A DNA stretch of 64,000 nucleotides from Candidatus Schekmanbacteria bacterium. Its GTDB lineage: Bacteria > SZUA-182. The stretch is taken from positions 1,779 to 65,778 of the forward strand of contig JACRJN010000131.1 in assembly GCA_016235675.1 (NCBI GenBank). Direction: 5' to 3'. Positions 1 through 64,000 of this stretch are shown here, in pieces. Numbering within the stretch: position 1 is the stretch's first letter; every line of letters starts with the position of its first letter. The notes beneath the pieces are model-generated. The model ran no database searches. It saw nothing but the letters and a program-made list of their open reading frames with translations, and was not told the origin of the DNA. The translations under genes and the position numbers were made by a program.

Positions 1-262
1 AAATAATATCCAGGACGCGCCGGATTTGGTGGTGGAGATAATTTCCGAAAGCAGTGTCTACCGGGATTCGGTAAGAAAAAAGAAGCTTTATGCCAAATTC
101 GGGGTCAAAGAATTTTGGCTGGTCGCTCCTGAAGAAAAAATGATTGAGGTTTATAATTTGGACAATCAGAGGTACCGTTTAAGCCAGACTTGTTTTTATA
201 ATGACAGCCTGGAATCTCAGGTTTTGAAAGGCTTCAGGATGGATTCGAAGGATATTTTTTAA
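1..262 (+). CDS. Uma2/DUF820 family putative endonuclease, 5'-truncated by the window edge
   Basis: C-terminal 78 aa are about 60% identical to the C-terminus of the complete Uma2-like ORF at 4772..5323. The reading frame is open to position 1. Confidence 0.6.
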   Translation, partial: NNIQDAPDLVVEIISESSVYRDSVRKKKLYAKFGVKEFWLVAPEEKMIEVYNLDNQRYRLSQTCFYNDSLESQVLKGFRMDSKDIF

Positions 263-359
263 ATCAATCACTATTCATTTGTCATGGTTTCGGCTTTTCT
301 CAAGCCAAACATCCTAACATGAGTTTTATACTCTTTTCGAATACTCCGGGGAATAAGTA

Positions 360-590
360 ATGAAAAATTTAACACGAATCACATTTGACCCCAATGTGAT
401 GGGCGGGAAGCCTTGTATCCGCGGATTACGCCTCACTGTTGGAACTATTGTCGGGCTGATTGCTACAGGATATTCCACTTCAGACATTTTGAAAGCATAT
501 CCTTATCTGGAAGAAGACGATATTCGCGAAGCACTTAAATACGCCGCCTGGCGAGTTGAAGAAATCGAATTACCCTTGGTACCCATATGA
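360..590 (+). CDS. DUF433 domain protein (antitoxin-like)
   Basis: 76 aa with a GGKPCIRGLRLTV motif typical of DUF433. ATGA overlap with the downstream gene. Confidence 0.6.
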   Translation: MKNLTRITFDPNVMGGKPCIRGLRLTVGTIVGLIATGYSTSDILKAYPYLEEDDIREALKYAAWRVEEIELPLVPI

Positions 591-949
591 AACTGCTGGT
601 TGATATGAATCTTTCTCCTATGTGGATTGAATTTTTCGAACAGCAAGGGTGGCAAGCACTTCATTGGTCAACAGTGGGTAACCCTCGTGCAACTGATATT
701 GCAATCATGGATTGGGCGCGGGAAAATGATTATGCGGTATTCACTCACGATCTTGATTTTGGAGCTTTGTTAGCGGCTACCAGCGCTGACAAACCTAGTG
801 TTATTCAGGTACGTACACAAGATATTATGCCCCATAGTTTAGGCCCCAAATTAGTAAAAATATTACGGCAATATGAATCAGTTCTTAATAATGGGGCATT
901 GCTAACTGTGGACGAAAACAAGTCCAGAGTGCGTATTCTACTTTTTTAG
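587..949 (+). CDS. DUF5615 (PIN-like) domain protein, putative toxin partner of DUF433
   Basis: 120 aa translationally coupled to the DUF433 ORF. DUF433-DUF5615 pairs are a recurrent two-gene module. Confidence 0.55.
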   Translation: MKLLVDMNLSPMWIEFFEQQGWQALHWSTVGNPRATDIAIMDWARENDYAVFTHDLDFGALLAATSADKPSVIQVRTQDIMPHSLGPKLVKILRQYESVLNNGALLTVDENKSRVRILLF

Positions 950-984
950 CAACCAGTAATCACATAATTTCTAGGATTAAACCT

Positions 985-2025
985 ATGATCAACATTTCTT
1001 ACTCCGATTTAAGCTCCGATCCCCGCTATGCCTTTGCAGTCGGGAAAATCAGGGCGCTGGAAACAAACCTGATCACCAATCAGCAGGTCAACCGCCTGCT
1101 GGAGACCAAAGACGCCAACGCTCTTTGGTCGGAATTGGGCAATAACCGGGATTACGAAGCGCATCTGGCCCAATTCTACGATCCCCAGGATTTCGAAGCG
1201 GTTTTAAGCAGCGAATTGAAAAGGGTCTACGCTTTAACCCTGGGGATTTCTGCTGAGCGCACCGCCTTGGAATTACTGGCTTTGCGCCATGATTTCCATA
1301 ACTGCAAGGTTATCTCCAAAGCGTGCTTTTTGGGCGAAGATACGGATAGCAATTTAAGCCCCTTAGGAACGTGTCCCCCCAAAGAATGGGAACAACTCAT
1401 GGTTGCAGAAAAAGAAGCCGGGCTGTGCCGGTTACCTGCCGATTTGATGCAGATTGTCCGTGATGTGCAACAACAGCTTATCGACGAACAAAACTTGCGC
1501 CGGCGGGACATAATCTGGGATCAGGCGCTTTATCAATACCTCTCCCGCCACGCCGAAAAATCGAAAAATCTGTTTGTGCAGACCTGGCTGAAAATTCGCA
1601 TCGACGGCCTCAATTTGCTGACATATGTGCGCTGTATCAGGCAAAAGTCGGATAAGGGATTATTGAAGCTGGCTTTAATTGACAGCGGCACGATAGCTTG
1701 TGAAAAATTGCAAAACGCCTACGAAGGCGGCTTGGAAACGCTGGCCTCCCTGCTCTCCCCTACTCCCTATGCGGGAATGATCCAGGAGGGGCTGGCCTGT
1801 TATAAGCGGGACAACTCCTTTTCCTGTCTGGAAAAACTGTTCGACGATTACGAGATGGAGTTTTTGTCGCAGGCGCGCTATGTCTCTTTGGGGGTGGAGC
1901 CGTTGTTTGCCTATTTATTGGCCAAGGAGACCGAGATCAAGGTCTTGCGCATCCTGCTGGTGGGCAAAATAAACCGCCTGGACAAGACGGAAATCAGTAA
2001 ACGGGTAAGGAGGCTTTATGCCTAA
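985..2025 (+). CDS. atpC: V/A-type ATP synthase subunit C
   Basis: 346 aa, about the expected size for V/A-type subunit C, placed immediately upstream of the F and A subunits in the conserved operon order. Confidence 0.8.
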   Translation: MINISYSDLSSDPRYAFAVGKIRALETNLITNQQVNRLLETKDANALWSELGNNRDYEAHLAQFYDPQDFEAVLSSELKRVYALTLGISAERTALELLALRHDFHNCKVISKACFLGEDTDSNLSPLGTCPPKEWEQLMVAEKEAGLCRLPADLMQIVRDVQQQLIDEQNLRRRDIIWDQALYQYLSRHAEKSKNLFVQTWLKIRIDGLNLLTYVRCIRQKSDKGLLKLALIDSGTIACEKLQNAYEGGLETLASLLSPTPYAGMIQEGLACYKRDNSFSCLEKLFDDYEMEFLSQARYVSLGVEPLFAYLLAKETEIKVLRILLVGKINRLDKTEISKRVRRLYA

Positions 2026-2350
2026 GATGGCGATTTTAGGAGAAAGGGACGCGATTTTGGGCTTCAAAGCCGTGGGAGTGAATGTTTTCCCCATCAAAAA
2101 CACCGATGAAGCGGAGGCGGTTTTGCGCAAACTGGCAATGGAAGACTATGCCGCGATCTTTGTCAGCGAGCGTTACGCCCAGGATTTGGAACTGCAAATC
2201 AAGGAGATCGAGCGCTCCGGCGGCATGTTTCCCAGTATCGTAATTATCCCCGGCCCCGGCGTAAATCAAGGGTTGGGAATGAATAAAATCAAAAACATGG
2301 TTGAGAAAGCCCTGGGTATGGCTATTCTTTCCACAGACGAAAAACAATGA
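2018..2350 (+). CDS. atpF: V/A-type ATP synthase subunit F
   Basis: 110 aa with an MAILGERDAILGFKAVGV N-terminus typical of V-type F. Overlaps atpC by 8 nt. Confidence 0.75.
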   Translation: MPKMAILGERDAILGFKAVGVNVFPIKNTDEAEAVLRKLAMEDYAAIFVSERYAQDLELQIKEIERSGGMFPSIVIIPGPGVNQGLGMNKIKNMVEKALGMAILSTDEKQ

Positions 2351-2360
2351 GGTTTGACAT

Positions 2361-4112
2361 ATGCAGGCAGGAAAAATAATCAAAGTGGCTGGCCCTTTGG
2401 TGGTTGCCGACGGCATGGTTGACGCCAAGATGTATGACGTGGTCAAAGTCGGCCTTGAGGAACTGATCGGCGAGATTGTGGAAATCAAAGGCGATAAAGC
2501 CTCGATTCAGGTCTACGAGGAAACGGGAGGCATCGGCCCCGGCGATCCGGTGATCACTACCGGTATGCCGCTTAGCGTCGAGTTAGGCCCCGGATTGCTG
2601 CAAAGCATTTACGACGGTATTCAGCGCCCGCTGGAATTGATCTACGGCAAGGTCGGGGATTTGATCACCCGCGGGGTTAACGTCCCCAGCCTGAATCGGG
2701 AAAAGAAATGGGCGTTTACTCCGACTGGCAAAACGGGTGATAAGGTGCAGGCCGGGGATATTTTGGGCACGCTGCCGGAAACCAGGGTTATTACCCATAA
2801 GGTGCTGGTTCCGCCCGGAATCGAGGGAGAGATCGTTAAGATTGCGGCAGGCGGCGAATACACCATTACCGATACCATCGCCCGCATTAAAACCAAAAAC
2901 GGTGAACAGGATATTTGTATGCTGCAAAAGTGGCCGGTGCGTATCAGCCGTCCCTTAAAGGGTAAGCTTTCGCCCAAAGAGCCGCTTTCCACCGGACAGC
3001 GCATTATCGACACCCTCTTTCCCCTGGCCAAGGGCGGAACGGCTTGTGTTCCCGGCCCCTTCGGTTCAGGCAAGACCGTAGTGCAGCATCAGTTGGCCAA
3101 ATGGGCATCTGCCGAGATTGTGGTTTATATCGGCTGCGGCGAGCGCGGCAACGAGATGACCGACGTTTTGATCGAACTGCCGGAGATCGAAGACCCCAGA
3201 ACCGGTGAATCGCTGATGCAGCGCACCGTTTTGATCGCCAACACCTCAAACATGCCGGTGGCCGCCCGTGAAGCCTCGGTCTATACCGGGATCACCCTGG
3301 CCGAATATTACCGCGATATGGGCTACCATGTGGCGCTGATGGCTGATTCCACCTCCCGCTGGGCGGAAGCCTTGCGCGAGATGTCGGGACGTCTGGAAGA
3401 GATGCCCGGAGAAGAAGGCTATCCGGCTTATCTGGCGACCAAGATCGCCGATTTCTACGAGCGCGCCGGTCGGGTCAACACCCTGGGCAGCAACGGCAGA
3501 GAGGGATCGATCAGCGTTATCGGAGCGGTTTCCCCTCCCGGCGGCGACATGTCCGACCCGGTGGTGCAGGCCACCCTCAAGGTGGTTAAGGTCTTCTGGG
3601 GGCTGGACGCCAATTTAGCCTACCGCCGGCATTTCCCCGCCATCAACTGGCTGCAAAGCTATTCACTGTATATGGACAACCTCAAGGATTACCTGACCGG
3701 AGAAATTGCCCGCGACTGGGTCACCATCCGCCAGAAAGCCATGGCGCTGTTACAGAAAGAGGCGGAACTGGAAGAAATCGTACGACTAATCGGCAAGGAC
3801 TCCCTCTCCCCTACCGATCAGCTAACCCTGGAAATCACCAAGATCATCCGCGAGGATTTTCTGCATCAGAACGCCTTCCACGCCCAGGACTCCTACACCT
3901 CGCTGAACAAGCAATATAACTTGCTGAAGCTGATTCTCACCGCCGAAGAACTGTTCCGCTCCGCAGTCGAAGCCAAAATTCCCTTAAAGCGCATCCTCTC
4001 CATCCCGGCCCTGGAAGAAATCGCCAAAGCCAAGTTTATCACCGAAGACAAACCGGAGGAGATCGAAGCCATCGGGCAGAGATTGAGGGAGCAGGTAGGG
4101 GGGTTGAAGTAA
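2361..4112 (+). CDS. atpA: V/A-type ATP synthase catalytic subunit A
   Basis: 583 aa with a Walker A motif GPFGSGKT and conserved A-subunit blocks (YIGCGERGNEM, SRWAEALRE). Confidence 0.95.
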   Translation: MQAGKIIKVAGPLVVADGMVDAKMYDVVKVGLEELIGEIVEIKGDKASIQVYEETGGIGPGDPVITTGMPLSVELGPGLLQSIYDGIQRPLELIYGKVGDLITRGVNVPSLNREKKWAFTPTGKTGDKVQAGDILGTLPETRVITHKVLVPPGIEGEIVKIAAGGEYTITDTIARIKTKNGEQDICMLQKWPVRISRPLKGKLSPKEPLSTGQRIIDTLFPLAKGGTACVPGPFGSGKTVVQHQLAKWASAEIVVYIGCGERGNEMTDVLIELPEIEDPRTGESLMQRTVLIANTSNMPVAAREASVYTGITLAEYYRDMGYHVALMADSTSRWAEALREMSGRLEEMPGEEGYPAYLATKIADFYERAGRVNTLGSNGREGSISVIGAVSPPGGDMSDPVVQATLKVVKVFWGLDANLAYRRHFPAINWLQSYSLYMDNLKDYLTGEIARDWVTIRQKAMALLQKEAELEEIVRLIGKDSLSPTDQLTLEITKIIREDFLHQNAFHAQDSYTSLNKQYNLLKLILTAEELFRSAVEAKIPLKRILSIPALEEIAKAKFITEDKPEEIEAIGQRLREQVGGLK

Positions 4113-4114
4113 CA

Positions 4115-4168
4115 TAGGGTAGGGTGGGCTGCGCCCACCATTTTGATGGGCACAGCCCACCCTACAGG
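4115..4168. repeat. REP-like palindromic element, family C (GTAGGGTGGGC...GCCCACCCTAC)
   Basis: Inverted repeat seen directly. Related copies at 4651..4742, 11952..12026 and 29225..29247. Confidence 0.8.
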
Positions 4169-4192
4169 CTACATGAAAAAAAGGGTTGCTTT

Positions 4193-4432
4193 GTGGAGAT
4201 AAATTTTTCTCGTCATGCCAAGAGAAGAGCCAGGTTATACAAAATCCCTGACTCAACAATTCTTAATCTTTTGGAATCGAAAATTTGGAACCAGGGAAAT
4301 CATGAGATTACAAAAATTGTTGCGGGGATTAAATACCCATTGAAAATTGTGTTTAATGTTGAAGACCATATTTTAACTGTAATAACTTGCTATCCTTTAA
4401 AAAAAGGAGCTAAGGGTGAAAGTATATTATGA
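4193..4432 (+). CDS. DUF4258 domain protein (RelE/ParE-fold toxin-like); probable GTG start
   Basis: The ORF frame continues upstream into a REP element, so a GTG at 4193 is the likely true start. HAKRRARLYKIP...ILTVITCYPLKK matches the DUF4258 signature. Overlaps the downstream DUF2283 gene. Confidence 0.5.
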   Translation: MEINFSRHAKRRARLYKIPDSTILNLLESKIWNQGNHEITKIVAGIKYPLKIVFNVEDHILTVITCYPLKKGAKGESIL

Positions 4433-4643
4433 CGACGAAGCAGACGCCCTTTATCTAAAATTGGGAGAAGAAACGCCGGAAGGGGTAATAGAGCTAGCCG
4501 AAGGGGTTAATCTGGACACCACTGCTGAAGATAAGATAGTAGGGATAGAAATTTTGAATGCCTCCAAGAAGATTGATTTAAAAACAATATTATCTTATAC
4601 CCTGGAGTTTGAAAAGGATTTAATAACCCAAGAAGCGGCCTGA
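4416..4643 (+). CDS. DUF2283 domain protein (antitoxin-like partner of DUF4258)
   Basis: 75 aa, MKVYYDDEADALYLKL...IVGIEIL typical of DUF2283. Overlaps the upstream gene. Confidence 0.55.
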   Translation: MKVYYDDEADALYLKLGEETPEGVIELAEGVNLDTTAEDKIVGIEILNASKKIDLKTILSYTLEFEKDLITQEAA

Positions 4644-4650
4644 TAGTAAC

Positions 4651-4742
4651 GTAGGGTGGGCTGTGCCCACCAAAGGCTAACCAGGGCAATTTGAACAGCG
4701 ACATATGGGCGAAAAACAAAAGGTTGGCAAAGCCCACCCTAC
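4651..4742. repeat. REP-like element, family C, with a 50-nt spacer
   Basis: GTAGGGTGGGCTGTGCCCACC ... GGCAAAGCCCACCCTAC. Confidence 0.8.
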
Positions 4743-4771
4743 ATAAATAAAACTCAAGGAGGTGAGCACCC

Positions 4772-5323
4772 ATGCAGGGTTTGGCGATAAAGCAAAAAAA
4801 ATATACTTATCAGGACTATTTAAAAACCCCGGACGATATGCGGTATGAACTAATTGAGGGAGATTTAATAATGACACCGGCGCCATATATTCGACACCAA
4901 AGAATTTCCAGTAACTTGTTTTTCAAGATGAGAGATTTCACAAGCACCAATAATTTAGGCGAGGTTTTTTACGCTCCCTGCGATGTCTACTTAGACGATG
5001 AGAATGTTGTTCAGCCGGATATACTCTTCGTTTCCAAGGAGCGTCTGGAAATTATCACGGAAAAGAATATCCAGGGTGCGCCGGATTTGGTAGTGGAAAT
5101 TGTTTCGGAAGGAAATGCTTACCGGGACACCATACAGAAAAAAAGACTATACGCCCGTTTCGGGGTGAAAGAATATTGGATAGTGGCACCGGGGGAAAAG
5201 ATGATCGAACAATATCATTTGAATAAGCAGGGTTACCAATTGATTAGGACTTATTATCATGAGGATCATCTCATATCCCAGGAATTGCAGGATTTCACGA
5301 TTGAATTGAGGGAGGTTTTTTAA
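4772..5323 (+). CDS. Uma2/DUF820 family putative endonuclease
   Basis: 183 aa with a restriction-endonuclease-like core (DLVVEIVSEGN...YARFGVKEYWIV). Good RBS AAGGAGG. Paralog of the partial ORF at 1..262. Confidence 0.7.
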   Translation: MQGLAIKQKKYTYQDYLKTPDDMRYELIEGDLIMTPAPYIRHQRISSNLFFKMRDFTSTNNLGEVFYAPCDVYLDDENVVQPDILFVSKERLEIITEKNIQGAPDLVVEIVSEGNAYRDTIQKKRLYARFGVKEYWIVAPGEKMIEQYHLNKQGYQLIRTYYHEDHLISQELQDFTIELREVF

Positions 5324-5327
5324 AAAA

Positions 5328-5387
5328 TGTAGTTACCTGATTTATCAGGGAACGGCCTGCTGGTACCCGATAAATCGGGTAACTACA
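5328..5387. repeat. REP-like element, family M (GTAGTTACCTGATTTATCAGG...CCCGATAAATCGGGTAACTAC)
   Basis: Second copy at 25116..25174. Confidence 0.8.
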
Positions 5388-5415
5388 AATGGCAGCATAA
5401 CACAGGAGGAATAAA

Positions 5416-6816
5416 ATGCCGAAAGAATACCGAACTGTGGCCTCGGTTTCCGGACCGTTGATTTTAGTGGACAAGGTAGAAAGCATTAAATACGAAGAAC
5501 TGGTGGAAGTGGAACTGCCCGGCGAACAAATCCGTCTGGGCAAGGTACTGGAGGTCTCAGGAAATACCGCCCTGGTGCAGCTTTTCGGTACATCTACCGG
5601 CATCAATATCTATCAGAGCAAAATTCGCTTTCTGGGCAAGGGGATTGAACTGGGGGTTTCTCCCGATTTATTGGGACGGATTTTCGACGGCCTGGGACGC
5701 CCGATCGACAATGGCCCGCGCATTATCCCGGAAAAACGCCTGAACATCAACGGGAATCCGATCAACCCCTATGCCCGCGATTATCCCTCGGAGTTTATCC
5801 AGACCGGTATTTCCACCATCGACGGCCTAAATACACTGGTGCGCGGACAAAAATTGCCCATCTTCTCAGGTGCCGGTCTCCCGCACTCCCAAATGGCGGC
5901 CCAAATCGCCCGTCAATCCAAGGTTTTGGGCAAGGAAGAAGCCTTTGCCGTGGTCTTTGCCGCCATGGGCATCACCTTTGAGGAATACGAGTTTTTCCGC
6001 CAAGATTTCCAGAAATCCGGTGCGCTGGAACGCTCGGTGCTGTTCGTCAATCTGGCCAATGACCCGGCGGTAGAACGCATCGCCACCCCGCGAATGGCCC
6101 TGACCGCCGCTGAATATCTGGCATTTGAGAAGGATATGCACGTTCTGGTTATCTTAACCGATCTGACCAATTATTGCGAAGCCCTGCGCGAGGTTTCCGC
6201 CGCCCGCAAGGAAATACCCGGTCGCCGCGGTTATCCCGGTTACATGTATACCGACCTGTCCACGATTTATGAACGCGCCGGACGCATCAAGGGCAAAAAG
6301 GGATCGATCACCCAGATTCCCATTCTTACCATGCCGGAAGATGACAAAACCCATCCCATCCCGGATTTGACCGGTTATATTACCGAGGGACAAATTATCC
6401 TGGGACGGGCGATGCACCGCAAAGGCATCTATCCCCCAATCGATGTCTTGCCGTGTCTTTCCCGCTTGCGGGATAAAGGCATCGGCGAGGGCAAGACCAG
6501 GGAAGACCACGCCGGCTGGTCGAATCAATTGTTTGCCGCCTATGCCAGGGGTAAAGAGTCTGAAGAATTGGCGGTTATATTGGGTGAATCGGCTCTATCG
6601 GCAGCCGATAAAACCTTCCTTAAATTCGCCCTGGAATTTGAGCGGCGGTTTGTACAGCAAGGGGCCTATGAAGACCGGGCTATCGAGGAAACTTTGGCTA
6701 TCGGCTGGGAATTAATGGCGGCACTTCCGAAAGCCGAACTCAAACGGGTGAAAGAGGATCATATCGCTAAATATATGCCGGCGGGGAAAGAATTAGGCTT
6801 GAGGCTTGAGGCCTGA
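5416..6816 (+). CDS. atpB: V/A-type ATP synthase regulatory subunit B
   Basis: 466 aa with conserved B-subunit blocks throughout. The last codons and the stop lie inside a GGCTTGAGG tandem repeat. Confidence 0.95.
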
Positions 6817-6921
6817 GGCTTGAGTAATGAGATTTGAGGTAAAATCACAGGCAGGATGCCTGTGCTACCGTAGGGCGAATTTGTATTCGCCCTCTTTCCC
6901 TCAAGCCTCAAGTCTCAAGCC
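6796..6921. repeat. composite element between convergent atpB and the PHP gene
   Basis: (GGCTTGAGG)n and (CCTCAAGCC)n outer arms enclose a family-D half REP (CACAGGCAGGATGCCTGTGCTACC) and a GTAGGGCGAATTTGTATTCGCCCTC hairpin. Confidence 0.8.
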
Positions 6922-7571
6922 TTTTTATTACAGCGATGAACCAAATTTCGGGCATTAACCCAAATTTGCTCTATCTGGGACTCGGTCAGCCCTGCGCCGA
7001 TGGCTACTTTAATGGCTTGTTCCTGCGAAATGAGGTCATCCGGTTCATGAGAGTCGGTATCAAGTATTAAAGAAGCATCTGATTTTGCGGCCAACTTGGC
7101 CACATGGCCGTTTGTCAGGGAATGTCCCTTACGGCTGGTAATTTCCAGAAAAATATGACGCTTTGCCGCCAAACGGACGTCTTCTTCGCTGATCAAACCC
7201 GGATGCGCCAATATATCGATGTCGGATTTTAAGGCATAATGATTGGTGCCAGGAACAACCGGCTCGGCTATGGTTTCCCCATGGACAACGATAATTTTAG
7301 CGCCCAGGGAGCGGGCACGGTACGCCAGATCGGGGATGAGCTTAGGCGGAACATGCGTTAATTCTATGCCGGGGATAGCGGTTATTTCCCAATGCTGATT
7401 AGCGGTTTGACAGGCTTGAATAATACGCGGGATTACAAATTCCAGGTTGGACGGATCGGCATGATCGGTCAAAGCGATGGCTTTATAGCCTTTAACGACG
7501 GCGTGGCGTATCAATTCCATCGGAAGGAGAACGCCGTCACTGAACAAAGAATGGGTATGAAAATCAAACAT
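6915..7571 (-). CDS. PHP-domain metal-dependent phosphoesterase
   Basis: 218 aa with an MFDFHTHSLFSDG N-terminal His motif and later conserved His/Asp positions of the PHP family. Confidence 0.7.
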   Translation of the reverse strand: MFDFHTHSLFSDGVLLPMELIRHAVVKGYKAIALTDHADPSNLEFVIPRIIQACQTANQHWEITAIPGIELTHVPPKLIPDLAYRARSLGAKIIVVHGETIAEPVVPGTNHYALKSDIDILAHPGLISEEDVRLAAKRHIFLEITSRKGHSLTNGHVAKLAAKSDASLILDTDSHEPDDLISQEQAIKVAIGAGLTESQIEQIWVNARNLVHRCNKKA

Positions 7572-7573
7572 GT

Positions 7574-7942
7574 CTATTGAGCTAACTTAACGGTAACATT
7601 TTCAAAACGAGTCATCAATTCTTTCGCTTCCTGCATAAAACTATTCAATAAAGCGTCGCTGCAACATTGCTTACTTCTCAATTCATCACATAATTTACTG
7701 TTATCTAAATACAAGGTGATATTATTCGCGCCCATCCCCTTAGCCCTTCTTAAGGCAACTAAAAGCGCACAGGAATCCTGAATATCTTTGTTAGCCAAGG
7801 TAGCATTTTCCCGGATAATGCTCAAAAGGTTATCTTCATCATCTTTAACCATTACTTCAACGTAGCCGCGTGAATAGGGTTTTATCTGCTTTTGGCCATT
7901 TACAAATAAAATTAAGTGATTAAATCCCGCCATAGCCCTCAC
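7574..7942 (-). CDS. RNase H-like fold protein (RVT_3-like), probably catalytically degenerate
   Basis: 122 aa. Its beta1-alphaA pattern (HLILFVNGQ...DSCALLVALRRAKGMG...LYLDNSKL) resembles RNase HI/RVT_3, but the first catalytic Asp is Asn and the C-terminal Asp is missing. The gap to the downstream PHP gene is 2 nt. Confidence 0.35.
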   Translation of the reverse strand: MRAMAGFNHLILFVNGQKQIKPYSRGYVEVMVKDDEDNLLSIIRENATLANKDIQDSCALLVALRRAKGMGANNITLYLDNSKLCDELRSKQCCSDALLNSFMQEAKELMTRFENVTVKLAQ

Positions 7943-8043
7943 CGCCTTTTTAAACCCAATTAAATTATAGCATCTTACTATTTAAAATGCAATTGAAGTA
8001 GTTTGTAAAATGTATCGCAGATAACACAAAGAAAAATAATATT

Positions 8044-8184
8044 TTGGTAGCGTTCTCAATAAGAGACCTAAAGCGTCAAAAGCGAGGCAGCCTTATCGCC
8101 GAAGCAATCTCATGTGCACGCATGGAGATTGCTTCGCTTCGCTCGCAATGACGCTTCAGGTCTGCGGTATTTCTACGCTACCAA
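8044..8184. repeat. long family-E element (GGTAGCGTTCTCAAT...GTCATTGCGAG-like core...CGCTACCAA)
   Basis: Near-identical copy at 60141..60310. Shorter E cores at 9114..9183, 33191..33290, 34497..34595, 40988..41067 and 50099..50180. Confidence 0.8.
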
Positions 8185-8250
8185 TAATTTTACACTAAAC
8201 AGTCATGCTCCTTCAGAACGACACAAAACATGAAAACATTCCCCCCTGCC

Positions 8251-8315
8251 GTAGTGCCGGGGCTTTAGCCCCGGTAGTTCAGCCCTGAAGGGCTGGAACT
8301 ACGAAACTACGAAAC
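8251..8315. repeat. REP-like element, family B (GTAGTSCCRGSSCTTTAGSSC...)
   Basis: Copies at 14451..14614, 26971..27032, 42620..42688, 51453..51598, 59990..60058, 61451..61506 and 62168..62222. Confidence 0.8.
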
Positions 8316-8335
8316 ACAAACAGGCATTTAGCCTT

Positions 8336-9049
8336 TTATTTCTTCGTCTCCCCCTTTGCCGGTTCCATTTTTTTAATCCACTGTTTTATTTCTTCAGCTT
8401 GGGGAGAATTCGGTTCCAACTCTAAAAATTTTTGAAAATAAAAAACCGCTTTTTCCGGCTGGGATAATTTCTTGGCGTAGATTGTCCCCAGGTTAAAATA
8501 GGCATCGGAGGAATCGTACACCTCTAATACTTTTGAGTAATATTCGACGGCTTTTGCATAATCGCCGCTTACGGCTGCAATATTCCCTTGTTTCAGTAGT
8601 TGCATCATTGTATCGAGGGTTTCCTGACTCAAATCGTTTATCATCCGGCTTGTTTTCGCGGATTGAGGGTTATTGGTCGACAAATCATAAATTTTTTCTT
8701 TATCCAGGTATAATTTTATTTCCTTAATCCATTGGCGTACATGAGGAGTATCTGTATCGAAGGGTTTTAACTGGAGAAATTTTTCATAATAAAAAAGTGC
8801 CCTTTTGCGATCCTGGATATTAATCTCATAAGTCACCCCCAAATTAAACACGGCATCGATCGAATTATAACCGACAAAGGCTTTTTCATAGGCAGCGACG
8901 GCCTCCTGATAATTACCCTCTTCGCAAGCTTTATTCCCCTCTAAAACAAGCTGCGTCCCCGGATCATAACTTTCTTGTGCCGAAGCGATAGAATTTATAA
9001 GTAATATCGGGAAAAAGACGATAAATAAAATTGACGCTTTAAATCTCAT
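8336..9049 (-). CDS. secreted TPR-repeat protein
   Basis: Signal peptide (MRFKASILFIVFFPILLINSIASA) followed by repeated AxxYxKAxxxxxxxDAxFNLG TPR-like units. Confidence 0.6.
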   Translation of the reverse strand: MRFKASILFIVFFPILLINSIASAQESYDPGTQLVLEGNKACEEGNYQEAVAAYEKAFVGYNSIDAVFNLGVTYEINIQDRKRALFYYEKFLQLKPFDTDTPHVRQWIKEIKLYLDKEKIYDLSTNNPQSAKTSRMINDLSQETLDTMMQLLKQGNIAAVSGDYAKAVEYYSKVLEVYDSSDAYFNLGTIYAKKLSQPEKAVFYFQKFLELEPNSPQAEEIKQWIKKMEPAKGETKK

Positions 9050-9225
9050 TGCTAAACTCCACTTAGTACGCGATTTTATAAATAACTAAGATTATTTTTT
9101 AAGTGTCATTGCGAGCTTAAGCGAAGCAATCTCTACCCATGCGTCTGAGATTGCTTCGGCGATAAGGCTGCCTCGCTTTTGACAGAATAAACTCAGTTAG
9201 TTATAAAATCGTGTATTAGTTACTT

Positions 9226-9287
9226 CCGAGATACGAGGTATGAAAACTAACTCTTCCGTATCTCGTACCTCGTATCTCGTATCTCGG
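9226..9287. repeat. family-G element (CCGAGATACGAGGTA...TACCTCGTATCTCGG)
   Basis: Second copy at 20293..20355. Confidence 0.75.
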
Positions 9288-9290
9288 TAT

Positions 9291-19261: not shown

Positions 19262-20287
19262 ATGGCATATCACTTCAGAAATCTGGTTTTCGAGGGCGGC
19301 GGCGTTAAAGGAATAGCTTATGTGGGGGCAATGAAGGTTTTGGAGAGCAAGGGAATTCTGCCGGACATCGTCAGGGTCGGCGGAGCATCGGCAGGGGCGA
19401 TCAATGCCCTGCTTGCCGGTCTGAATTATACACCGACTGAGGTAAAGCAAATCCTGGGCGATCTTGATTTCAAAAATTTCATGGATGATGATTTCGGGGT
19501 GGTGCGCGATACCGATCGTTTGATCTCCGAATTCGGCTGGTACAAGGGCGATTTCTTCCGCAATTGGGCAGCCCGGCTGATCCGGGACAAGACCGGTGAC
19601 AGCGAATCGACTTTTGACAAGGTAGCATCATTAAAGGAGAGCCGAAGGTTTAAGGATATTTATTTTATGGGCGCCAATTTATCGACTGGTTTTTCGGAGG
19701 TGTTTTCCGCTGAGCATACCCCCAAAAAGCGTGTGGCCGACGCTCTGCGGATTTCCATGTCTATCCCCTTGTTTTTCAAGGCTGTTCGGAGTGACAGAGG
19801 CGATGTCTATGTGGACGGCGGGTTGTTGGACAATTATCCGGTAAAGCTTTTCGACCGCCAGAAATATATCGACCAATTCTCGCTCAACACCGATTACTAT
19901 GACGAACACAACAAGCAATTAAAGGCTCAGGGCAGGCAAATAAGCCCTTACGTTTATAATAAAGAGACCTTGGGTTTTCGCCTGGATACCGCCAAGGAAA
20001 TTGCGATATTTCGGAATCAGGCCGAACCGGAGCATAAGAAAATTAAAGATTTTTTCGATTACGCCTGGGGGTTGGTGGATACCATTATGGAAAGCCAGCA
20101 GAGCCAGCATTTGCATGGCGATGATTGGCAACGCAGCGTTTATATCGATAGCCTGGGGGTCAAGACCACCGACTTTAATCTCAGCGACAAGAAAAAGGCA
20201 GAATTGGAAGATTCCGGGAGGAAAGGGGCGGAGATTTATTTTAAGTGGTATGATGATCCGGACAGTACTCCGGTGAATCGCCCGTAA
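19262..20287 (+). CDS. patatin-like phospholipase
   Basis: GGGVKG oxyanion motif and a GASAG serine-lipase motif. The start is placed at MAYHF, downstream of a REP element, rather than at the ORF-table start 19109. Confidence 0.8.
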   Translation: MAYHFRNLVFEGGGVKGIAYVGAMKVLESKGILPDIVRVGGASAGAINALLAGLNYTPTEVKQILGDLDFKNFMDDDFGVVRDTDRLISEFGWYKGDFFRNWAARLIRDKTGDSESTFDKVASLKESRRFKDIYFMGANLSTGFSEVFSAEHTPKKRVADALRISMSIPLFFKAVRSDRGDVYVDGGLLDNYPVKLFDRQKYIDQFSLNTDYYDEHNKQLKAQGRQISPYVYNKETLGFRLDTAKEIAIFRNQAEPEHKKIKDFFDYAWGLVDTIMESQQSQHLHGDDWQRSVYIDSLGVKTTDFNLSDKKKAELEDSGRKGAEIYFKWYDDPDSTPVNRP

Positions 20288-20484
20288 GCTAAAACCGAGA
20301 TACGAGGTACGAGATACGTAGAAAAGCATTTTCGTATCTCGTATCTCGTGCCTCGGTAATTGAGGCACTTTTCTTGCAGTAACATTGCTAACTATAAATT
20401 AACGGTACAGGCTTGTAACGGGGGGCTGGTTTTTTTCGAGCCTCGCAAGCCTGGAAACAGCAAATTTCAAACAGGAGGTTCGGA

Positions 20485-21495
20485 ATGGAAGGACAAACAT
20501 TAAGCTTGGCAGCGCATTTGCGGGACGAGCAAAAAAAGAATCCCAAAATCACCAATGGATTGATTAGTTTGTTGGGCGAGATGGCCTCAGCGTCCAAAGC
20601 TATTTCCCGCGACGTTAACCGGGCGGGATTGGTGGGTATTCTGGGACTGGCCAACAAGGTCAATGTCCAGGGGGAGGAAGTAAAAAAACTGGACGAATAC
20701 TCCAATGAGATCGTCAGAGCGCAGATGAGCAAAAGCGGGCAGGTTTGCATCATGGCCTCGGAGGAAGTCGATAACTCCATGCCGGTCGATGAGGGCTGCG
20801 AAGGCCCGTATACCATTGCCTTCGATCCGCTGGACGGCTCATCCAATATCGACGTGAACGTCAGTATCGGCACCATCTTCTCTATCCATCACAAGATCAG
20901 CCCCGGCACAAAGGGAACCGATGATGATTTGCTGCAACCGGGCAATAAGCAGGTCTGCGCAGGCTACGTACTGTACGGCTCAAGCACCATGCTGGTCTAT
21001 ACCGCGGGCTCTGGTGTACACGGCTTTACCCTGGATCAGGGCGTGGGCGAATTCTATCTGTCCCATCCCAACATGCAGATCAAGCCCAAGGGGGATATTT
21101 ACAGCATCAACGAGGGGAACTACCTCTATTGGGACAAAAACACCCAAAAATATATCGACTACCTGAAGGCCGAAGACAAGGCCACCAAGCGGCCCTATAA
21201 GGCGCGCTATGTCGGATCACTGGTGGCCGATTTCCACCGCACCCTGATCTACGGCGGCTTGTTCCTCTACCCCATGGACTACAAAGACCCGCAAAAGCCC
21301 AAGGGCAAGCTGCGCCTTCTATACGAAGCCGCACCCATGGCCTACGTCGTCCAGCAGGCCGGAGGCTACGCCAGCACCGGTTTTGAAGCGATCCTGGATA
21401 TTAAACCGACCGGACTGCATCAACGGGTGCCGCTAATCATCGGCAGCGTGGAGGATGTGAAGCAGGCGGAGAAATTTATTCAGAGGAAGGCGTAA
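20485..21495 (+). CDS. fbp: fructose-1,6-bisphosphatase class 1
   Basis: 336 aa with conserved FBPase I blocks (DPLDGSSNIDVN, GTIFSI, metal-binding Asp/Glu). Confidence 0.9.
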   Translation: MEGQTLSLAAHLRDEQKKNPKITNGLISLLGEMASASKAISRDVNRAGLVGILGLANKVNVQGEEVKKLDEYSNEIVRAQMSKSGQVCIMASEEVDNSMPVDEGCEGPYTIAFDPLDGSSNIDVNVSIGTIFSIHHKISPGTKGTDDDLLQPGNKQVCAGYVLYGSSTMLVYTAGSGVHGFTLDQGVGEFYLSHPNMQIKPKGDIYSINEGNYLYWDKNTQKYIDYLKAEDKATKRPYKARYVGSLVADFHRTLIYGGLFLYPMDYKDPQKPKGKLRLLYEAAPMAYVVQQAGGYASTGFEAILDIKPTGLHQRVPLIIGSVEDVKQAEKFIQRKA

Positions 21496-21540
21496 GAGTT
21501 CATTGTAAATCTATTAAATTTTTGGTAGAATTGTATTTTA

Positions 21541-21573
21541 AAAGGAGGCGTTGATTGACGCCTCCTTTTATTT
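21541..21573 (+). terminator. rho-independent terminator downstream of fbp
   Basis: An AAAGGAGGCG...CGCCTCCTTT stem followed by TTATTTAT. Confidence 0.55.
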
Positions 21574-21593
21574 ATAGGGGCGAAAATTCTATT

Positions 21594-21813
21594 AAGACGT
21601 AGCGCAGGGCTTTAGCCCCAATACTGTTCCCCTAACGTAGCGCAGACCTTTAGGTCTGCTCCGGAGTGCTCACAAAGCCACCCCATAAGCAGGGATAGAA
21701 GCCCTGCGCTACGTCTTAAGTGAACGGTATTGGCTTTAGCCCTGCTTCCGGACACACATCAAACCCGGTAGCCGGTAGCAGACCTAAAGGTCTGCACTAC
21801 GTTAGGGGAACAG
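21594..21813. repeat. nested family-A REP cluster downstream of fbp
   Basis: Four A-type half sites arranged as two nested inverted pairs with GTTCCCCTAACGTAG outer arms. Confidence 0.8.
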
Positions 21814-21826
21814 TAAAGGGGCGGCT

Positions 21827-22093
21827 ATGACTAAATCAGCTTTATTCTCTTATCTTGAAGGATATAAGCTGGCTGATAAAATCATTAAAAAGGAAAAAAA
21901 ACAGCGGCTTTCTCAAATGACGTTTGAAGAATCCTTGCTTGAGTTTAATAACCTTTGCCTAACCTGGGAATCAGTTTCCAACAAAGAAGGAATGGATAAT
22001 TTGGAAAAGCGAAAAATTACCTTCCTTATCGAACAAAGAGCTCGCTTAGATAAAGCCGGCAGCCGGAAAGTGAAAAATGAATCAATACGCTAA
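21827..22093 (+). CDS. hypothetical protein, possible partner of the downstream nucleotidyltransferase
   Basis: 88 aa overlapping the next ORF by 17 nt. No recognisable family. Confidence 0.35.
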   Translation: MTKSALFSYLEGYKLADKIIKKEKKQRLSQMTFEESLLEFNNLCLTWESVSNKEGMDNLEKRKITFLIEQRARLDKAGSRKVKNESIR

Positions 22094-22652
22094 AGCTATC
22101 GATGAATTGCATGAATTTTTTGACCGGGAGGGAATATCTTATGCCATTATTGGAGGCATTGCTCTACAATATTGGGGAGAGCCTCGTTTTACCAGAGATA
22201 TAGACGTCACCGTTCTGGTTGATTTAGGTAAAGATGAAATAATCCTGCAAAAAATTCTTTCTGTATTCACGCCCCGCATCTCTGATGCCTTGAAATTTGC
22301 CCTGCAAAATCGTGTTTGTTTGGTTAGAAGCCGGGATGGGATCGAAATAGACATTTCTCTGGGTATTCCCGGATACGAAGAGAAAATGATGGGGCGTACG
22401 GTAGAATGTAATCTGGGCGGCAGCTATAATGTTAAGATTTGCTCGGCGGAAGACCTGATCATTCATAAAGCCGTCGCCGGAAGACCGCAGGATTTAGCTG
22501 ATATTGAGAGCATAATAATGCGCCAGGGTGAAAAATTGGATGAAGCATATATCCGTTTTTGGTTGGATGAGTTTTCTCTCTTGCTTGAAACCAAAGAAGT
22601 ATTGGAGCGGTTCGAAAATCCCTGGCGGCGGTTGCTTGGGGAAGATGAATAA
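22077..22652 (+). CDS. nucleotidyltransferase-fold protein (AbiEii/MenT-like toxin-type)
   Basis: The GGIALQYWGEPRFTRDIDV motif (GG-x-AL...R-x-T-x-D-I-D) and the C-terminal AGRPQDLADIESI are characteristic of this nucleotidyltransferase family. Confidence 0.5.
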   Translation: MNQYAKAIDELHEFFDREGISYAIIGGIALQYWGEPRFTRDIDVTVLVDLGKDEIILQKILSVFTPRISDALKFALQNRVCLVRSRDGIEIDISLGIPGYEEKMMGRTVECNLGGSYNVKICSAEDLIIHKAVAGRPQDLADIESIIMRQGEKLDEAYIRFWLDEFSLLLETKEVLERFENPWRRLLGEDE

Positions 22653-22697
22653 TTTGACTAACAAAAATTTTAAATAACAACATAGGAAGTAAAACTA

Positions 22698-23798
22698 ATG
22701 GGTTTAAATTGCGGTATCGTGGGCTTGCCGAATGTGGGCAAGTCCACCATTTTTAATGCACTGACCAGAGCCGGGGCGGAAGTTGCCAATTATCCCTTTT
22801 GCACCATTAACCCCAACGTGGGAGTGGTGGAGGTGCCGGACGAGCGCCTGGACACTCTGGCGCGGATGATGCAGCCCTCCAAGGTAACGCCGACCAACAT
22901 GCAATTTGTGGACATCGCCGGTCTGGTCAAGGGAGCCAGTACCGGCGAGGGTTTGGGCAATCAATTTTTGGGGCATATTCGGGAGGTCAACGCCATCGCT
23001 CATGTGGTGCGCTGTTTCGATGACCCGGATGTAGTGGTATCCAACAGTACCACCCTCGATCCCGGCCAGGATATTGACATTATCCACACCGAATTGATTT
23101 TGTCCGATCTGCAAAACCTGGAGAAGCGTTTATACAAGCAGCAAAAGGCCGCCAAATCGGGCGATGAAAAAGAGCGTCAGACTTTAACCACTTGCAGTAA
23201 AATCAAGATCGGTCTGGAAAAGGGCATTCCGGCGCGACAGTTAAGCCTCTCAGCAGAGGAAACGGTTATCCTAAACGAGCTGCAATTGATGACCGGAAAG
23301 CCGGTGCTTTATGTGCTCAATGTGGGCGAAGACCCGTCTCCCAAGGAACAGCAGCATATCCAGACAGTAACCGAACTGGCGCAAAAAGAAAAAGCTGGGG
23401 TGGTAAGAATCAACGGTAAGCTGGAGGCGGAGTTAAACGAGTTGGAGCCGGAAGAGCGCAAAGCCTTTTTAGCTGAACTGGGATTGCAGACCAGCGGTTT
23501 GGAAAATTTGATTCAGGCCAGCTATAGCCTTTTGAATCTGATTACCTTTTTCACCGGCGCCGCCCGATGTGAATTGCGCGCCTGGACGATCAAACAAGGC
23601 ACCAAATTTCCCCAGGCCGCCGGAACGATCCACACCGATTTCGAACGCGGCTTCATCCGCGGCGAGGTCATCCATTATGAGGACTACGTTAAAGTCGGCT
23701 CGGAAGCCGCCGCCCGCGACAAAGGTATGCTCCATGTGGAAGGCAAGGAATATGTGGTGCAGGATGGGGATATTGTGCATATCCGGTTTAATGTGTAG
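22698..23798 (+). CDS. ychF: ribosome-binding ATPase YchF
   Basis: MGLNCGIVGLPNVGKST G1 motif and a TGS-like C-terminus. 366 aa. Confidence 0.95.
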   Translation: MGLNCGIVGLPNVGKSTIFNALTRAGAEVANYPFCTINPNVGVVEVPDERLDTLARMMQPSKVTPTNMQFVDIAGLVKGASTGEGLGNQFLGHIREVNAIAHVVRCFDDPDVVVSNSTTLDPGQDIDIIHTELILSDLQNLEKRLYKQQKAAKSGDEKERQTLTTCSKIKIGLEKGIPARQLSLSAEETVILNELQLMTGKPVLYVLNVGEDPSPKEQQHIQTVTELAQKEKAGVVRINGKLEAELNELEPEERKAFLAELGLQTSGLENLIQASYSLLNLITFFTGAARCELRAWTIKQGTKFPQAAGTIHTDFERGFIRGEVIHYEDYVKVGSEAAARDKGMLHVEGKEYVVQDGDIVHIRFNV

Positions 23799-23859
23799 CG
23801 TATGTTTTTGTATAGCGCACGGGGTTAGAATCTCTCGTAAGAAACTCGTAATGCTCCCC

Positions 23860-25086
23860 TCACCTGGGACTTAAAGCCATAAGCGCATAGGCCGCATTCA
23901 TGAACGCCCCTGGCATATATGTCTTGTCCGCTATTTGAAGTATGGTACCGCTTTTATCCCAACGGGCAAAACCGGACAGATTATAAATCTCCATCCCATC
24001 TGTTCCGCTGCCGTCGACACGTGCAGCCATCGAAGTATAGTTAGGCGCGCCCACGGCAAAAACCACATCCCGAAAGGTGGCGGCGTATTTTTCCATATCC
24101 TTATCCGGATAATAATCTCCGAATTTTTCCAGAGACATTTCCATCACCATAGTCATGAAATACTCGGCATAATTAATCTTTTGATAACCCTCGTCGTTTC
24201 CCCAGACGTTATGTTTCCAGACAAAAGCCTGCGGTTTGGCAGTATTGGTTTGGACATGCTTTACCAACATATCGGTATAATAGTTGGCTTTTTGTAAATA
24301 TATCTCCTTCCCGGTCATTTTATATAAATAATAGGCGATGCGCGCCAAATTGGAAATCGGATGGGTGAAACGTTTTTCAATCCCGCTCCAGGCCTCGGAA
24401 AGACTCCCTTTTCTCACAGCCCATTTGCCCATAAAATGATTCTGCAAATAATTCAGCCAAAAATCAGCCTGTTGCTGATATTTCGGATTTAAGTGCTTGT
24501 TCAGGTAAAAGGCATAGGTAATCGCCGCTACCCCGCCGTGTGTCATGGCCTCATCCATCGGGTCTTCATCGGTGCAGAAGTAAGGGTAATTGACGTTATA
24601 ACCGCTTTTGGGATAGAATTCCAGTTGCAGCCAGTCTAAAAACCCATCCGTACTGCCGTTGCATTTATCGGCGCCCGGCATGGCGTTGTCCGGCAATCGC
24701 CATTCGTCTTTAAGCAGCGCACGCGCCATATCCATTATCGCCGCCGCTTCATCTAAAAATTTCAAATCCCCGGTCGCCCGCAAGGCCATCATCAGCGCGC
24801 TGACATACTCATTGACCACCCGCATCCGGTAAAGACTGCCGCTTTTGGCATTGTATTCGATATATGATTTTCTATCCGCTATCGATTCCCAAAGGCGGTT
24901 ATACCAAACCCGCATTTGGGGGGATAATTCGTCGGGATTGAATTTGGGATTGCCGTATAAAGGCACAGAGATGACTGTAGCGCTGACCACTTCTTTATTG
25001 GAACTAACCTTGGCTTGCGCCATATTATTGAAGATTAAGATAAAAGTTATAATGTTAAAGAATAATCTTTTTGTCCATGGTTTCAT
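23860..25086 (-). CDS. secreted hypothetical protein at the edge of the polysaccharide locus
   Basis: The start is placed at MKPWTKRLFF (signal peptide) rather than upstream inside a REP element. It is largely alpha-helical, and a polysaccharide lyase or hydrolase role is only a guess. Confidence 0.45.
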   Translation of the reverse strand: MKPWTKRLFFNIITFILIFNNMAQAKVSSNKEVVSATVISVPLYGNPKFNPDELSPQMRVWYNRLWESIADRKSYIEYNAKSGSLYRMRVVNEYVSALMMALRATGDLKFLDEAAAIMDMARALLKDEWRLPDNAMPGADKCNGSTDGFLDWLQLEFYPKSGYNVNYPYFCTDEDPMDEAMTHGGVAAITYAFYLNKHLNPKYQQQADFWLNYLQNHFMGKWAVRKGSLSEAWSGIEKRFTHPISNLARIAYYLYKMTGKEIYLQKANYYTDMLVKHVQTNTAKPQAFVWKHNVWGNDEGYQKINYAEYFMTMVMEMSLEKFGDYYPDKDMEKYAATFRDVVFAVGAPNYTSMAARVDGSGTDGMEIYNLSGFARWDKSGTILQIADKTYMPGAFMNAAYALMALSPR

Positions 25087-25181
25087 AATGCCCCCTTTTA
25101 AAGACTGTGCCGCAATGTAGTTACCTGATTTATCAGGTACGACCCGTGGTACCCGATAAATCGGGTAACTACAATTACCCA

Positions 25182-26936
25182 TCACCCTTTTCTCCAAATA
25201 GCATAATCATTGATGACTAATAAATCAAGCTTTGATTTTAATAAAACGTCAACAGCCTGATCGCTGTTTTCCACAATGGGGTGACCGTGCAAATTAAATG
25301 AGGTATTCAGCACACAGGGAATCCCGGTCTTTTGGTAAAAGCCCTCGACAATCTGATAGAAATCCGGATAGCGCTCTTTGGTCACCGTCTCAGCACGGGC
25401 GGTAAAATCGGACTGATGCAGGGCGCAGGCGATACTCTCCCTTTGGTCTTCCACGGTTTCGAAGGCAAACATCATATACGGCGATCCTTGAGATTTTAAA
25501 GCGTTGGGAATCCTGATCAATTGCCCGGCTTTGTCCCATAACATCGCCGGAGCAAAGGGCATCCAGAAATCCCGGTTCTTTATCGCCCGGTTGATTTTGC
25601 CCACCACATTTAAATTGGAAGGGTTAGCCAGAATGGATCGATTTCCCAGCGCTCTTGCGCCGAATTCCATCGGCCCGGAACAGCGCGCCACAATCTTGCC
25701 GGCAACCAATTGCCCGACAATGTAAGCGTTGATGTCCTTGATTCGCTCGTATTCGATCTGCCCCCGGTATTTTTCTAAAACCGCGGGCAAATCCCCGCCG
25801 ATAACAGACCCCAGGCAATAGGATTTTAAATTGTCCACCTTTTTTTCTATATGGGTGTTGTACAGATAAAACCCGGCGCCGAACACATTGGATTCATCCC
25901 CGCAGGAAGGGAAAACATCGATGTATTCCACCTCCGGCATCTGAGACAAAAGCATATTGGTCTTGACGTTCATAAAAACACCGCCGCTGCACAGAATTTT
26001 CCCGACCCCGTATTTTTTGATCGCCCCCCGAATCCAGGCGCCGAGAATCTCCTCGGTAAAGGCTTGCAGACCGGCAGCCACATTATCAAAACGCGCCCTT
26101 TTCAAATCATTTAACAAATGGCGCATGAAAATTTCATGATATAACAATTTGGAATTTTCAAAGCGGGTATCGTCGTCGGCCAGTTTGAGAAACTGGCTGA
26201 AATACTTTTTATATTTGTCTTGATGTTTTTTGTCAACATAAGGAGCCAAACCCATTAATTTATATTCATGTTCGTGAGGGGTAAAACCCAGATGATGGGT
26301 CACCGCCGAATACATATTCCCGATCGAATAGCAAGGAGAGCTTGACAACAACTGCAAGTTTCCGCCCTGCCCCAGATACAGCGCGCTGGTATAGCGATCC
26401 CCGCCGCCGTCTAAGGTAAACACCAGGTACTTTTCATCCAGATGCCTGGCCAGTCCGTAATAAGCCGCCGAGGCATGGCACAAATGGTGCTCGACGCGCT
26501 CGATTCTGTCCGGCCTAAACCCCAGGTGCGCCAAATAATCCAAATCTTTTTCTTTGCCGCGGTTAATTTGCTGACGCGAGCGCAGATAGACCCCGAACAG
26601 GAAATCGCTGGACTTGATATTTTTTCTTAGCTCATTGCGTACTCTGGTGATATTGATCGGATTGCCGCAAGCCCGCCGATAATGCCGCTCATAGTTATTG
26701 TAAAAGGTGGTGCGGTTCAGCTCCCGATAAATGGCGTTAGCAATACCGACATATTCCACCTCAGATGGCCGGACGATTCCGTTTTTGATGATATAATCCA
26801 GCGCTTTATAGGGGAAGCCCATCCAGTTTTTGGTTCTAATCAGACGCTCCTCTTCCATACAAAACACCGGTTTGCCGTTCTGAAAAACCCCCAGCGAACT
26901 GCCTAACCCCGAATTTATGGTCACTATTGTGCTCAT
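25182..26936 (-). CDS. carbamoyltransferase (NodU/CmcH family)
   Basis: About 585 aa with an N-terminal Kae1/YgjD-like ASKHA fold (TIVTINSGLGSS...CMEEERL) and a C-terminal carbamoyltransferase domain. ATG at 26936 with a GGAGAAGG RBS. Confidence 0.85.
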   Translation of the reverse strand: MSTIVTINSGLGSSLGVFQNGKPVFCMEEERLIRTKNWMGFPYKALDYIIKNGIVRPSEVEYVGIANAIYRELNRTTFYNNYERHYRRACGNPINITRVRNELRKNIKSSDFLFGVYLRSRQQINRGKEKDLDYLAHLGFRPDRIERVEHHLCHASAAYYGLARHLDEKYLVFTLDGGGDRYTSALYLGQGGNLQLLSSSPCYSIGNMYSAVTHHLGFTPHEHEYKLMGLAPYVDKKHQDKYKKYFSQFLKLADDDTRFENSKLLYHEIFMRHLLNDLKRARFDNVAAGLQAFTEEILGAWIRGAIKKYGVGKILCSGGVFMNVKTNMLLSQMPEVEYIDVFPSCGDESNVFGAGFYLYNTHIEKKVDNLKSYCLGSVIGGDLPAVLEKYRGQIEYERIKDINAYIVGQLVAGKIVARCSGPMEFGARALGNRSILANPSNLNVVGKINRAIKNRDFWMPFAPAMLWDKAGQLIRIPNALKSQGSPYMMFAFETVEDQRESIACALHQSDFTARAETVTKERYPDFYQIVEGFYQKTGIPCVLNTSFNLHGHPIVENSDQAVDVLLKSKLDLLVINDYAIWRKG

Positions 26937-27085
26937 GCCTTCTCCTGACAATAAACCCCACCTTGAATTTCGTAGTCCCAGCCCTTCAGGGCTGATCTTC
27001 CAGGGCTAAAGCCCTGGCACTACGGCTACGGCAGGAATGTTTGGTGGTATCCTGCCTAACCCCGAATTTATGGCCACTATCGTGC

Positions 27086-28216
27086 TCATGCCTTCTCCAA
27101 TACCTGTATATACAACTCTTGGGTAGTTTTCAGCATCTGCCGCAGGGAAAACCGCTCTTCGATAATTCTTCTCCCGCGCTTTCCAAAAGCCTCCGCCAGA
27201 TTCTTATCCGCTAACACCCGGTTAATCGCCGCAACCAGCGGCTCAGGCTGATTGGAGGGGACTAAAAACCCGCTGACACCGTCTTCAACCAATTCAGAGC
27301 AGCCGCCGACGTTAGTTGCGACTACCGGCTTTCGGGCGGCCATCGCCTCCATGATCGCACCCGGCAGACCCTCGGAGATTGAGGTAAGCACCAGAACATC
27401 GAAAACCTGCAAAATCCGGGGGATGTCATCCCGCGTACCCAGAAAGAAAAAACGATCCCTTAGGGAAAAATCCTTCAGCCAGCCGGCCTTGGCGGTCTGA
27501 TCCAAACCCTGGCCGGCCAGGACAAAACAGAGATGCTCTTTTTGAGCGGCTAAAATTTTGGCGGCCTGAATAAATAAGGGAATGTTCTTGGCCACAGCAT
27601 CCCGGCTGATTATTCCCACTACCTGAGAATCCGACGGCAAGCCCAACTGCGCCTTAATTATTCCCCTGTCTTCGGTCAATTTAAACAGGTCTGGATCGAT
27701 CCCGTTAAAAATAGTTATAATCTTGCTTTCATCCAACCCAAGATTATCGACCAGGTAATCCTTTAAATCCAGGGAATTGACCATGACGATCGCTGCTGAA
27801 TTAAGTGCTAGGGTATCGAAAAATTTTCTTAAAGCCGAGGGACTTTTCCGATAGCCCAGCACCGAGGGGATAAAAGCCTTGATGCCCGCAAGCTTACAGG
27901 CAAAATAGCTGTACACGACAGCAATATACAACAGGGCATGAACGATTTGAATTTTTTCTTTTTTAAAGAGCCAGGCCAGTTTAAATAAGCGGATTAAATC
28001 GAAGTTGGATTTTCTTTTAAAGGTATAGACCTTGATCCCCTGCTTCGTCAGCTTTTCCCCGTAAGGGTAATCCTTCTCCGACAGGCAAAACACTGTGGGA
28101 TTAAACCGGGTGCGATCCAGGCGAATCACCATTTCATATAGCTGCTGCTTTTCCGCCCCGCCCCAGGATAACTGCCCGATGACGAGCGCCAGATTTATCG
28201 GTTGATCTATTTGCAT
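27086..28216 (-). CDS. glycosyltransferase family 4
   Basis: 376 aa with a GT-B fold and an EGLPGAIMEAMAARKPVVAT motif (the EX7E region). Confidence 0.8.
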   Translation of the reverse strand: MQIDQPINLALVIGQLSWGGAEKQQLYEMVIRLDRTRFNPTVFCLSEKDYPYGEKLTKQGIKVYTFKRKSNFDLIRLFKLAWLFKKEKIQIVHALLYIAVVYSYFACKLAGIKAFIPSVLGYRKSPSALRKFFDTLALNSAAIVMVNSLDLKDYLVDNLGLDESKIITIFNGIDPDLFKLTEDRGIIKAQLGLPSDSQVVGIISRDAVAKNIPLFIQAAKILAAQKEHLCFVLAGQGLDQTAKAGWLKDFSLRDRFFFLGTRDDIPRILQVFDVLVLTSISEGLPGAIMEAMAARKPVVATNVGGCSELVEDGVSGFLVPSNQPEPLVAAINRVLADKNLAEAFGKRGRRIIEERFSLRQMLKTTQELYIQVLEKA

Positions 28217-28244
28217 GTTTATTTTTTTGTATTTGGTAGCACAG

Positions 28245-28428
28245 GCTTCTAGCCTGTGATATCATTTTCTGGTTGTCATTCCCGAATGACTTTATCGGGA
28301 ATCCAGTTCTAAAGTTCTAATTGCTTGAAAAGCCATATCCCCGATAAAGACATTCGGGGATGACAGAGTGCCTTCTCAACCAGAAAATGATATGACCTGT
28401 GATGCACAGGCTAGAAGCCTGTGCTACC
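28245..28428. repeat. triple-nested palindrome: family-D outer, ATATCATTTTCTGGTTG middle, family-N inner
   Basis: GGTAGCACAGGCTTCTAGCCTGTG...CACAGGCTAGAAGCCTGTGCTACC with a 130-nt interior that is itself two nested inverted repeats. Confidence 0.8.
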
Positions 28429-29062
28429 ATACCACCCTGGCAGGGTTGCCGAATACCGTGGTATTCTCTGCCACATCCTTTAAAACCACCGCTCCGATTC
28501 CAACTTTTGACCAGCGGCCTATAATACGACCGGGAATAATCGCGGCGTTGGCTCCGATGTCGGCGCCTTCCAGAATTTTCACCCGCCCGGTAATATTCGC
28601 TCCGGGAGCGATGGTGCAATAGTCCTCCAACAGGCAATCGTGCCCGATTGTGGCATTCAGGTTGATCGTGATATGATCGCGTATATCGGTTTCACCGGCA
28701 ATGACTACGCCCGCTCCGATAATCACCCCTTTGCCCAATTTTACGCTGGGAGCGATTGTGGCCGCCGGATGCACCGCGTTGATATAATCAATATTGCCGG
28801 CCAATCTTTGTTTGATTTGCTTTTTGACTTCAGGATTGGCGATGGCCAGGATGCAGCTATAAGCTTCCGTTGTCTGATTCAGCCGGTCAATTTTGCCCAA
28901 AACCAGGATTTGGTTGATGATCAGCCCCTGTTTATCGGCCGCGTCATCCACAAACCCCGCCAGTGTAAATTGCGGGTTTAGTTCATTTTGCGCCCGCAAA
29001 ATCTCCCAAACCCCGCGGCCGTGATCCCCTGCGCCGATGATAATTATTTTTTTCATGTGCAT
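28424..29062 (-). CDS. sugar N-acetyltransferase of the PglD/NeuD/WbbJ hexapeptide-repeat family
   Basis: N-terminal Rossmann-like IIGAGDHG segment followed by a left-handed beta-helix of hexapeptide repeats. The start is placed at MHMKK, and the TAG stop comes from the adjacent REP head. Confidence 0.75.
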   Translation of the reverse strand: MHMKKIIIIGAGDHGRGVWEILRAQNELNPQFTLAGFVDDAADKQGLIINQILVLGKIDRLNQTTEAYSCILAIANPEVKKQIKQRLAGNIDYINAVHPAATIAPSVKLGKGVIIGAGVVIAGETDIRDHITINLNATIGHDCLLEDYCTIAPGANITGRVKILEGADIGANAAIIPGRIIGRWSKVGIGAVVLKDVAENTTVFGNPARVVW

Positions 29063-29068
29063 TATCCT

Positions 29069-29247
29069 GTAGGGTGGACACACAGAACGGTAGCACAGGC
29101 ATCTTGCCTGTGATGTGGGCAACGCCCACACAAAAACGGTGCAATGACTGGAAGTTGTTGGGTAAATCGAAAGCTTCCATTCTATGCCGCAACACACAGG
29201 CTGGAAGCCTGTGCTACCCTACCCAATGGTGGGCACAGCCCACCCTA
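29069..29247. repeat. C/D mosaic REP cluster between the acetyltransferase and sugar-transferase genes
   Basis: GTAGGGTGGACAC...GGTAGCACAGGCATCTTGCCTGTG...CACAGGCTGGAAGCCTGTGCTACC...GGTGGGCACAGCCCACCCTAC. Confidence 0.8.
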
Positions 29248-29850
29248 CTTTTTCCAATAATCCGCCTTGGCCAGATCCTCTTCTCTTGATATTAAAGCCG
29301 GAAAAGTCAGCAGCAATATCTTGCAATCCAGAAGAAAGGACAGGTGGCGGATATATTCTATATCGTATTCGATTCTTTTATCCCAATCAATGGATTTCCG
29401 TCCGCTGACCTGAGCCAGACCGCTAATTCCCGGCCTTATAAGCAGCCTTTGCCTTTGATGGGGCGTATATTGATCCACCTGATATTTTAACGTCGGACGC
29501 GGCCCGATGATGCTCATATCGCCGCGCAAGATATTGATCCCCTGGGGCAATTCATCCAACCCGCTGACGCGCAACCATTGGCCGATGCGGGTCACCCTGG
29601 GGTCGTTTTTCTCCACCAGTATCCCCGCTCCCATTTTGGCGGCATTGGGCAGCATGGTGCGGAATTTGTATAAATCAAATAACTTGCCGTCTTTGCCTAC
29701 CCGCTCCTGGCTGAAAAATACCGTCCCTTTAGAATCCAATTTTATCAGCAGGGCGATGATTAGCATGGGAATAAGCATCAGCGACAAAATGACCAGGATG
29801 AAAATTATGTCTAACGCCCGCTTAAAATATTTGGAATAAAGCCCGTTCAT
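29245..29850 (-). CDS. undecaprenyl-phosphate sugar phosphotransferase (PglC/WbaP C-terminal family)
   Basis: One N-terminal TM helix plus the conserved KFRTM...IGPRP...DELPQ blocks of bacterial sugar transferases. Confidence 0.85.
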   Translation of the reverse strand: MNGLYSKYFKRALDIIFILVILSLMLIPMLIIALLIKLDSKGTVFFSQERVGKDGKLFDLYKFRTMLPNAAKMGAGILVEKNDPRVTRIGQWLRVSGLDELPQGINILRGDMSIIGPRPTLKYQVDQYTPHQRQRLLIRPGISGLAQVSGRKSIDWDKRIEYDIEYIRHLSFLLDCKILLLTFPALISREEDLAKADYWKK

Positions 29851-29870
29851 TATTTTCCATTTCCATCTTT

Positions 29871-29948
29871 GGTAGCACAGGCTTCCCATCCTGTGACACA
29901 GGCAAGATGCCTGTGCTACCGGAGGCAGGGATAAAGCCCTGCGCTACG
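29871..29948. repeat. family-D REP pair plus a family-A half site
   Basis: GGTAGCACAGGCTTCCCATCCTGTG / CACAGGCAAGATGCCTGTGCTACC / GCAGGGATAAAGCCCTGCGCTAC. A similar D+A unit lies at 35867..35943. Confidence 0.8.
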
Positions 29949-29950
29949 AC

Positions 29951-31474
29951 TTATTTCAGCAAATGTTTCTGCACCTTGCCCGATGCGGTCTTGGGCAATT
30001 GAGCCACAAATTCCACCACTTTGGGGACTTTATAGGAGGCCAGATTCCTGGCGCAGAAGATCAGCAGTTCTTCCTTGTTTACGAGTTGTCCATCTTTGCT
30101 GACGATATAGGCTTTGACCGCCTCGCCTAAAATCTCATCCGGCATCCCCACCACCGCCGCTTCATAAACGGCGGGATGGGAGATCAATACCGCCTCGACT
30201 TCTTTGGCGCTGATCTTTTCACCCCTGCAATTGATAATATCACTCTTGCGCCCCTTGATAAAAATAAAACCGTCTTCATCAATTGTGGCCATATCGCCGG
30301 TATGCAGACCGTCCTTTTGGAGCACCCGCCCGGTTTCCACCGGGTTGTTCAAATAACCCTTCATCACGTTGGAGCCGCGGATTACGATTTCCCCCGTTTC
30401 GCCGGGAACTACCTCCCGCCCGTCCGGATTCAGCACCCGCACTTGCACATTAGGGATCGCCTTGCCGATGGAGCCGATCTTCTCCCTGGCGTATTTAAAA
30501 TCCAGATAAGTGGCGCGGGGGGCAACCTCGGAACAGCCGTAATTGTTAATAATCTCCACACCGGGAAAAGCGCTCAGCAACCTTTCGATGATGGCGGGAT
30601 AAATCGGGCCGCCGGCGTTCAGGATATAGCGCAAGCTCGACAAATTATAGGTTGGCAGATTGCCGATGCGCAGTAGAATATTATAGGTTGTCGGAACCCC
30701 GCCGAAGCCGGTCACCCCCTCCTGCCCGACTAAGCTTAGCGCCCGCTGGGGAAAAAGAAAATCGCGCATCAGGGTAATAGTGCCGCCCGCTCTTAAAACG
30801 GTCAGCATTTGCGATAGCGCATAGGAATAGAACAGAGGCAGAAATATCAAGGTGTTATCATCTTCGGTCAGCCTTAAGTAATGGACTATCGAATTTACAT
30901 TGGAGAGGATATTCAAATGGGTTAAGACCACCCCTTTGGGCTGTCCGGTGGTGCCGGAGGTATAGATAATAACCGCCTCATCGGCATCGATTAAGGATAG
31001 GCCGGGATGATCATTCGCCCCCTCCTCCGTTTGCAGGTTCCAAAACTGAATACGCCCGTCTCCGGCTATTTTGGGATCAGTTGTCAGGACGATCGCTTGC
31101 TGAACAGTTGTCAGATGCGGCAGAGTCTGGTTTATAAAGGAATCAGTTGCCAGATTGGTCAGTAACATCCGGGTTTGGCAGTTTTCCAGAATATATTGCA
31201 ACTCCCTTAATTTCAATTGGGTATTGACGGGAACAACGACCGCGCCGATCCTTATCAGCGCAAAATAGGCGATGATAAACTCCGGAGCGTTGGTAATGAA
31301 CAGGGCGGCCTTTTCACCTTTGGCGATCCCCTGCCCGATTAATTTCCGGGCGCATTGATTGATCTTGCGCTCCAACTCCCGGTAGCTATACCTTTGGCCA
31401 TCGAAAATCAGGGCGGTTTTATCCGGGGTTTTCAGGCTGGTCTGAGTTATTATCTCGCCGATGGTGTAGATCAA
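29951..31474 (-). CDS. AMP-dependent acyl-CoA ligase (exosortase-locus associated)
   Basis: 507 aa with an AMP-binding motif (IIYTSGTTGQPKGV) and a C-terminal PKTASGKVQK. TTG start. Confidence 0.85.
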   Translation of the reverse strand: MIYTIGEIITQTSLKTPDKTALIFDGQRYSYRELERKINQCARKLIGQGIAKGEKAALFITNAPEFIIAYFALIRIGAVVVPVNTQLKLRELQYILENCQTRMLLTNLATDSFINQTLPHLTTVQQAIVLTTDPKIAGDGRIQFWNLQTEEGANDHPGLSLIDADEAVIIYTSGTTGQPKGVVLTHLNILSNVNSIVHYLRLTEDDNTLIFLPLFYSYALSQMLTVLRAGGTITLMRDFLFPQRALSLVGQEGVTGFGGVPTTYNILLRIGNLPTYNLSSLRYILNAGGPIYPAIIERLLSAFPGVEIINNYGCSEVAPRATYLDFKYAREKIGSIGKAIPNVQVRVLNPDGREVVPGETGEIVIRGSNVMKGYLNNPVETGRVLQKDGLHTGDMATIDEDGFIFIKGRKSDIINCRGEKISAKEVEAVLISHPAVYEAAVVGMPDEILGEAVKAYIVSKDGQLVNKEELLIFCARNLASYKVPKVVEFVAQLPKTASGKVQKHLLK

Positions 31475-31490
31475 TTTTATTTCCCTTTAA

Positions 31491-31701
31491 CCACGGAAGC
31501 CACGGAAGCCACGGAAAATCAAACTATTCTCCCCCTCTTTGGCAAAGAGGGGTCGGGGGAGATTTTAAAATTGCTTTCAACCATCAAGTATTTTTAATTA
31601 CTTATGGGAAAATGACAATTTGAAAATCCCCCTTTATCCCCCTTTGCTAAAGGGGGAATTATTATTGATACTTTTCCGTGCCTTCCGTGCCTTCCGTGGT
31701 T
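31491..31701. repeat. composite: (CCACGGAAG)3 family-F outer arms enclosing two family-K hairpins (CCCCCTCTTTGGCAAAGAGGGG; CCCCCTTTGCTAAAGGGGG)
   Basis: F arms at 31491..31518 and 31674..31701 (inverted). K hairpins also at 60098..60130 and 60365..60400, flanking a long E element. Confidence 0.8.
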
Positions 31702-31951
31702 AACTCTTGTTAGATTTCCTCTCGATATAACCCGCCAAAGACCCCATATCGGCAAAGACTTCCGGGCCGACATCTTCATCCGCCACCCTGATCCCGAATT
31801 CGACCTCCAAGCCGCCGATCAAATCGATCATCCCGATGGAATCGATCCCGATCTCTTTGAGCGCTTGAGCCTCCGATATATCAGAGACTTCCTGATTGGC
31901 GATTCCGGCCACTAATTTTTTCAACCTGATATTTATTTCATTGGTACTCAT
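31700..31951 (-). CDS. acyl carrier protein
   Basis: 83 aa with a DSIG phosphopantetheine attachment motif. Overlaps the upstream GT4. Confidence 0.7.
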   Translation of the reverse strand: MSTNEINIRLKKLVAGIANQEVSDISEAQALKEIGIDSIGMIDLIGGLEVEFGIRVADEDVGPEVFADMGSLAGYIERKSNKS

Positions 31952-33185
31952 TTTTCACCCGAACTAAAATGTCGTTCAATTTATCGGCTATGTTTTTGCG
32001 CATAAAATTTTTCAGCACATAATCCCGCCCGGTTTGCCCTTGCCGCTCCCGCTCCTGCCTTGATAAACGGGAATAATTCAAGACCGCATCGGCTAATCCC
32101 CGATCATCCCCCGGAGCAACTACCACTCCCGCCCCCGATGCCTCGATAATCTGCCTGGTATCCCCGCAGGCGCAGGCGATAACCGGCGATCCCGCCGCCA
32201 GATAATCGAAGGTCTTATTTTGCACCATGCCGTGAAAAACCGGCTCATCCCGCAAGGGCAGAAGGCAGACGTCGGCTGTGCCCAAATAGGCGGGCACCGT
32301 TTTCTTAGAGATCGGATCAAGAAAAATCAGGTTTTCCAGTTTCCATTCCTCCCTGGTTTTGAGCAATTCAGGCTTTTCATCCCCGTCGCCGATCAAGAGA
32401 AAGGCGATCTGGGGATATGCCTTTAAACGCCGCGCCGCTTTTAATATTACTTGCAAGTTGTTGACCATCCCGAAAGCGCCGACGTAAATCGCTACGAATT
32501 TATTCTCCAATCCCAATTGGCATTTCAATGCCTCCTGCTTGGGGATGTGATCGAAAATATCCAAATCCACCCCGTGCGGGACTACTTCCACCTTAGAGGC
32601 TTCTATTCCCCTTTGTATGATCTGTTTACGAAACCCGTTAGTTACCGCCACGACACAATCCGCCTGGCGATAAAGAAAATTGGCTAACCCTTGCCCCAGT
32701 CTTGCGATTTTGCTTTCCGGCTTGAACACCCCTAAGGCCACTACCGCCTCCGGCCAGGGATCGCGGATTTCAAAGACAAAGGGAATGCGCTTTAAAAGCC
32801 CCAGGAGCCAGCCGGGAATCCCCACAAATAAAGGGGTGGAGGAAGCCAAAACCAAATCGGCCTTTTCCTGCCATCCGGCGACAAAAGCCATGAGCATAAA
32901 AGAAAGGTGGTTGAGGAGACGTTTTTTGACGTTGATTTTGCCGTCATCCCCGCGGTAATTGGCATAAACGTAGGTTCTTAAAACCCGAACCCCGGCGACT
33001 TGTTCCCCGGTAATTAATTTGCCTTTGTAGCGATCGGGAATCAACCCGGTACGGTAGTTTTGCGAACCGGTGATCACCGTTACCTGATGCCCCCGTTTTT
33101 GCAGTTCCGTAGCCGAAGCAAAGTGCCTCCCGGCTCCGGCTTCCTCAGGCAGATTGAAGTATTGGGCGATGTAAATTATTTTCAT
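31938..33185 (-). CDS. glycosyltransferase family 4
   Basis: GT-B fold with an N-terminal MKIIYIAQYF and a C-terminal EX7E-like region. The start is moved to MKIIY. Confidence 0.8.
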   Translation of the reverse strand: MKIIYIAQYFNLPEEAGAGRHFASATELQKRGHQVTVITGSQNYRTGLIPDRYKGKLITGEQVAGVRVLRTYVYANYRGDDGKINVKKRLLNHLSFMLMAFVAGWQEKADLVLASSTPLFVGIPGWLLGLLKRIPFVFEIRDPWPEAVVALGVFKPESKIARLGQGLANFLYRQADCVVAVTNGFRKQIIQRGIEASKVEVVPHGVDLDIFDHIPKQEALKCQLGLENKFVAIYVGAFGMVNNLQVILKAARRLKAYPQIAFLLIGDGDEKPELLKTREEWKLENLIFLDPISKKTVPAYLGTADVCLLPLRDEPVFHGMVQNKTFDYLAAGSPVIACACGDTRQIIEASGAGVVVAPGDDRGLADAVLNYSRLSRQERERQGQTGRDYVLKNFMRKNIADKLNDILVRVKNEYQ

Positions 33186-33288
33186 GTTTTGAAATTCTGT
33201 CATTGCGAGGCAGCCTTATCGCCGAAGCAATCTCAGACATACGAGATTGCTTCACTCCTTCGTCGTTCGCAATGACAATTCTGAAATT

Positions 33289-34467
33289 TTAACCAATTTG
33301 CCCCTTCACCTGTACCCTGTTCTCATAAATCCGCTCAATCGCCTCACAAACCTTGATTACCTTCTCTTCCGGCAAGTGGGTAAACAAGGGCAGGCAGCAA
33401 ATCCTTTTACAAACCCAGGCGGTGGCCGGTAATTGATCCTGATATTGCTGATAATAATCTTTATAGGCGTCCTGCTCATGCACCGGGGGATAAAAATATT
33501 TTCTGGTCATGATATTTTCCGGCTTCAGGGCGGCAGATAGTTGATCGTTATTCAGACCGAATATCTCTTCATCCACCAAAACAGAGAAATAATTGTAAGA
33601 TGTGCGGGCATTGGCCTCAATCTTTTGAAAGCTTATCCCCGGCAATTTCTGCAACCTGGATTTATATAAATCTACCAGTTTATACCTGGTATTAATGCTT
33701 TCCTCTAATTTTGTCAGGCATTTACCGGCCAATAAAGCGTGCATCTCGCTCATACGGGCGTTTAAGCCGATAAACCGGGTGTTGTAGTTTCCCGGATTGC
33801 CGTAATCCCTGGCGATCTTCAGATCGGCAGCCAGTTGATCGTTATTGGTGGCGACGATCCCCCCCTCGCCGGCCACTACCAATTTGGTAGGCGCCAGGCT
33901 GAAGACCTCCGCATCTGCGAAATTCCCGGCAAATTTGCCGTGATATTTTACACCCAAAGCATGTGCCGCATCGGAAATCATTTTGAGATGATGTTTGGCG
34001 GCGATGGAGGTTAAACGATCCAGTTGCGGCGGGTTGCCGAAGATATAAACCAGCATAATGGCGCAGGTCTGCGGCGTGATTTTCTTCTCTACCTCATGCG
34101 GATCGATATTAAAGGTCTCCGGGTCGCAATCCACAAAGACCGGCTTTAAATTATTCCACAGCAGGGCATGAACCGTCGCCGGAAAGGTAAAGCTGGGGAC
34201 AATTACTTCCCCCTTCAAACCCAATAATTTCAAGCTCAACAACAAACCGGAAGTGCAACAGGAAACGGCTACCGCGTTTTTTACCTCAAGATAATCGGCG
34301 CATTCATTTTCAAAGCGTTTGACATAGCGCGCATTGGTCAGCATCCCGGAATTAAATATATCCGTTAATTCAGCGGTCAAGTCATCAACCTTCGGCAAAG
34401 TCGGCTGATTAATCGGTAATAATTGGTCGAAAGCGGGGCTGCCCCCTAAAATAGCCGGTTTTTTCAT
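33289..34467 (-). CDS. DegT/DnrJ/EryC1/StrS family PLP-dependent sugar aminotransferase
   Basis: 392 aa with conserved blocks (SCCTSGL, FSLAPTKLV with the Lys for PLP). Confidence 0.9.
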   Translation of the reverse strand: MKKPAILGGSPAFDQLLPINQPTLPKVDDLTAELTDIFNSGMLTNARYVKRFENECADYLEVKNAVAVSCCTSGLLLSLKLLGLKGEVIVPSFTFPATVHALLWNNLKPVFVDCDPETFNIDPHEVEKKITPQTCAIMLVYIFGNPPQLDRLTSIAAKHHLKMISDAAHALGVKYHGKFAGNFADAEVFSLAPTKLVVAGEGGIVATNNDQLAADLKIARDYGNPGNYNTRFIGLNARMSEMHALLAGKCLTKLEESINTRYKLVDLYKSRLQKLPGISFQKIEANARTSYNYFSVLVDEEIFGLNNDQLSAALKPENIMTRKYFYPPVHEQDAYKDYYQQYQDQLPATAWVCKRICCLPLFTHLPEEKVIKVCEAIERIYENRVQVKGQIG

Positions 34468-34639
34468 TATAATTTGTCCCTTCTTGTAAATAAATTGGTA
34501 GCGTTTTCAACAGAAGACCAGTAGCGTCATTGCGAGCGGAGCGAAGCAATCTCCATGCGTGCGTAGAGATTGCTTCGCTTAAGCTCGCAATGACATTTTT
34601 CAGCCGAAAGAAAATTATCCCTCAAGCCTCAAGCCTAGT

Positions 34640-35851
34640 TTATGCCGTAATCAATTCGGCTAATTGAGCCACATTCTTTCTAATATCAAAAGATTCGCAA
34701 ACCCTTTGCCGCCCGGCTTTTCCTAACCTTTGGCGCAAATCCGGGTCGTGATATAGTTTTTTAATCGCCTCCTTCAAGGCCAAAACATCTGCGGGAGGAA
34801 CGATTAGCCCGGTTTCCATATTATGCACCAATTCGGGAATAGCGGAAATATCGGTTGAGATTACCGGCACTTCCAATGCCAGCGCTTCGATAAATACGTT
34901 GGGAAGGCCATCCTGCCGGTTACCGTTGAGTGTAACGCAAGGCAGGACAAAGACATCAGCCGACTTCATCTTTTCAATTACCTGAGGATGAGGCAAATGA
35001 TTGCTGATTTTCACCCGGTCACCTAATTGATATTTTCGGTGCAAGGCGATTATTTCCTCTTTGGCCGGGCCGTTTCCGCCGATAATCTCCGCACTAAATT
35101 CCATCCCTTCTTTTTTCAGCAGATGAAGCGCTTCGATTAAATATTTGAACCCCTTCTTTTCCACCATCCGCCCAACCGCCAGGATATTGAATTTCCCGTT
35201 GCTTCTACTCCCAAGAGGCTGATAATGATTGGGGTTCAATCCATGATAATTTACCTTAATTTTATCGGCAAAGCCGTTTTCACATAAAGTAATTAAATAT
35301 TTCTGATTAAATTGTGTACAGGTAACCATACATTTGGCTTTTTTAATCTTCTGCCGCAACCCATATGTATCTACAAAAATATCCCAGGCATGACCGGTAA
35401 AGGAAAATCCCAACCCTAAAAGCCGGGCGATTATCATGGCGCTTGCCGTAGAAGTCGTCGCCCAATGGGCATGGATATAGCGAATATTTTGTTCCTCGAT
35501 AAGTTTAGCGTAATAAACAGATTTTGGGAAGATAGCCAACGCCCTAAGGATAAAAGCTAACTCGTTAGAATTGGTAAAAAGTTCTTTTAAGACGGCTAGA
35601 TATTGCTTGGGTTTTTTCGCAAGATAATAAATATGCGCCCATAAAATCTTTAAGGATAACAGGTAGGGGCTGTAATAAACCGGCCTTTTCAGTTGATTTA
35701 ATAACGGATAATTTTTCTCCAAATCAGCCAGTTTTTTCCCCAAGGCAAATATATGTAAATCAATTCCCTGATTGGCTAATTCCAGCATCTCCCGCAGAAT
35801 AAATTCCGATCCCAGAGATGTGTTGATATAAGCTATCTTTTGTTTTGCCAT
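34640..35851 (-). CDS. glycosyltransferase family 4
   Basis: 403 aa with a GT-B fold and a C-terminal EALALEVPVISTD block. Confidence 0.8.
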   Translation of the reverse strand: MAKQKIAYINTSLGSEFILREMLELANQGIDLHIFALGKKLADLEKNYPLLNQLKRPVYYSPYLLSLKILWAHIYYLAKKPKQYLAVLKELFTNSNELAFILRALAIFPKSVYYAKLIEEQNIRYIHAHWATTSTASAMIIARLLGLGFSFTGHAWDIFVDTYGLRQKIKKAKCMVTCTQFNQKYLITLCENGFADKIKVNYHGLNPNHYQPLGSRSNGKFNILAVGRMVEKKGFKYLIEALHLLKKEGMEFSAEIIGGNGPAKEEIIALHRKYQLGDRVKISNHLPHPQVIEKMKSADVFVLPCVTLNGNRQDGLPNVFIEALALEVPVISTDISAIPELVHNMETGLIVPPADVLALKEAIKKLYHDPDLRQRLGKAGRQRVCESFDIRKNVAQLAELITA

Positions 35852-37412
35852 CTAACTTCCTTCTTTGGTAGCACAGGCTGGAAGCACATGACACAGGCTG
35901 GAAGCCTGTGTTACCGGATGCAGGGCTGAAGCCCTGCGCTACACTTTTTTGCCTCCCGGTTAAAAGCCTCCCTTTAGCTTTAACAGTAATTCCGGCCATG
36001 ATCCAAAAATAAGCCGTTAATTCATTGGAAAAAAAGCGCGCTCCCGATAAATCCAATAAAAACAGGGCGATGACACAACCCAGTAGCCCGCCGGCCAGCG
36101 CCTTAATGTAGGGATCGTCCGTCTGGCGCATTACCTGCCGGGCACTAAAAAAAACAGCCGCCAAAATCCATAAATACAAAATTAACCCGACGATTCCTTC
36201 CTCGACTGCAATCCAAATAAACGAACTATGAGCCGCTTTGGGAAACGGAAGCACCCCACATCTGACCACCACTTCCTGGAATGTTTCAAAACCCGTACCC
36301 AAGATGGGGGCTTCGGCCATCATCCGCGGCAATCCTTTCCACTGGCGTAGCCTCAATTCTGTGGAATTATCGTATTGCTGATTTTCATATTTTCCCTGCA
36401 CCCCTTCTTCCAGAAAGGTATCGTCTACCCGTTCTTCTACCGCCGGCGGCGGATGCACCAAGATCACAACTAAAGCCAACAACATAAATAAAAGCAGGCG
36501 CTTATCTTTAACCAGTCCCAGGAACAAAAGACTGGCCAAACAGGCCAGCCAGGAACCGCGGGATAAGGTGGTAAACAAGGCCAGAAAACATAAACCGGTA
36601 CCCGCTAAAAGCAGGTAATGCCGTTTGGAGGGCAGTTTCAGATATAAAGAGCAAATAAATAGCGGGGTATACATAGCCAGAAAGCCGCCATATAAATTAG
36701 GCTGATCCCCGATTACCCCGCCTCCGTTTCTGTTCCGCTCGATATAATCCGCTATTCGAAAAAAATCTTTTAACGAAAGTATTACGATAATTCCGATCGT
36801 TACTAAAAGAAAAATCAACAAACGGCGGCTATAATGCAAATCGTAAGATTTTAAGGTGATGAAATATAAAGAAACATAAATAAGCCAATTTTTAGCGACA
36901 CTTAAGCGTTCAACATCCGAACAATACGCGGAAGGCATCCTGAAAATGGATAATAAAGTAAAAAATACAAGCAGATAAACAGGTATTTTTAACGGATCGC
37001 ATCTCGAATTTTCTTGCGGCTGCTTTTGGGAAAACACGCCAAGAAATAAAATGGCCACAATAATAGTTTGGGCGTTTATTCCGGTTATGCCGAAAAAATC
37101 AGGGGGAAAGAGGTCTAAAATCGGCATAAAAAAGATAAAAAAACAAACCGCTAAATCGATTCTTACAAAGGCCAAATAAGTCCAAAAAATACCCAGGGAA
37201 AACCCTAAGAAAATCTTTACCGGATAATAAGGCAAAAATATCGCGCAAATTACCGCCGCCACAAGAACCGATAAACTTGTTTTTTCAAACCGATCAACCG
37301 AAGAGACATCAGATTTGCCGGATGTTTCGGTTGGATTTAAATAATTTAATTGATACACAGGTGAAGTGTCCACAACTTTCCTCAGTGCTATGAAATACGA
37401 CAAAACTCCCAT
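35760..37412 (-). CDS. O-antigen ligase/Wzy-like polymerase family membrane protein
   Basis: Polytopic membrane protein with the Wzy_C-like segment LFTTLSRGSWLA. The C-terminus reads through a REP element into the next gene's 5' end, so the listed stop is probably not the ancestral one. Confidence 0.6.
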   Translation of the reverse strand: MGVLSYFIALRKVVDTSPVYQLNYLNPTETSGKSDVSSVDRFEKTSLSVLVAAVICAIFLPYYPVKIFLGFSLGIFWTYLAFVRIDLAVCFFIFFMPILDLFPPDFFGITGINAQTIIVAILFLGVFSQKQPQENSRCDPLKIPVYLLVFFTLLSIFRMPSAYCSDVERLSVAKNWLIYVSLYFITLKSYDLHYSRRLLIFLLVTIGIIVILSLKDFFRIADYIERNRNGGGVIGDQPNLYGGFLAMYTPLFICSLYLKLPSKRHYLLLAGTGLCFLALFTTLSRGSWLACLASLLFLGLVKDKRLLLFMLLALVVILVHPPPAVEERVDDTFLEEGVQGKYENQQYDNSTELRLRQWKGLPRMMAEAPILGTGFETFQEVVVRCGVLPFPKAAHSSFIWIAVEEGIVGLILYLWILAAVFFSARQVMRQTDDPYIKALAGGLLGCVIALFLLDLSGARFFSNELTAYFWIMAGITVKAKGRLLTGRQKSVAQGFSPASGNTGFQPVSCASSLCYQRRKLDGKTKDSLYQHISGIGIYSAGDAGISQSGN

Positions 37413-38842
37413 AACCGGTACAAGCGCGCCTTTTCCTGGGCGGCAAAAAAACCGCTCAGCCAAAGTAATACGGGAAACAAAAGAATTAACATGCACTTAT
37501 AAGCGATAGCCACGCTTATTGCTTCAATATTAATCAGTACCCCCGCCAAATATAAAGCTAAGCTAATCGCTATTAATTTGATGATACGACCAAATTCATA
37601 TCTGACAGGATAAAGCTTCATCGAAAGAACGACTATCATAATAAATTGAAAAATATAGGCCAGCAACGTCGCATAAGCCGCCCCCATCATCCCAAAAGAT
37701 GGGATCCAAAGAAAATTCAATCCGACATTCAACAGCGCAGCAATTCCTACAGCCGTGCTGAAATATGAAGTTTTACTCTTCAAATATACACCGACCGCCA
37801 CTACATTGAACAGCCCGTAAAATAACTGGGATAGGGCAATGATCGGAATCACCCGGTAAGCCTCTAAAAATTTAGGCGTGGTGGCTAAAATAATAATTTC
37901 CCTGGCCAATATCGATAAGGACAGGCAGACAAAGGACATTATCGCAAAAAAATAAGTGCTGGTTTTGGAATATAACTCGTTGGCATTTGGCGATTTTTCG
38001 TTGGAAAACACAAATTGCGGCCAGGCCAGTTGAAAAGCCCAGGCCAGAAACCACAGAATTTCCCCGAATCTATAGCCTAATGAATAGATACCCACTTGAT
38101 CCAGCGTACTATACATTTTTAACATGTATCTGTCCGACAGGGTTAAGATTATCCCGCCGATGCCGGAGAAGATTAAGGGAACGCCGAACCGCAGCAGACT
38201 TTTTGCTTCGGTTAAAGAAAACCGAAAAGGCACATCCCTTAAAATCCAGGGGATAAGAATGAGGCAAACTAACAAACCGGCCAGGCATTGACTGATTAAA
38301 ATCCCCCAGAACCCTTTTTTAAATGCCACTACTAAAAAAATAGTCAATAACAAGGTAAAACCGGTATCGGATAAAGTCAGTACGGCATATTTCTTCGATT
38401 CGCCTTGCGCCCGCAGGCAGGAAAAAGGGATTTTGGCCAATTGGGAAAAAACACCGGTTAAAGACACGATGATCACGGCATTGGCATAAACCGGGCTTCC
38501 CAGCAACAATCTGGAAATCCCGGCTGAATTAACAATAATAATGCCCATCACCGGCAGAGAAATCAGCAGCATTATAAATCCGGAGGTGCTTAAAACCAGG
38601 TTTTTCCCCTCCGGTGTCTCGGCCTTAAAATAATTTTTAAATATGGCGCTGCTCATCCCCAGGTTTAAAAATATAAACAAAAAGGAGCCGAACAGGGAAC
38701 ATAAAGACAAGATTCCATAATCCGCGGGCGTCAGATAACGGGTATAAAGCGGAATCAGCAAAAATCCCACTATTTTCCCGGCGGTATTTCCTAAAACATA
38801 GAAAATACTATCGGAAAATAATTTTTTAATTTTGGAAAACAT
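37388..38842 (-). CDS. oligosaccharide flippase (Wzx/polysaccharide biosynthesis protein family)
   Basis: 484 aa with 12-14 predicted TM segments and a MOP-superfamily pattern. Confidence 0.8.
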   Translation of the reverse strand: MFSKIKKLFSDSIFYVLGNTAGKIVGFLLIPLYTRYLTPADYGILSLCSLFGSFLFIFLNLGMSSAIFKNYFKAETPEGKNLVLSTSGFIMLLISLPVMGIIIVNSAGISRLLLGSPVYANAVIIVSLTGVFSQLAKIPFSCLRAQGESKKYAVLTLSDTGFTLLLTIFLVVAFKKGFWGILISQCLAGLLVCLILIPWILRDVPFRFSLTEAKSLLRFGVPLIFSGIGGIILTLSDRYMLKMYSTLDQVGIYSLGYRFGEILWFLAWAFQLAWPQFVFSNEKSPNANELYSKTSTYFFAIMSFVCLSLSILAREIIILATTPKFLEAYRVIPIIALSQLFYGLFNVVAVGVYLKSKTSYFSTAVGIAALLNVGLNFLWIPSFGMMGAAYATLLAYIFQFIMIVVLSMKLYPVRYEFGRIIKLIAISLALYLAGVLINIEAISVAIAYKCMLILLFPVLLWLSGFFAAQEKARLYRLWEFCRIS

Positions 38843-40157
38843 ATTTCTTTAATTCTTGATTCAACACACCGGCCAATAAATGGGTTAAATTCCGGCTGTT
38901 GAATTTTTTCCACAATACACTCGGTTGTTCTTTCAATGTTCCATTAATATATTGGAGATAAAATTCCTTGATTGCCTCTTTGATCTGAAGAATATCCTCC
39001 GGATCGACAACCTTTCCGGAAACATTTTCCGACGAAAACAAATCGGCTAAAGCCCCTGGCTCAGCCAGCGCCAATATCGGCTTGCCCGCCGCAAAATATT
39101 CAAATGTTTTAGAGGGAATCTGACAACATCCCAGATAAATATTGGTCAACAAAAGCAAATGGGCTGAATTCATTAATTCTAAAGCTTTTTTATGCTCTAC
39201 CTGCTTTTTCCAGGTTACCAGCTTGCCTAAACCCGACTTTTCAATCAAATCAAAGTATTTATGAAAACCGCTACCCGCAAAAACCAGTTGAATCTTGTCC
39301 TCTAACGTTTTGTCTTCGTTGAGTAATTCCCTTAGTGCAAAAAAGAAATTCGACGGATTGCGGGCGGAATAAAAAGACCCGGTAAAAACTATAGTAAATT
39401 TTTCATAGTGTTGTTTGCTTAATTTAGAAAAATCGGCCTCATCGAATCCGTTATTGATGACGATTACTTTATTTTCCTGAATGTTATGATTTAAAACCAG
39501 TTGTTTCTTTAAAGTTTCGGTGTTAGCGATAACGACATCTGCATTTAAAACCGCCGATTTTTCACAAATCCAGGCCACTTTGTTCAACCAGGGATGACTC
39601 CACATGTTATTATAATCACTAGCCCATGGGTCTCTGAAATCCACCACCAGCGGCTTGCCGCTGATTTTCTTCAACCACACCGCGGTAATAAAGGTGGAAA
39701 AAGGCCCGCCCGTTGCGTAAATAGCGTCGATTTTTTGAGTATAAATCAAATATAGTCCGGCAATAAAGGCAAAAGGAATCCAGCCGACCGCCTCATCAGG
39801 CGTTCTTAATAAATCCGCCGGAATCTTTTTCCAGGAGACTTTGCTTTTGGGGGCCGGATTCTTTCCGCCTTTAATCCCGTCACCGTCCGGCGATTTTTTA
39901 ACAATCTTTCTGACGGCTTTAATTATCTGCGAGTAACGACTATAAAAAAGCCAGGCCGGGGTTCGGTAAATTTTTGCCACCGGGGGCACTTCATTGACTA
40001 AATTGTTATCGATAATCTCATATTTTTTCTCATCCAGCGTCAGAATTATCGGCTGCCAGCCTTCATCAGGCAGGTATTTACTAAAACGCAAAGTTCTATA
40101 TGTGCCCGTTCTGGCAGACGGGGGATAGGCATAGGCCAGCATCAGTAGTTTTTTCAT
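38826..40157 (-). CDS. glycosyltransferase family 4
   Basis: GT-B fold. The start is placed at MKKLLMLAYAYPP. Confidence 0.7.
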   Translation of the reverse strand: MKKLLMLAYAYPPSARTGTYRTLRFSKYLPDEGWQPIILTLDEKKYEIIDNNLVNEVPPVAKIYRTPAWLFYSRYSQIIKAVRKIVKKSPDGDGIKGGKNPAPKSKVSWKKIPADLLRTPDEAVGWIPFAFIAGLYLIYTQKIDAIYATGGPFSTFITAVWLKKISGKPLVVDFRDPWASDYNNMWSHPWLNKVAWICEKSAVLNADVVIANTETLKKQLVLNHNIQENKVIVINNGFDEADFSKLSKQHYEKFTIVFTGSFYSARNPSNFFFALRELLNEDKTLEDKIQLVFAGSGFHKYFDLIEKSGLGKLVTWKKQVEHKKALELMNSAHLLLLTNIYLGCCQIPSKTFEYFAAGKPILALAEPGALADLFSSENVSGKVVDPEDILQIKEAIKEFYLQYINGTLKEQPSVLWKKFNSRNLTHLLAGVLNQELKKYVFQN

Positions 40158-40177
40158 ATCCGTTTTCCCCATATTAT

Positions 40178-40957
40178 TCAGCCTGAGCATTTCAGGTAAA
40201 GCACCCCGATCCAGCTTTTTTGTTTTAAAGGAATCTTTTTTAGAAGCTTCTCAAAAGCCCCGCAAATCATAGTTACTATATTTCTTTGGGTATAAGGAAA
40301 TTCCGTGTTGCCGCAGCGCAGGCAAACCGTATGTTCTTCGGCCTTAAACCAGCGGTTTCCTAATTTTTGTTTGATAATTAAGATTAAATTACTTTTATAT
40401 TCCCTGTTTTCGCCGAAAAAGGCGTATTTAATCGGTTTATACCCGGAAAATAGGTTTTCCAGATCTTTCGTGCCCTTAAAATCACGGATATGCTGCCAGA
40501 CATGAAAGATATTAGCGCATTTTTCGCACTTGATAAAGCCGCTTCTTAAGTTTTGCCGGTATGGTACGGTGACCAGGATGTATTTTTTACTGACATTTTG
40601 AACGTTTCTTACCGTCTCATAAAAGAAATCATCCGTTAAATGCTCTAAAACCTCAGTCAGCATCACTAAATCGAAGCTATTTTCCTTGAAGGCTAATTTT
40701 TTGATTTCCGTGCAGGTTTTAGCGGCTTTTAATTTTTTTAAGGGATGGAAAATAAAATCCGCGCCTACCACCCAATAATCGGAGGCCAATAAATTGGCAA
40801 TCCGCCCATCGCCGCAACCGATGTCTAAAATTGTTTTCACATCTTCCGGGATTAGATTTATGGTGGAACAAATCCGGTCGTGTTCTTTTTCCGTTAAGGA
40901 TTCGTCAGTTTTGTCGAAGATATTTGTATAATATTCTTTTAGGTAAGATGCTTCCAT
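40178..40957 (-). CDS. class I SAM-dependent methyltransferase
   Basis: ILDIGCGDGR motif I and LTEVLEHL motif. Confidence 0.75.
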   Translation of the reverse strand: MEASYLKEYYTNIFDKTDESLTEKEHDRICSTINLIPEDVKTILDIGCGDGRIANLLASDYWVVGADFIFHPLKKLKAAKTCTEIKKLAFKENSFDLVMLTEVLEHLTDDFFYETVRNVQNVSKKYILVTVPYRQNLRSGFIKCEKCANIFHVWQHIRDFKGTKDLENLFSGYKPIKYAFFGENREYKSNLILIIKQKLGNRWFKAEEHTVCLRCGNTEFPYTQRNIVTMICGAFEKLLKKIPLKQKSWIGVLYLKCSG

Positions 40958-41098
40958 ATATTCTTTAAAACTCTAAGAAAGGTAAAAGCGTCATTGCGCG
41001 CGAAAGCGAAGCAATCTTCGTTCGTGCGTCTGAGATTGCTTCGGCAATAAAGCCGCCTCGCAATGACATTTGCATTATCCATTGTCAATTGTCCATTA

Positions 41099-41731
41099 TC
41101 AAGGCAGCCAGGGGTCGAGCGCCGGAAGCAATCCCTGGATAAAATCCTCCAGATCAGCCTGGGAGTCGGCGGAGACCCGCACCAAACCGCTGGCGCAATA
41201 GCCGTTGACCAGGCTGGAGCAGATATTGGCCGTCATCTGGCTGAATCTGTCGGTCATTTGCTTTTTGCCCTGGGCAAACCACCAATAGAGAACGGTCGAC
41301 CTTCCCTGGTCAATTTTTTCCACTTCCAGTTTGTTGACCGCTATCCCGGCTTGGGCCAGCTTAACTACTTGCGTATTCAATCCGTCAGCCTTAACAATCG
41401 ACCAGCCTTGCGAGGTGTAGCAAGTCTGCACATCATGGGCGCCCCAGCGGTCGTTTTCATGAAATACCACCACTAACAGTATGCGTGCGCCGGATTCATT
41501 GCCGTATTCCCGGAAGATCAGGGCTTGCGGGCCAAGCGCAGAAAAGCTTTTCTCATCCATCGCGATGTCGGAAATATAGCGCCAGCCGCCGATTTGCCTG
41601 GGGAAGCTTTGGATTTTCTGCGCAAACGCCACCGAGCCGAATTCCCCCTGGCGGGGCTGGTTAAAAAATTCCAGATAGATACAAACGGGGATAAGTAAAG
41701 CGATTATAATCAGGAGGCGCTTATTTGGCAT
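41099..41731 (-). CDS. exosortase-associated EpsI family protein
   Basis: About 210 aa with an N-terminal TM helix and a periplasmic domain. It lies immediately downstream of exosortase, the typical EpsH-EpsI arrangement. The start is moved to MPNKRLL. Confidence 0.55.
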   Translation of the reverse strand: MPNKRLLIIIALLIPVCIYLEFFNQPRQGEFGSVAFAQKIQSFPRQIGGWRYISDIAMDEKSFSALGPQALIFREYGNESGARILLVVVFHENDRWGAHDVQTCYTSQGWSIVKADGLNTQVVKLAQAGIAVNKLEVEKIDQGRSTVLYWWFAQGKKQMTDRFSQMTANICSSLVNGYCASGLVRVSADSQADLEDFIQGLLPALDPWLP

Positions 41732-42540
41732 TTCATGAGCCTTCCTATAAATAGTAAGCCGACGGCGGTCATGGCTACGATGATCAAACTGATCGCGGTT
41801 TCCCAATTAGTATTGGAAACGCTGATTCCCCAATAGTTGAGCAATAATATCGCGGTAATGATTCTGATACTGTTTCCCAGGATTACCAAGGGAATGGTAA
41901 AGGAAAAAAGTAACATTTTTTTAAAGCCGGTTCCCTGGGCTAAATAGGCGAAAACGGTTCCCATCATTAGAAAGGTAAACAGGGAGCGGATACCGCTGCA
42001 CGGGTCGGCTACTTCCAAAGCGCCCCTGCCGGTAGTGAGGATCACCCCTTCCCGGTAGACGGGGATTCCCAGACTCTGCACGATTTGCGCCGATAAGTAG
42101 CTGGACAACAGTTTCAGCCGGTAACTTACCGGGTCGATCAGGAATTGGGAGACCGGGATCATAAACAATAAAAACAGCAGGGGGAATAAAACCTCTTTGG
42201 TCGCATCAATGCCCCATTGGTATAAGCTTATCCCGATTAGCAAACCGATCAGGGAATAGGCGGTGATGAAATTTACCCCCATCCTCCTTCCGGCCAGCAG
42301 AATCAGCAGTGCGCCGAGGATGATAAACAAACCCAGGCTGGATGAACTTTGGGGGAATTGTTTCAGCTTGCCCTTCTTTTTCCAGATAATCCAGCCGCAG
42401 ATCAGCGGTACGGCGAATCCATGGGAGTAATCTGGATTTTCCCGCCAGCTTGCGATCAGCCAGACCAATATTGGCCGGTAGATGAGGATGATTAGGCCGG
42501 CGATGGTTATGTAGAGTATGTTTTTGTATGTGTTTTTCAT
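41710..42540 (-). CDS. exosortase (EpsH/XrtA-like)
   Basis: 276 aa polytopic membrane protein with the exosortase N-terminal signature ...W.ENPDYSHGFAVPL... and a conserved Cys/Arg region. Confidence 0.85.
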   Translation of the reverse strand: MKNTYKNILYITIAGLIILIYRPILVWLIASWRENPDYSHGFAVPLICGWIIWKKKGKLKQFPQSSSSLGLFIILGALLILLAGRRMGVNFITAYSLIGLLIGISLYQWGIDATKEVLFPLLFLLFMIPVSQFLIDPVSYRLKLLSSYLSAQIVQSLGIPVYREGVILTTGRGALEVADPCSGIRSLFTFLMMGTVFAYLAQGTGFKKMLLFSFTIPLVILGNSIRIITAILLLNYWGISVSNTNWETAISLIIVAMTAVGLLFIGRLMKCQISAS

Positions 42541-42544
42541 TTTT

Positions 42545-42688
42545 GTTGTCAGTTGTCAGTTGTCGGTTTTAATTCTTTAACTGACAACCGACAACTGACA
42601 ACTTTTTTTCATCACCAGCCGTAGTCCCAGCCCTTTAGGGCTGAATTTCCGGGGCTAAAGCCCCGGCACTACGGCTACGGCTACGGCT
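42545..42688. repeat. family-I palindrome (GTTGTCAGTTGTCGG...CCGACAACTGACAAC) followed by a family-B REP
   Basis: I-like copies at 41075..41100, 52935..52993, 55307..55383 and 61507..61548. Confidence 0.75.
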
Positions 42689-42705
42689 GACAATCGCCTG
42701 TACCG

Positions 42706-43446
42706 TCAGCCGCTTTTCTTCTCCATCACCAGCTTAAAAGCGCTTCTGGTAAAAAATGCACCATACCGGTTGGCTAAAATCTTTTCAAAGCTTTTTAATT
42801 TCGCCGGAACCAACCAATCTACCCGCGGGTTAGTGTAGCCGCATTGCTTCAGCAGTTCGATCCAAAGATCGGGCGTTTGATGCTTATGCCATTCAATCGT
42901 AGAGGATAGAGGGTTTTTCATTCCCAGTGTGTCGAAGAAATTATAGGGAGAACAGTCCAGGATTACAATTTTCCCGCCATTTTTGGTAATGCCGCTTAAT
43001 TTAGTGAAGATGGACAGGTATTTTTCCCGCGCCGCCCGGCTGGTTCTTAATCCGACACAGGCTTTCTCATCTAAATGATTGATGGAACTGTGCGATAAAA
43101 TCAGATCGAACGAAAGCCCGTTGGGTGCAAATTCCTGCAAGGTTTGCGGATAGCAAACGATATTCGCTAATTTAAGGGCCGCGGCCATTTTGTTGAATAC
43201 CGCGGCGGAACTGCTGCTGCTCCCGGCCTCTTCCGGCTCAAGACCGATGACCTGCGCCGCTCCCCGGCAGGCACTGTAAATGCTCATCAATCCCGTCCCG
43301 CAACCGATGTCCAGGATGTTTTTGTCTGCAAGATCGACGCCGTCTAAAAAGCGGTCGATATACCCTTGCGCCAAAGCCGGTGTTTTAAATCCGATTTCCT
43401 GCACCGCTAAAGATAAAAAATGATCTGTTAATGTTTGGCTGGTCAA
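42706..43446 (-). CDS. class I SAM-dependent methyltransferase
   Basis: ILDIGCGTG motif I. 246 aa. Confidence 0.7.
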   Translation of the reverse strand: MTSQTLTDHFLSLAVQEIGFKTPALAQGYIDRFLDGVDLADKNILDIGCGTGLMSIYSACRGAAQVIGLEPEEAGSSSSSAAVFNKMAAALKLANIVCYPQTLQEFAPNGLSFDLILSHSSINHLDEKACVGLRTSRAAREKYLSIFTKLSGITKNGGKIVILDCSPYNFFDTLGMKNPLSSTIEWHKHQTPDLWIELLKQCGYTNPRVDWLVPAKLKSFEKILANRYGAFFTRSAFKLVMEKKSG

Positions 43447-43586
43447 TGTTTTCTCAAATTAAAAGCCGGGCAAAATGTAGCGTTGGGGTTTATCCCCAAC
43501 ATTGCGGACGCAGGAGATACCCCTACGTAAAAAGCGGGGGATAAACCCCCGCGCTACTTTAAAAAATCTTGGTGTGAATTATTTCC

Positions 43587-45500
43587 TCAATTATGCACAG
43601 GCGGATGAAACTCCGGCACTACCTCTTGCAGCTTTTTGATAATCCCCTCGAATTCCATTTTCAAAGATAACACCTGCAATTCTTTAATGTTTTTATACAA
43701 TGAAGTATTATACCTTGTTCCGTTCGGACATACCATCCAAATTTTATTTTGGTTAGTTTTAAGTACGTCCTCTTTTTTCATCGCCAATTCTTCATAAAGT
43801 TTTTCGCCGGGGCGCAGCCCGATGAAATCGATTGCAATATCCTTGCCCGGCTCGAATCCGGCCAGACGGATGGTCTCCTTGGCTAAATCGACGATTTTGA
43901 CCGGCTCTCCCATATCCAGGATGAAAATTTCTCCACCCTTGCCCATCGCACCCGCTTGTATCACCAATTGCGCCGCTTCCGGAATAGTCATGAAAAACCT
44001 GGTGATCTCCGGATGAGTGATGGTAATCGGGCCACCTCTGGCGATTTGCTCTTTGAAAAGCGGGATCACGCTGCCCCGACTGCCCAACACATTGCCGAAC
44101 CGTACCGCCGCGCAAATAGTTTTTTGATTGGGGCGGGACTGCACCAGCAATTCCGTAATCCGCTTGCAACAACCCATAACGCTGGAAGGATTGACCGCCT
44201 TATCCGAAGAAATGCAAACCACCCTCTCCGTCTCGAACTCTTCCGCTATTTCCAGTAAATTCAGGGTGCCGACAATGTTATTCAAAACCGCCTCGTCCGG
44301 ATTGCTCTCCATCAGGGGAACATGTTTATCCGCACCGGCATGAAAAATCACCTGCGGGCGGTATAATTTAAAAACACCCTCCAGCTTGCGTTTATTGATC
44401 ACATCGCCGATTACCTCTTTAAGCTCATATCCGTTGCGCCTGGAATTGCGCAATTCGTTGGCGATACAAAAAATACTGTGCTCACCCCTTCCGAAAAGTA
44501 TCAATTGGCTGGGATGAAATTTCAGGATGTTCCGGCATAGCTCCGAACCTATGGAACCGCCGGCGCCGGTCACTAATACACGTTTACCGGTCAAATAAGG
44601 TAACTGCTCATTGAAATCGAATTCGACCCCTTCCCGGCCTAAAAGGTCTTCCACCTGCACGCCTCTTAAATTATTTATTTCTTTCCCCCTTAAGATTTCC
44701 TCAAGCTGCGGCACCAGCCTGATTTTGCTATACAAAGCCGGATCGGTTTTATCCATCAACTCCCGCAGCTTTTTGCCTTGGAGGGACGGAATAGAGATAA
44801 TAATTTCCTCGATCTTTTTATCCTTTACAATTTTAGCTAAATCCTTGATCGCCCCTAAAACCTCGATGCCGTGGATTCTTAAACCCCGTTTAGCGGGGTC
44901 ATCATCAATAAAACCAATTATGTTATACTTTTGATTTAATTTTTCCCGATTCGTAATCCCCCGCAGCGTCATTTCCCCTAAATCGCCCGCTCCCAATATC
45001 AGCGCCCGTTTTTGCGATTCACCGTAACATGATAAATTATTATGCCCCTCGAAACGGATAGTCTTAATCAGGCTATGATATATTCTGTGGTAAAACCTCA
45101 TAGAACCAATGACAAACATATTTAACAACCAATCGACCACAAAAACCGAACGCGGATACCCTACCGGGTAATGCAGATTAAAATATAACAAGACACTCAA
45201 AGCGATACATAACGAGCTAAAAGAAACGGCTTTGACCAAGGTTATTAAATCATCTATTCCGGCATATTTATAAATTGATTTATAGGTGCCGAAATAAAGC
45301 AGGCTAAAAATTCTGACGACAACGGTTACAATCAGGGAATGAAGGAACAAGGTATAATATTTTGCGGGAATATTCCCATCGAAACGCAGGATAAAGGCCA
45401 GATAATAAGAGCAGATTATAACAATAAAATCAAGAAAACATAATAACATCCTTCTCTTGTTTCTCAGGCTTCTCAATTTTAAAAGCATATTTTGAGACAT
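43587..45500 (-). CDS. membrane-bound UDP-sugar 4,6-dehydratase (CapD/PglF/WbpM family)
   Basis: 637 aa with four N-terminal TM helices and two Rossmann domains (LITGAGDLG; VLVTGAGGSIGSEL). Confidence 0.9.
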   Translation of the reverse strand: MSQNMLLKLRSLRNKRRMLLCFLDFIVIICSYYLAFILRFDGNIPAKYYTLFLHSLIVTVVVRIFSLLYFGTYKSIYKYAGIDDLITLVKAVSFSSLCIALSVLLYFNLHYPVGYPRSVFVVDWLLNMFVIGSMRFYHRIYHSLIKTIRFEGHNNLSCYGESQKRALILGAGDLGEMTLRGITNREKLNQKYNIIGFIDDDPAKRGLRIHGIEVLGAIKDLAKIVKDKKIEEIIISIPSLQGKKLRELMDKTDPALYSKIRLVPQLEEILRGKEINNLRGVQVEDLLGREGVEFDFNEQLPYLTGKRVLVTGAGGSIGSELCRNILKFHPSQLILFGRGEHSIFCIANELRNSRRNGYELKEVIGDVINKRKLEGVFKLYRPQVIFHAGADKHVPLMESNPDEAVLNNIVGTLNLLEIAEEFETERVVCISSDKAVNPSSVMGCCKRITELLVQSRPNQKTICAAVRFGNVLGSRGSVIPLFKEQIARGGPITITHPEITRFFMTIPEAAQLVIQAGAMGKGGEIFILDMGEPVKIVDLAKETIRLAGFEPGKDIAIDFIGLRPGEKLYEELAMKKEDVLKTNQNKIWMVCPNGTRYNTSLYKNIKELQVLSLKMEFEGIIKKLQEVVPEFHPPVHN

Positions 45501-45539
45501 AAATCGGTTACCTCTTTGATTTCATAAATCCCCCCCCTC

Positions 45540-45866
45540 TTTAAAATTGCGTTTTTAAGTTATGAAATCTCAATTAAATAATCCACGATGTTAAAGATAT
45601 TCAAATTCTATATGATGTTTATATATGTGTCAAGAAAAAAAGTAGTCATAACCAACAATTAGTGTAATTTTTTGGTTAATTCGGATATTATTATCATGTT
45701 ATAACTAATTATTATAGTAGTTTTATATAAACTATGTGCAGTAGTTATAATATATTTTATGACATATACTGACGAAAGATTATCTATACTCTGAATAAGG
45801 GATAGGCTATAATGTCTTTTAAAAGGTGCTCCTCTTTTATCCACTCGTTTATTTTGAGGATAAACA
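45540..45866. promoter_or_regulatory. AT-rich (about 25% GC) divergent promoter region
   Basis: A strong compositional drop between divergently transcribed capD-like and vapB-like genes. TATAAT-like hexamers are present. Confidence 0.35.
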
Positions 45867-46103
45867 ATGATTATTAAAAAAAATATTCAAAAGGAAACAT
45901 CGTTGGAATTGCCTTGGCATTTATTAGAAAAAGCCCATCTTAAGGGGAAAATAAATATTATTGTGGAAGAAAATGAAATCCTGATTAAAAAACAAACTAA
46001 AAAATCTAAGGTTGTCGATGAAATGATCGGTCTGGGAAAGGGTATTTTTAGTGAAAACTCGCTAACTCTTCAGAAAAAAATTCGGGAGGATTGGAAACTG
46101 TGA
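45867..46103 (+). CDS. AbrB/SpoVT-like antitoxin (VapB-like)
   Basis: 78 aa overlapping the downstream PIN gene by 13 nt. Low GC. Confidence 0.45.
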   Translation: MIIKKNIQKETSLELPWHLLEKAHLKGKINIIVEENEILIKKQTKKSKVVDEMIGLGKGIFSENSLTLQKKIREDWKL

Positions 46104-46531
46104 AAAGAATTGGTCTCGATACCAATATTTTTATGAGCGTTTTTTTGGAAGAAAAGGGGAAATTAGAAGCTTGCCTGGCGATTTTACAAAATATTCATGA
46201 CGGTATTCTGGAAGGGATTATCAGTGTAATTACATTAGTAGAAATAGCCGTACTTTTTTACCAAAAAAATGAATATCTAAAAGCTAAGAAAGCCTTATCC
46301 CTTATCAACTCTCTTTCAAATATTGCCATTATTGACATAACTCCACATTTGGCTTTAAAAATAGCTGCTATAAAAACTTCAGATAAATTATCTGTTGCGG
46401 ATGCAATTATTCTTGCCACAGCGGTACACGCATCTGCGGAAGCTTTTTTAACGTATGACCATGACTTTGCCAAAGTAAAAACCATCAGGTGCATTAAACC
46501 GGAAGATTATCTTCAAGAGATGAATATTTGA
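46091..46531 (+). CDS. PIN-domain ribonuclease toxin (VapC-like)
   Basis: Acidic PIN residues are in place (LDTNIF, ...E..., DAIILATA, TYDHDF). Confidence 0.75.
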   Translation: METVKRIGLDTNIFMSVFLEEKGKLEACLAILQNIHDGILEGIISVITLVEIAVLFYQKNEYLKAKKALSLINSLSNIAIIDITPHLALKIAAIKTSDKLSVADAIILATAVHASAEAFLTYDHDFAKVKTIRCIKPEDYLQEMNI

Positions 46532-46564
46532 TCGTTCATTTTATGCCCCTAAAGGACAAACACC

Positions 46565-48328
46565 TTGAAAAATTTCCTGCGCCTGAAAAAATACTTCTAC
46601 CAATACCGCAAGTCGATCTTGGCCGGGGTTATGTGTTTAGTCCTGACTAATCTGGTGAGTTTAACCGCTCCCTGGGTCTTGAAAACCGCCATCGATCAGT
46701 TGCGCCAGTCCCTTACCCATAAGCGTCTGTTCTATTATGCCGCCCTGATTTTGGGAATCAGCATCGTACAGGGAATTTTCCGCTATCTTACCCGCCAGAT
46801 ATTAATCGGCGCCTCCCGCCACATTGAATACCATTTCCGCAACGATATTACACTCCATTTGCAGAAATTGCCCTGGAGCTTTTTTATCAAACACAAGACC
46901 GGCGACATTCTCGCCCGCACCACTGAAGATTTGAATGCGGTACGCATGGCGATTGGCCCCGGCATCATGCACTTTTCCCATACTATTGTGTTGTTCTTCG
47001 TGGTGGCCGGATTGTTGTTCTACATCAATCCGGTCCTGGCTTTCTGGGCCTTGCTGCCGCTACCGGTTTTTTCCCTCTACATCAAAAAGAATACCAAGCG
47101 GGTTTATCAGTCCTTCATGTCGGTGCAGCAAAAACTGTCCGCCCTGACCTCCCATGTGCAGGAAAATTTCTCCGGCATCCGCATCATCCAGGCTTATCAG
47201 CGGGAAGAAGCATCCATCGAAACCTTTCAAAAGCTGGGGAGGGAATACATCCAGGGCAATATGGAACTGGCGCGTTACTGGGGGCTGCTGCTGCCGCTGA
47301 TGATGTTAATTTACGGTCTGGGGCAGATAATCGTACTTATGCTGGGAGGCCGTCAGATTATCCTGGGCCAATTGAGCTTAGGCGAGTTCGTCGCTTTCAA
47401 CGCCTATCTGGCCATGCTGCTTTTCCCGATGATGGCTTTAGGCTGGGTAATGAATCTCTTCCAGCGGGGAGCGGCGGCCATGGAGCGCATCTCGTTGATT
47501 CTGGATGAACCGGAACAAGAAAACCGGGGGCAATTATCGGAAACCCCCGCAAAAGGAGAAATAGAATTCCGCCACTTACATTTTTCCTACGAAACGCAAA
47601 ACAAAAAATGGGCATTGAAAAACATCAATCTGAAAATCCCCGCAGGAACGACATTAGGCATTGTCGGAGCGGTGGGAGCGGGCAAGACCACTTTAGTTAA
47701 TTTACTCCCCCGCTTACTGGAAATCAGTCAGGGGCAGATTTTAATCGACAACCAGGAGATTAGAAACATTCCCTTAAAGGCATTGCGCAGCCTGATTGGA
47801 TATGTCCCTCAGGAAGGCTTCCTCTTTTCCGCCTCCATCAAGGAAAACATCCTCTACGGCTTCGAATGCTTAATTGACAAATGCAACGAGGAAGAAAAAA
47901 TTATTGAGGCTGCGCAAATCTCCCAGATATGGGAGGAAATCCACACCTTACCGGAGCGTTTCGAAACAAAACTGGGGGAACGCGGAATCACCCTGTCCGG
48001 CGGCCAGCGTCAGCGCACGGCTTTGGCCCGCGCCCTGATTCGCGACCCTAAGATATTGATACTGGATGACTCCTTTGCCAGTGTCGATACCTATACGGAA
48101 AGGAAAATCCTGCAACACCTCAAACCATTTATGGCAGGCCGCACCTGTCTGATTATTTCGCACCGCATATCAACGGTGATGGACGCCGACCGGATAATTG
48201 TCCTGGATGAGGGGGAAATCGTTCAGCAGGGGCGGCATGAGGATTTAATCCGGAACCCGGATGGTTTTTACGCCAAAACCTATGCCAAACAATTATTATT
48301 GGATGAGATTACCAGGGGAAACAAATGA
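46565..48328 (+). CDS. ABC exporter fused permease/ATPase subunit
   Basis: Six-TM domain plus an NBD with Walker A (GAVGAGKTT), signature (LSGGQRQR) and Walker B motifs. TTG start. Confidence 0.9.
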   Translation: MKNFLRLKKYFYQYRKSILAGVMCLVLTNLVSLTAPWVLKTAIDQLRQSLTHKRLFYYAALILGISIVQGIFRYLTRQILIGASRHIEYHFRNDITLHLQKLPWSFFIKHKTGDILARTTEDLNAVRMAIGPGIMHFSHTIVLFFVVAGLLFYINPVLAFWALLPLPVFSLYIKKNTKRVYQSFMSVQQKLSALTSHVQENFSGIRIIQAYQREEASIETFQKLGREYIQGNMELARYWGLLLPLMMLIYGLGQIIVLMLGGRQIILGQLSLGEFVAFNAYLAMLLFPMMALGWVMNLFQRGAAAMERISLILDEPEQENRGQLSETPAKGEIEFRHLHFSYETQNKKWALKNINLKIPAGTTLGIVGAVGAGKTTLVNLLPRLLEISQGQILIDNQEIRNIPLKALRSLIGYVPQEGFLFSASIKENILYGFECLIDKCNEEEKIIEAAQISQIWEEIHTLPERFETKLGERGITLSGGQRQRTALARALIRDPKILILDDSFASVDTYTERKILQHLKPFMAGRTCLIISHRISTVMDADRIIVLDEGEIVQQGRHEDLIRNPDGFYAKTYAKQLLLDEITRGNK

Positions 48329-50094
48329 GCACTGATTATTACCAGGGGGCGGACGGTGATAAGGCTTACGACAGCTATCTGATGAAGCGGCTGTTGACCT
48401 ATTTGCGCTCCTATAAATTACTGGTGGCCTCCGCTTTGGGCTTGCTGTTGCTGGTTTCCGTCCTGGGACTTTCCGGGCCGTATCTTATCAAGATCGCTAT
48501 CGACCGGCATATCCACAATAAAGATATGGCGGGGCTGACCGTTATCGCCGCGGTCTATTTTCTGGTAATGTTTCTGGAATTTATCCTGCGTTACTGGCAA
48601 ATCTATCTGATGCAGCTTACCGGCCAGAAGGTCATGTTTGATTTGCGCCGGCAACTTTTCTCCCATCTTGCGCGGATGCAGGTCGGATTCTTCACCGAGC
48701 AGACCATCGGAGGCTTAATCAGCCGCCTGATCAGCGACATCGAGGTTTTAAACGAAATGTTTTCCGCAGGCTTAGTCGCGGTATTCGGGGATATTGCCAT
48801 GCTGCTGGGGATCATGTTTATGCTGCTGTATATGAACTGGAGGCTGGCCTTGGTGGTCTTTACCGTGATTCCTTTGATATTTTACGTCACTTACCTGTTT
48901 CGCCAAAAGGTACGGGTGTCCTTTCGCGCCATCCGTCAGCATACCGCCCGCATCAGCGCCTTTATGCAGGAAAACCTCACCGGCATGTCGATTATTCAGG
49001 TTTTCAACCGCCAGGAAAAGAATTTTAAGCAATTCGACCGCCTGAATAACGACTACCTGGAGGCTTACAAGCAAACCATCTTCTATTACGCCATGTTCTT
49101 TCCGGTGGTCGAATTCCTGGGCGCGCTTTCCATCGCCCTGATGCTTTGGTACGGCGGGATGCAGGTAATCCAAAAGCTGATCACCTTCGGGGTGCTGGTG
49201 GCTTTCATCGAATATAATCAGCGCTTCTTCCGCCCGATCGATGACTTGATGGAAAAGTACAATATCTTTCAATCCGCCATGGCCGCAGCGGAACGCATTT
49301 TCAAACTTCTGGATACCCCGGCAACCATCCGCGACGCGCCTAATTCCACCCCCTGGCCGGGATTACGACAGGAGATAAGCTTTCAAAATCTCTCCTTTGC
49401 CTATAACGGGGAGGATTTTATTTTGAAGGACATTAATCTGCGGATAAAAAAGGGAGAAAAATTAGCGGTTGTCGGTCTCACCGGTTCGGGAAAAACCACT
49501 TTGGTCGGGCTTTTGCACCGTTTTTATGAGGCACAATCCGGCCGGGTGCTTTTGGATGGAATCGACATCCGGAATATCTCTCTCCATGATTTACGCCAAC
49601 ACACCGCCGTCATTTTGCAGGAGCCTTTTATTTTTTCCGGCAGCGTTTGTGATAATATCCGCTTAGGGCGCACCGATATACCGATGGACAAAATAATCTG
49701 GGCGGCGCATCAGGCCAACGCCCATGACTTTATTCAGCAGTTTGCCGACGGGTACCGGCATGAGTTGAAAGAACGGGGAGCCGATTTATCCGCCGGACAA
49801 AAACAATTGCTCACCTTTGCCCGCGCCTTAGTCTTCGATCCGCAGATATTGATCCTCGACGAAGCCACCTCCAATATCGACTCTCAGACCGAGGGCTTGA
49901 TCCAGGATGCCCTGGATAAGATTTTGCAGGATCGCACCTGCATCGTAATCGCCCACCGCCTGGCCACCATCCAGAAAATGGAACGCATTATCGTAATGGA
50001 CAAGGGACAAATCAAGGAAGAAGGCAATCATCAGCAGTTATTGCAGCAGAACGGGCTATACGCCAAATTGTACCGCTTGCAGTTTACGGTTTGA
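48325..50094 (+). CDS. ABC exporter fused permease/ATPase subunit (heterodimer partner)
   Basis: Same architecture (GLTGSGKTT, LSAGQKQL). Overlaps the upstream gene by 4 nt. Confidence 0.9.
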   Translation: MSTDYYQGADGDKAYDSYLMKRLLTYLRSYKLLVASALGLLLLVSVLGLSGPYLIKIAIDRHIHNKDMAGLTVIAAVYFLVMFLEFILRYWQIYLMQLTGQKVMFDLRRQLFSHLARMQVGFFTEQTIGGLISRLISDIEVLNEMFSAGLVAVFGDIAMLLGIMFMLLYMNWRLALVVFTVIPLIFYVTYLFRQKVRVSFRAIRQHTARISAFMQENLTGMSIIQVFNRQEKNFKQFDRLNNDYLEAYKQTIFYYAMFFPVVEFLGALSIALMLWYGGMQVIQKLITFGVLVAFIEYNQRFFRPIDDLMEKYNIFQSAMAAAERIFKLLDTPATIRDAPNSTPWPGLRQEISFQNLSFAYNGEDFILKDINLRIKKGEKLAVVGLTGSGKTTLVGLLHRFYEAQSGRVLLDGIDIRNISLHDLRQHTAVILQEPFIFSGSVCDNIRLGRTDIPMDKIIWAAHQANAHDFIQQFADGYRHELKERGADLSAGQKQLLTFARALVFDPQILILDEATSNIDSQTEGLIQDALDKILQDRTCIVIAHRLATIQKMERIIVMDKGQIKEEGNHQQLLQQNGLYAKLYRLQFTV

Positions 50095-50096
50095 TT

Positions 50097-50303
50097 TTGT
50101 CATTGCGAGCGACCGGAGGGAGCGAAGCAATCTCGGCGTCCGTTGCCATAACGAGATTGCTTCGCTCCGCTCGCAATGACTATCGGTTAGATATTTCGGC
50201 GTGTCCCCACGCCGAAATTATCAAGGGGTAACGTTCCCCCTTTACGGTTTCGGTGTGAGGACACACCGAAATATCAAATCACAGGCTGAAAGCCTGTGCT
50301 ACC
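50097..50303. repeat. E + O + D mosaic downstream of the ABC exporter
   Basis: GTCATTGCGAGCG...CGCTCGCAATGAC, then GATATTTCGGCGTGTCCCCACGCCGAAAT / ACGGTTTCGGTGTGAGGACACACCGAAATATC, then CACAGGCTGAAAGCCTGTGCTACC. Confidence 0.8.
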
Positions 50304-50433
50304 GGAAAGAAATTTCGGCATAACAATCTATTTCGGGAATAATTCCCTTGGTAATTTTATCTTTATATTTAAAACAACATGTTGTTGACACCTCGGTCAC
50401 TTATGGTTAGTATAGTAATAGGAGGCTAATATT

Positions 50434-51297
50434 GTGAGTCCGGCAGGGAAAACGAATAACATCCAATTGCGCAGCCTATTGCTGATTCTGATATTCTTTA
50501 CCTTTGTCAGCCTGTTGATTCATGACAGTAAGGATATTGGGATGTTCTGGCATTTGTATATAATTCCTCTATATATCGCGGCGGTCTCTTACGGTTTGGC
50601 GGGAGGATTAATAGTAGGAATCTTAAGCACATGCAGCGTTGTGGGCTGGCTCTATGCCTTACAAATGTTCACGCCCCAGCAAGCGGAAAAGTTATGGGAA
50701 ATCGGTATCGGCATGGCTTTGTTTATCGGGACGGGTATAACCTTGGGACATTCATCCGGTAAGCAAAAGGCGCAAAAGGACATGCTGGAGGGGCTTTCCA
50801 TCCGTGACCGCTTGACCGGTTTATTCAATTACGGTTATTTTCTGGATCATCTGGAAAAAGAGCGCAAGCGTGCTCAGCGTTATCAGAATCCCCTATCCGT
50901 TATTATGATCGATGTGGATTTTTTCAAGCGCTTCAACGATACCTTCGGCCATGAAAAGGGCAATGAGGTTTTAAAGCGGGTGGCTAAGGTATTGGTGGAA
51001 AACACCCGCAATGTGGATACGGTAGCGCGCTACGGAGGAGAAGAATTTGTCGTCACCCTGCCTAATGCCACTGCGGAACAAGCTCAAACCGTGGCGGAAA
51101 GAATCCGCGAAGCCGTAGCCTGCGAAACCTTCGAAGGAAATGATCAGCAACCTATCGTCAACGTCACCATCAGCGGCGGTATCGCCGGCTATCCCACTCA
51201 GGCCGAACAGATCGATAAACTGATCTATAAGGCCGATCAAGCCCTCTATTCGTCCAAAGAGAATGGCCGCAACCAAATCCGTATTTTTTCGGAATAA
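50434..51297 (+). CDS. membrane-anchored diguanylate cyclase (GGDEF)
   Basis: Four N-terminal TM helices, a GGEEF active-site motif and an RxxD I-site-like residue. GTG start after an AGGAGG RBS. Confidence 0.85.
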   Translation: MSPAGKTNNIQLRSLLLILIFFTFVSLLIHDSKDIGMFWHLYIIPLYIAAVSYGLAGGLIVGILSTCSVVGWLYALQMFTPQQAEKLWEIGIGMALFIGTGITLGHSSGKQKAQKDMLEGLSIRDRLTGLFNYGYFLDHLEKERKRAQRYQNPLSVIMIDVDFFKRFNDTFGHEKGNEVLKRVAKVLVENTRNVDTVARYGGEEFVVTLPNATAEQAQTVAERIREAVACETFEGNDQQPIVNVTISGGIAGYPTQAEQIDKLIYKADQALYSSKENGRNQIRIFSE

Positions 51298-51375
51298 ACC
51301 AACCAACATATTCCAATTGACAATGCCGACGGTAAAGATTATATTTTATAATATTTGGCTAATGTTGTTTTTTTA

Positions 51376-51684
51376 CCACGAAGGCCACAAAGCACACGAA
51401 GAAAAAATTTCGAGAGTGTTCACCTAAAGATAGATATTTATATATTTAAAAACGTAGTCCCGTGGCTTTAGCCGCGTATTTTCAGCCCCTTAGGGCTGCA
51501 AAAAAAGGTGTGTTCGTATGGAACGCGCCGAAAGTATTGAGAGTCATAATTGCAGGGCTAACGCCCTGAAGTTCAGCCCTGAAGGGCTGGGACTACGATA
51601 TTACTGGGACTACGATATTATATTGATGTTTTGGCCAATCCCCAGGCCGAAAAATTTCTTCGTGCTCTTCGTGTGCTTCGTGGT
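51376..51684. repeat. composite: family-F outer arms enclosing several family-B REP units
   Basis: F arms at 51376..51403 and 51657..51684. B-type half sites at 51453..51498 and 51553..51598. Confidence 0.8.
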
Positions 51685-51707
51685 TGGTAATTTCATCTGG
51701 GAGCGAC

Positions 51708-52928
51708 ATGCCTGTTTTCGTTTACAAAGCCTGTGACAGTACCGGGAAAATTATTACCGGCACCATGGAAGTAAAGGATCGGACGGCGGTGACAGCCGGT
51801 CTGCAAGCCTCTAATTACTACCCGTTGCAGATCGATGAACAGCAAAAAGATCAGGGCATATCCGCAACCGCCGGTTTAACTTTAAGCTTTCAGCGGGTAA
51901 AGAAAAGAGATATATTAACCTTTACCAACCAATTGGGAATCCTCATGGAAGCCGGATTGCCGCTGGATCGCAGCTTAGCCATCCTCAAAGACCTGACGGA
52001 TAATAAAAAATTCGCCAGGATTATCGATAACATCCTGCGCAGCATCGAAGGCGGCAGTTCGCTGGCCGACGCCTTGGCGCGTCATCCCCGCGTTTTTTCC
52101 CGCCTCTATGTCAACATGATTAAGGCGGGCGAAACCGGCGGCGTGCTGGAATTGGTCATCAAGCGCCTGAGCGAATTTCTCGGCAACTCCCAGGCATTGC
52201 AGGATGATATTATATCGGCTATGATCTACCCGACTCTTTTGACCCTGGTGGCGGCAAGCGCGGTGGCCACTTTGTTGCTCTTCGTCGTCCCCAAATTTGC
52301 CGCCATGTTCAGCGATATGGGGCAGGCTTTGCCCCTGTCCACCCAAATTTTACTGGGCGTTACCGATATTTTGATTAATTATTGGTGGGCGATTTTAGGC
52401 AGCCTGGTGTTGCTGATTATCGCTTCCCGTTATTTTATCGGAACCGAGTCCGGTAAATATACCTGGGACGGCTGGAAGCTCAAGATTCCTTTATTGGGCG
52501 CACTGATTCAGCAAATCGAAGCCGCCCGTTTTACCCGCACCTTAGGCACATTGATTAAAAGCGGAGTCCCGATCCTGCAAGGGCTGAATATAGTAAAGGA
52601 CATCATCAGCAACAGCGTCATCTCCGCCGCGATGTATAAAGTCAGCAACGGCTTGAAGGAAGGCGGCGGAATAACCACCCCTTTGATGGAAAGCCACGTC
52701 TTCCCCCCCCTGGTAACGCACATGACCGCCATCGGAGAAGAAACCGGGCAATTAGACACTATGCTGATCAAAGTGGCCGATAGTTACGACGAAGAAATAC
52801 GCAACAGTATCAAAAGATTAATATCCTTTATCGAACCGGCGATGATTTTATTGATGGGCATCGTGGTCGGATTTATCGTGGTAGCCATGTTGATGGCGAT
52901 TTTCAGCGTCAATCAGATGCCGTTTTAA
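51708..52928 (+). CDS. type II secretion / type IV pilus platform protein GspF/PilC family
   Basis: About 406 aa with duplicated T2SSF domains and three TM segments. The start is moved to MPVFVYKA, because the ORF-table start lies inside a REP element. Confidence 0.85.
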   Translation: MPVFVYKACDSTGKIITGTMEVKDRTAVTAGLQASNYYPLQIDEQQKDQGISATAGLTLSFQRVKKRDILTFTNQLGILMEAGLPLDRSLAILKDLTDNKKFARIIDNILRSIEGGSSLADALARHPRVFSRLYVNMIKAGETGGVLELVIKRLSEFLGNSQALQDDIISAMIYPTLLTLVAASAVATLLLFVVPKFAAMFSDMGQALPLSTQILLGVTDILINYWWAILGSLVLLIIASRYFIGTESGKYTWDGWKLKIPLLGALIQQIEAARFTRTLGTLIKSGVPILQGLNIVKDIISNSVISAAMYKVSNGLKEGGGITTPLMESHVFPPLVTHMTAIGEETGQLDTMLIKVADSYDEEIRNSIKRLISFIEPAMILLMGIVVGFIVVAMLMAIFSVNQMPF

Positions 52929-53005
52929 AAAATCGTTGACGGTTGACGATTGTCGGTTATTATTTTTTTAACTGACAACTGACAACCGTCAACAGAAATA
53001 TTACC

Positions 53006-53530
53006 ATGAACCTCTTATTACATATTTGCTGCGCTCCCTGCACGGTCTATCCGCATCAGCAATTAACCCAGGCCGGGGTTCAGATTAAGGGATTCTTCTT
53101 CAATCCCAATATTCATCCCCTTCAGGAATTTAAAAAACGGCTGCTGGCGGTGCAGCAGTTGCAAACAATCACCGGGCTACCGGTAATCTATCGGGATGAA
53201 TATGGTTTGGAAGAATTTGTGCGCCAGGTGGTTTTTCGGGAGCAACAGCGCTGTAGCTTTTGCTACTTTTGGCGCCTGGAGATGGTGGCTAAAACCGCCA
53301 AGGAACAAAATTGCGCGGCATTTTCCAGCACCCTGCTTTACAGCAAGTATCAAAAGCATGAATTGATCAAAGAAATCGCTGAAGATATAGCTCAAAAGGA
53401 AAAGATTCCCTTCTATTATGAAGATTTCCGCCGCGGCTTTTCGGAAGGCATAAATCTATCCAGGCAAATGCAGCTTTACCGCCAGCCCTATTGCGGCTGC
53501 ATTTACAGCGAGGCGGAAAGGTATAAATAG
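53006..53530 (+). CDS. queH: epoxyqueuosine reductase QueH
   Basis: 174 aa with the HICCAPC N-terminal motif and C-terminal cysteines typical of DUF208/QueH. Confidence 0.85.
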   Translation: MNLLLHICCAPCTVYPHQQLTQAGVQIKGFFFNPNIHPLQEFKKRLLAVQQLQTITGLPVIYRDEYGLEEFVRQVVFREQQRCSFCYFWRLEMVAKTAKEQNCAAFSSTLLYSKYQKHELIKEIAEDIAQKEKIPFYYEDFRRGFSEGINLSRQMQLYRQPYCGCIYSEAERYK

Positions 53531-53550
53531 GTTTCGGTATCCGATATTAT

Positions 53551-53973
53551 CACCACGAAGAACACGAAGGGCACGAAGAATGGTATGAATAGGATAAAGG
53601 TAAAGAGTGAAGGTAAGGGACTTAGAAGATATTGACATACCCCCCACCCTAACCCTCCCCCGCAAGGGGCATAGGCGCTAACTTAGGCATTTAAAGTTCC
53701 CTCTCCCCCTGGGAGAGGGTTAGGGTGAGGGTACCATAATTTAATTTTTTAAGCTTTTGTACCATCATCCCGACCTTCTCCCAAGGGGAGAAGGAGCCTA
53801 AGTTAGCGCTTATGCCCGCAAGGGGGGAGGGAATTTATCCCCCTCCCCCCTTGATGGGGGAGGGTCGGGGTGGGGGTGATTATCGCGATCCTGAAACGGT
53901 ATGTTTGAAAATTTCAAGTCCCTAAACACCCTTTTCCCTTTTTCCCTTCGTGGCCTTCGTGCTCTTCGTGGTG
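53551..53973. repeat. composite: family-F outer arms enclosing a G/C-rich nested palindrome (element L, 53636..53880)
   Basis: CCCTCCCCCGCAAGGGGCATAGGCGCTAACTTAGGC ... GCCTAAGTTAGCGCTTATGCCCGCAAGGGGGGAGGG long inverted repeat with inner CCCTCTCCCCCTGGGAGAGGG and CTTCTCCCAAGGGGAGAAGG hairpins. Confidence 0.75.
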
Positions 53974-53997
53974 AATCAAAAAATTGGAATCAGCAAC

Positions 53998-55320
53998 ATG
54001 ACCACTAAAATAATCGATGCGGTCTGCGCCGCCGGGGTAGTCGGAGCGGGCGGAGCCGGATTTCCCGCTCATATCAAGCTGCAAGCCAAAGTCGATCTGA
54101 TCATCGCCAACGGCTGCGAATGCGAACCGCTGCTTTGTACCGATCAATATCTTATGGAAAATCAGGCCGATGCGGTGATAAAGGGATTATCCCTTGCCCT
54201 TCAGACCACCGGAGCGGATAAAGGTATCATCGCCCTGAAGGGAAAATACTCCGCTTCATACCAAGCGTTACAAAAAGCGGCTAAAGGTATCAAGGCAATA
54301 GAATTCAGCTTATTGCCCAATTATTATCCCATGGGGGATGAACAAATCCTGACCTGGCAGGTTTCGGGACGCCTGGTGCCCCTGGGCGGGATTCCCACCC
54401 AGGCCGGGGTTTTAGTGCAAAACGTGACCACACTGTCCCAAATAGCCGCAGCTATTGACGGGCTGCCGGTCACTCATCGAATGGTTGCCGTTTTGGGAGA
54501 AGTCGCCGAACCTAAGGTATTGAAAGTCCCTGTCGGTACCCCGGTTTCCCAGGTCATCGCATGGACGGGCGGCTTTCTGCGTGAGGACGTCGCGATCATT
54601 ACCGGCGGCCCGATGATGGGGCAATTGACGGTCGATCCCGACACCCCGATAACCAAAACCACCAATGCCTTGCTGGTATTGCCTAAAGAACACCATTTAA
54701 TCCTCAACAAAAGAAAAAACCTGCTGCATATGCAGCGCCACAGCCAATCCTACTGCCACGCCTGCTCAGGCTGTCAGATATTGTGCCCGCGCCAGGGTTT
54801 GGGACATCCCATCAGGCCGCAGCGTTCCATGCGTTCTGCCGGTTACCCCTTTACCACCCTCCCCTCCCCTTTACACAATATAACAGCATGCAGCCAATGC
54901 GGAGTTTGCGGATTTTATGCTTGCCCTATGGGATTAAATCCGGCTATAATACATAAAGACTTGCAAAAATATCCAAAAGATCATAAAATAATGATTATTC
55001 CCACATCACGCTCACAAAATCGATCGCTCCCCTTGGGAATTCCCACTGTCCGCCTCATTCAACGTCTGGGGCTGGGACGCTATAACCAACATCCGGCGCT
55101 GGATAACAACCGTTATCAGCCACAGTGGGTCAGATTGCCTTTAAAACAGCATGTAGGCGATGCTTCAATTCCGGTGGTGTCGGAAGGCGCCAAAGTTAAA
55201 GCCGGGGATTTACTGGCAAAGATTCCCGCCGGTAAATTAGGGGCCAGACTACATGCTTCGATAAATGGCAAGGTTAAGAAGATTACGGAGCGGGAAATAA
55301 TTATAACAATGGACAATTGA
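53998..55320 (+). CDS. RnfC/PduS-family SLBB-domain Fe-S oxidoreductase
   Basis: GAGGAGFPAHIKL nucleotide-binding motif, two 4Fe-4S ferredoxin motifs (CHACSGCQILCP; CSQCGVCGFYACP) and a C-terminal barrel-sandwich-like tail. The start is moved to MTTKII, outside the REP element. Confidence 0.55.
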   Translation: MTTKIIDAVCAAGVVGAGGAGFPAHIKLQAKVDLIIANGCECEPLLCTDQYLMENQADAVIKGLSLALQTTGADKGIIALKGKYSASYQALQKAAKGIKAIEFSLLPNYYPMGDEQILTWQVSGRLVPLGGIPTQAGVLVQNVTTLSQIAAAIDGLPVTHRMVAVLGEVAEPKVLKVPVGTPVSQVIAWTGGFLREDVAIITGGPMMGQLTVDPDTPITKTTNALLVLPKEHHLILNKRKNLLHMQRHSQSYCHACSGCQILCPRQGLGHPIRPQRSMRSAGYPFTTLPSPLHNITACSQCGVCGFYACPMGLNPAIIHKDLQKYPKDHKIMIIPTSRSQNRSLPLGIPTVRLIQRLGLGRYNQHPALDNNRYQPQWVRLPLKQHVGDASIPVVSEGAKVKAGDLLAKIPAGKLGARLHASINGKVKKITEREIIITMDN

Positions 55321-55399
55321 CAATGGACAATTGACAGTTTTTCGTTATCCATTATCCACTATCCACTATCCACTATCCATTGAATTAACAACAATATTT

Positions 55400-57136
55400 A
55401 TGTCCATAAACAAACCTAAAAATTGGGATTTTTACCCCCCGAATCCCGAATTGCAAAAGAAACTCCAATCGGAATTAGGGATAAAATCCCGATTGGCCGA
55501 TCTGATGATCAACCGCGGCATCGAAACCGTCGCCGACGCCGGGATTTTTTTATGGGGGACTTTAGCGGAATTACACAGCCCATTTATCATGAAAGGGATG
55601 ACCACCGCCGCCGGAATCATTCTTAACGCCGTCCGGCAAAAAGATAAAATCTGTGTTTACGGGGATTACGACGTCGATGGATTAACCGGTGTGGCTTTGC
55701 TGTTCAAAACCCTGAGTTCGCTCCAGGCCGACGTGATCTTTTACATCCCCCACCGGCTGGAAGAAGGTTACAGCCTGAATTGTCAGGCGCTGGACGAGAT
55801 CAAAAACGCCTCCGTCAATTTAATCGTAACCGTGGACTGCGGCATCACCTCCTGCAACGAAGTCAATTACGCCAATAAATTGGGGATGCAGGTAATTATC
55901 AGCGACCATCATCAATTGGGAAATAATCTGCCTGCCGCCGCGGCCATTCTCAATCCCTTACAACCCGGATGTCCCTATCCTTTTAAAAAACTGTCCGGCG
56001 TAGGTATTGCCTTGAAATTAGCGCAGGCCATATTGGCGCAATCCGGTTTAATCCGCGAGGCGGCTGATCTTTTAAATAATGATTTGGACCTGGTAGCCCT
56101 GGGAACAATAGCCGATATGGTACCTTTAATGGGGGAAAACAGGATTTTAGTAAAATATGGTCTTAAACAATTGACAAATTCCTCCAAATCAGGTATAAAA
56201 GCATTAAAGCAGGTTACAGGTCTGGCTATTGACCAGGAAGTTAGCGTAGTAGACGTAGCATATAAGCTAGCCCCCCGGTTAAATGCCACCGGCAGAATGA
56301 GCGACCCTCAGCAGGGGTTGGAACTGCTGGTATCCAATAACGACACTGAAAGCGCTAATCTGGCTAAGCAAATAGAAGAAAACAATGTTCAGCGCAAAGC
56401 TATCGAAGGGATAATCCTGGAACAAGCCAGGACGCAATTGCAGCAAGCTATCGAGAACAACGCTCCGCCAAAAGCGATTATTTTAGCGGCCGAGGGCTGG
56501 CATATCGGCGTAATCGGAATCGTCGCCTCCCGCATAGTGGAAGAGTATTTCCGCCCGACGATCATTATCGGGCTTACATCGGGTGTCGGCAAAGGTTCAG
56601 GCCGAAGTATCCGTAACTTGCACCTGCAGCAAGTTTTATTGAAATGTCAGGATTTACTGCTGGAGTTCGGCGGCCATGAAATGGCGGCGGGCTTGAGTAT
56701 TCTGGAAGAAAATATACCCCGGTTCAAAGAGCGCATCAATCAACTGGTGGAAGATTCTTTACAGGAAAACGACTTTATACCCAGCTATAATCTGGACGGC
56801 GTGGTGGAATTAAAAGAGCTGACCTTGTCGTTTTGGCAGGAAATACAATTAATGGAGCCGTTCGGCATAGGCAATCCGGCGCCGTTATATTGTGCACGCC
56901 ATTTAGAAATAATGCCGCCGCTGCGCTTAGTGGGCAATAACCATTTAAAATTGAAGCTCAGGCAAAACGACCTGACTATGGAAGCCATCGGTTTTAATAT
57001 GGGAGATTGGCTCTCATTTTTAAATACTCCGGGCAATAAATCGATAGATGTGATTTTCCGCCCCCAGTTGAATGTCTGGCAAGGCAAAGAGCAATTGCAA
57101 TTGTCCCTGCAGGACATAGTGCAGACCAGGGATTAA
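55400..57136 (+). CDS. recJ: single-stranded-DNA-specific exonuclease RecJ
   Basis: DHH motifs (YGDYDVDG, DHH) and a DHHA1 domain. The start is moved to MSINKPK. Confidence 0.9.
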   Translation: MSINKPKNWDFYPPNPELQKKLQSELGIKSRLADLMINRGIETVADAGIFLWGTLAELHSPFIMKGMTTAAGIILNAVRQKDKICVYGDYDVDGLTGVALLFKTLSSLQADVIFYIPHRLEEGYSLNCQALDEIKNASVNLIVTVDCGITSCNEVNYANKLGMQVIISDHHQLGNNLPAAAAILNPLQPGCPYPFKKLSGVGIALKLAQAILAQSGLIREAADLLNNDLDLVALGTIADMVPLMGENRILVKYGLKQLTNSSKSGIKALKQVTGLAIDQEVSVVDVAYKLAPRLNATGRMSDPQQGLELLVSNNDTESANLAKQIEENNVQRKAIEGIILEQARTQLQQAIENNAPPKAIILAAEGWHIGVIGIVASRIVEEYFRPTIIIGLTSGVGKGSGRSIRNLHLQQVLLKCQDLLLEFGGHEMAAGLSILEENIPRFKERINQLVEDSLQENDFIPSYNLDGVVELKELTLSFWQEIQLMEPFGIGNPAPLYCARHLEIMPPLRLVGNNHLKLKLRQNDLTMEAIGFNMGDWLSFLNTPGNKSIDVIFRPQLNVWQGKEQLQLSLQDIVQTRD

Positions 57137-57138
57137 GG

Positions 57139-57260
57139 TTCACTTAAGACGTAGCGCAGGGCTTTAGCCCTGCTTATGGCGGCTTTGGTAGGCACTCCGG
57201 AGCAGACCTAAAGGTCTGCTCTACGTTAAGTGAACAGTCTGCGCTACGTTAAGTGAACAG
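57139..57260. repeat. family-A REP element with duplicated GTTAAGTGAACAG arm
   Basis: GTTCACTTAAGACGTAGCGCAGGGCTTTAGCCCTGC...GCAGACCTAAAGGTCTGCTCTACGTTAAGTGAACAG. Confidence 0.8.
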
Positions 57261-57288
57261 TATTGGGATTAAGGAGGGGTTTGGGGGA

Positions 57289-64000: not shown

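Follow-up and report, generated by a model that had tools for sequence, protein, structure and literature searches.

The window (the whole 64-kb stretch of DNA analyzed) comes from a Candidatus Schekmanbacteria genome, and its first part probably represents the distal half of a V/A-type ATPase operon in which two junctions have been colonized by small genes (Table 1). The contiguity of atpC, atpF and atpA, described in an earlier note on this DNA, is borne out by the coordinates of the open reading frames. Between atpA and atpB, the open reading frame list and Pfam delimit an A|B interval of 1,303 nt (4113–5415), in which a REP doublet, a DUF4258-type gene, a DUF2283 gene, a second REP doublet, a complete Uma2 gene and a third REP doublet follow one another. 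This content and order agree with the earlier reading, except that the DUF4258 assignment falls below the Pfam threshold when the gene is taken alone and that its start differs. atpB retains its own AGGAGG ribosome-binding site, and the surrounding stretch resembles the empty junction of a relative, L081.

Table 1. Genes and palindromic elements of the ATPase locus (positions in the window)
Feature	Position	Strand	Remarks
Uma2/DUF820 nuclease-family gene, 3' part, 86 codons	1..262	+	Pfam Uma2 E 4e-17
DUF433 (COG2442), predicted DNA-binding antitoxin	360..590	+	Pfam E 2e-24; GC3 0.39
DUF5615, PIN-like predicted toxin	587..949	+	Pfam E 2.4e-24; GC3 0.34
atpC (V/A-ATPase subunit C/d)	985..2025	+	Pfam vATP-synt_AC39 E 1.2e-52
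atpF (subunit F)	2018..2350	+	Pfam ATP-synt_F E 6.8e-19; 8-nt overlap with atpC
atpA (catalytic subunit A)	2361..4112	+	Four Pfam domains, best E 8.4e-76; GC3 0.70
REPIN-like doublet, GTAGGGTGGGC REPs, inverted	4119..4165	.	Fold -39.6 kcal/mol, z -6.3; 6 nt past atpA stop
DUF4258-type protein, 79 aa, divergent, predicted toxin	4193..4432	+	GTG start; GC3 0.29
DUF2283 protein, presumed partner (antitoxin)	4416..4643	+	Pfam E 2e-16
Second GTAGGGTGGGC REP doublet	4651..4742	.	50-nt spacer; fold -41.9 kcal/mol, z -4.9
Uma2/DUF820 gene, complete, 183 aa	4772..5323	+	Pfam E 5.6e-36
REPIN-like doublet, GTAGTTACC REPs	5329..5386	.	Fold -34.5 kcal/mol, z -7.8; second copy 25117-25172
atpB (subunit B)	5416..6816	+	Pfam best E 1.8e-79; P0001 100% identical
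Large composite palindrome	6788..6929	.	Overlaps atpB stop, then CCTTTTTATT; fold -72.3 kcal/mol, z -8.4

Inserted genes, REP doublets and operon end

The DUF4258-type open reading frame alone scores 15.3 bits against a Pfam threshold of 25, and its family assignment holds through its relatives only, 48 of 60 homologs of the product matching DUF4258. The alignments with 197 homologs, which are about 75 aa long, begin at residue 1 of the protein, and GTG 4193 is most likely the start, rather than position 4124. The AlphaFold2 model has a pLDDT of 93.6, and every one of its 20 best PDB matches is a RelE/YoeB/YafQ/HigB/ParE toxin, with weak scores (E 0.009–0.5, TM 0.41–0.61). The protein is predicted from this model to be a toxin with a RelE/ParE-like fold. 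The DUF2283 gene, which is preceded by an AGGAG ribosome-binding site of its own, shares 17 nt with the end of the DUF4258-type gene; in the literature searched, DUF4258 and DUF2283 were not found named together. The Uma2 gene of the insert is preceded by a strong AAGGAGGTGA ribosome-binding site, and its product is identical to P0405 (NCBI name: Uma2 family endonuclease, Candidatus Schekmanbacteria).

Upstream of atpC, Pfam confirmed the second Uma2 gene and the DUF433/DUF5615 pair that had been proposed there. The Uma2 fragment is 100% identical to residues 98–183 of P0466, encoded on the same 65,938-nt contig; the gene is intact on this source contig (183 aa), and the window edge is the sole cause of its truncation. 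The start codon of the DUF5615 gene overlaps the stop codon of the DUF433 gene in ATGA, and a PIN_10 match of the former is below the Pfam threshold. PIN–COG2442 (DUF433) and MNT–HEPN are both predicted toxin-antitoxin classes (Makarova et al. 2009, PMC2701414). The two Uma2 copies share 56–61% identity, and about 60 proteins of other organisms outscore the paralog against one of them, which contradicts the recent duplication raised in the earlier note; judged by their sequences, the two genes are old paralogs. To our knowledge, Uma2 genes have no established status as toxin-antitoxin genes or selfish elements.

The GC3 of the cassette genes (0.29–0.51) compares with 0.60–0.70 for the atp genes and 0.49–0.70 for other core genes, and the one other clear toxin gene in the window (PIN) has a GC3 of 0.29. 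Inside the A|B insert, GC falls from about 0.56 to about 0.40. Outside this locus, toxin-antitoxin-type cassettes are scarce, with one VapBC-like pair in approximately 58 kb of the window, and neither a transposase nor a target duplication was seen in the window. Every cassette gene, like atpB, has its own ribosome-binding site, while promoter-like sites are not enriched (10 found versus 8.4 expected). The cassettes and atpB are presumably co-transcribed.

Matches to the GTAGGGTGGGC and GTAGTTACC REPs in the window number 8 (0.64 expected) and 4 (0.08 expected), respectively, both well in excess of chance. The first half of the doublet after atpA was flagged as a weak terminator-like site, and it might reduce read-through. 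The palindrome after atpB is followed by a T-run and is likely a two-way terminator ending the operon. As the earlier note had stated, atpD does not follow atpB, and neither tblastn nor an AtpD profile HMM detected it in the whole 64 kb. However, its absence is not an effect of the cassettes: none of the nine close loci, which span two lineages, has atpD after atpB, not even the two without an insert. A normally split operon in this lineage is the outcome that the earlier note had named as refuting this part of its reading. In this genome, atpD is presumably encoded elsewhere, as in all close relatives.

Small genes at the same junctions in related operons

As a background, we used 159 related operons with AtpB proteins 69–80% identical. 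A and B lie a median of 16 nt apart in these operons and never more than 278 nt, and no gene was found at A|B in any of the 159 or at E|C in any of 111. The adjacency of A and B is thus the rule, as had been supposed, and the present operon is a true exception. By comparison, in the two closest operon lineages genes occupy A|B in six of the eight loci with both genes visible (Fisher p = 1e-9), and in the ninth close locus, L083, three foreign genes precede atpB.

The inserted families vary by lineage and include HEPN/MNT, DUF6036, PIN and a REP transposase. At E|C, L084 carries DUF4258 together with a zinc-ribbon protein, and L167 carries MNT and HEPN; at A|B, the former has an MNT gene and the latter HEPN and MNT. 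The L085 cassette consists of DUF6036 and a 59-aa protein, that of L169 of 79-aa and 76-aa proteins, and the L168 island comprises about 10 genes within 4.9 kb, while the junctions of L081 and L086 are empty. No homology was found between the cassettes of the window and those of the relatives. Decay relics were detected by tblastn: the first 21 codons of DUF6036 in L167, a broken DUF6036 in L169 and a relic of the small partner in L084. In L167 and L084, new cassettes begin 4–6 nt past the atpA stop codon, implying that they have no promoter of their own. The empty A|B junctions of this operon lineage have spacers of 49–176 nt, as compared to the 16-nt median elsewhere. All of the approximately 32 inserted genes, in about 15 units, are co-oriented with the operon, an arrangement with a chance probability of about 3e-5.

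Given that A|B genes occur in 0 of 159 background operons and in 6 of 8 close loci, with varying content, relics and uniform orientation, these results support the view of the operon as a hotspot, in which the same two junctions hold small genes of toxin-antitoxin type that differ between relatives. In clade IV, the second lineage, much of the recurrence reflects a single ancestral island that was inherited and later turned over. Because that island is largely inherited, independent colonizations are fewer than the loci, and probably number three or four at A|B. The recurrence may be specific to the operon, or it may be an effect of the host lineage, whose genomes would then be very rich in such cassettes.

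Origin of the cassettes

The earlier note had the cassettes bounded by REPs and travelling with them. A REP-associated tyrosine transposase would then move REP-flanked gene segments, delivering the cassettes into the operon. A REP doublet indeed separates each unit of the A|B insert, and in L083, the closest relative, GTAGGTTGGGTT REP pairs flank each of the three genes before atpB, one of which encodes a bona fide REP-associated tyrosine transposase (NF047646, 198 bits versus a cut-off of 80). However, the REP boundaries do not extend to the upstream cassette, where no REP was found in the spacers at 263–359 and 950–984, and no transposase gene of that kind was found in the window. No REPs were found at the cassette borders of L085, L167 and L169, and only a single palindrome at those of L084. 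The same doublets also lie between ordinary genes of the window, at 11952–12024 and 25117–25172, and some 20 further intergenic regions are filled with REP-like palindromic repeats. Since the cassettes of three relatives are free of REPs and the same REPs separate ordinary genes, REPs are not needed for the cassettes. The REPIN reports (PMC3116915, PMC3337134) also present REPINs as short non-coding mobile units rather than gene carriers, and delivery by a REP system is unlikely.

A role for the small genes as lineage-specific parts of the ATPase, accessory or regulatory, and retained for assembly or regulation of the enzyme, would suit their close packing, their shared orientation, their individual ribosome-binding sites and the persistence of the A|B island throughout clade IV. 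A synteny comparison, suggested in the earlier note as a check for a conserved order, did not bear this out: the window, L083 and clade IV differ wholly in content, and two relatives lack such genes altogether. Moreover, members decay to relics, the genes belong to families that are typical of toxin-antitoxin systems or nucleases and spread across many phyla, and their AT richness sets them apart from the atp genes, making a subunit role very improbable. Slightly less credible still is an integron-like array, whose attC-bounded promoterless cassettes would have been captured by an integrase encoded elsewhere. Chromosomal integrons typically carry toxin-antitoxin genes, and the small, co-oriented, promoterless genes are each followed by an imperfect palindrome. 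Yet these palindromes start GTAG...CTAC without the attC cores RYYYAAC/GTTRRRY, they recur between ordinary core genes and are missing from the relatives' cassettes, and the first 8 kb of the window revealed no integrase. The least probable account, to which we give almost no credence, is a misjoining of an AT-rich 1.3-kb segment at repeated REPs during assembly. The source is a metagenome-assembled genome, the REPs are repeated and GC drops in the insert, but the REP arms measure just 20–25 nt or so, and the contig resumes the same operon in the correct order and orientation with the ribosome-binding site of atpB intact, which a chimera would be very unlikely to do. Comparable inserts at this junction are also present in six independent assemblies of relatives.

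We consider promoterless cassettes riding operon transcription at insertion-tolerant junctions the most likely mechanism. Colonization would have affected A|B as well as the junction preceding atpC, which corresponds to E|C in relatives, and the colonists would be AT-rich selfish genes, namely DUF433 with the PIN-like DUF5615, the DUF4258-type gene with DUF2283, and two solitary Uma2 genes. In this operon lineage, atpA and atpB seem not to be translationally coupled; given this and the length of the empty spacers, DNA could land harmlessly as long as atpB keeps its ribosome-binding site. Insertions would survive in the operon orientation only, because read-through to atpB then stays intact, and cassettes co-oriented within a transcribed operon would need no promoter of their own. 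The paired genes are predicted to have toxin-antitoxin activity, and the cassettes may persist, plausibly by addiction, accrete, decay and be replaced, giving rise to a long-lived small island. The REP doublets would belong to a separate, genome-wide REPIN-type population that settles in any new intergenic spacer, possibly tuning mRNA stability, and would not be the carriers of the cassettes. The operon would terminate at the strong palindrome directly after atpB. A tightly organized enzyme operon can, on this mechanism, remain a landing pad for selfish genes over long periods.

Comparison with known systems

The canonical bacterial V/A-type ATPase operon has the order I-K-E-C-F-A-B-D, as in Enterococcus hirae ntp and Thermus atp. 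The same order was seen in L001, L003–L005, L170 and L172. The present operon shares the order and orientation of C, F, A and B, and its A and B proteins are 69–90% identical to those of relatives, but 1.3 kb of foreign genes split A from B, other foreign genes precede atpC, and atpD is missing.

As in type II toxin-antitoxin systems (PMC2701414), the genes form small adjacent or overlapping pairs, with the DNA-binding DUF433 upstream of a PIN-like protein; they are AT-rich and patchily distributed, and in relatives the same site is occupied by HEPN/MNT and PIN pairs. The pairs described here differ in being embedded, co-oriented, in the operon of a multi-subunit enzyme, and their toxicity is a prediction. 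The REPs resemble REPINs (Bertels & Rainey 2011, PMC3116915; PMC3337134) in their GTAG-headed palindromes and inverted doublets with a short spacer; they form several multi-copy, intergenic families, and the L083 transposase before atpB is itself REP-flanked. In contrast to those REPIN/transposase systems, the window has no such transposase, and its ATPase operon has three doublets interspersed among the genes of a small island.

Variable islands, such as defence islands and flexible genomic islets, likewise hold differing cargo at the same junction in each relative, with gain, loss and relics. In the present case, however, the flanks are two catalytic-subunit genes of one operon, not independent core genes, and the cargo is small (0.6–4.9 kb) and strictly co-oriented with the operon, with no integrase or tRNA target. 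Finally, sedentary chromosomal integron arrays and integrase-less attC clusters also consist of co-oriented, promoterless small genes, often of toxin-antitoxin type, separated by palindromes; those of the ATPase operon are REPs rather than attC sites, occur between ordinary genes as well and do not accompany the cassettes of the relatives.

The interrupted atp operon and its cassette genes

All ten genes called in window 1-6816 lie on the + strand. The operon is of the V/A type: Pfam matches identify the genes of its two catalytic subunits, A and B, which carry the alpha/beta nucleotide-binding domain, and those of subunits C(d) and F. In this operon atpA and atpB are not adjacent, as a 1,303-nt gap separates them and holds three genes. 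ORF calls, Pfam and a repeat search confirmed the gene order described in the earlier note, as well as its three sites of short palindromic repeats (REPs) in the A-B interval, each of which is a doublet (inverted pair). The window begins inside the cassettes upstream of atpC and contains no atpI, atpK or atpE. An AtpD match was absent from all 64 kb by tblastn and by profile HMM at E <= 1, and the matches of an AtpD homolog search included no protein named as Schekmanbacteria.

Genes and REP doublets of the atp operon in the window
Feature	Position	Strand	Evidence	Place
Uma2 fragment	2-262	+	Pfam, 62.7 bits	
DUF433	360-590	+	Pfam, 85.6 bits	
DUF5615, PIN-like domain	587-949	+	Pfam, 85.7 bits	
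atpC	985-2025	+	Pfam, E 1.2e-52	
atpF	2018-2350	+	Pfam, E 6.8e-19	
atpA	2361-4112	+	Pfam, E 8.4e-76	
REP doublet, GTAGGGTGGGC heads	4119-4165			A-B insert
DUF2283	4416-4643	+	Pfam	
REP doublet, GTAGGGTGGGC heads	4651-4742			A-B insert
Uma2, full copy	4772-5323	+	Pfam, 124.1 bits	
REP doublet, GTAGTTACC heads	5329-5386			A-B insert
atpB	5416-6816	+	Pfam, E 1.8e-79	

The DUF433 gene lies directly upstream of the PIN-type DUF5615 gene, with an ATGA overlap at 587-590; the PIN_10 match of the DUF5615 protein (21.4 bits) is under the Pfam cut-off of 26.2. The pair thus has the arrangement of the PIN-COG2442(DUF433) class, a small DNA-binding gene upstream of, and overlapping, a nuclease gene. Both this class and MNT-HEPN belong to the type II toxin-antitoxin systems predicted in PMC2701414. 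The small pairs of the window and of its relatives are predicted to be toxin-antitoxin-type genes.

The ORF preceding DUF2283 had no Pfam match at E 0.01. Read from a GTG at 4193, it aligned with positions 1-70 of the 71 in the DUF4258 profile (PF14076), scoring 15.3 bits (E 0.025) where Pfam requires 25. Among 1.84 billion representative proteins, the search retrieved 197 homologs, mostly ~75 aa and aligned from residue 1, and a PF14076 match was present in 48 of 60 homologs (best E 7.9e-9). The AlphaFold2 model of this DUF4258-type protein has a pLDDT of 93.6, and its top 20 PDB matches in Foldseek are all RelE/YoeB/YafQ/HigB/ParE toxins, although weak (E 0.009-0.5, TM 0.41-0.61). Direct comparison revealed no similarity to the DUF4258 protein of L084, a related atp locus.

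Both Uma2/DUF820 genes match PF05685 above the Pfam cut-off of 27. The edge fragment corresponds to residues 98-183 of an intact 183-aa Uma2 encoded on the source contig, which also encodes a protein 100% identical to the AtpB of the window, and the upstream gene is therefore cut only by the window boundary. The two copies are 56-61% identical to each other, and ~60 proteins from other organisms outscore the paralog against the A-B copy. The copies are either old paralogs or separate arrivals, and not the recent duplication raised in the earlier note. NCBIfam supplied names for none of the six cassette proteins.

The GC3 of the cassette genes is 0.29-0.51, as compared to 0.60-0.70 for the atp genes and 0.49-0.70 for other core genes; such an AT-rich composition fits accessory, mobile DNA. 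Elsewhere in the window there is only one further clear pair of toxin-antitoxin type, at 45867-46531, where a 78-aa ORF overlaps a gene with a PIN domain (E 1.5e-17); the PIN gene is very AT-rich, with a GC3 of 0.29. Four small ORFs (106, 70, 89 and 100 aa) without a Pfam match, on the - strand at 62282-63827, may represent another small-gene cassette region. At 57253-58773, the window also encodes a 506-aa protein whose paired CXXCH motifs and weak similarity to the decaheme cytochromes of the DmsE family suggest that the organism transfers electrons extracellularly or in the periplasm.

Related operons and the history of the A-B junction

The atp genes were located by tblastn in 170 related loci. 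Close relatives, with AtpB 81-90% identical to that of the window, were found by protein search and traced to contigs. Scans of genome collections and metagenomes yielded only relatives with AtpB at most 80% identical, which served as background: 159 operons from many phyla (AtpB 69-80% identical). Among these, the distance from A to B is 16 nt at the median and never exceeds 278 nt, and that from E to C is -1 nt at the median and 195 nt at most. No gap is longer than 300 nt at K-E, E-C, C-F, F-A or A-B, and therefore neither the E-C nor the A-B junction holds a gene. In 117 of the 119 background loci with room for it, atpD follows atpB. By comparison, the A-B junction is occupied in six of the eight close loci versus none of the 159 background loci (p = 1e-9).

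Close relatives of the window's operon (operon lineages numbered from the AtpB tree; inserted genes in parentheses)
Locus	Lineage	Gene order	Insert
L081 (= L082)	I, with the window	E-C-F-A-B, no atpD	none
L083	I	151-aa gene, REP-associated tyrosine transposase, DUF5677 gene, then atpB	
L084	IV	E-(DUF4258 + zinc ribbon)-C-F-A-(MNT)-B	E-C and A-B
L085	IV	A-(DUF6036 + 59 aa)-B	A-B
L167	IV	E-(MNT + HEPN)-C-F-A-(HEPN + MNT)-B	E-C and A-B
L168	IV	A-(~10 small genes incl. PIN, HEPN, MNT, DUF6036; 4.9 kb)-B	A-B
L169	IV	A-(79 aa + 76 aa)-B	A-B
L086	IV	G-I-K-E-C-F-A-B (G, small gene upstream of atpI)	none

A profile HMM search at E <= 1 detected no atpD within up to 10 kb of L081-L086 and L167-L169. Lineage II, represented by L172 and by L170 of a Nitrospinota genome, is free of inserts and keeps the complete I-K-E-C-F-A-B-D order. 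In the tree built from AtpA+AtpB+AtpF, 199 of 200 bootstraps unite lineages I, II and IV, and 166 of 200 unite I and II; the atpD-less, cassette-bearing operons therefore lie on both sides of an atpD-keeping, cassette-free lineage. The state has either two origins or a basis in the host genomes. Displacement of atpD by the cassettes, as implied in the earlier note, does not account for its loss, since the insert-free loci L081 and L086 also lack the gene.

All-against-all comparison showed homology (45-80% identity) of the HEPN-MNT and DUF6036-partner units among L084, L085, L167, L168 and L169, and the lineage IV island, the cluster of cassettes at A-B, is therefore partly inherited. Relics were detected by tblastn: only the first 21 codons of DUF6036 are left in L167, L169 has a broken DUF6036, and L084 retains 27 codons of the small partner. 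In the same comparison, the window cassettes showed no homology to those of lineage IV or L083, implying at least three independent colonisations of A-B (window, L083 and lineage IV). The E-C cargo likewise comprises three different sets (window, L084 and L167). In L167 and L084, the first cassette begins 4-6 nt past the atpA stop codon, and all ~32 inserted genes, in ~15 units, share the operon orientation.

The data support the junctions as an insertion hotspot, whether operon-specific or reflecting the host genomes, and extend to the whole lineage what the earlier note had proposed from the window. A conserved ancestral accessory arrangement would have placed the same genes in related operons; instead the cargo differs, and the window cassettes have no homologs there. 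The accessory-subunit reading of the A-B insert was rejected, as was an assembly chimera.

The spacers of L170 are unusually long at both hot junctions, with 176 nt at A-B (9824-10001, containing a GC-rich palindrome) and 216 nt at E-C (6491-6708). In L168, the 4.9-kb, ~10-gene A-B island lies within 5128-10001, a 430-nt gap separates atpF and atpA, and an AAA_23/AAA_15 ATPase gene and a 295-aa gene (1-1593), possibly a defence system, precede atpC in place of atpE. In lineage IV, gene content also varies at a third junction, immediately 3' of the tRNA synthetase gene after atpB (L085 13058-13931; L167 11064-13172; L086 11537-13073), where the RelE-like, PIN, DUF4325 and unknown small genes differ by genome.

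REP doublets and proposed expression of the operon

The three A-B doublets have the structure of REPINs, folding at -34 to -42 kcal/mol (z -4.9 to -7.8), and are multi-copy and intergenic within the 64-kb window. The GTAGGGTGGGC and GTAGTTACC types recur elsewhere in the window well above chance, and further copies of the A-B doublet families lie at 11952-12024 and 25117-25172. Strict GTAG doublets number 10 in the window, nine of them outside long ORFs, versus 0.35 in shuffles, and three of the 10 sit in the A-B insert. GTAG-headed palindromes of several families are spread across roughly 20 intergenic regions.

According to the earlier note, the cassettes travel with REPs. However, both A-B doublet families are also present between ordinary genes of the window, its upstream cassettes have no REPs, and the cassettes of L085, L167 and L169 have no palindrome of any kind. 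The REPs are therefore not the cassette vehicle, but a second, independent layer settling in new spacers. L083, the closest relative (AtpB 90% identical), carries a genuine REP-associated tyrosine transposase (NF047646, 198 bits; L083 1093-1635) ~1 kb upstream of atpB, and each of its genes before atpB is flanked by GTAGGTTGGGTT REP pairs, a family different from those of the window. Given this copy, the transposase may have a role in lineage I; none was found within the window.

At least three more GTAG-headed REP families (GTAGCGCAGGGC, GTAGCACAGGC and GTAGCGTTGGGG) form doublets or clusters in other intergenic regions (16001-16110, 16891-16946, 21587-21800, 59850-59927; 29090-29217, 29872-29919, 35868-35914; 19168-19248, 43474-43560), and the REP population of the genome is unusually diverse. 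Tandem-motif palindromes (GAGATACGAGGTA and GTTGTCAGTTGTCAG) at gene ends (9219-9294, 20294-20357, 42545-42602, 52935-52993) are possibly a further class of terminator-like repeats. Rfam returned only chance hairpin matches to microRNA models.

Every cassette gene, as well as atpB, has its own ribosome-binding site, and the final ~20 nt before atpB are similar to the empty junction of L081. No enrichment of promoter-like sites was detected. The A-B doublets lack a following U-run, except for a weak half-site just past atpA. Operon transcription would read through the insert into atpB. At the operon end, a composite palindrome (6788-6929; -72 kcal/mol) overlaps the stop codon of atpB and precedes a U-run; between its outer arms, which are GGCTTGAGG-type simple repeats, lie two nested hairpins, and one of these is of the GTAGCACAGGC REP type. 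The element, a probable terminator of the operon, faces the end of the PHP gene on the - strand. The genes converging there, on the - strand at 6915-7942, encode a PHP-family phosphatase (PRK06361, E 1.4e-94) and then a 122-aa RNase H-like (RVT_3) protein.

At the empty A-B junctions of lineages I, II and IV the spacers measure 49-176 nt (background median, 16 nt), which makes translational coupling of A and B unlikely in these lineages. The lack of coupling would make the junction tolerant of insertion.

Wider readings and comparison with known systems

The operon of a multi-subunit machine is commonly regarded as a closed unit whose gene order and coupling are strongly conserved. Here the catalytic A-B junction stayed open, lineage-wide, to selfish toxin-antitoxin-type genes, with gain, decay, replacement and strict co-orientation.

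A functional tie of the island to the atp operon, as an addiction device or a transcription sensor, seems improbable. As an addiction device, the island would shield a horizontally mobile, dispensable V/A-ATPase operon from deletion. As a sensor, unstable antitoxins would need continuous operon transcription, and a host shut-off, such as that caused by phage, would free the toxins. If there were such a tie, the island and the loss of atpD in two lineages would reflect a shared relaxation or re-wiring of operon architecture, possibly with a changed stalk arrangement of the enzyme.

The hotspot itself offers a natural system for asking whether promoterless toxin-antitoxin modules live off host operon transcription, and a test case for whether they stabilise horizontally acquired operons. 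It also provides a handle on what makes operon junctions insertion-tolerant, for which lost translational coupling and a retained downstream ribosome-binding site are candidates. Furthermore, it draws attention to a group of bacterial V/A-ATPase operons that do not include atpD, and annotators and pathway-completeness tools expecting A-B-D adjacency will misjudge these operons.

Our literature search found no description of toxin-antitoxin islands inside a V/A-ATPase operon, and nothing relevant on atpD-less bacterial V/A operons or on the DUF4258+DUF2283 and DUF433+DUF5615 combinations. The integron cassette reading was rejected: attC sites have RYYYAAC...GTTRRRY cores, whereas the palindromes of the window, by reading the sequence, have the form GTAG...CTAC without these cores, and also lie between ordinary genes. 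No integron integrase was present among the genes scanned in window 1-8 kb. The REP doublets fit the published REPIN definition (PMC3116915 and PMC3337134). The components, toxin-antitoxin modules, Uma2 genes and REPINs, are thus of already known kinds, and what is new is their context: a recurrent, co-oriented and long-lived island that separates the two catalytic-subunit genes of a rotary ATPase.

Follow-up and report, generated by a model that had tools for sequence, protein, structure and literature searches.

How can a repeat element lie at a junction where two genes probably once overlapped, with both genes intact and a copy of the junction on each side of the repeat? This question is raised by a locus on a contig of a metagenome-assembled genome (MAG) of Candidatus Schekmanbacteria, in which a REPIN-like repeat separates a gene for a GT4-family glycosyltransferase (GT4) from a carbamoyltransferase gene. 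The analysis covered 64 kb of this contig, hereafter called the window. The route by which REPs and REPINs are thought to move resembles that of IS200/IS605 and makes no such larger duplication (PMC2817692), and a 47-nt junction copy on each side is unusual for a repeat type thought to insert without target duplication. Insertion of REPs and REPINs is assumed to be IS200/IS605-like and free of footprints.

Results

Duplicated gene start on both sides of the repeat

A repeat search of positions 26500-27500 reported a sole family of direct repeats, formed by 26899-26945 and 27052-27098, which are 47 nt long, identical at 45 of 47 positions (96%) and spaced 153 nt from start to start. Both mismatches are T/C differences, located at repeat positions 23 and 30. 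The initial annotation of this DNA had described a 47-bp duplication with two mismatches, and the search returned identical coordinates and the sequence as quoted. The chance expectation for 47-mers with at most two mismatches and at most 600 nt apart is about 2e-17 in 64 kb. When the whole window was scanned for local direct repeats of 20 nt or more, seeded by an exact 11-mer and separated by no more than 600 nt, only four were found: the 47-nt pair, a 54-nt tandem repeat, repeats of a TPR protein and two copies of another REP. The 47-nt pair was the only such repeat near any REP within the window, and we regard the duplication flanking the repeat element as a real, confirmed observation.

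Both copies are read on the minus strand. The proximal copy (26899..26945) contains the Shine-Dalgarno sequence (SD) GGAGAAGG at 26945..26938, an ATG at 26936..26934 and carbamoyltransferase codons 1-12 (MSTIVTINSGLG), while the distal copy (27052..27098) contains the final GT4 codons GAG AAG GCA, the TGA, an overlapping ATG and 12 relic codons (MSTIVAINSGLG). GGAGAAGG, the ATG and MSTIV(T/A)INSGLG are present in both, and the earlier reading of each copy as the ribosome-binding site, start and first 12 codons of the carbamoyltransferase gene agrees with this. According to a comparison with homologues, the Ala at residue 6 of the distal copy is the family consensus, IL(A/S)IN, and the proximal copy has Thr at this site.

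Composition and distribution of the inserted repeat

The segment between the copies is 106 nt long (26946-27051) and runs in the order GATACCACC...REPIN...AAATTCAAGGTGGGGTTTATTGTCA. Its first 25 nt (TGACAATAAACCCCACCTTGAATTT, 26946..26970) occur nowhere else in the window; their minus-strand sequence ends with ..TTATTGTCA and resembles the ATTGTCAG leader beside two other copies of the same repeat family, family B. Next comes the REPIN-like core (26971..27031), composed of two inverted GTAG-headed hairpins, CGTAGTC-CCAGCCCTTCAGGGCTGA ... CCAGGGCTAAAGCCCTGG-CACTACGGCTACG, and the last part is a tail (27032..27051, the GCAGGAATGTTTGGTGGTATC region), in which GGCAGG..GAATGTTT is common to the B copy at about 8.25 kb (c8k) and the final ~9 nt (GGTGGTATC) are unique. 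The initial annotation had placed a REP at 26971..27032 between the copies; the core is indeed there, but the inserted segment measures 106 nt and includes more than the 62-nt REP. Conservation within the B family does not extend to about 25 nt at one side of the insert and about 9-20 nt at the other. Neither 47-nt copy adjoins the conserved REPIN, and about 34 nt of the insert are non-family sequence.

The core (~26968-27032) recurs at about 8.25, 42.6, 51.6, 60.0, 61.5 and 62.2 kb, which makes seven copies in the window, and matches to the B-family motif number 15-17 in the window versus 0.07-0.17 expected. The family has a GTAG-headed palindrome, CGTAGTC-CCAGCCCTTCAGGGCTG and, inverted, CGTAGTG-CCAGGGCTTTAGCCCTGG, and the GTAG head agrees with published REP lists (PMC2817692). 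The inverted doublet is conserved in 6-7 copies, and in the predicted fold of the core (z = -2.9) an outer CGTAG/CTACG stem encloses two hairpins. B elements are small and non-coding, their ends (CGTAGTSCCAGSSC) are inverted copies of each other, and all seven copies in the 64-kb window lie between ORFs or at ORF ends. Several junctions of the gene cluster have REPs in their spacers. Small slippage-type tandem duplications occur at the ends of the B REPINs (CTACGG one to three times, TTCGTAGT twice at c8k and a 14-nt head duplication in the copy at 51.6 kb, c51k). The window has another repeat family (GTAGGGTGGGCTGCGCCCACC) that is nearly the same as REPs reported for Haemophilus in association with RAYTs (PMC2817692).

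An Rfam search found only a tmRNA in the window and nothing at the junction locus. No Y1_Tnp match was found in the 44 ORFs of the window, and no transposase or RAYT was found within the 64 kb. The REPIN doublet pattern had 0 matches in collections of metagenome and viral contigs and the unique insert flank had 0 matches in viral contigs; the single-REP pattern matched 15 unrelated high-GC contigs, which is uninformative on B-family insertion. A function of the insert as a terminator or promoter was rejected, as it has no terminator-like site and one weak promoter-like match that was no better than in shuffled sequences. Likewise rejected was a derivation of the unique flanks from a third, diverged 47-mer that the REPIN had split, since alignment scores were not above those of shuffled sequences (p = 0.08-0.36).

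Gene ends at the junction

The GT4 gene (27086..28216, minus strand, 376 aa) ends with TTG GAG AAG GCA TGA, and the distal ATG (27089..27087) overlaps its TGA (27088..27086) as ATGA, at the coordinates where the initial annotation had this overlap. The carbamoyltransferase gene (25182..26936, minus strand, 584 aa, Pfam Carbam_trans_N/C) begins at the proximal ATG, and the protein read from it is identical to the NCBI-annotated P0001 (584 aa), in line with the earlier claim that the proximal copy starts the real gene. Judged from the sequence, the functional carbamoyltransferase start is in the proximal copy. The distal ATG now opens just a relic ORF of 27 codons (MSTIVAINSGLGRIPPNIPAVAVVPGL*, 27006..27089, minus strand), which is in frame with the carbamoyltransferase, starts 153 nt upstream of the real ATG and ends at a TAG (27008..27006) in the REPIN hairpin loop. 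A regulatory role for the relic ORF as a leader peptide or attenuator finds no comparative support and is only remotely possible, the sole candidate for masking the SD being a weak 6-bp AU-rich stem.

When the insert and one 47-nt copy are removed in silico, an intact ATGA-coupled GT4/carbamoyltransferase junction is restored. The length of the GT4 C-terminus is normal compared to homologues, and a carbamoyltransferase homologue of 57% identity also starts at an ATGA, but with its own, different upstream gene. Together with the consensus Ala of the distal copy, these observations agree with the initial annotation in which the ATGA was seen as the ancestral coupled junction, and we retain this as probable: the two genes probably once overlapped at the junction that now holds the repeat. 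It is highly improbable that the genes had instead never overlapped, with the REPIN placed in an original spacer and the GT4 3' end later receiving a 47-nt patch copied from the carbamoyltransferase start. In favour of this explanation, an intergenic location is usual for REP-type elements, and several junctions of this cluster have REPs in spacers. Without the distal copy, however, GT4 would extend about 22 codons into the REPIN, whereas its homologues end 2-7 residues past a conserved LY..I/L motif, exactly at the present GT4 stop. Moreover, the distal copy retains the consensus residue, and no mechanism favours such a patch.

Direct repeats at other elements

Repeats next to other elements of the window bear on how the duplication was formed. 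The B copy at 42.6 kb (c42k; 42602..42733 with flanks, minus strand) consists of a REPIN at 42620-42680 and a tail of about 30 nt, with CATCACCAGC at 42610-42619 and 42724-42733. The left repeat adjoins the REPIN, and the repeat is exact over 10 nt and reaches about 21 nt if an indel of one codon is allowed. Its minus-strand reading is GCTGGTGATG(GAG)AAGAAAAG, which corresponds to the last codons of a methyltransferase gene (42706..43446), found again after the REPIN. An A-type, MITE-like element (57139-57264; 57129..57274 with flanks, plus strand) has a perfect 10-nt direct repeat (GGGATTAAGG), of which the left one contains the TAA stop of a recJ-like gene and the right one contributes to the following gene's ribosome-binding site (AAGGAGG). 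The genes that meet at these two elements are a methyltransferase and an exosortase gene (42.6 kb) and recJ and a cytochrome gene (57.13 kb), while the B copy at 61.5 kb lies at an fmt/ubiX-like junction. Compared to random positions, direct repeats anchored at the element boundaries gave p=0.0035 for c42k and p=0.0035 for the A-type element at 57.1 kb, and the expectation of the initial annotation that other repeat copies would have flanking duplications was thus borne out at these two elements. For the six other B copies the Fisher combined p was 0.017, and with A added to B it was 4e-4. Lengths of flanking repeats vary from about 8 to 47 nt, two copies show none, and individually convincing repeats are present at only two other copies, where they are 10-21 nt and not 47.

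These repeats, together with the composition of the insert, weigh on whether a transposase was involved at all. The segment could have been templated when a replication fork stalled at a hairpin and microhomology-mediated template switching took place: the nascent strand would have copied about 106 nt of another REPIN locus with its non-family flanks and returned 47 nt back, in one replication error. We consider this rather unlikely. The ~34 nt of non-family sequence without another copy in the window would fit a donor REPIN with its local flanks, small slippage-type tandem duplications are common at REPIN ends here, and the REPIN clusters of Pseudomonas fluorescens SBW25 consist of the REPIN and its flanks repeated in tandem (PMC3116915). 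In addition, the 47-nt copy ends with a sequence (GGTTAGGCAG) similar to the REPIN tail (GGCTACGGCAG), and the two are base-paired in the predicted fold; this microhomology was, however, identified post hoc, and no donor locus is seen within the 64 kb. Furthermore, template switching alone leaves unexplained the perfect 10-nt repeat at both ends of the A-type element and the repeat adjoining c42k.

Relatives and assemblies

No empty, REP-free site was found among relatives, as the closest homologues are 57-59% identical and non-syntenic. Scanning genome contigs with the carbamoyltransferase gave a best identity of 42%, and in a protein database the MAG's own protein was followed by best matches of 57% (carbamoyltransferase) and 59% (GT4). 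The neighbourhoods of P0002, P0003, P0005, P0122 and P0124 are not syntenic at the GT4/carbamoyltransferase junction. Exact look-ups of the carbamoyltransferase in the Logan protein set (584- and 589-aa versions) gave no match, nor did its N-terminal 161 aa as a protein query.

An independent Logan contig (L081) reproduces GT4, the distal copy, the insert tail and the REPIN head, and the junction between the insert and the proximal copy is present in one MAG assembly only. It could be asked if the two copies came from two haplotypes or loci and were joined via the high-copy REPIN during assembly. The contig was assembled from a metagenome, the REPIN is a repeat that interrupts the short-k Logan assembly, the Logan protein set does not include the full carbamoyltransferase, and the copies are separated by two SNP-like differences, all of which would suit an assembly or strain-mixture artefact. 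We nevertheless find it decidedly improbable, as each junction of a copy with the unique insert must exist in real molecules and the distal one was reproduced by an independent assembler. Even if the copies were on two molecules, a 47-nt duplication beside the same REPIN would need explaining; moreover, the length of 47 nt is not that of a k-mer overlap used by assemblers, and the insert consists of real unique sequence.

Discussion

Our preferred reading, to which we give about an even chance, is a single duplicative insertion of the REPIN-like segment into the coupled junction with an unusually long target duplication. According to this reading, GT4 and the carbamoyltransferase, as parts of a polysaccharide cluster, would originally have been translationally coupled with the ATG over the TGA (ATGA) and the carbamoyltransferase Shine-Dalgarno sequence within the last GT4 codons. 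A 106-nt segment around the B-family REPIN/MITE-like double hairpin would then have been inserted at the junction in a single event, during which the target strands may have been broken 47 nt apart and the gaps filled, giving a 47-nt target-site duplication. The duplicated block would begin with the SD, include the stop/start overlap and end at codon 12, so that the upstream copy would still terminate GT4 and the downstream copy would give the carbamoyltransferase its SD, ATG and N-terminus. Both genes are intact because the duplicated block has this extent. Insertions without duplication would inactivate one of the genes and be lost, and therefore selection explains the form that is seen. As to the enzymology, widely staggered cuts and replication template switching are candidates. 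Against the long duplication speak the ~25 and ~9 nt of unique sequence, which simple transposition of the B family would not explain.

The other possibility raised in the initial annotation was that the repeat damaged the carbamoyltransferase 5' end or the GT4 3' end and a later local duplication of 47 nt restored the gene. The two alternatives are not formally separable, and the final structure is compatible also with two steps, the mismatches at 2 of 47 positions meaning that the copies are not brand new. Such a course would, however, require a deleterious intermediate and a second event with exact end points, and because it would have to leap over the insert, the duplication could not be a simple tandem one. 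The sequence itself gives no reason to assume two events, and we consider them improbable.

If the single duplicative insertion is correct, the relic ORF would now be the one coupled to GT4, the carbamoyltransferase would initiate independently 153 nt downstream, and the operon mRNA would gain a stable intercistronic hairpin. The direct repeats of 47 nt around a palindrome would make precise loss by replication slippage easy, leaving a single TTGGAGAAGGCATGAGCAC and no insert. The locus is thus predicted to be naturally reversible and possibly polymorphic. It also suggests that a compact, coupled operon junction can accept a mobile element when the stop of the first gene and the ribosome-binding site, start and N-terminus of the second are restored by the duplication. 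GT4 and the carbamoyltransferase would be uncoupled by the insertion. Annotators should note that gene callers can be misled by the relic start at the ATGA junction. A REPIN-like copy within a 47-nt duplication and shorter analogues in the same genome would be a footprint pointing to a different or additional insertion route. As a tentative and somewhat doubtful generalisation, GTAG-headed REPIN-like families of this Schekmanbacteria genome may move without the duplication-free "peel and paste" that REPIN/RAYT systems are assumed to use and leave variable target duplications of about 8-47 bp with filler at one end, by which they would colonise overlapping or tight junctions harmlessly and be lost precisely by slippage.

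In many respects the B element is like the known REPs and REPINs, which are mobilised by RAYTs, IS200/IS605-like Y1 transposases: it has two inverted GTAG-headed hairpins of 20-25 nt within a larger hairpin fold, and it is high in copy number and mostly located between genes. In contrast to them, this copy has the 47-nt direct duplication and non-family filler and c42k has 10-21 nt, whereas the IS200/IS605 route makes none, and no RAYT was found in the 64 kb. Similarity to MITEs (Correia and ERIC-type elements) is seen in the small size, non-coding nature, inverted ends, flanking direct repeats of the target and positions within operons and at the ends of genes; with its 10-bp duplication, the A-type element at 57.1 kb has the appearance of a textbook MITE. 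However, MITE duplications are short and fixed for each family, while here they span about 8-47 nt and the extra sequence at one end varies. Our reading has a single well-known precedent in prokaryotes, the very long target duplications of variable length at IS1549/IS1634 insertions, and the 10, ~21 and 47 nt at the three elements fit their range of 8-514 bp (PMC2266710). Unlike these autonomous DDE elements of 1.5-2 kb, the elements studied here have GTAG-headed hairpins, and no such transposase or matching ends were found in the window.

A further parallel is offered by MIRU-type intercistronic repeats of mycobacteria, which are located in operons and carry a small ORF that overlaps the upstream stop. 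The relic ORF resembles them in overlapping the upstream GT4 stop (ATGA). In MIRUs the ORF overlaps also the downstream start, by which coupling is kept, whereas 72 nt separate the end of the relic ORF (27006) from the proximal ATG, and the relic ORF is not a part of the repeat but a leftover of the carbamoyltransferase's own start.

Results

Between 26700 and 27300 there is a single direct-repeat family, consisting of a proximal copy at the carbamoyltransferase start (26899-26945) and a distal copy at the end of the upstream glycosyltransferase gene (27052-27098). As the initial annotation had described, this is a 47-nt duplication with two mismatches (45/47 identical, start-to-start 153 nt). 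The chance expectation of a comparable pair, at most 600 nt apart anywhere in the 64 kb, is about 2e-17, and scanning the whole window for local direct repeats of 20 nt or more gave only four, the other three being a 54-nt tandem repeat, a set within a gene for a TPR protein, and a pair of copies of a different REP. Thus, the 47-mer is real and is the sole long duplication adjoining a REP in the window. Near the window end, a tandem duplication with a period of 54 nt (51 nt, three mismatches) occupies 63661-63765.

Both genes lie on the minus strand and encode a GT4-family glycosyltransferase (GT4; 27086..28216; Pfam Glyco_transf_4 and Glycos_transf_1) and a carbamoyltransferase (25182..26936; Carbam_trans_N and Carbam_trans_C). 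The surrounding surface-polysaccharide cluster also includes Wzy, DegT, Bac_transf, a PglD-like acetyltransferase, more GT4s and an AMP-binding enzyme. The GT4 gene ends in TTG GAG AAG GCA TGA, and the claimed overlap of the distal ATG (27089..27087) with this TGA as ATGA was confirmed. Today the distal ATG opens only a 27-codon relic, MSTIVAINSGLGRIPPNIPAVAVVPGL*, whose stop (TAG, 27008..27006) is within the loop of one REPIN hairpin. The proximal copy provides GGAGAAGG, ATG 26936..26934 and MSTIVTINSGLG, and translation from this ATG gives exactly the 584-aa protein annotated at NCBI (Candidatus Schekmanbacteria MAG, 65.9-kb contig), in agreement with the earlier view that the real gene starts here. 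The two ATGs share a frame, and one stop separates them.

The copy-insert-copy order, in which removal of the insert and one copy restores the ATGA junction exactly, is the anatomy of a target-site duplication. This restoration and comparison with homologues give indirect support for an ancestrally ATGA-coupled junction. The GT4 C-terminus stops where those of homologues stop, 2-7 residues past the conserved LY..(I/L) motif, and without the distal copy its frame would extend about 22 codons into the REPIN. A 57%-identical carbamoyltransferase homologue has the same layout, with the SD in the upstream gene and ATGA, next to a different upstream gene. At residue 6 the relic encodes Ala and the live gene encodes Thr, and since homologues have IL(A/S)IN, Ala is likely the older state. 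The closest carbamoyltransferase match in the genome collection is at best 42% identical, and the best relatives in a 5.8-billion-protein collection are 57% (carbamoyltransferase) and 59% (GT4) identical; the gene neighbourhoods of those relatives are different, and no REP-free syntenic relative was found in the collections searched.

It is very unlikely that the locus is an assembly chimera joined through the REPIN, as this needs two real molecules, each joining the 47-mer to unique sequence of the insert. A 1281-nt Logan contig, from an independent assembly of run SRR12113407, encodes exactly the same GT4 protein. It matches the window at every base from GT4 through the distal copy and the insert tail into the REPIN head, and it ends inside the REPIN, so the distal junction is reproduced by a different assembler. 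The carbamoyltransferase is absent from the Logan gene set; the proximal junction therefore comes from the MAG contig alone, which speaks for a chimera.

The initial annotation had placed a B-type REP between the copies; the REP is present (26971-27031), but the inserted segment is 106 nt (26946-27051) and more than the REP. The unit recurs at about 8.25, 42.6, 51.6, 60.0, 61.5 and 62.2 kb (copies c8k, c42k, c51k, c60k, c61k and c62k; the studied copy is c27k), with the aligned consensus CGTAGTC-CCAGCCCTTYAGGGCTGA-N5-CCRGGGCTAAAGCCCYGG-CACTACGG(CTACGG)n. Its two hairpins, each with a GTAG head, are inverted relative to one another as in a REPIN, and the predicted fold agrees. Beyond CGTAG at one end and CTACGG at the other, homology to the family is lost. 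Neither the 25-nt part TGACAATAAACCCCACCTTGAATTT nor the last ~9 nt, GGTGGTATC, has a second copy within the window, so the insert exceeds the REP, and the conserved core is not in contact with either 47-nt copy. The insert shares GGCAGG..GAATGTTT with c8k. Small tandem duplications occur at REPIN ends, namely TTCGTAGT twice at c8k (8297-8312), CTACGG three times at c42k (42667-42684) and twice at c27k and c60k, and 14 nt of head plus flank (TATCGTAGTCCCAG) at c51k (51590-51625), which suggests slippage at hairpin bases.

An exact 11-mer-seed scan gave no flanking repeats at other REP copies, and a boundary-anchored search detected them at some, so that the proposed check for duplications around other B copies was positive (c42k; weaker at c8k, c61k and c60k). 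At c42k (core 42620-42680; whole structure 42602-42733), CATCACCAGC abuts one side and recurs 43 nt past the other end. On the coding strand it reads GCTGGTGATG GAG AAG AAA AG, the last codons of a methyltransferase gene (42706..43446; ...LVMEKKSG*), and after the REPIN GCTGGTGATG AAA AAA AG, a repeat of ~21 nt that differs by one codon indel and a single mismatch. A distance of 114 nt keeps the two copies in frame, and because the present TGA (42708..42706) sits in the inserted tail, the insertion probably replaced the original C-terminus (..LVMKKSCQLSVVS*). A MITE-like A-type element at 57139-57264 (57129-57274 with flanks) has long inverted ends (TTCACTTAAGACGTAG...CTACGTTAAGTGAACAGT) and lies between two perfect 10-nt copies of GGGATTAAGG; the left copy holds the TAA stop of a recJ-like gene, and the right one provides the beginning of the following gene's ribosome-binding site (AAGGAGG). 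This is the theme of the 47-nt duplication at conventional size. Against 4000 random positions, p=0.0035 was obtained for each of these two elements; an A-family element near 16 kb also has weaker repeats, and combining the tests by Fisher's method gives p=0.017 over the six other B copies and 4e-4 once the A elements are included. In B copies with repeats, one repeat abuts the ...GGGACTACG end and a leader of 4-27 nt parts the other from the CGTAGTGCC end, conserved in the inner 8-12 nt only (AAACATTCC..TGC in c27k and c8k; ATTGTCAG in c42k and c61k). The studied locus is one clean, well-documented case, and two further elements in the window support it.

The ATTGTCAG motif belongs to heptamer repeats (GTTGTCA/ATTGTCN)n at 42556-42612 and 41068-41098, which form a long hairpin in the methyltransferase-exosortase interval; beside these, it occurs next to the heads of c42k and c61k, and the 106-nt insert has it at its edge. 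A methionyl-tRNA formyltransferase ORF (60522..61490) terminates within c61k (61452-61505), and REPIN sequence thus provides its final ~13 codons and stop. A tmRNA gene (62293-62660; Rfam, 194.9 bits) follows c62k (62168-62222) by ~70 nt.

By one count the window has at least five GTAG-headed repeat families, elsewhere given as at least five short-repeat families, four of them GTAG-headed. Family D (GTAGGGTGGGCTGCGCCCACC; 4119, 11952, 29227) is nearly identical to RAYT-associated REPs tabulated for Haemophilus (PMC2817692). Family E is found at 6846, 14382, 28405, 29088, 29195, 29894 and 35891, family A at 16001, 16890, 21592-21814, 57142 and 59841, and family C (GTCATTGCGAG...GAGATTGCTTCG...CTCGCAATGAC) at 8075, 9104, 33199, 34526, 40990, 50153 and 60190, nested at 8.1, 34.5 and 60.2 kb in a larger inverted-repeat element (TTGGTAGCGTTCTCAAT...CTACGCTACCAA). 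The single-REP motif CGTAGTGCCGGGGCTTTAGCCCCGG recurs in an unrelated metagenome, on long contigs of high GC (L088-L101; Ga0209118_..., JGI12636J13339_...), so a near-identical GTAG-headed hairpin is used by a very different organism. About 1.3 kb separates the subunit genes A (2361..4112) and B (5416..6816) of a V/A-type ATPase, and the stretch between them (4119-5323), which holds two direct copies of REP GTAGGGTGGGCTGCGCCCACCA (4119-4140, 4651-4672) together with an orphan ORF and the gene for a Uma2-family endonuclease (4772..5323), looks like an insertion into the operon. Small defence/toxin-type genes are dispersed among housekeeping genes (22077-22652, 587-949, 46091-46531, 7574-7942), including an AbiEii-like nucleotidyltransferase, a DUF5615/PIN-like gene, a PIN domain gene and an RVT_3 (RNase H-like) 122-aa ORF beside REP clusters.

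Discussion

The best explanation, to which we give about an even chance, is one insertion event in which both target strands would have been opened 47 nt apart and the gaps filled in, leaving the 47-nt target-site duplication around the insert. A non-duplicating insertion in the SD/ATGA region, where 16 nt are critical, would destroy one gene, and survivorship would thus explain why a long duplication is seen here. Long and variable duplications (8-514 bp) have been described for IS1549 and IS1634, so far with no mechanistic model (PMC2266710). Against such staggered opening, duplications of this kind do not arise in the canonical REPIN/IS200-type route (PMC2817692), ~34 nt of the insert are non-family, and no transposase or RAYT was found within the 64-kb window. 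The main rival, a transposase-free templated insertion via replication template switching at hairpins, is possible but clearly less probable. The non-family flanks inside the insert fit it, as do the many slippage duplications at REPIN ends (CTACGG one to three times, the doubled c8k motif, the c51k head), and REPIN clusters in P. fluorescens have been reported as tandem repeats of the REPIN together with its flanks (PMC3116915). A two-step rescue is improbable, and an original spacer with a patch added later is the least probable of all.

In the present arrangement, GT4 termination would now be coupled to the relic peptide, whose ribosomes would unwind half of the REPIN, and the carbamoyltransferase would have to initiate from its own SD, 72 nt past the relic stop. 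The intercistronic RNA is predicted to fold stably (-61 kcal/mol, 176 nt, z = -2.7), and the region has no terminator-like site or credible promoter. Slipped-strand deletion occurs between direct repeats flanking palindromes, and therefore the 47-nt repeats should permit frequent precise loss of the insert, restoring the coupling.

Compared with known systems, the B core passes the structural tests of REP/REPIN membership (GTAG head, inverted doublet, copy number and extragenic position), whereas the duplication-free insertion expected of them contrasts with the 47-nt repeat here. Inverted ends and flanking repeats resemble MITEs, but the repeat length here is not fixed. The likeness to IS1549/IS1634 is only in the long, variable duplication. 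The element is also unlike MIRU, as its small ORF stops short of the downstream start.

Follow-up and report, generated by a model that had tools for sequence, protein, structure and literature searches.

Several genes along a 64,000-nucleotide stretch of DNA (the window), taken from a 65.9-kb contig of a very repeat-rich Candidatus Schekmanbacteria MAG, draw their stop codons and in some cases their last residues from short repeats. We consider it probable (roughly 0.75) that GTAG-headed REP doublets, similar to REPINs and BIMEs, have spread together with arrays of heptamers in this compact genome, and that the surviving copies are those which soon reach a stop codon or add tails that the proteins tolerate. 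The initial annotation had proposed that such elements insert directly at the ends of genes or into those ends, reshaping C-termini, and every comparison made here fits that proposal, from the junctions around fmt to the ends of fmt, Wzy-like and V-type ATPase subunit B homologs. The predicted tails of these three proteins are absent from homologs, and 12 residues of the fmt ORF are REP-coded. The placement right at termini may reflect which insertions survived and not targeting.

A hairpin scan identified 64 GTAG-headed hairpins in the 64 kb, approximately 55 of them members of recurring families (at least six), with the GC-rich stems (5-9 bp) and short loops (3-7 nt) of REP palindromes. The GTAG stands at the 5' foot in every family (A, A2, B1, B2, D, E, F and G), with one copy in the cluster of the Wzy-like gene having a degenerate GTAA head, and inverted doublets (GTAG...CTAC pairs) occur at nearly all REP sites. 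At approximately one unit per 1.2 kb, the density is very high. REPs occupy 19 tandem and 2 convergent junctions and neither of the 2 divergent ones, a small sample, and tandem gaps have a median of 207 nt where REPs are present versus 40 nt where they are not, several REP-free gene pairs overlapping outright. The GTAG head lies within 15 nt of the stop codon, on it or upstream of it in 11 of approximately 51 genes; seven genes have a head 3-14 nt past the stop, so that the hairpin starts no more than 15 nt after it, besides four overlapping cases, two of which share the TAG. The statistics of this proximity are weak, because short spacers partly force REPs near stops. The families also differ in the frames that they close, with stops in six of six frames of the B doublet, one of six of the D unit and two of the three forward frames of the A unit.

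The 3' end of fmt lies within one of these doublets:

60522..61490, plus strand: fmt (methionyl-tRNA formyltransferase), in which codons 311-322 (RSPSPLGLNLQG) and the TAA are REP sequence
61453..61504, plus strand: B-type REP doublet (GTAGTCCCAGCCC...GGGCTAAAGCCCTGGCACTAC)

The doublet's second hairpin carries the TAA stop in its loop, and the doublet consensus contains a stop within 12 codons in all six frames. That fmt ends in REP-coded codons and a REP-coded stop, as first proposed, was confirmed, although the codons number 12 rather than approximately 15, INKEF being native and not REP-coded. Homologs of fmt end 1-4 residues past the point where the REP sequence starts. In three of three relatives (fmt 60-64% identical) the junction between fmt and the same downstream flavoprotein gene is free of REPs, the two genes overlapping by 4 nt (L006) or 1 nt (L002) or standing 28 nt apart (L005); in the window the REP doublet lies between them, with a gap of 65 nt in addition to the 12 REP codons. 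A GAATTC present on both sides of the inserted segment was considered as a target-site duplication and rejected, as excision between the two copies gives, by reasoning from the sequence, no plausible fmt end. No match to further copies of this lineage-specific B doublet was detected in metagenome contigs.

A longer tail is predicted for the Wzy-like gene, which runs into a REP cluster and beyond it:

35760..37496, minus strand: Wzy_C (O-antigen ligase/polymerase-like) ORF with a Pfam Wzy_C match
35867..35942, minus strand: REP cluster of 76 nt read through by the Wzy ORF
35920-35942: A-type REP in the cluster
35892-35916: D-type REP with the degenerate GTAA head
35867-35889: degenerate inverted D-type REP ending in CTACC
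35760..35851, minus strand: stretch of 92 nt shared, in different frames, by the Wzy ORF and the 5' end of the glycosyltransferase gene
34640..35851, minus strand: group-1 glycosyltransferase gene, ATG at 35851-35849

From 35942 down to 35867, the cluster reads GTAGCGCAGGGCTTCAGCCCTGC-ATCC-GGTAACACAGGCTTCCAGCCTGTG-TCATGT-GCTTCCAGCCTGTGCTACC, and RNA spanning 35840-35965 folds at -45.3 kcal/mol (z -3.0). The ORF, for which the NCBI call is 35760..37373 (537 aa), had been described as running through a D+A element and about 90 nt into the next gene, and it does so over 76 nt of cluster (35867-35942) and 92 nt of glycosyltransferase gene, to a TGA at 35760-35762. The approximately 62 codons of this predicted tail comprise the REP cluster and the out-of-frame 5' end of the next gene and, as the conservation of the extension had been singled out for checking, it is of note that no homolog compared has an equivalent. 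The Shine-Dalgarno sequence of the glycosyltransferase (GAAGGAAG) lies directly 3' of the cluster, and an out-of-frame TAG (35852-35854) abuts its ATG. In-silico removal of the 76 nt yields a 522-aa Wzy protein ending ...QKSKEGS at that TAG, a reconstruction that depends on the element boundaries chosen and had a 1-in-3 chance of fitting by frame alone. The frame of the predicted extension rests on one A6 run. Programmed frameshifting at CAAAAAAG was discounted from the sequence, as this run falls outside the X XXY YYZ register when read in the Wzy frame. JGI metagenome contigs contained no exact match to a 34-mer taken from the Wzy 3' end. In a relative (L003/L004) a Wzy gene overlaps the downstream glycosyltransferase gene by 14 nt; this junction was rejected as an orthologous empty site because the glycosyltransferase there differs in N-terminus and length, and it therefore illustrates tight gene packing only.

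Two further genes stop at the TAG of a GTAG head, precisely as had been reported for them:

28424..29056, minus strand: PglD-like hexapeptide acetyltransferase, true start at M48 of the listed ORF
29245..29866, minus strand: PglC-like sugar phosphotransferase, its TAG stop being the head of an E-type REP

The TAG of the acetyltransferase (28424-28426) and the GG of its last Trp codon together form the GGTAG head of a D-type REP at 28405-28427 (GGTAGCACAGGC...), and the TAG of the sugar phosphotransferase (29245-29247) belongs to the GTAG head of an E-type REP at 29228-29248 (GTAGGGTGGGC...). The acetyltransferase sits at the short extreme of its family, with homologs a median of 5 residues longer (n = 113) and 11 of the 113 ending as early. 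Gene starts are affected too: the listed acetyltransferase ORF carries 47 spurious N-terminal codons, and the sugar phosphotransferase probably starts at the ATG at 29866 or 29860, since the listed start at 29889 falls inside a REP.

The D-type REP also occurs in other genomes. Of its copies there, 89 follow an ORF of 150 codons or more; in 21 of these the ORF terminates on the head TAG, in one it stops 2-60 nt further in and in 20 it continues more than 60 nt past the head. We take this count as no more than supportive, since both the TAG class and the read-through class are inflated by long spurious ORFs in high-GC genomes. In an unrelated MAG, from Phycisphaerae, D-type REPs have a RAYT-like ORF approximately 1 kb away. 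Within the window, a scan of all frames for the HUH...Y-x3-NP motif found no RAYT gene (a Y1/HUH transposase gene, usually flanked by its cognate REPs), its sole match being a false one within a glycosyltransferase, so RAYT mobilisation of the elements is assumed here by analogy. It is conceivable, but in our view very doubtful, that the D-type REP (GTAGCACAGGC-N5-GCCTGTG) represents a REP/RAYT system extending across Planctomycetota, Verrucomicrobiota, Acidobacteriota, Cyanobacteria and this MAG, its copies preferentially located, through integration or selection, right on the stop codons of upstream genes and acting as a mobile, stop-codon-coupled 3'-end module that tunes termination and mRNA fate.

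Heptamer arrays rather than REPs supply the ends of a convergent gene pair:

5416..6816, plus strand: gene for V-type ATPase subunit B, its predicted product extended at the C-terminus by 8 residues (ELGLRLEA)
6796..6824, plus strand: tandem array of the heptamer GGCTTGA (x4, one unit GGCCTGA), not a GTAG REP
6846..6891, both strands: tail-to-head REP pair between two inverted heptamer arrays, D-type on the minus strand and a GTAGGGCGAAT hairpin on the plus strand
6898..6921, minus strand: inverse heptamer array with the TGA (6915-6917) of the PHP-domain gene
6915..7571, convergent: PHP-domain gene

Subunit B ends ...KYMPAGK+ELGLRLEA, and its last six residues (GLRLEA) and TGA stop lie in the array; solved V-ATPase B subunits end exactly at the start of the heptamer-coded tail. 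The gene listed as atpB does end in a repeat, as the initial annotation held, but it encodes the V-type subunit B and the repeat is a heptamer array, not a REP. The companion claim, that the convergent PHP gene stops in an inverse copy of the repeat, was upheld by the position of its TGA. The motif GGCTTGAGG occurs 6 times versus 0.5 expected, with arrays of 3-4 units at 6796, 6898 and 34620, so that this tandem 7-nt unit recurs at several loci in the manner of STRRs. Besides GGCTTGA, the window has heptamers of the families CTTCGTG, CGAGATA and GACAATN.

One doublet lies in the interior of a conserved gene:

16891..16946, minus strand: A-type REP doublet in frame inside leuS (16335..18923), coding for 19 residues

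This doublet forms the centre of a 38-residue insertion that is missing in 40 homologs and in solved LeuRS, and it keeps the reading frame, as RPEs do. It is the sole such intragenic case in the 64 kb and adds to the examples noted earlier.

The direction of events would be insertion, with ancestral states inferred across large distances because no close relative exists (the nearest are 64% identical in fmt, 50% in Wzy and 58% in leuS). Operon genes otherwise overlap or nearly touch, and an element landing in such a junction would find no neutral spacer, so that the upstream gene would lose its final codons or its stop and its frame would enter the repeat. Selective filtering could then let copies persist only where the harm is small. 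An in-frame head TAG would halt the protein at once (the acetyltransferase and sugar transferase), a TAA or TAG in a loop would halt it within approximately 12 codons (fmt with its B-type doublet), and elsewhere the tail would be a tolerated, non-conserved appendage (V-ATPase B and Wzy). The Wzy gene would have met the cluster in an unlucky frame, one that finds no stop in the A and D units and that is moved by the 76 nt of the cluster (1 mod 3) past the TAG abutting the next ATG, with the consequence that translation would end 92 nt into the next gene. The stops and tails would thus be by-products and not designed features.

Selected regulatory placement, which is compatible with this reading of filtered insertion but which we think unlikely as the explanation, would have a REP within approximately 15 nt of a stop stall the terminating ribosome and reduce the output of the upstream gene, with mRNA cleavage and tmRNA tagging of its product, or would have it shield the upstream mRNA from 3' exonucleases, and would, with the same low likelihood, make the overlaps the extreme of a functional arrangement instead of accidents. 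It would account for the 11 of approximately 51 genes with a head near, on or upstream of the stop, for the stable folding of clusters as RNA (z ~ -3) and for the location of REPs inside operons on the transcribed strand and in no divergent junction, and in E. coli, according to the summary of Liang et al. [quoted passage not shown] However, positions and families vary by junction with no common architecture, relatives have the same junctions without a REP, and ribosomes translating through the hairpins of Wzy, fmt and leuS would unfold them. The hairpins were also rejected as terminators: none is followed by a T-run on the coding strand, as an intrinsic (Rho-independent) terminator would be, and terminator-like sites are not enriched between 27000 and 38000 (17 found versus 14.8 expected). 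For the Wzy gene specifically, the tail might be an artefact of an extra A in the A6 run before the GTAG head or of a mis-assembled cluster, the real stop being the head TAG or one immediately ahead of the glycosyltransferase start codon. With five As the frame reads ...GRQKV and then the head TAG, as in two neighbouring genes, the first D unit of the cluster is degenerate, and REP clusters break short-read assemblies: the only other contig found to carry the neighbouring gene (L001, from Logan) begins inside the cluster and stops short of the A-run. We nonetheless regard this as quite improbable, as short-read assemblies seldom get a homopolymer of six bases wrong, the NCBI annotation accepted the 537-aa protein, and L001 repeats the degenerate part of the cluster exactly, though it may derive from the same reads. 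Published indel-dependent extensions into a repeat have, moreover, been real strain differences (Coxiella enhC, PMC5896051).

Targeting of stop codons, whereby the element integrates just 3' of an existing (G)TAG in the manner of IS200/IS605 relatives, which insert beside a fixed tetranucleotide, and the REP borrows the stop, TAG codons being its natural targets, appears very unlikely. In its favour, RAYTs belong to the HUH/Y1 transposase group and GTAG is essential for RAYT activity, and the cross-genome peak falls exactly at the head TAG, with 21 of 89 ORFs there against one stopping 2-60 nt further in. Yet D-type REPs in the window have a GGTAG head, and in the copy that shares its stop both Gs are retained within the Trp codon, which argues that the head arrived with the element; in addition, 90% of the homologs are longer than the acetyltransferase, as truncation predicts. 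Most heads are not at TAG stops, seven sitting 3-14 nt after TAA or TGA, and in fmt, Wzy and leuS the element has inserted within the coding sequence.

For annotation, ORF ends or starts that fall in repeats of REP-dense MAGs produce wrong protein termini, as with the 62-residue Wzy tail and the 47 acetyltransferase codons, and REP clusters break assemblies as well. For evolution, selfish palindromic repeats can invade a genome nearly without spacer DNA, the outcome being that non-conserved tails are trimmed or extended, overlapping or abutting genes are separated and a loop of an essential synthetase is entered. Current understanding is unchanged by this; the same behaviour is on record for the GTAG REPs, for the MITEs of Coxiella and for the RPEs of Rickettsia.

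Like the GTAG REPs, BIMEs and REPINs described previously (Di Nocera et al. 2013, PMC3733652; Nunvar et al. 2010, PMC2817692), the elements of the window are hairpins of 20-25 nt, rich in GC and headed by a 5' GTAG; a single genome carries several families, the units form inverted doublets, and they sit between unidirectional or convergent genes, close to where the upstream ORF ends. A Haemophilus REP listed by Nunvar et al. (PMC2817692) is matched by the E-type stem of the window (GTAGGGTGGGC...GCCCACC). GTAG REP termini often supply TAG stops, REPs also turn up within ORFs, those of tRNA synthetases among them, and N-terminal REP overlaps are often annotation artefacts (PMC3733652). Unlike those systems, the host phylum is missing from the carriers listed in PMC3733652, the density is very high, the window has no RAYT gene and one cluster is read through for 62 codons into the next gene. 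As in the E. coli stop-proximal REPs of Liang et al. 2015, to the extent that PMC12306157 describes them, hairpins lie within 15 nt of the stop (seven genes and four overlaps here), whereas in three window cases the ORF passes through the hairpin. In Coxiella burnetii, functional genes affected by QMITEs all have the element at the 3' end, with overlaps of 1-50 bp; enhC of strain Dugway gains 33 C-terminal residues from a QMITE, and an indel in another strain places the stop just before the element (PMC5896051), a close parallel to Wzy and its A6 run. QMITEs are larger MITEs with terminal inverted repeats and not GTAG hairpins, and the Coxiella extension stays out of the following gene.

The leuS doublet resembles the RPEs of Rickettsia and the intragenic REPs of Opitutus terrae, within what PMC3733652 relates of them, in that a palindromic repeat adds an in-frame segment to an essential gene. 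It differs from RPEs in belonging to another element family, in being a single case in 64 kb and in that the insertion is a predicted one. Cyanobacterial STRR heptamers are tandem 7-nt units in intergenic DNA, with several families per genome. The heptamers of the window resemble them by this general description only; the host is not a cyanobacterium, and unlike STRRs the arrays stand as inverted copies on either side of REP pairs, with one array supplying a stop and six residues. Overall, the phenomenon is one already described, and the window adds a new lineage in which this known behaviour occurs.

The window has a GC content of 47%. A search of it for GTAG with a GC-rich stem-loop behind it gave 64 GTAG-headed hairpins, of which ~55 were assignable to at least six recurring families, nearly always as inverted GTAG...CTAC doublets. 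REPs occupied 19 tandem and two convergent junctions and neither of the two divergent ones, and the median tandem gap was 207 nt with REPs versus 40 nt without, several REP-free pairs overlapping. Such traits define GTAG-tagged REPs, BIMEs and REPINs. An HUH/Y motif scan of the window found no cognate REP-associated transposase (RAYT). Intrinsic terminators were rejected as an identity for the hairpins: the coding strand has no T-run after them, and there was no enrichment of terminator-like sites.

The window's Wzy-like and fmt proteins were 100% identical to NCBI proteins of a 65,938-nt contig from a 'Candidatus Schekmanbacteria bacterium' MAG. The Wzy-like ORF lies in a long minus-strand polysaccharide-synthesis operon encoding Wzy_C, group-1 glycosyltransferases, a DegT aminotransferase, a PglC-like sugar transferase, a PglD-like acetyltransferase, an AMP-ligase, a carbamoyltransferase and a flippase. 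The initial annotation, which had the Wzy-like ORF running through a D+A element and ~90 nt into the next gene, was borne out. Beyond its final conserved segment (...FWIMAGITVKAKGRLLTGRQKS), the ORF (35760..37496, minus strand) traverses 76 nt of clustered GTAG hairpins, one of A type and two of D type (35942 to 35867). It then crosses the next glycosyltransferase gene's Shine-Dalgarno sequence and its ATG (35851), and terminates 92 nt into that gene in a different frame. In homologs (identity 50% and 47%) the protein extends 17-25 residues beyond the last transmembrane segment, the tail being found only in the MAG's own protein, and one relative's Wzy gene overlaps a glycosyltransferase gene downstream of it by 14 nt. 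The Wzy frame is the sole frame open across A, D and inverted D. Removing the cluster in silico gave a 522-aa protein ending ...QKSKEGS at a TAG touching the glycosyltransferase ATG (TAGATG) and, because 76 is 1 mod 3, insertion would have moved the frame past this TAG. An ancestral 522-aa Wzy is only plausible, given a 1-in-3 prior by frame alone and dependence on the element boundaries chosen. Alternatively, were the A6 run before the head A5, Wzy would end at the head TAG; the long read-through into the next gene still needs read-level confirmation.

The fmt ORF (60522..61490) terminates at the loop TAA in the second hairpin of a B-type doublet. Its last codons and stop are thus REP sequence, as initially annotated, but the REP-coded residues number 12 and not ~15. 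Its homologs, both the four nearest (60-64% identity) and those further away, terminate 1-4 residues beyond the ...LINKEF position and hold no counterpart of these 12 residues. Alignment of C-termini against orthologs, the check originally proposed, found both fmt and Wzy homologs without the tail. At the junction of fmt with the downstream flavoprotein gene, contigs of three relatives showed overlaps of 4 nt (L006) and 1 nt (L002, TAGTG) and a gap of 28 nt (L005), with no REP at the junction in any of the three, whereas in the window a REP doublet fills a 65-nt gap. This best available REP-free comparison supports insertion.

Sequence at both stops confirmed that the acetyltransferase (28424) and sugar transferase (29245) end on the TAG of GTAG heads (GGTAGCACAGGC... 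and GTAGGGTGGGC..., respectively). The acetyltransferase terminus is ...GNPARVVW, the GGTAG head contributing GG to the final Trp codon; 113 single-domain homologs continue a median of 5 residues further and only 11 of them end as early, which fits a protein slightly truncated by the REP. The sugar transferase C-terminus is of ordinary length. Both ORFs, and two others, as mechanically listed, start within REPs:

29057-29197, start of the acetyltransferase ORF
29867-29889, start of the sugar transferase ORF
25117-25197, start of ORF 23860..25197
19109-19248, start of ORF 19109..20287

The simplest reading is that these ORFs were called too long: the true acetyltransferase start is M48 (29056), and the other three are likely extended too far 5' in the same way.

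The gene labelled 'atpB' encodes V-type ATPase subunit B. Its final six residues and TGA stop fall within tandem GGCTTGA heptamers, and an inverted heptamer array holds the stop of the convergent PHP-domain gene, so that both genes do end in a repeat and its inverse copy; the REP label given to this repeat was the initial annotation's one labelling error. Enterococcus hirae V-ATPase B ends ...KYLPEGK, exactly where the window's ELGLRLEA extension starts. Heptamer arrays often adjoin REPs, some being inverted around a REP pair, and are reminiscent of cyanobacterial STRRs. A third abundant family, GTCATTGCGAG...CGAAGCAATCTC...GAGATTGCTTCG...CTCGCAATGAC, forms hairpins of ~60-80 nt without a GTAG head, several of them 4-12 nt past stop codons (e.g. 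after 48325..50094 and 33289..34467). Subunit A (2361..4112) and B (5416..6816) genes lie 1.3 kb apart, and the small genes between them look like REP-bracketed cassettes inserted within the operon. A small RVT_3 (RNase H-like) gene (7574-7942) lies 2 nt directly upstream of the PHP-domain gene.

6796-6824, 6898-6921, 34620-34635, GGCTTGA arrays
12061-12090, 31674-31703, 51658-51687, 53946-53975, CTTCGTG/CACGAAG arrays
9227-9279, 20296-20348, CGAGATA arrays
about 41063-41095, 55321-55340, 61509-61520, GACAATN arrays
8076-8168, 9101-9183, 33199-33243, 34510-34598, 40986-41068, 50098-50180, 60190-60269, GTAG-less long hairpins
4119-4165, 4651-4742, 5329-5386, REP doublets bracketing the accessory genes
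4416..4643, DUF2283 gene; 4772..5323, Uma2-family endonuclease gene; also an unassigned 102-aa ORF

The essential gene leuS (16335..18923, minus strand) carries an in-frame A-type doublet (16891-16946) coding 19 residues, centred in an insertion of 38 residues within an anticodon-binding-domain loop; the insertion is absent from all 40 nearest homologs (54-58% identity) and from solved LeuRS structures. Separately, ORF 14625..15962 (445 aa) contains a 120-nt direct repeat at 14854-15453 (at least four copies, 63-71% identity), suggesting that its protein has repeats of 40 residues.

Among GTDB genomes, at least 118 contig stretches carried the exact D-type core (GTAGCACAGGC-N5-GCCTGTG) and, among the matches listed, its hosts included Planctomycetota, Verrucomicrobiota, Acidobacteriota, Cyanobacteria and other groups, with two or more copies within 8 kb in 56 of 118 loci. 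One REP sequence across phyla suggests either shared RAYT-recognition constraints or horizontal spread. In a Phycisphaerae MAG (L031), a 198-aa RAYT-like ORF (5346-5942; motifs HLH...YIHLNPV) lies ~1 kb from a D-type group (five matches at up to 3 mismatches, 0.01 expected), and a different repeated sequence occupies the region just upstream of this ORF. Of the listed D-type copies, 89 followed an ORF of 150 codons or more; the head TAG was the stop of 21 of these ORFs, a single ORF stopped 2-60 nt further in and 20 extended >60 nt beyond the head, a count that agrees with the window and is confounded by spurious long ORFs in high-GC genomes.

REP-free junctions in the window operon and relatives overlap or nearly do, so an element landing there must come between the upstream gene and its final codons or stop, and reading frame would then set the outcome. 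The B doublet meets every one of the six frames with a stop inside 12 codons, hence the short fmt tail. Of the three forward frames the A unit closes two, and the D unit closes only one frame in six. Homolog termini and the REP-free fmt junctions of relatives support the original claim that elements insert at or into gene termini and reshape C-termini. The pattern is attributed mainly to selective filtering of insertions. Integration beside pre-existing TAGs may contribute, and so may a regulatory role of hairpins near stops, the GTAG head lying 3-14 nt past the stop in seven genes beyond the four overlapping ones.

REPs at gene ends have already been described. GTAG termini are stated to supply the TAG stop often, and REPs to be present within ORFs; around 10% lie at ORF ends, N-terminal cases frequently being mis-annotations (Di Nocera et al., PMC3733652). 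E. coli REPs <16 nt from a stop lower translation, as summarised in PMC12306157. New here are the host lineage, a very high density of REPs and the particularly long read-through into the next gene. The E-type REP, GTAGGGTGGGCTGYGCCCACC, is found at four sites:

29228-29248, E-type REP
4119-4165, E-type REP
4651-4742, E-type REP
11952-12024, E-type REP

Its head and stem are the same as those of the Haemophilus influenzae REP GTAGGGTGGGCTTYAGCCCACC, and the REP of relative L006 (GTAGGTTGGGTTG...) resembles the Coxiella REP tabulated in the same study (Nunvar et al. 2010, PMC2817692). In Coxiella, the overlap of QMITEs with 3' ends measures 1-50 bp, and in enhC one strain takes 33 C-terminal residues from a QMITE, while an indel in another restores an upstream stop (PMC5896051).
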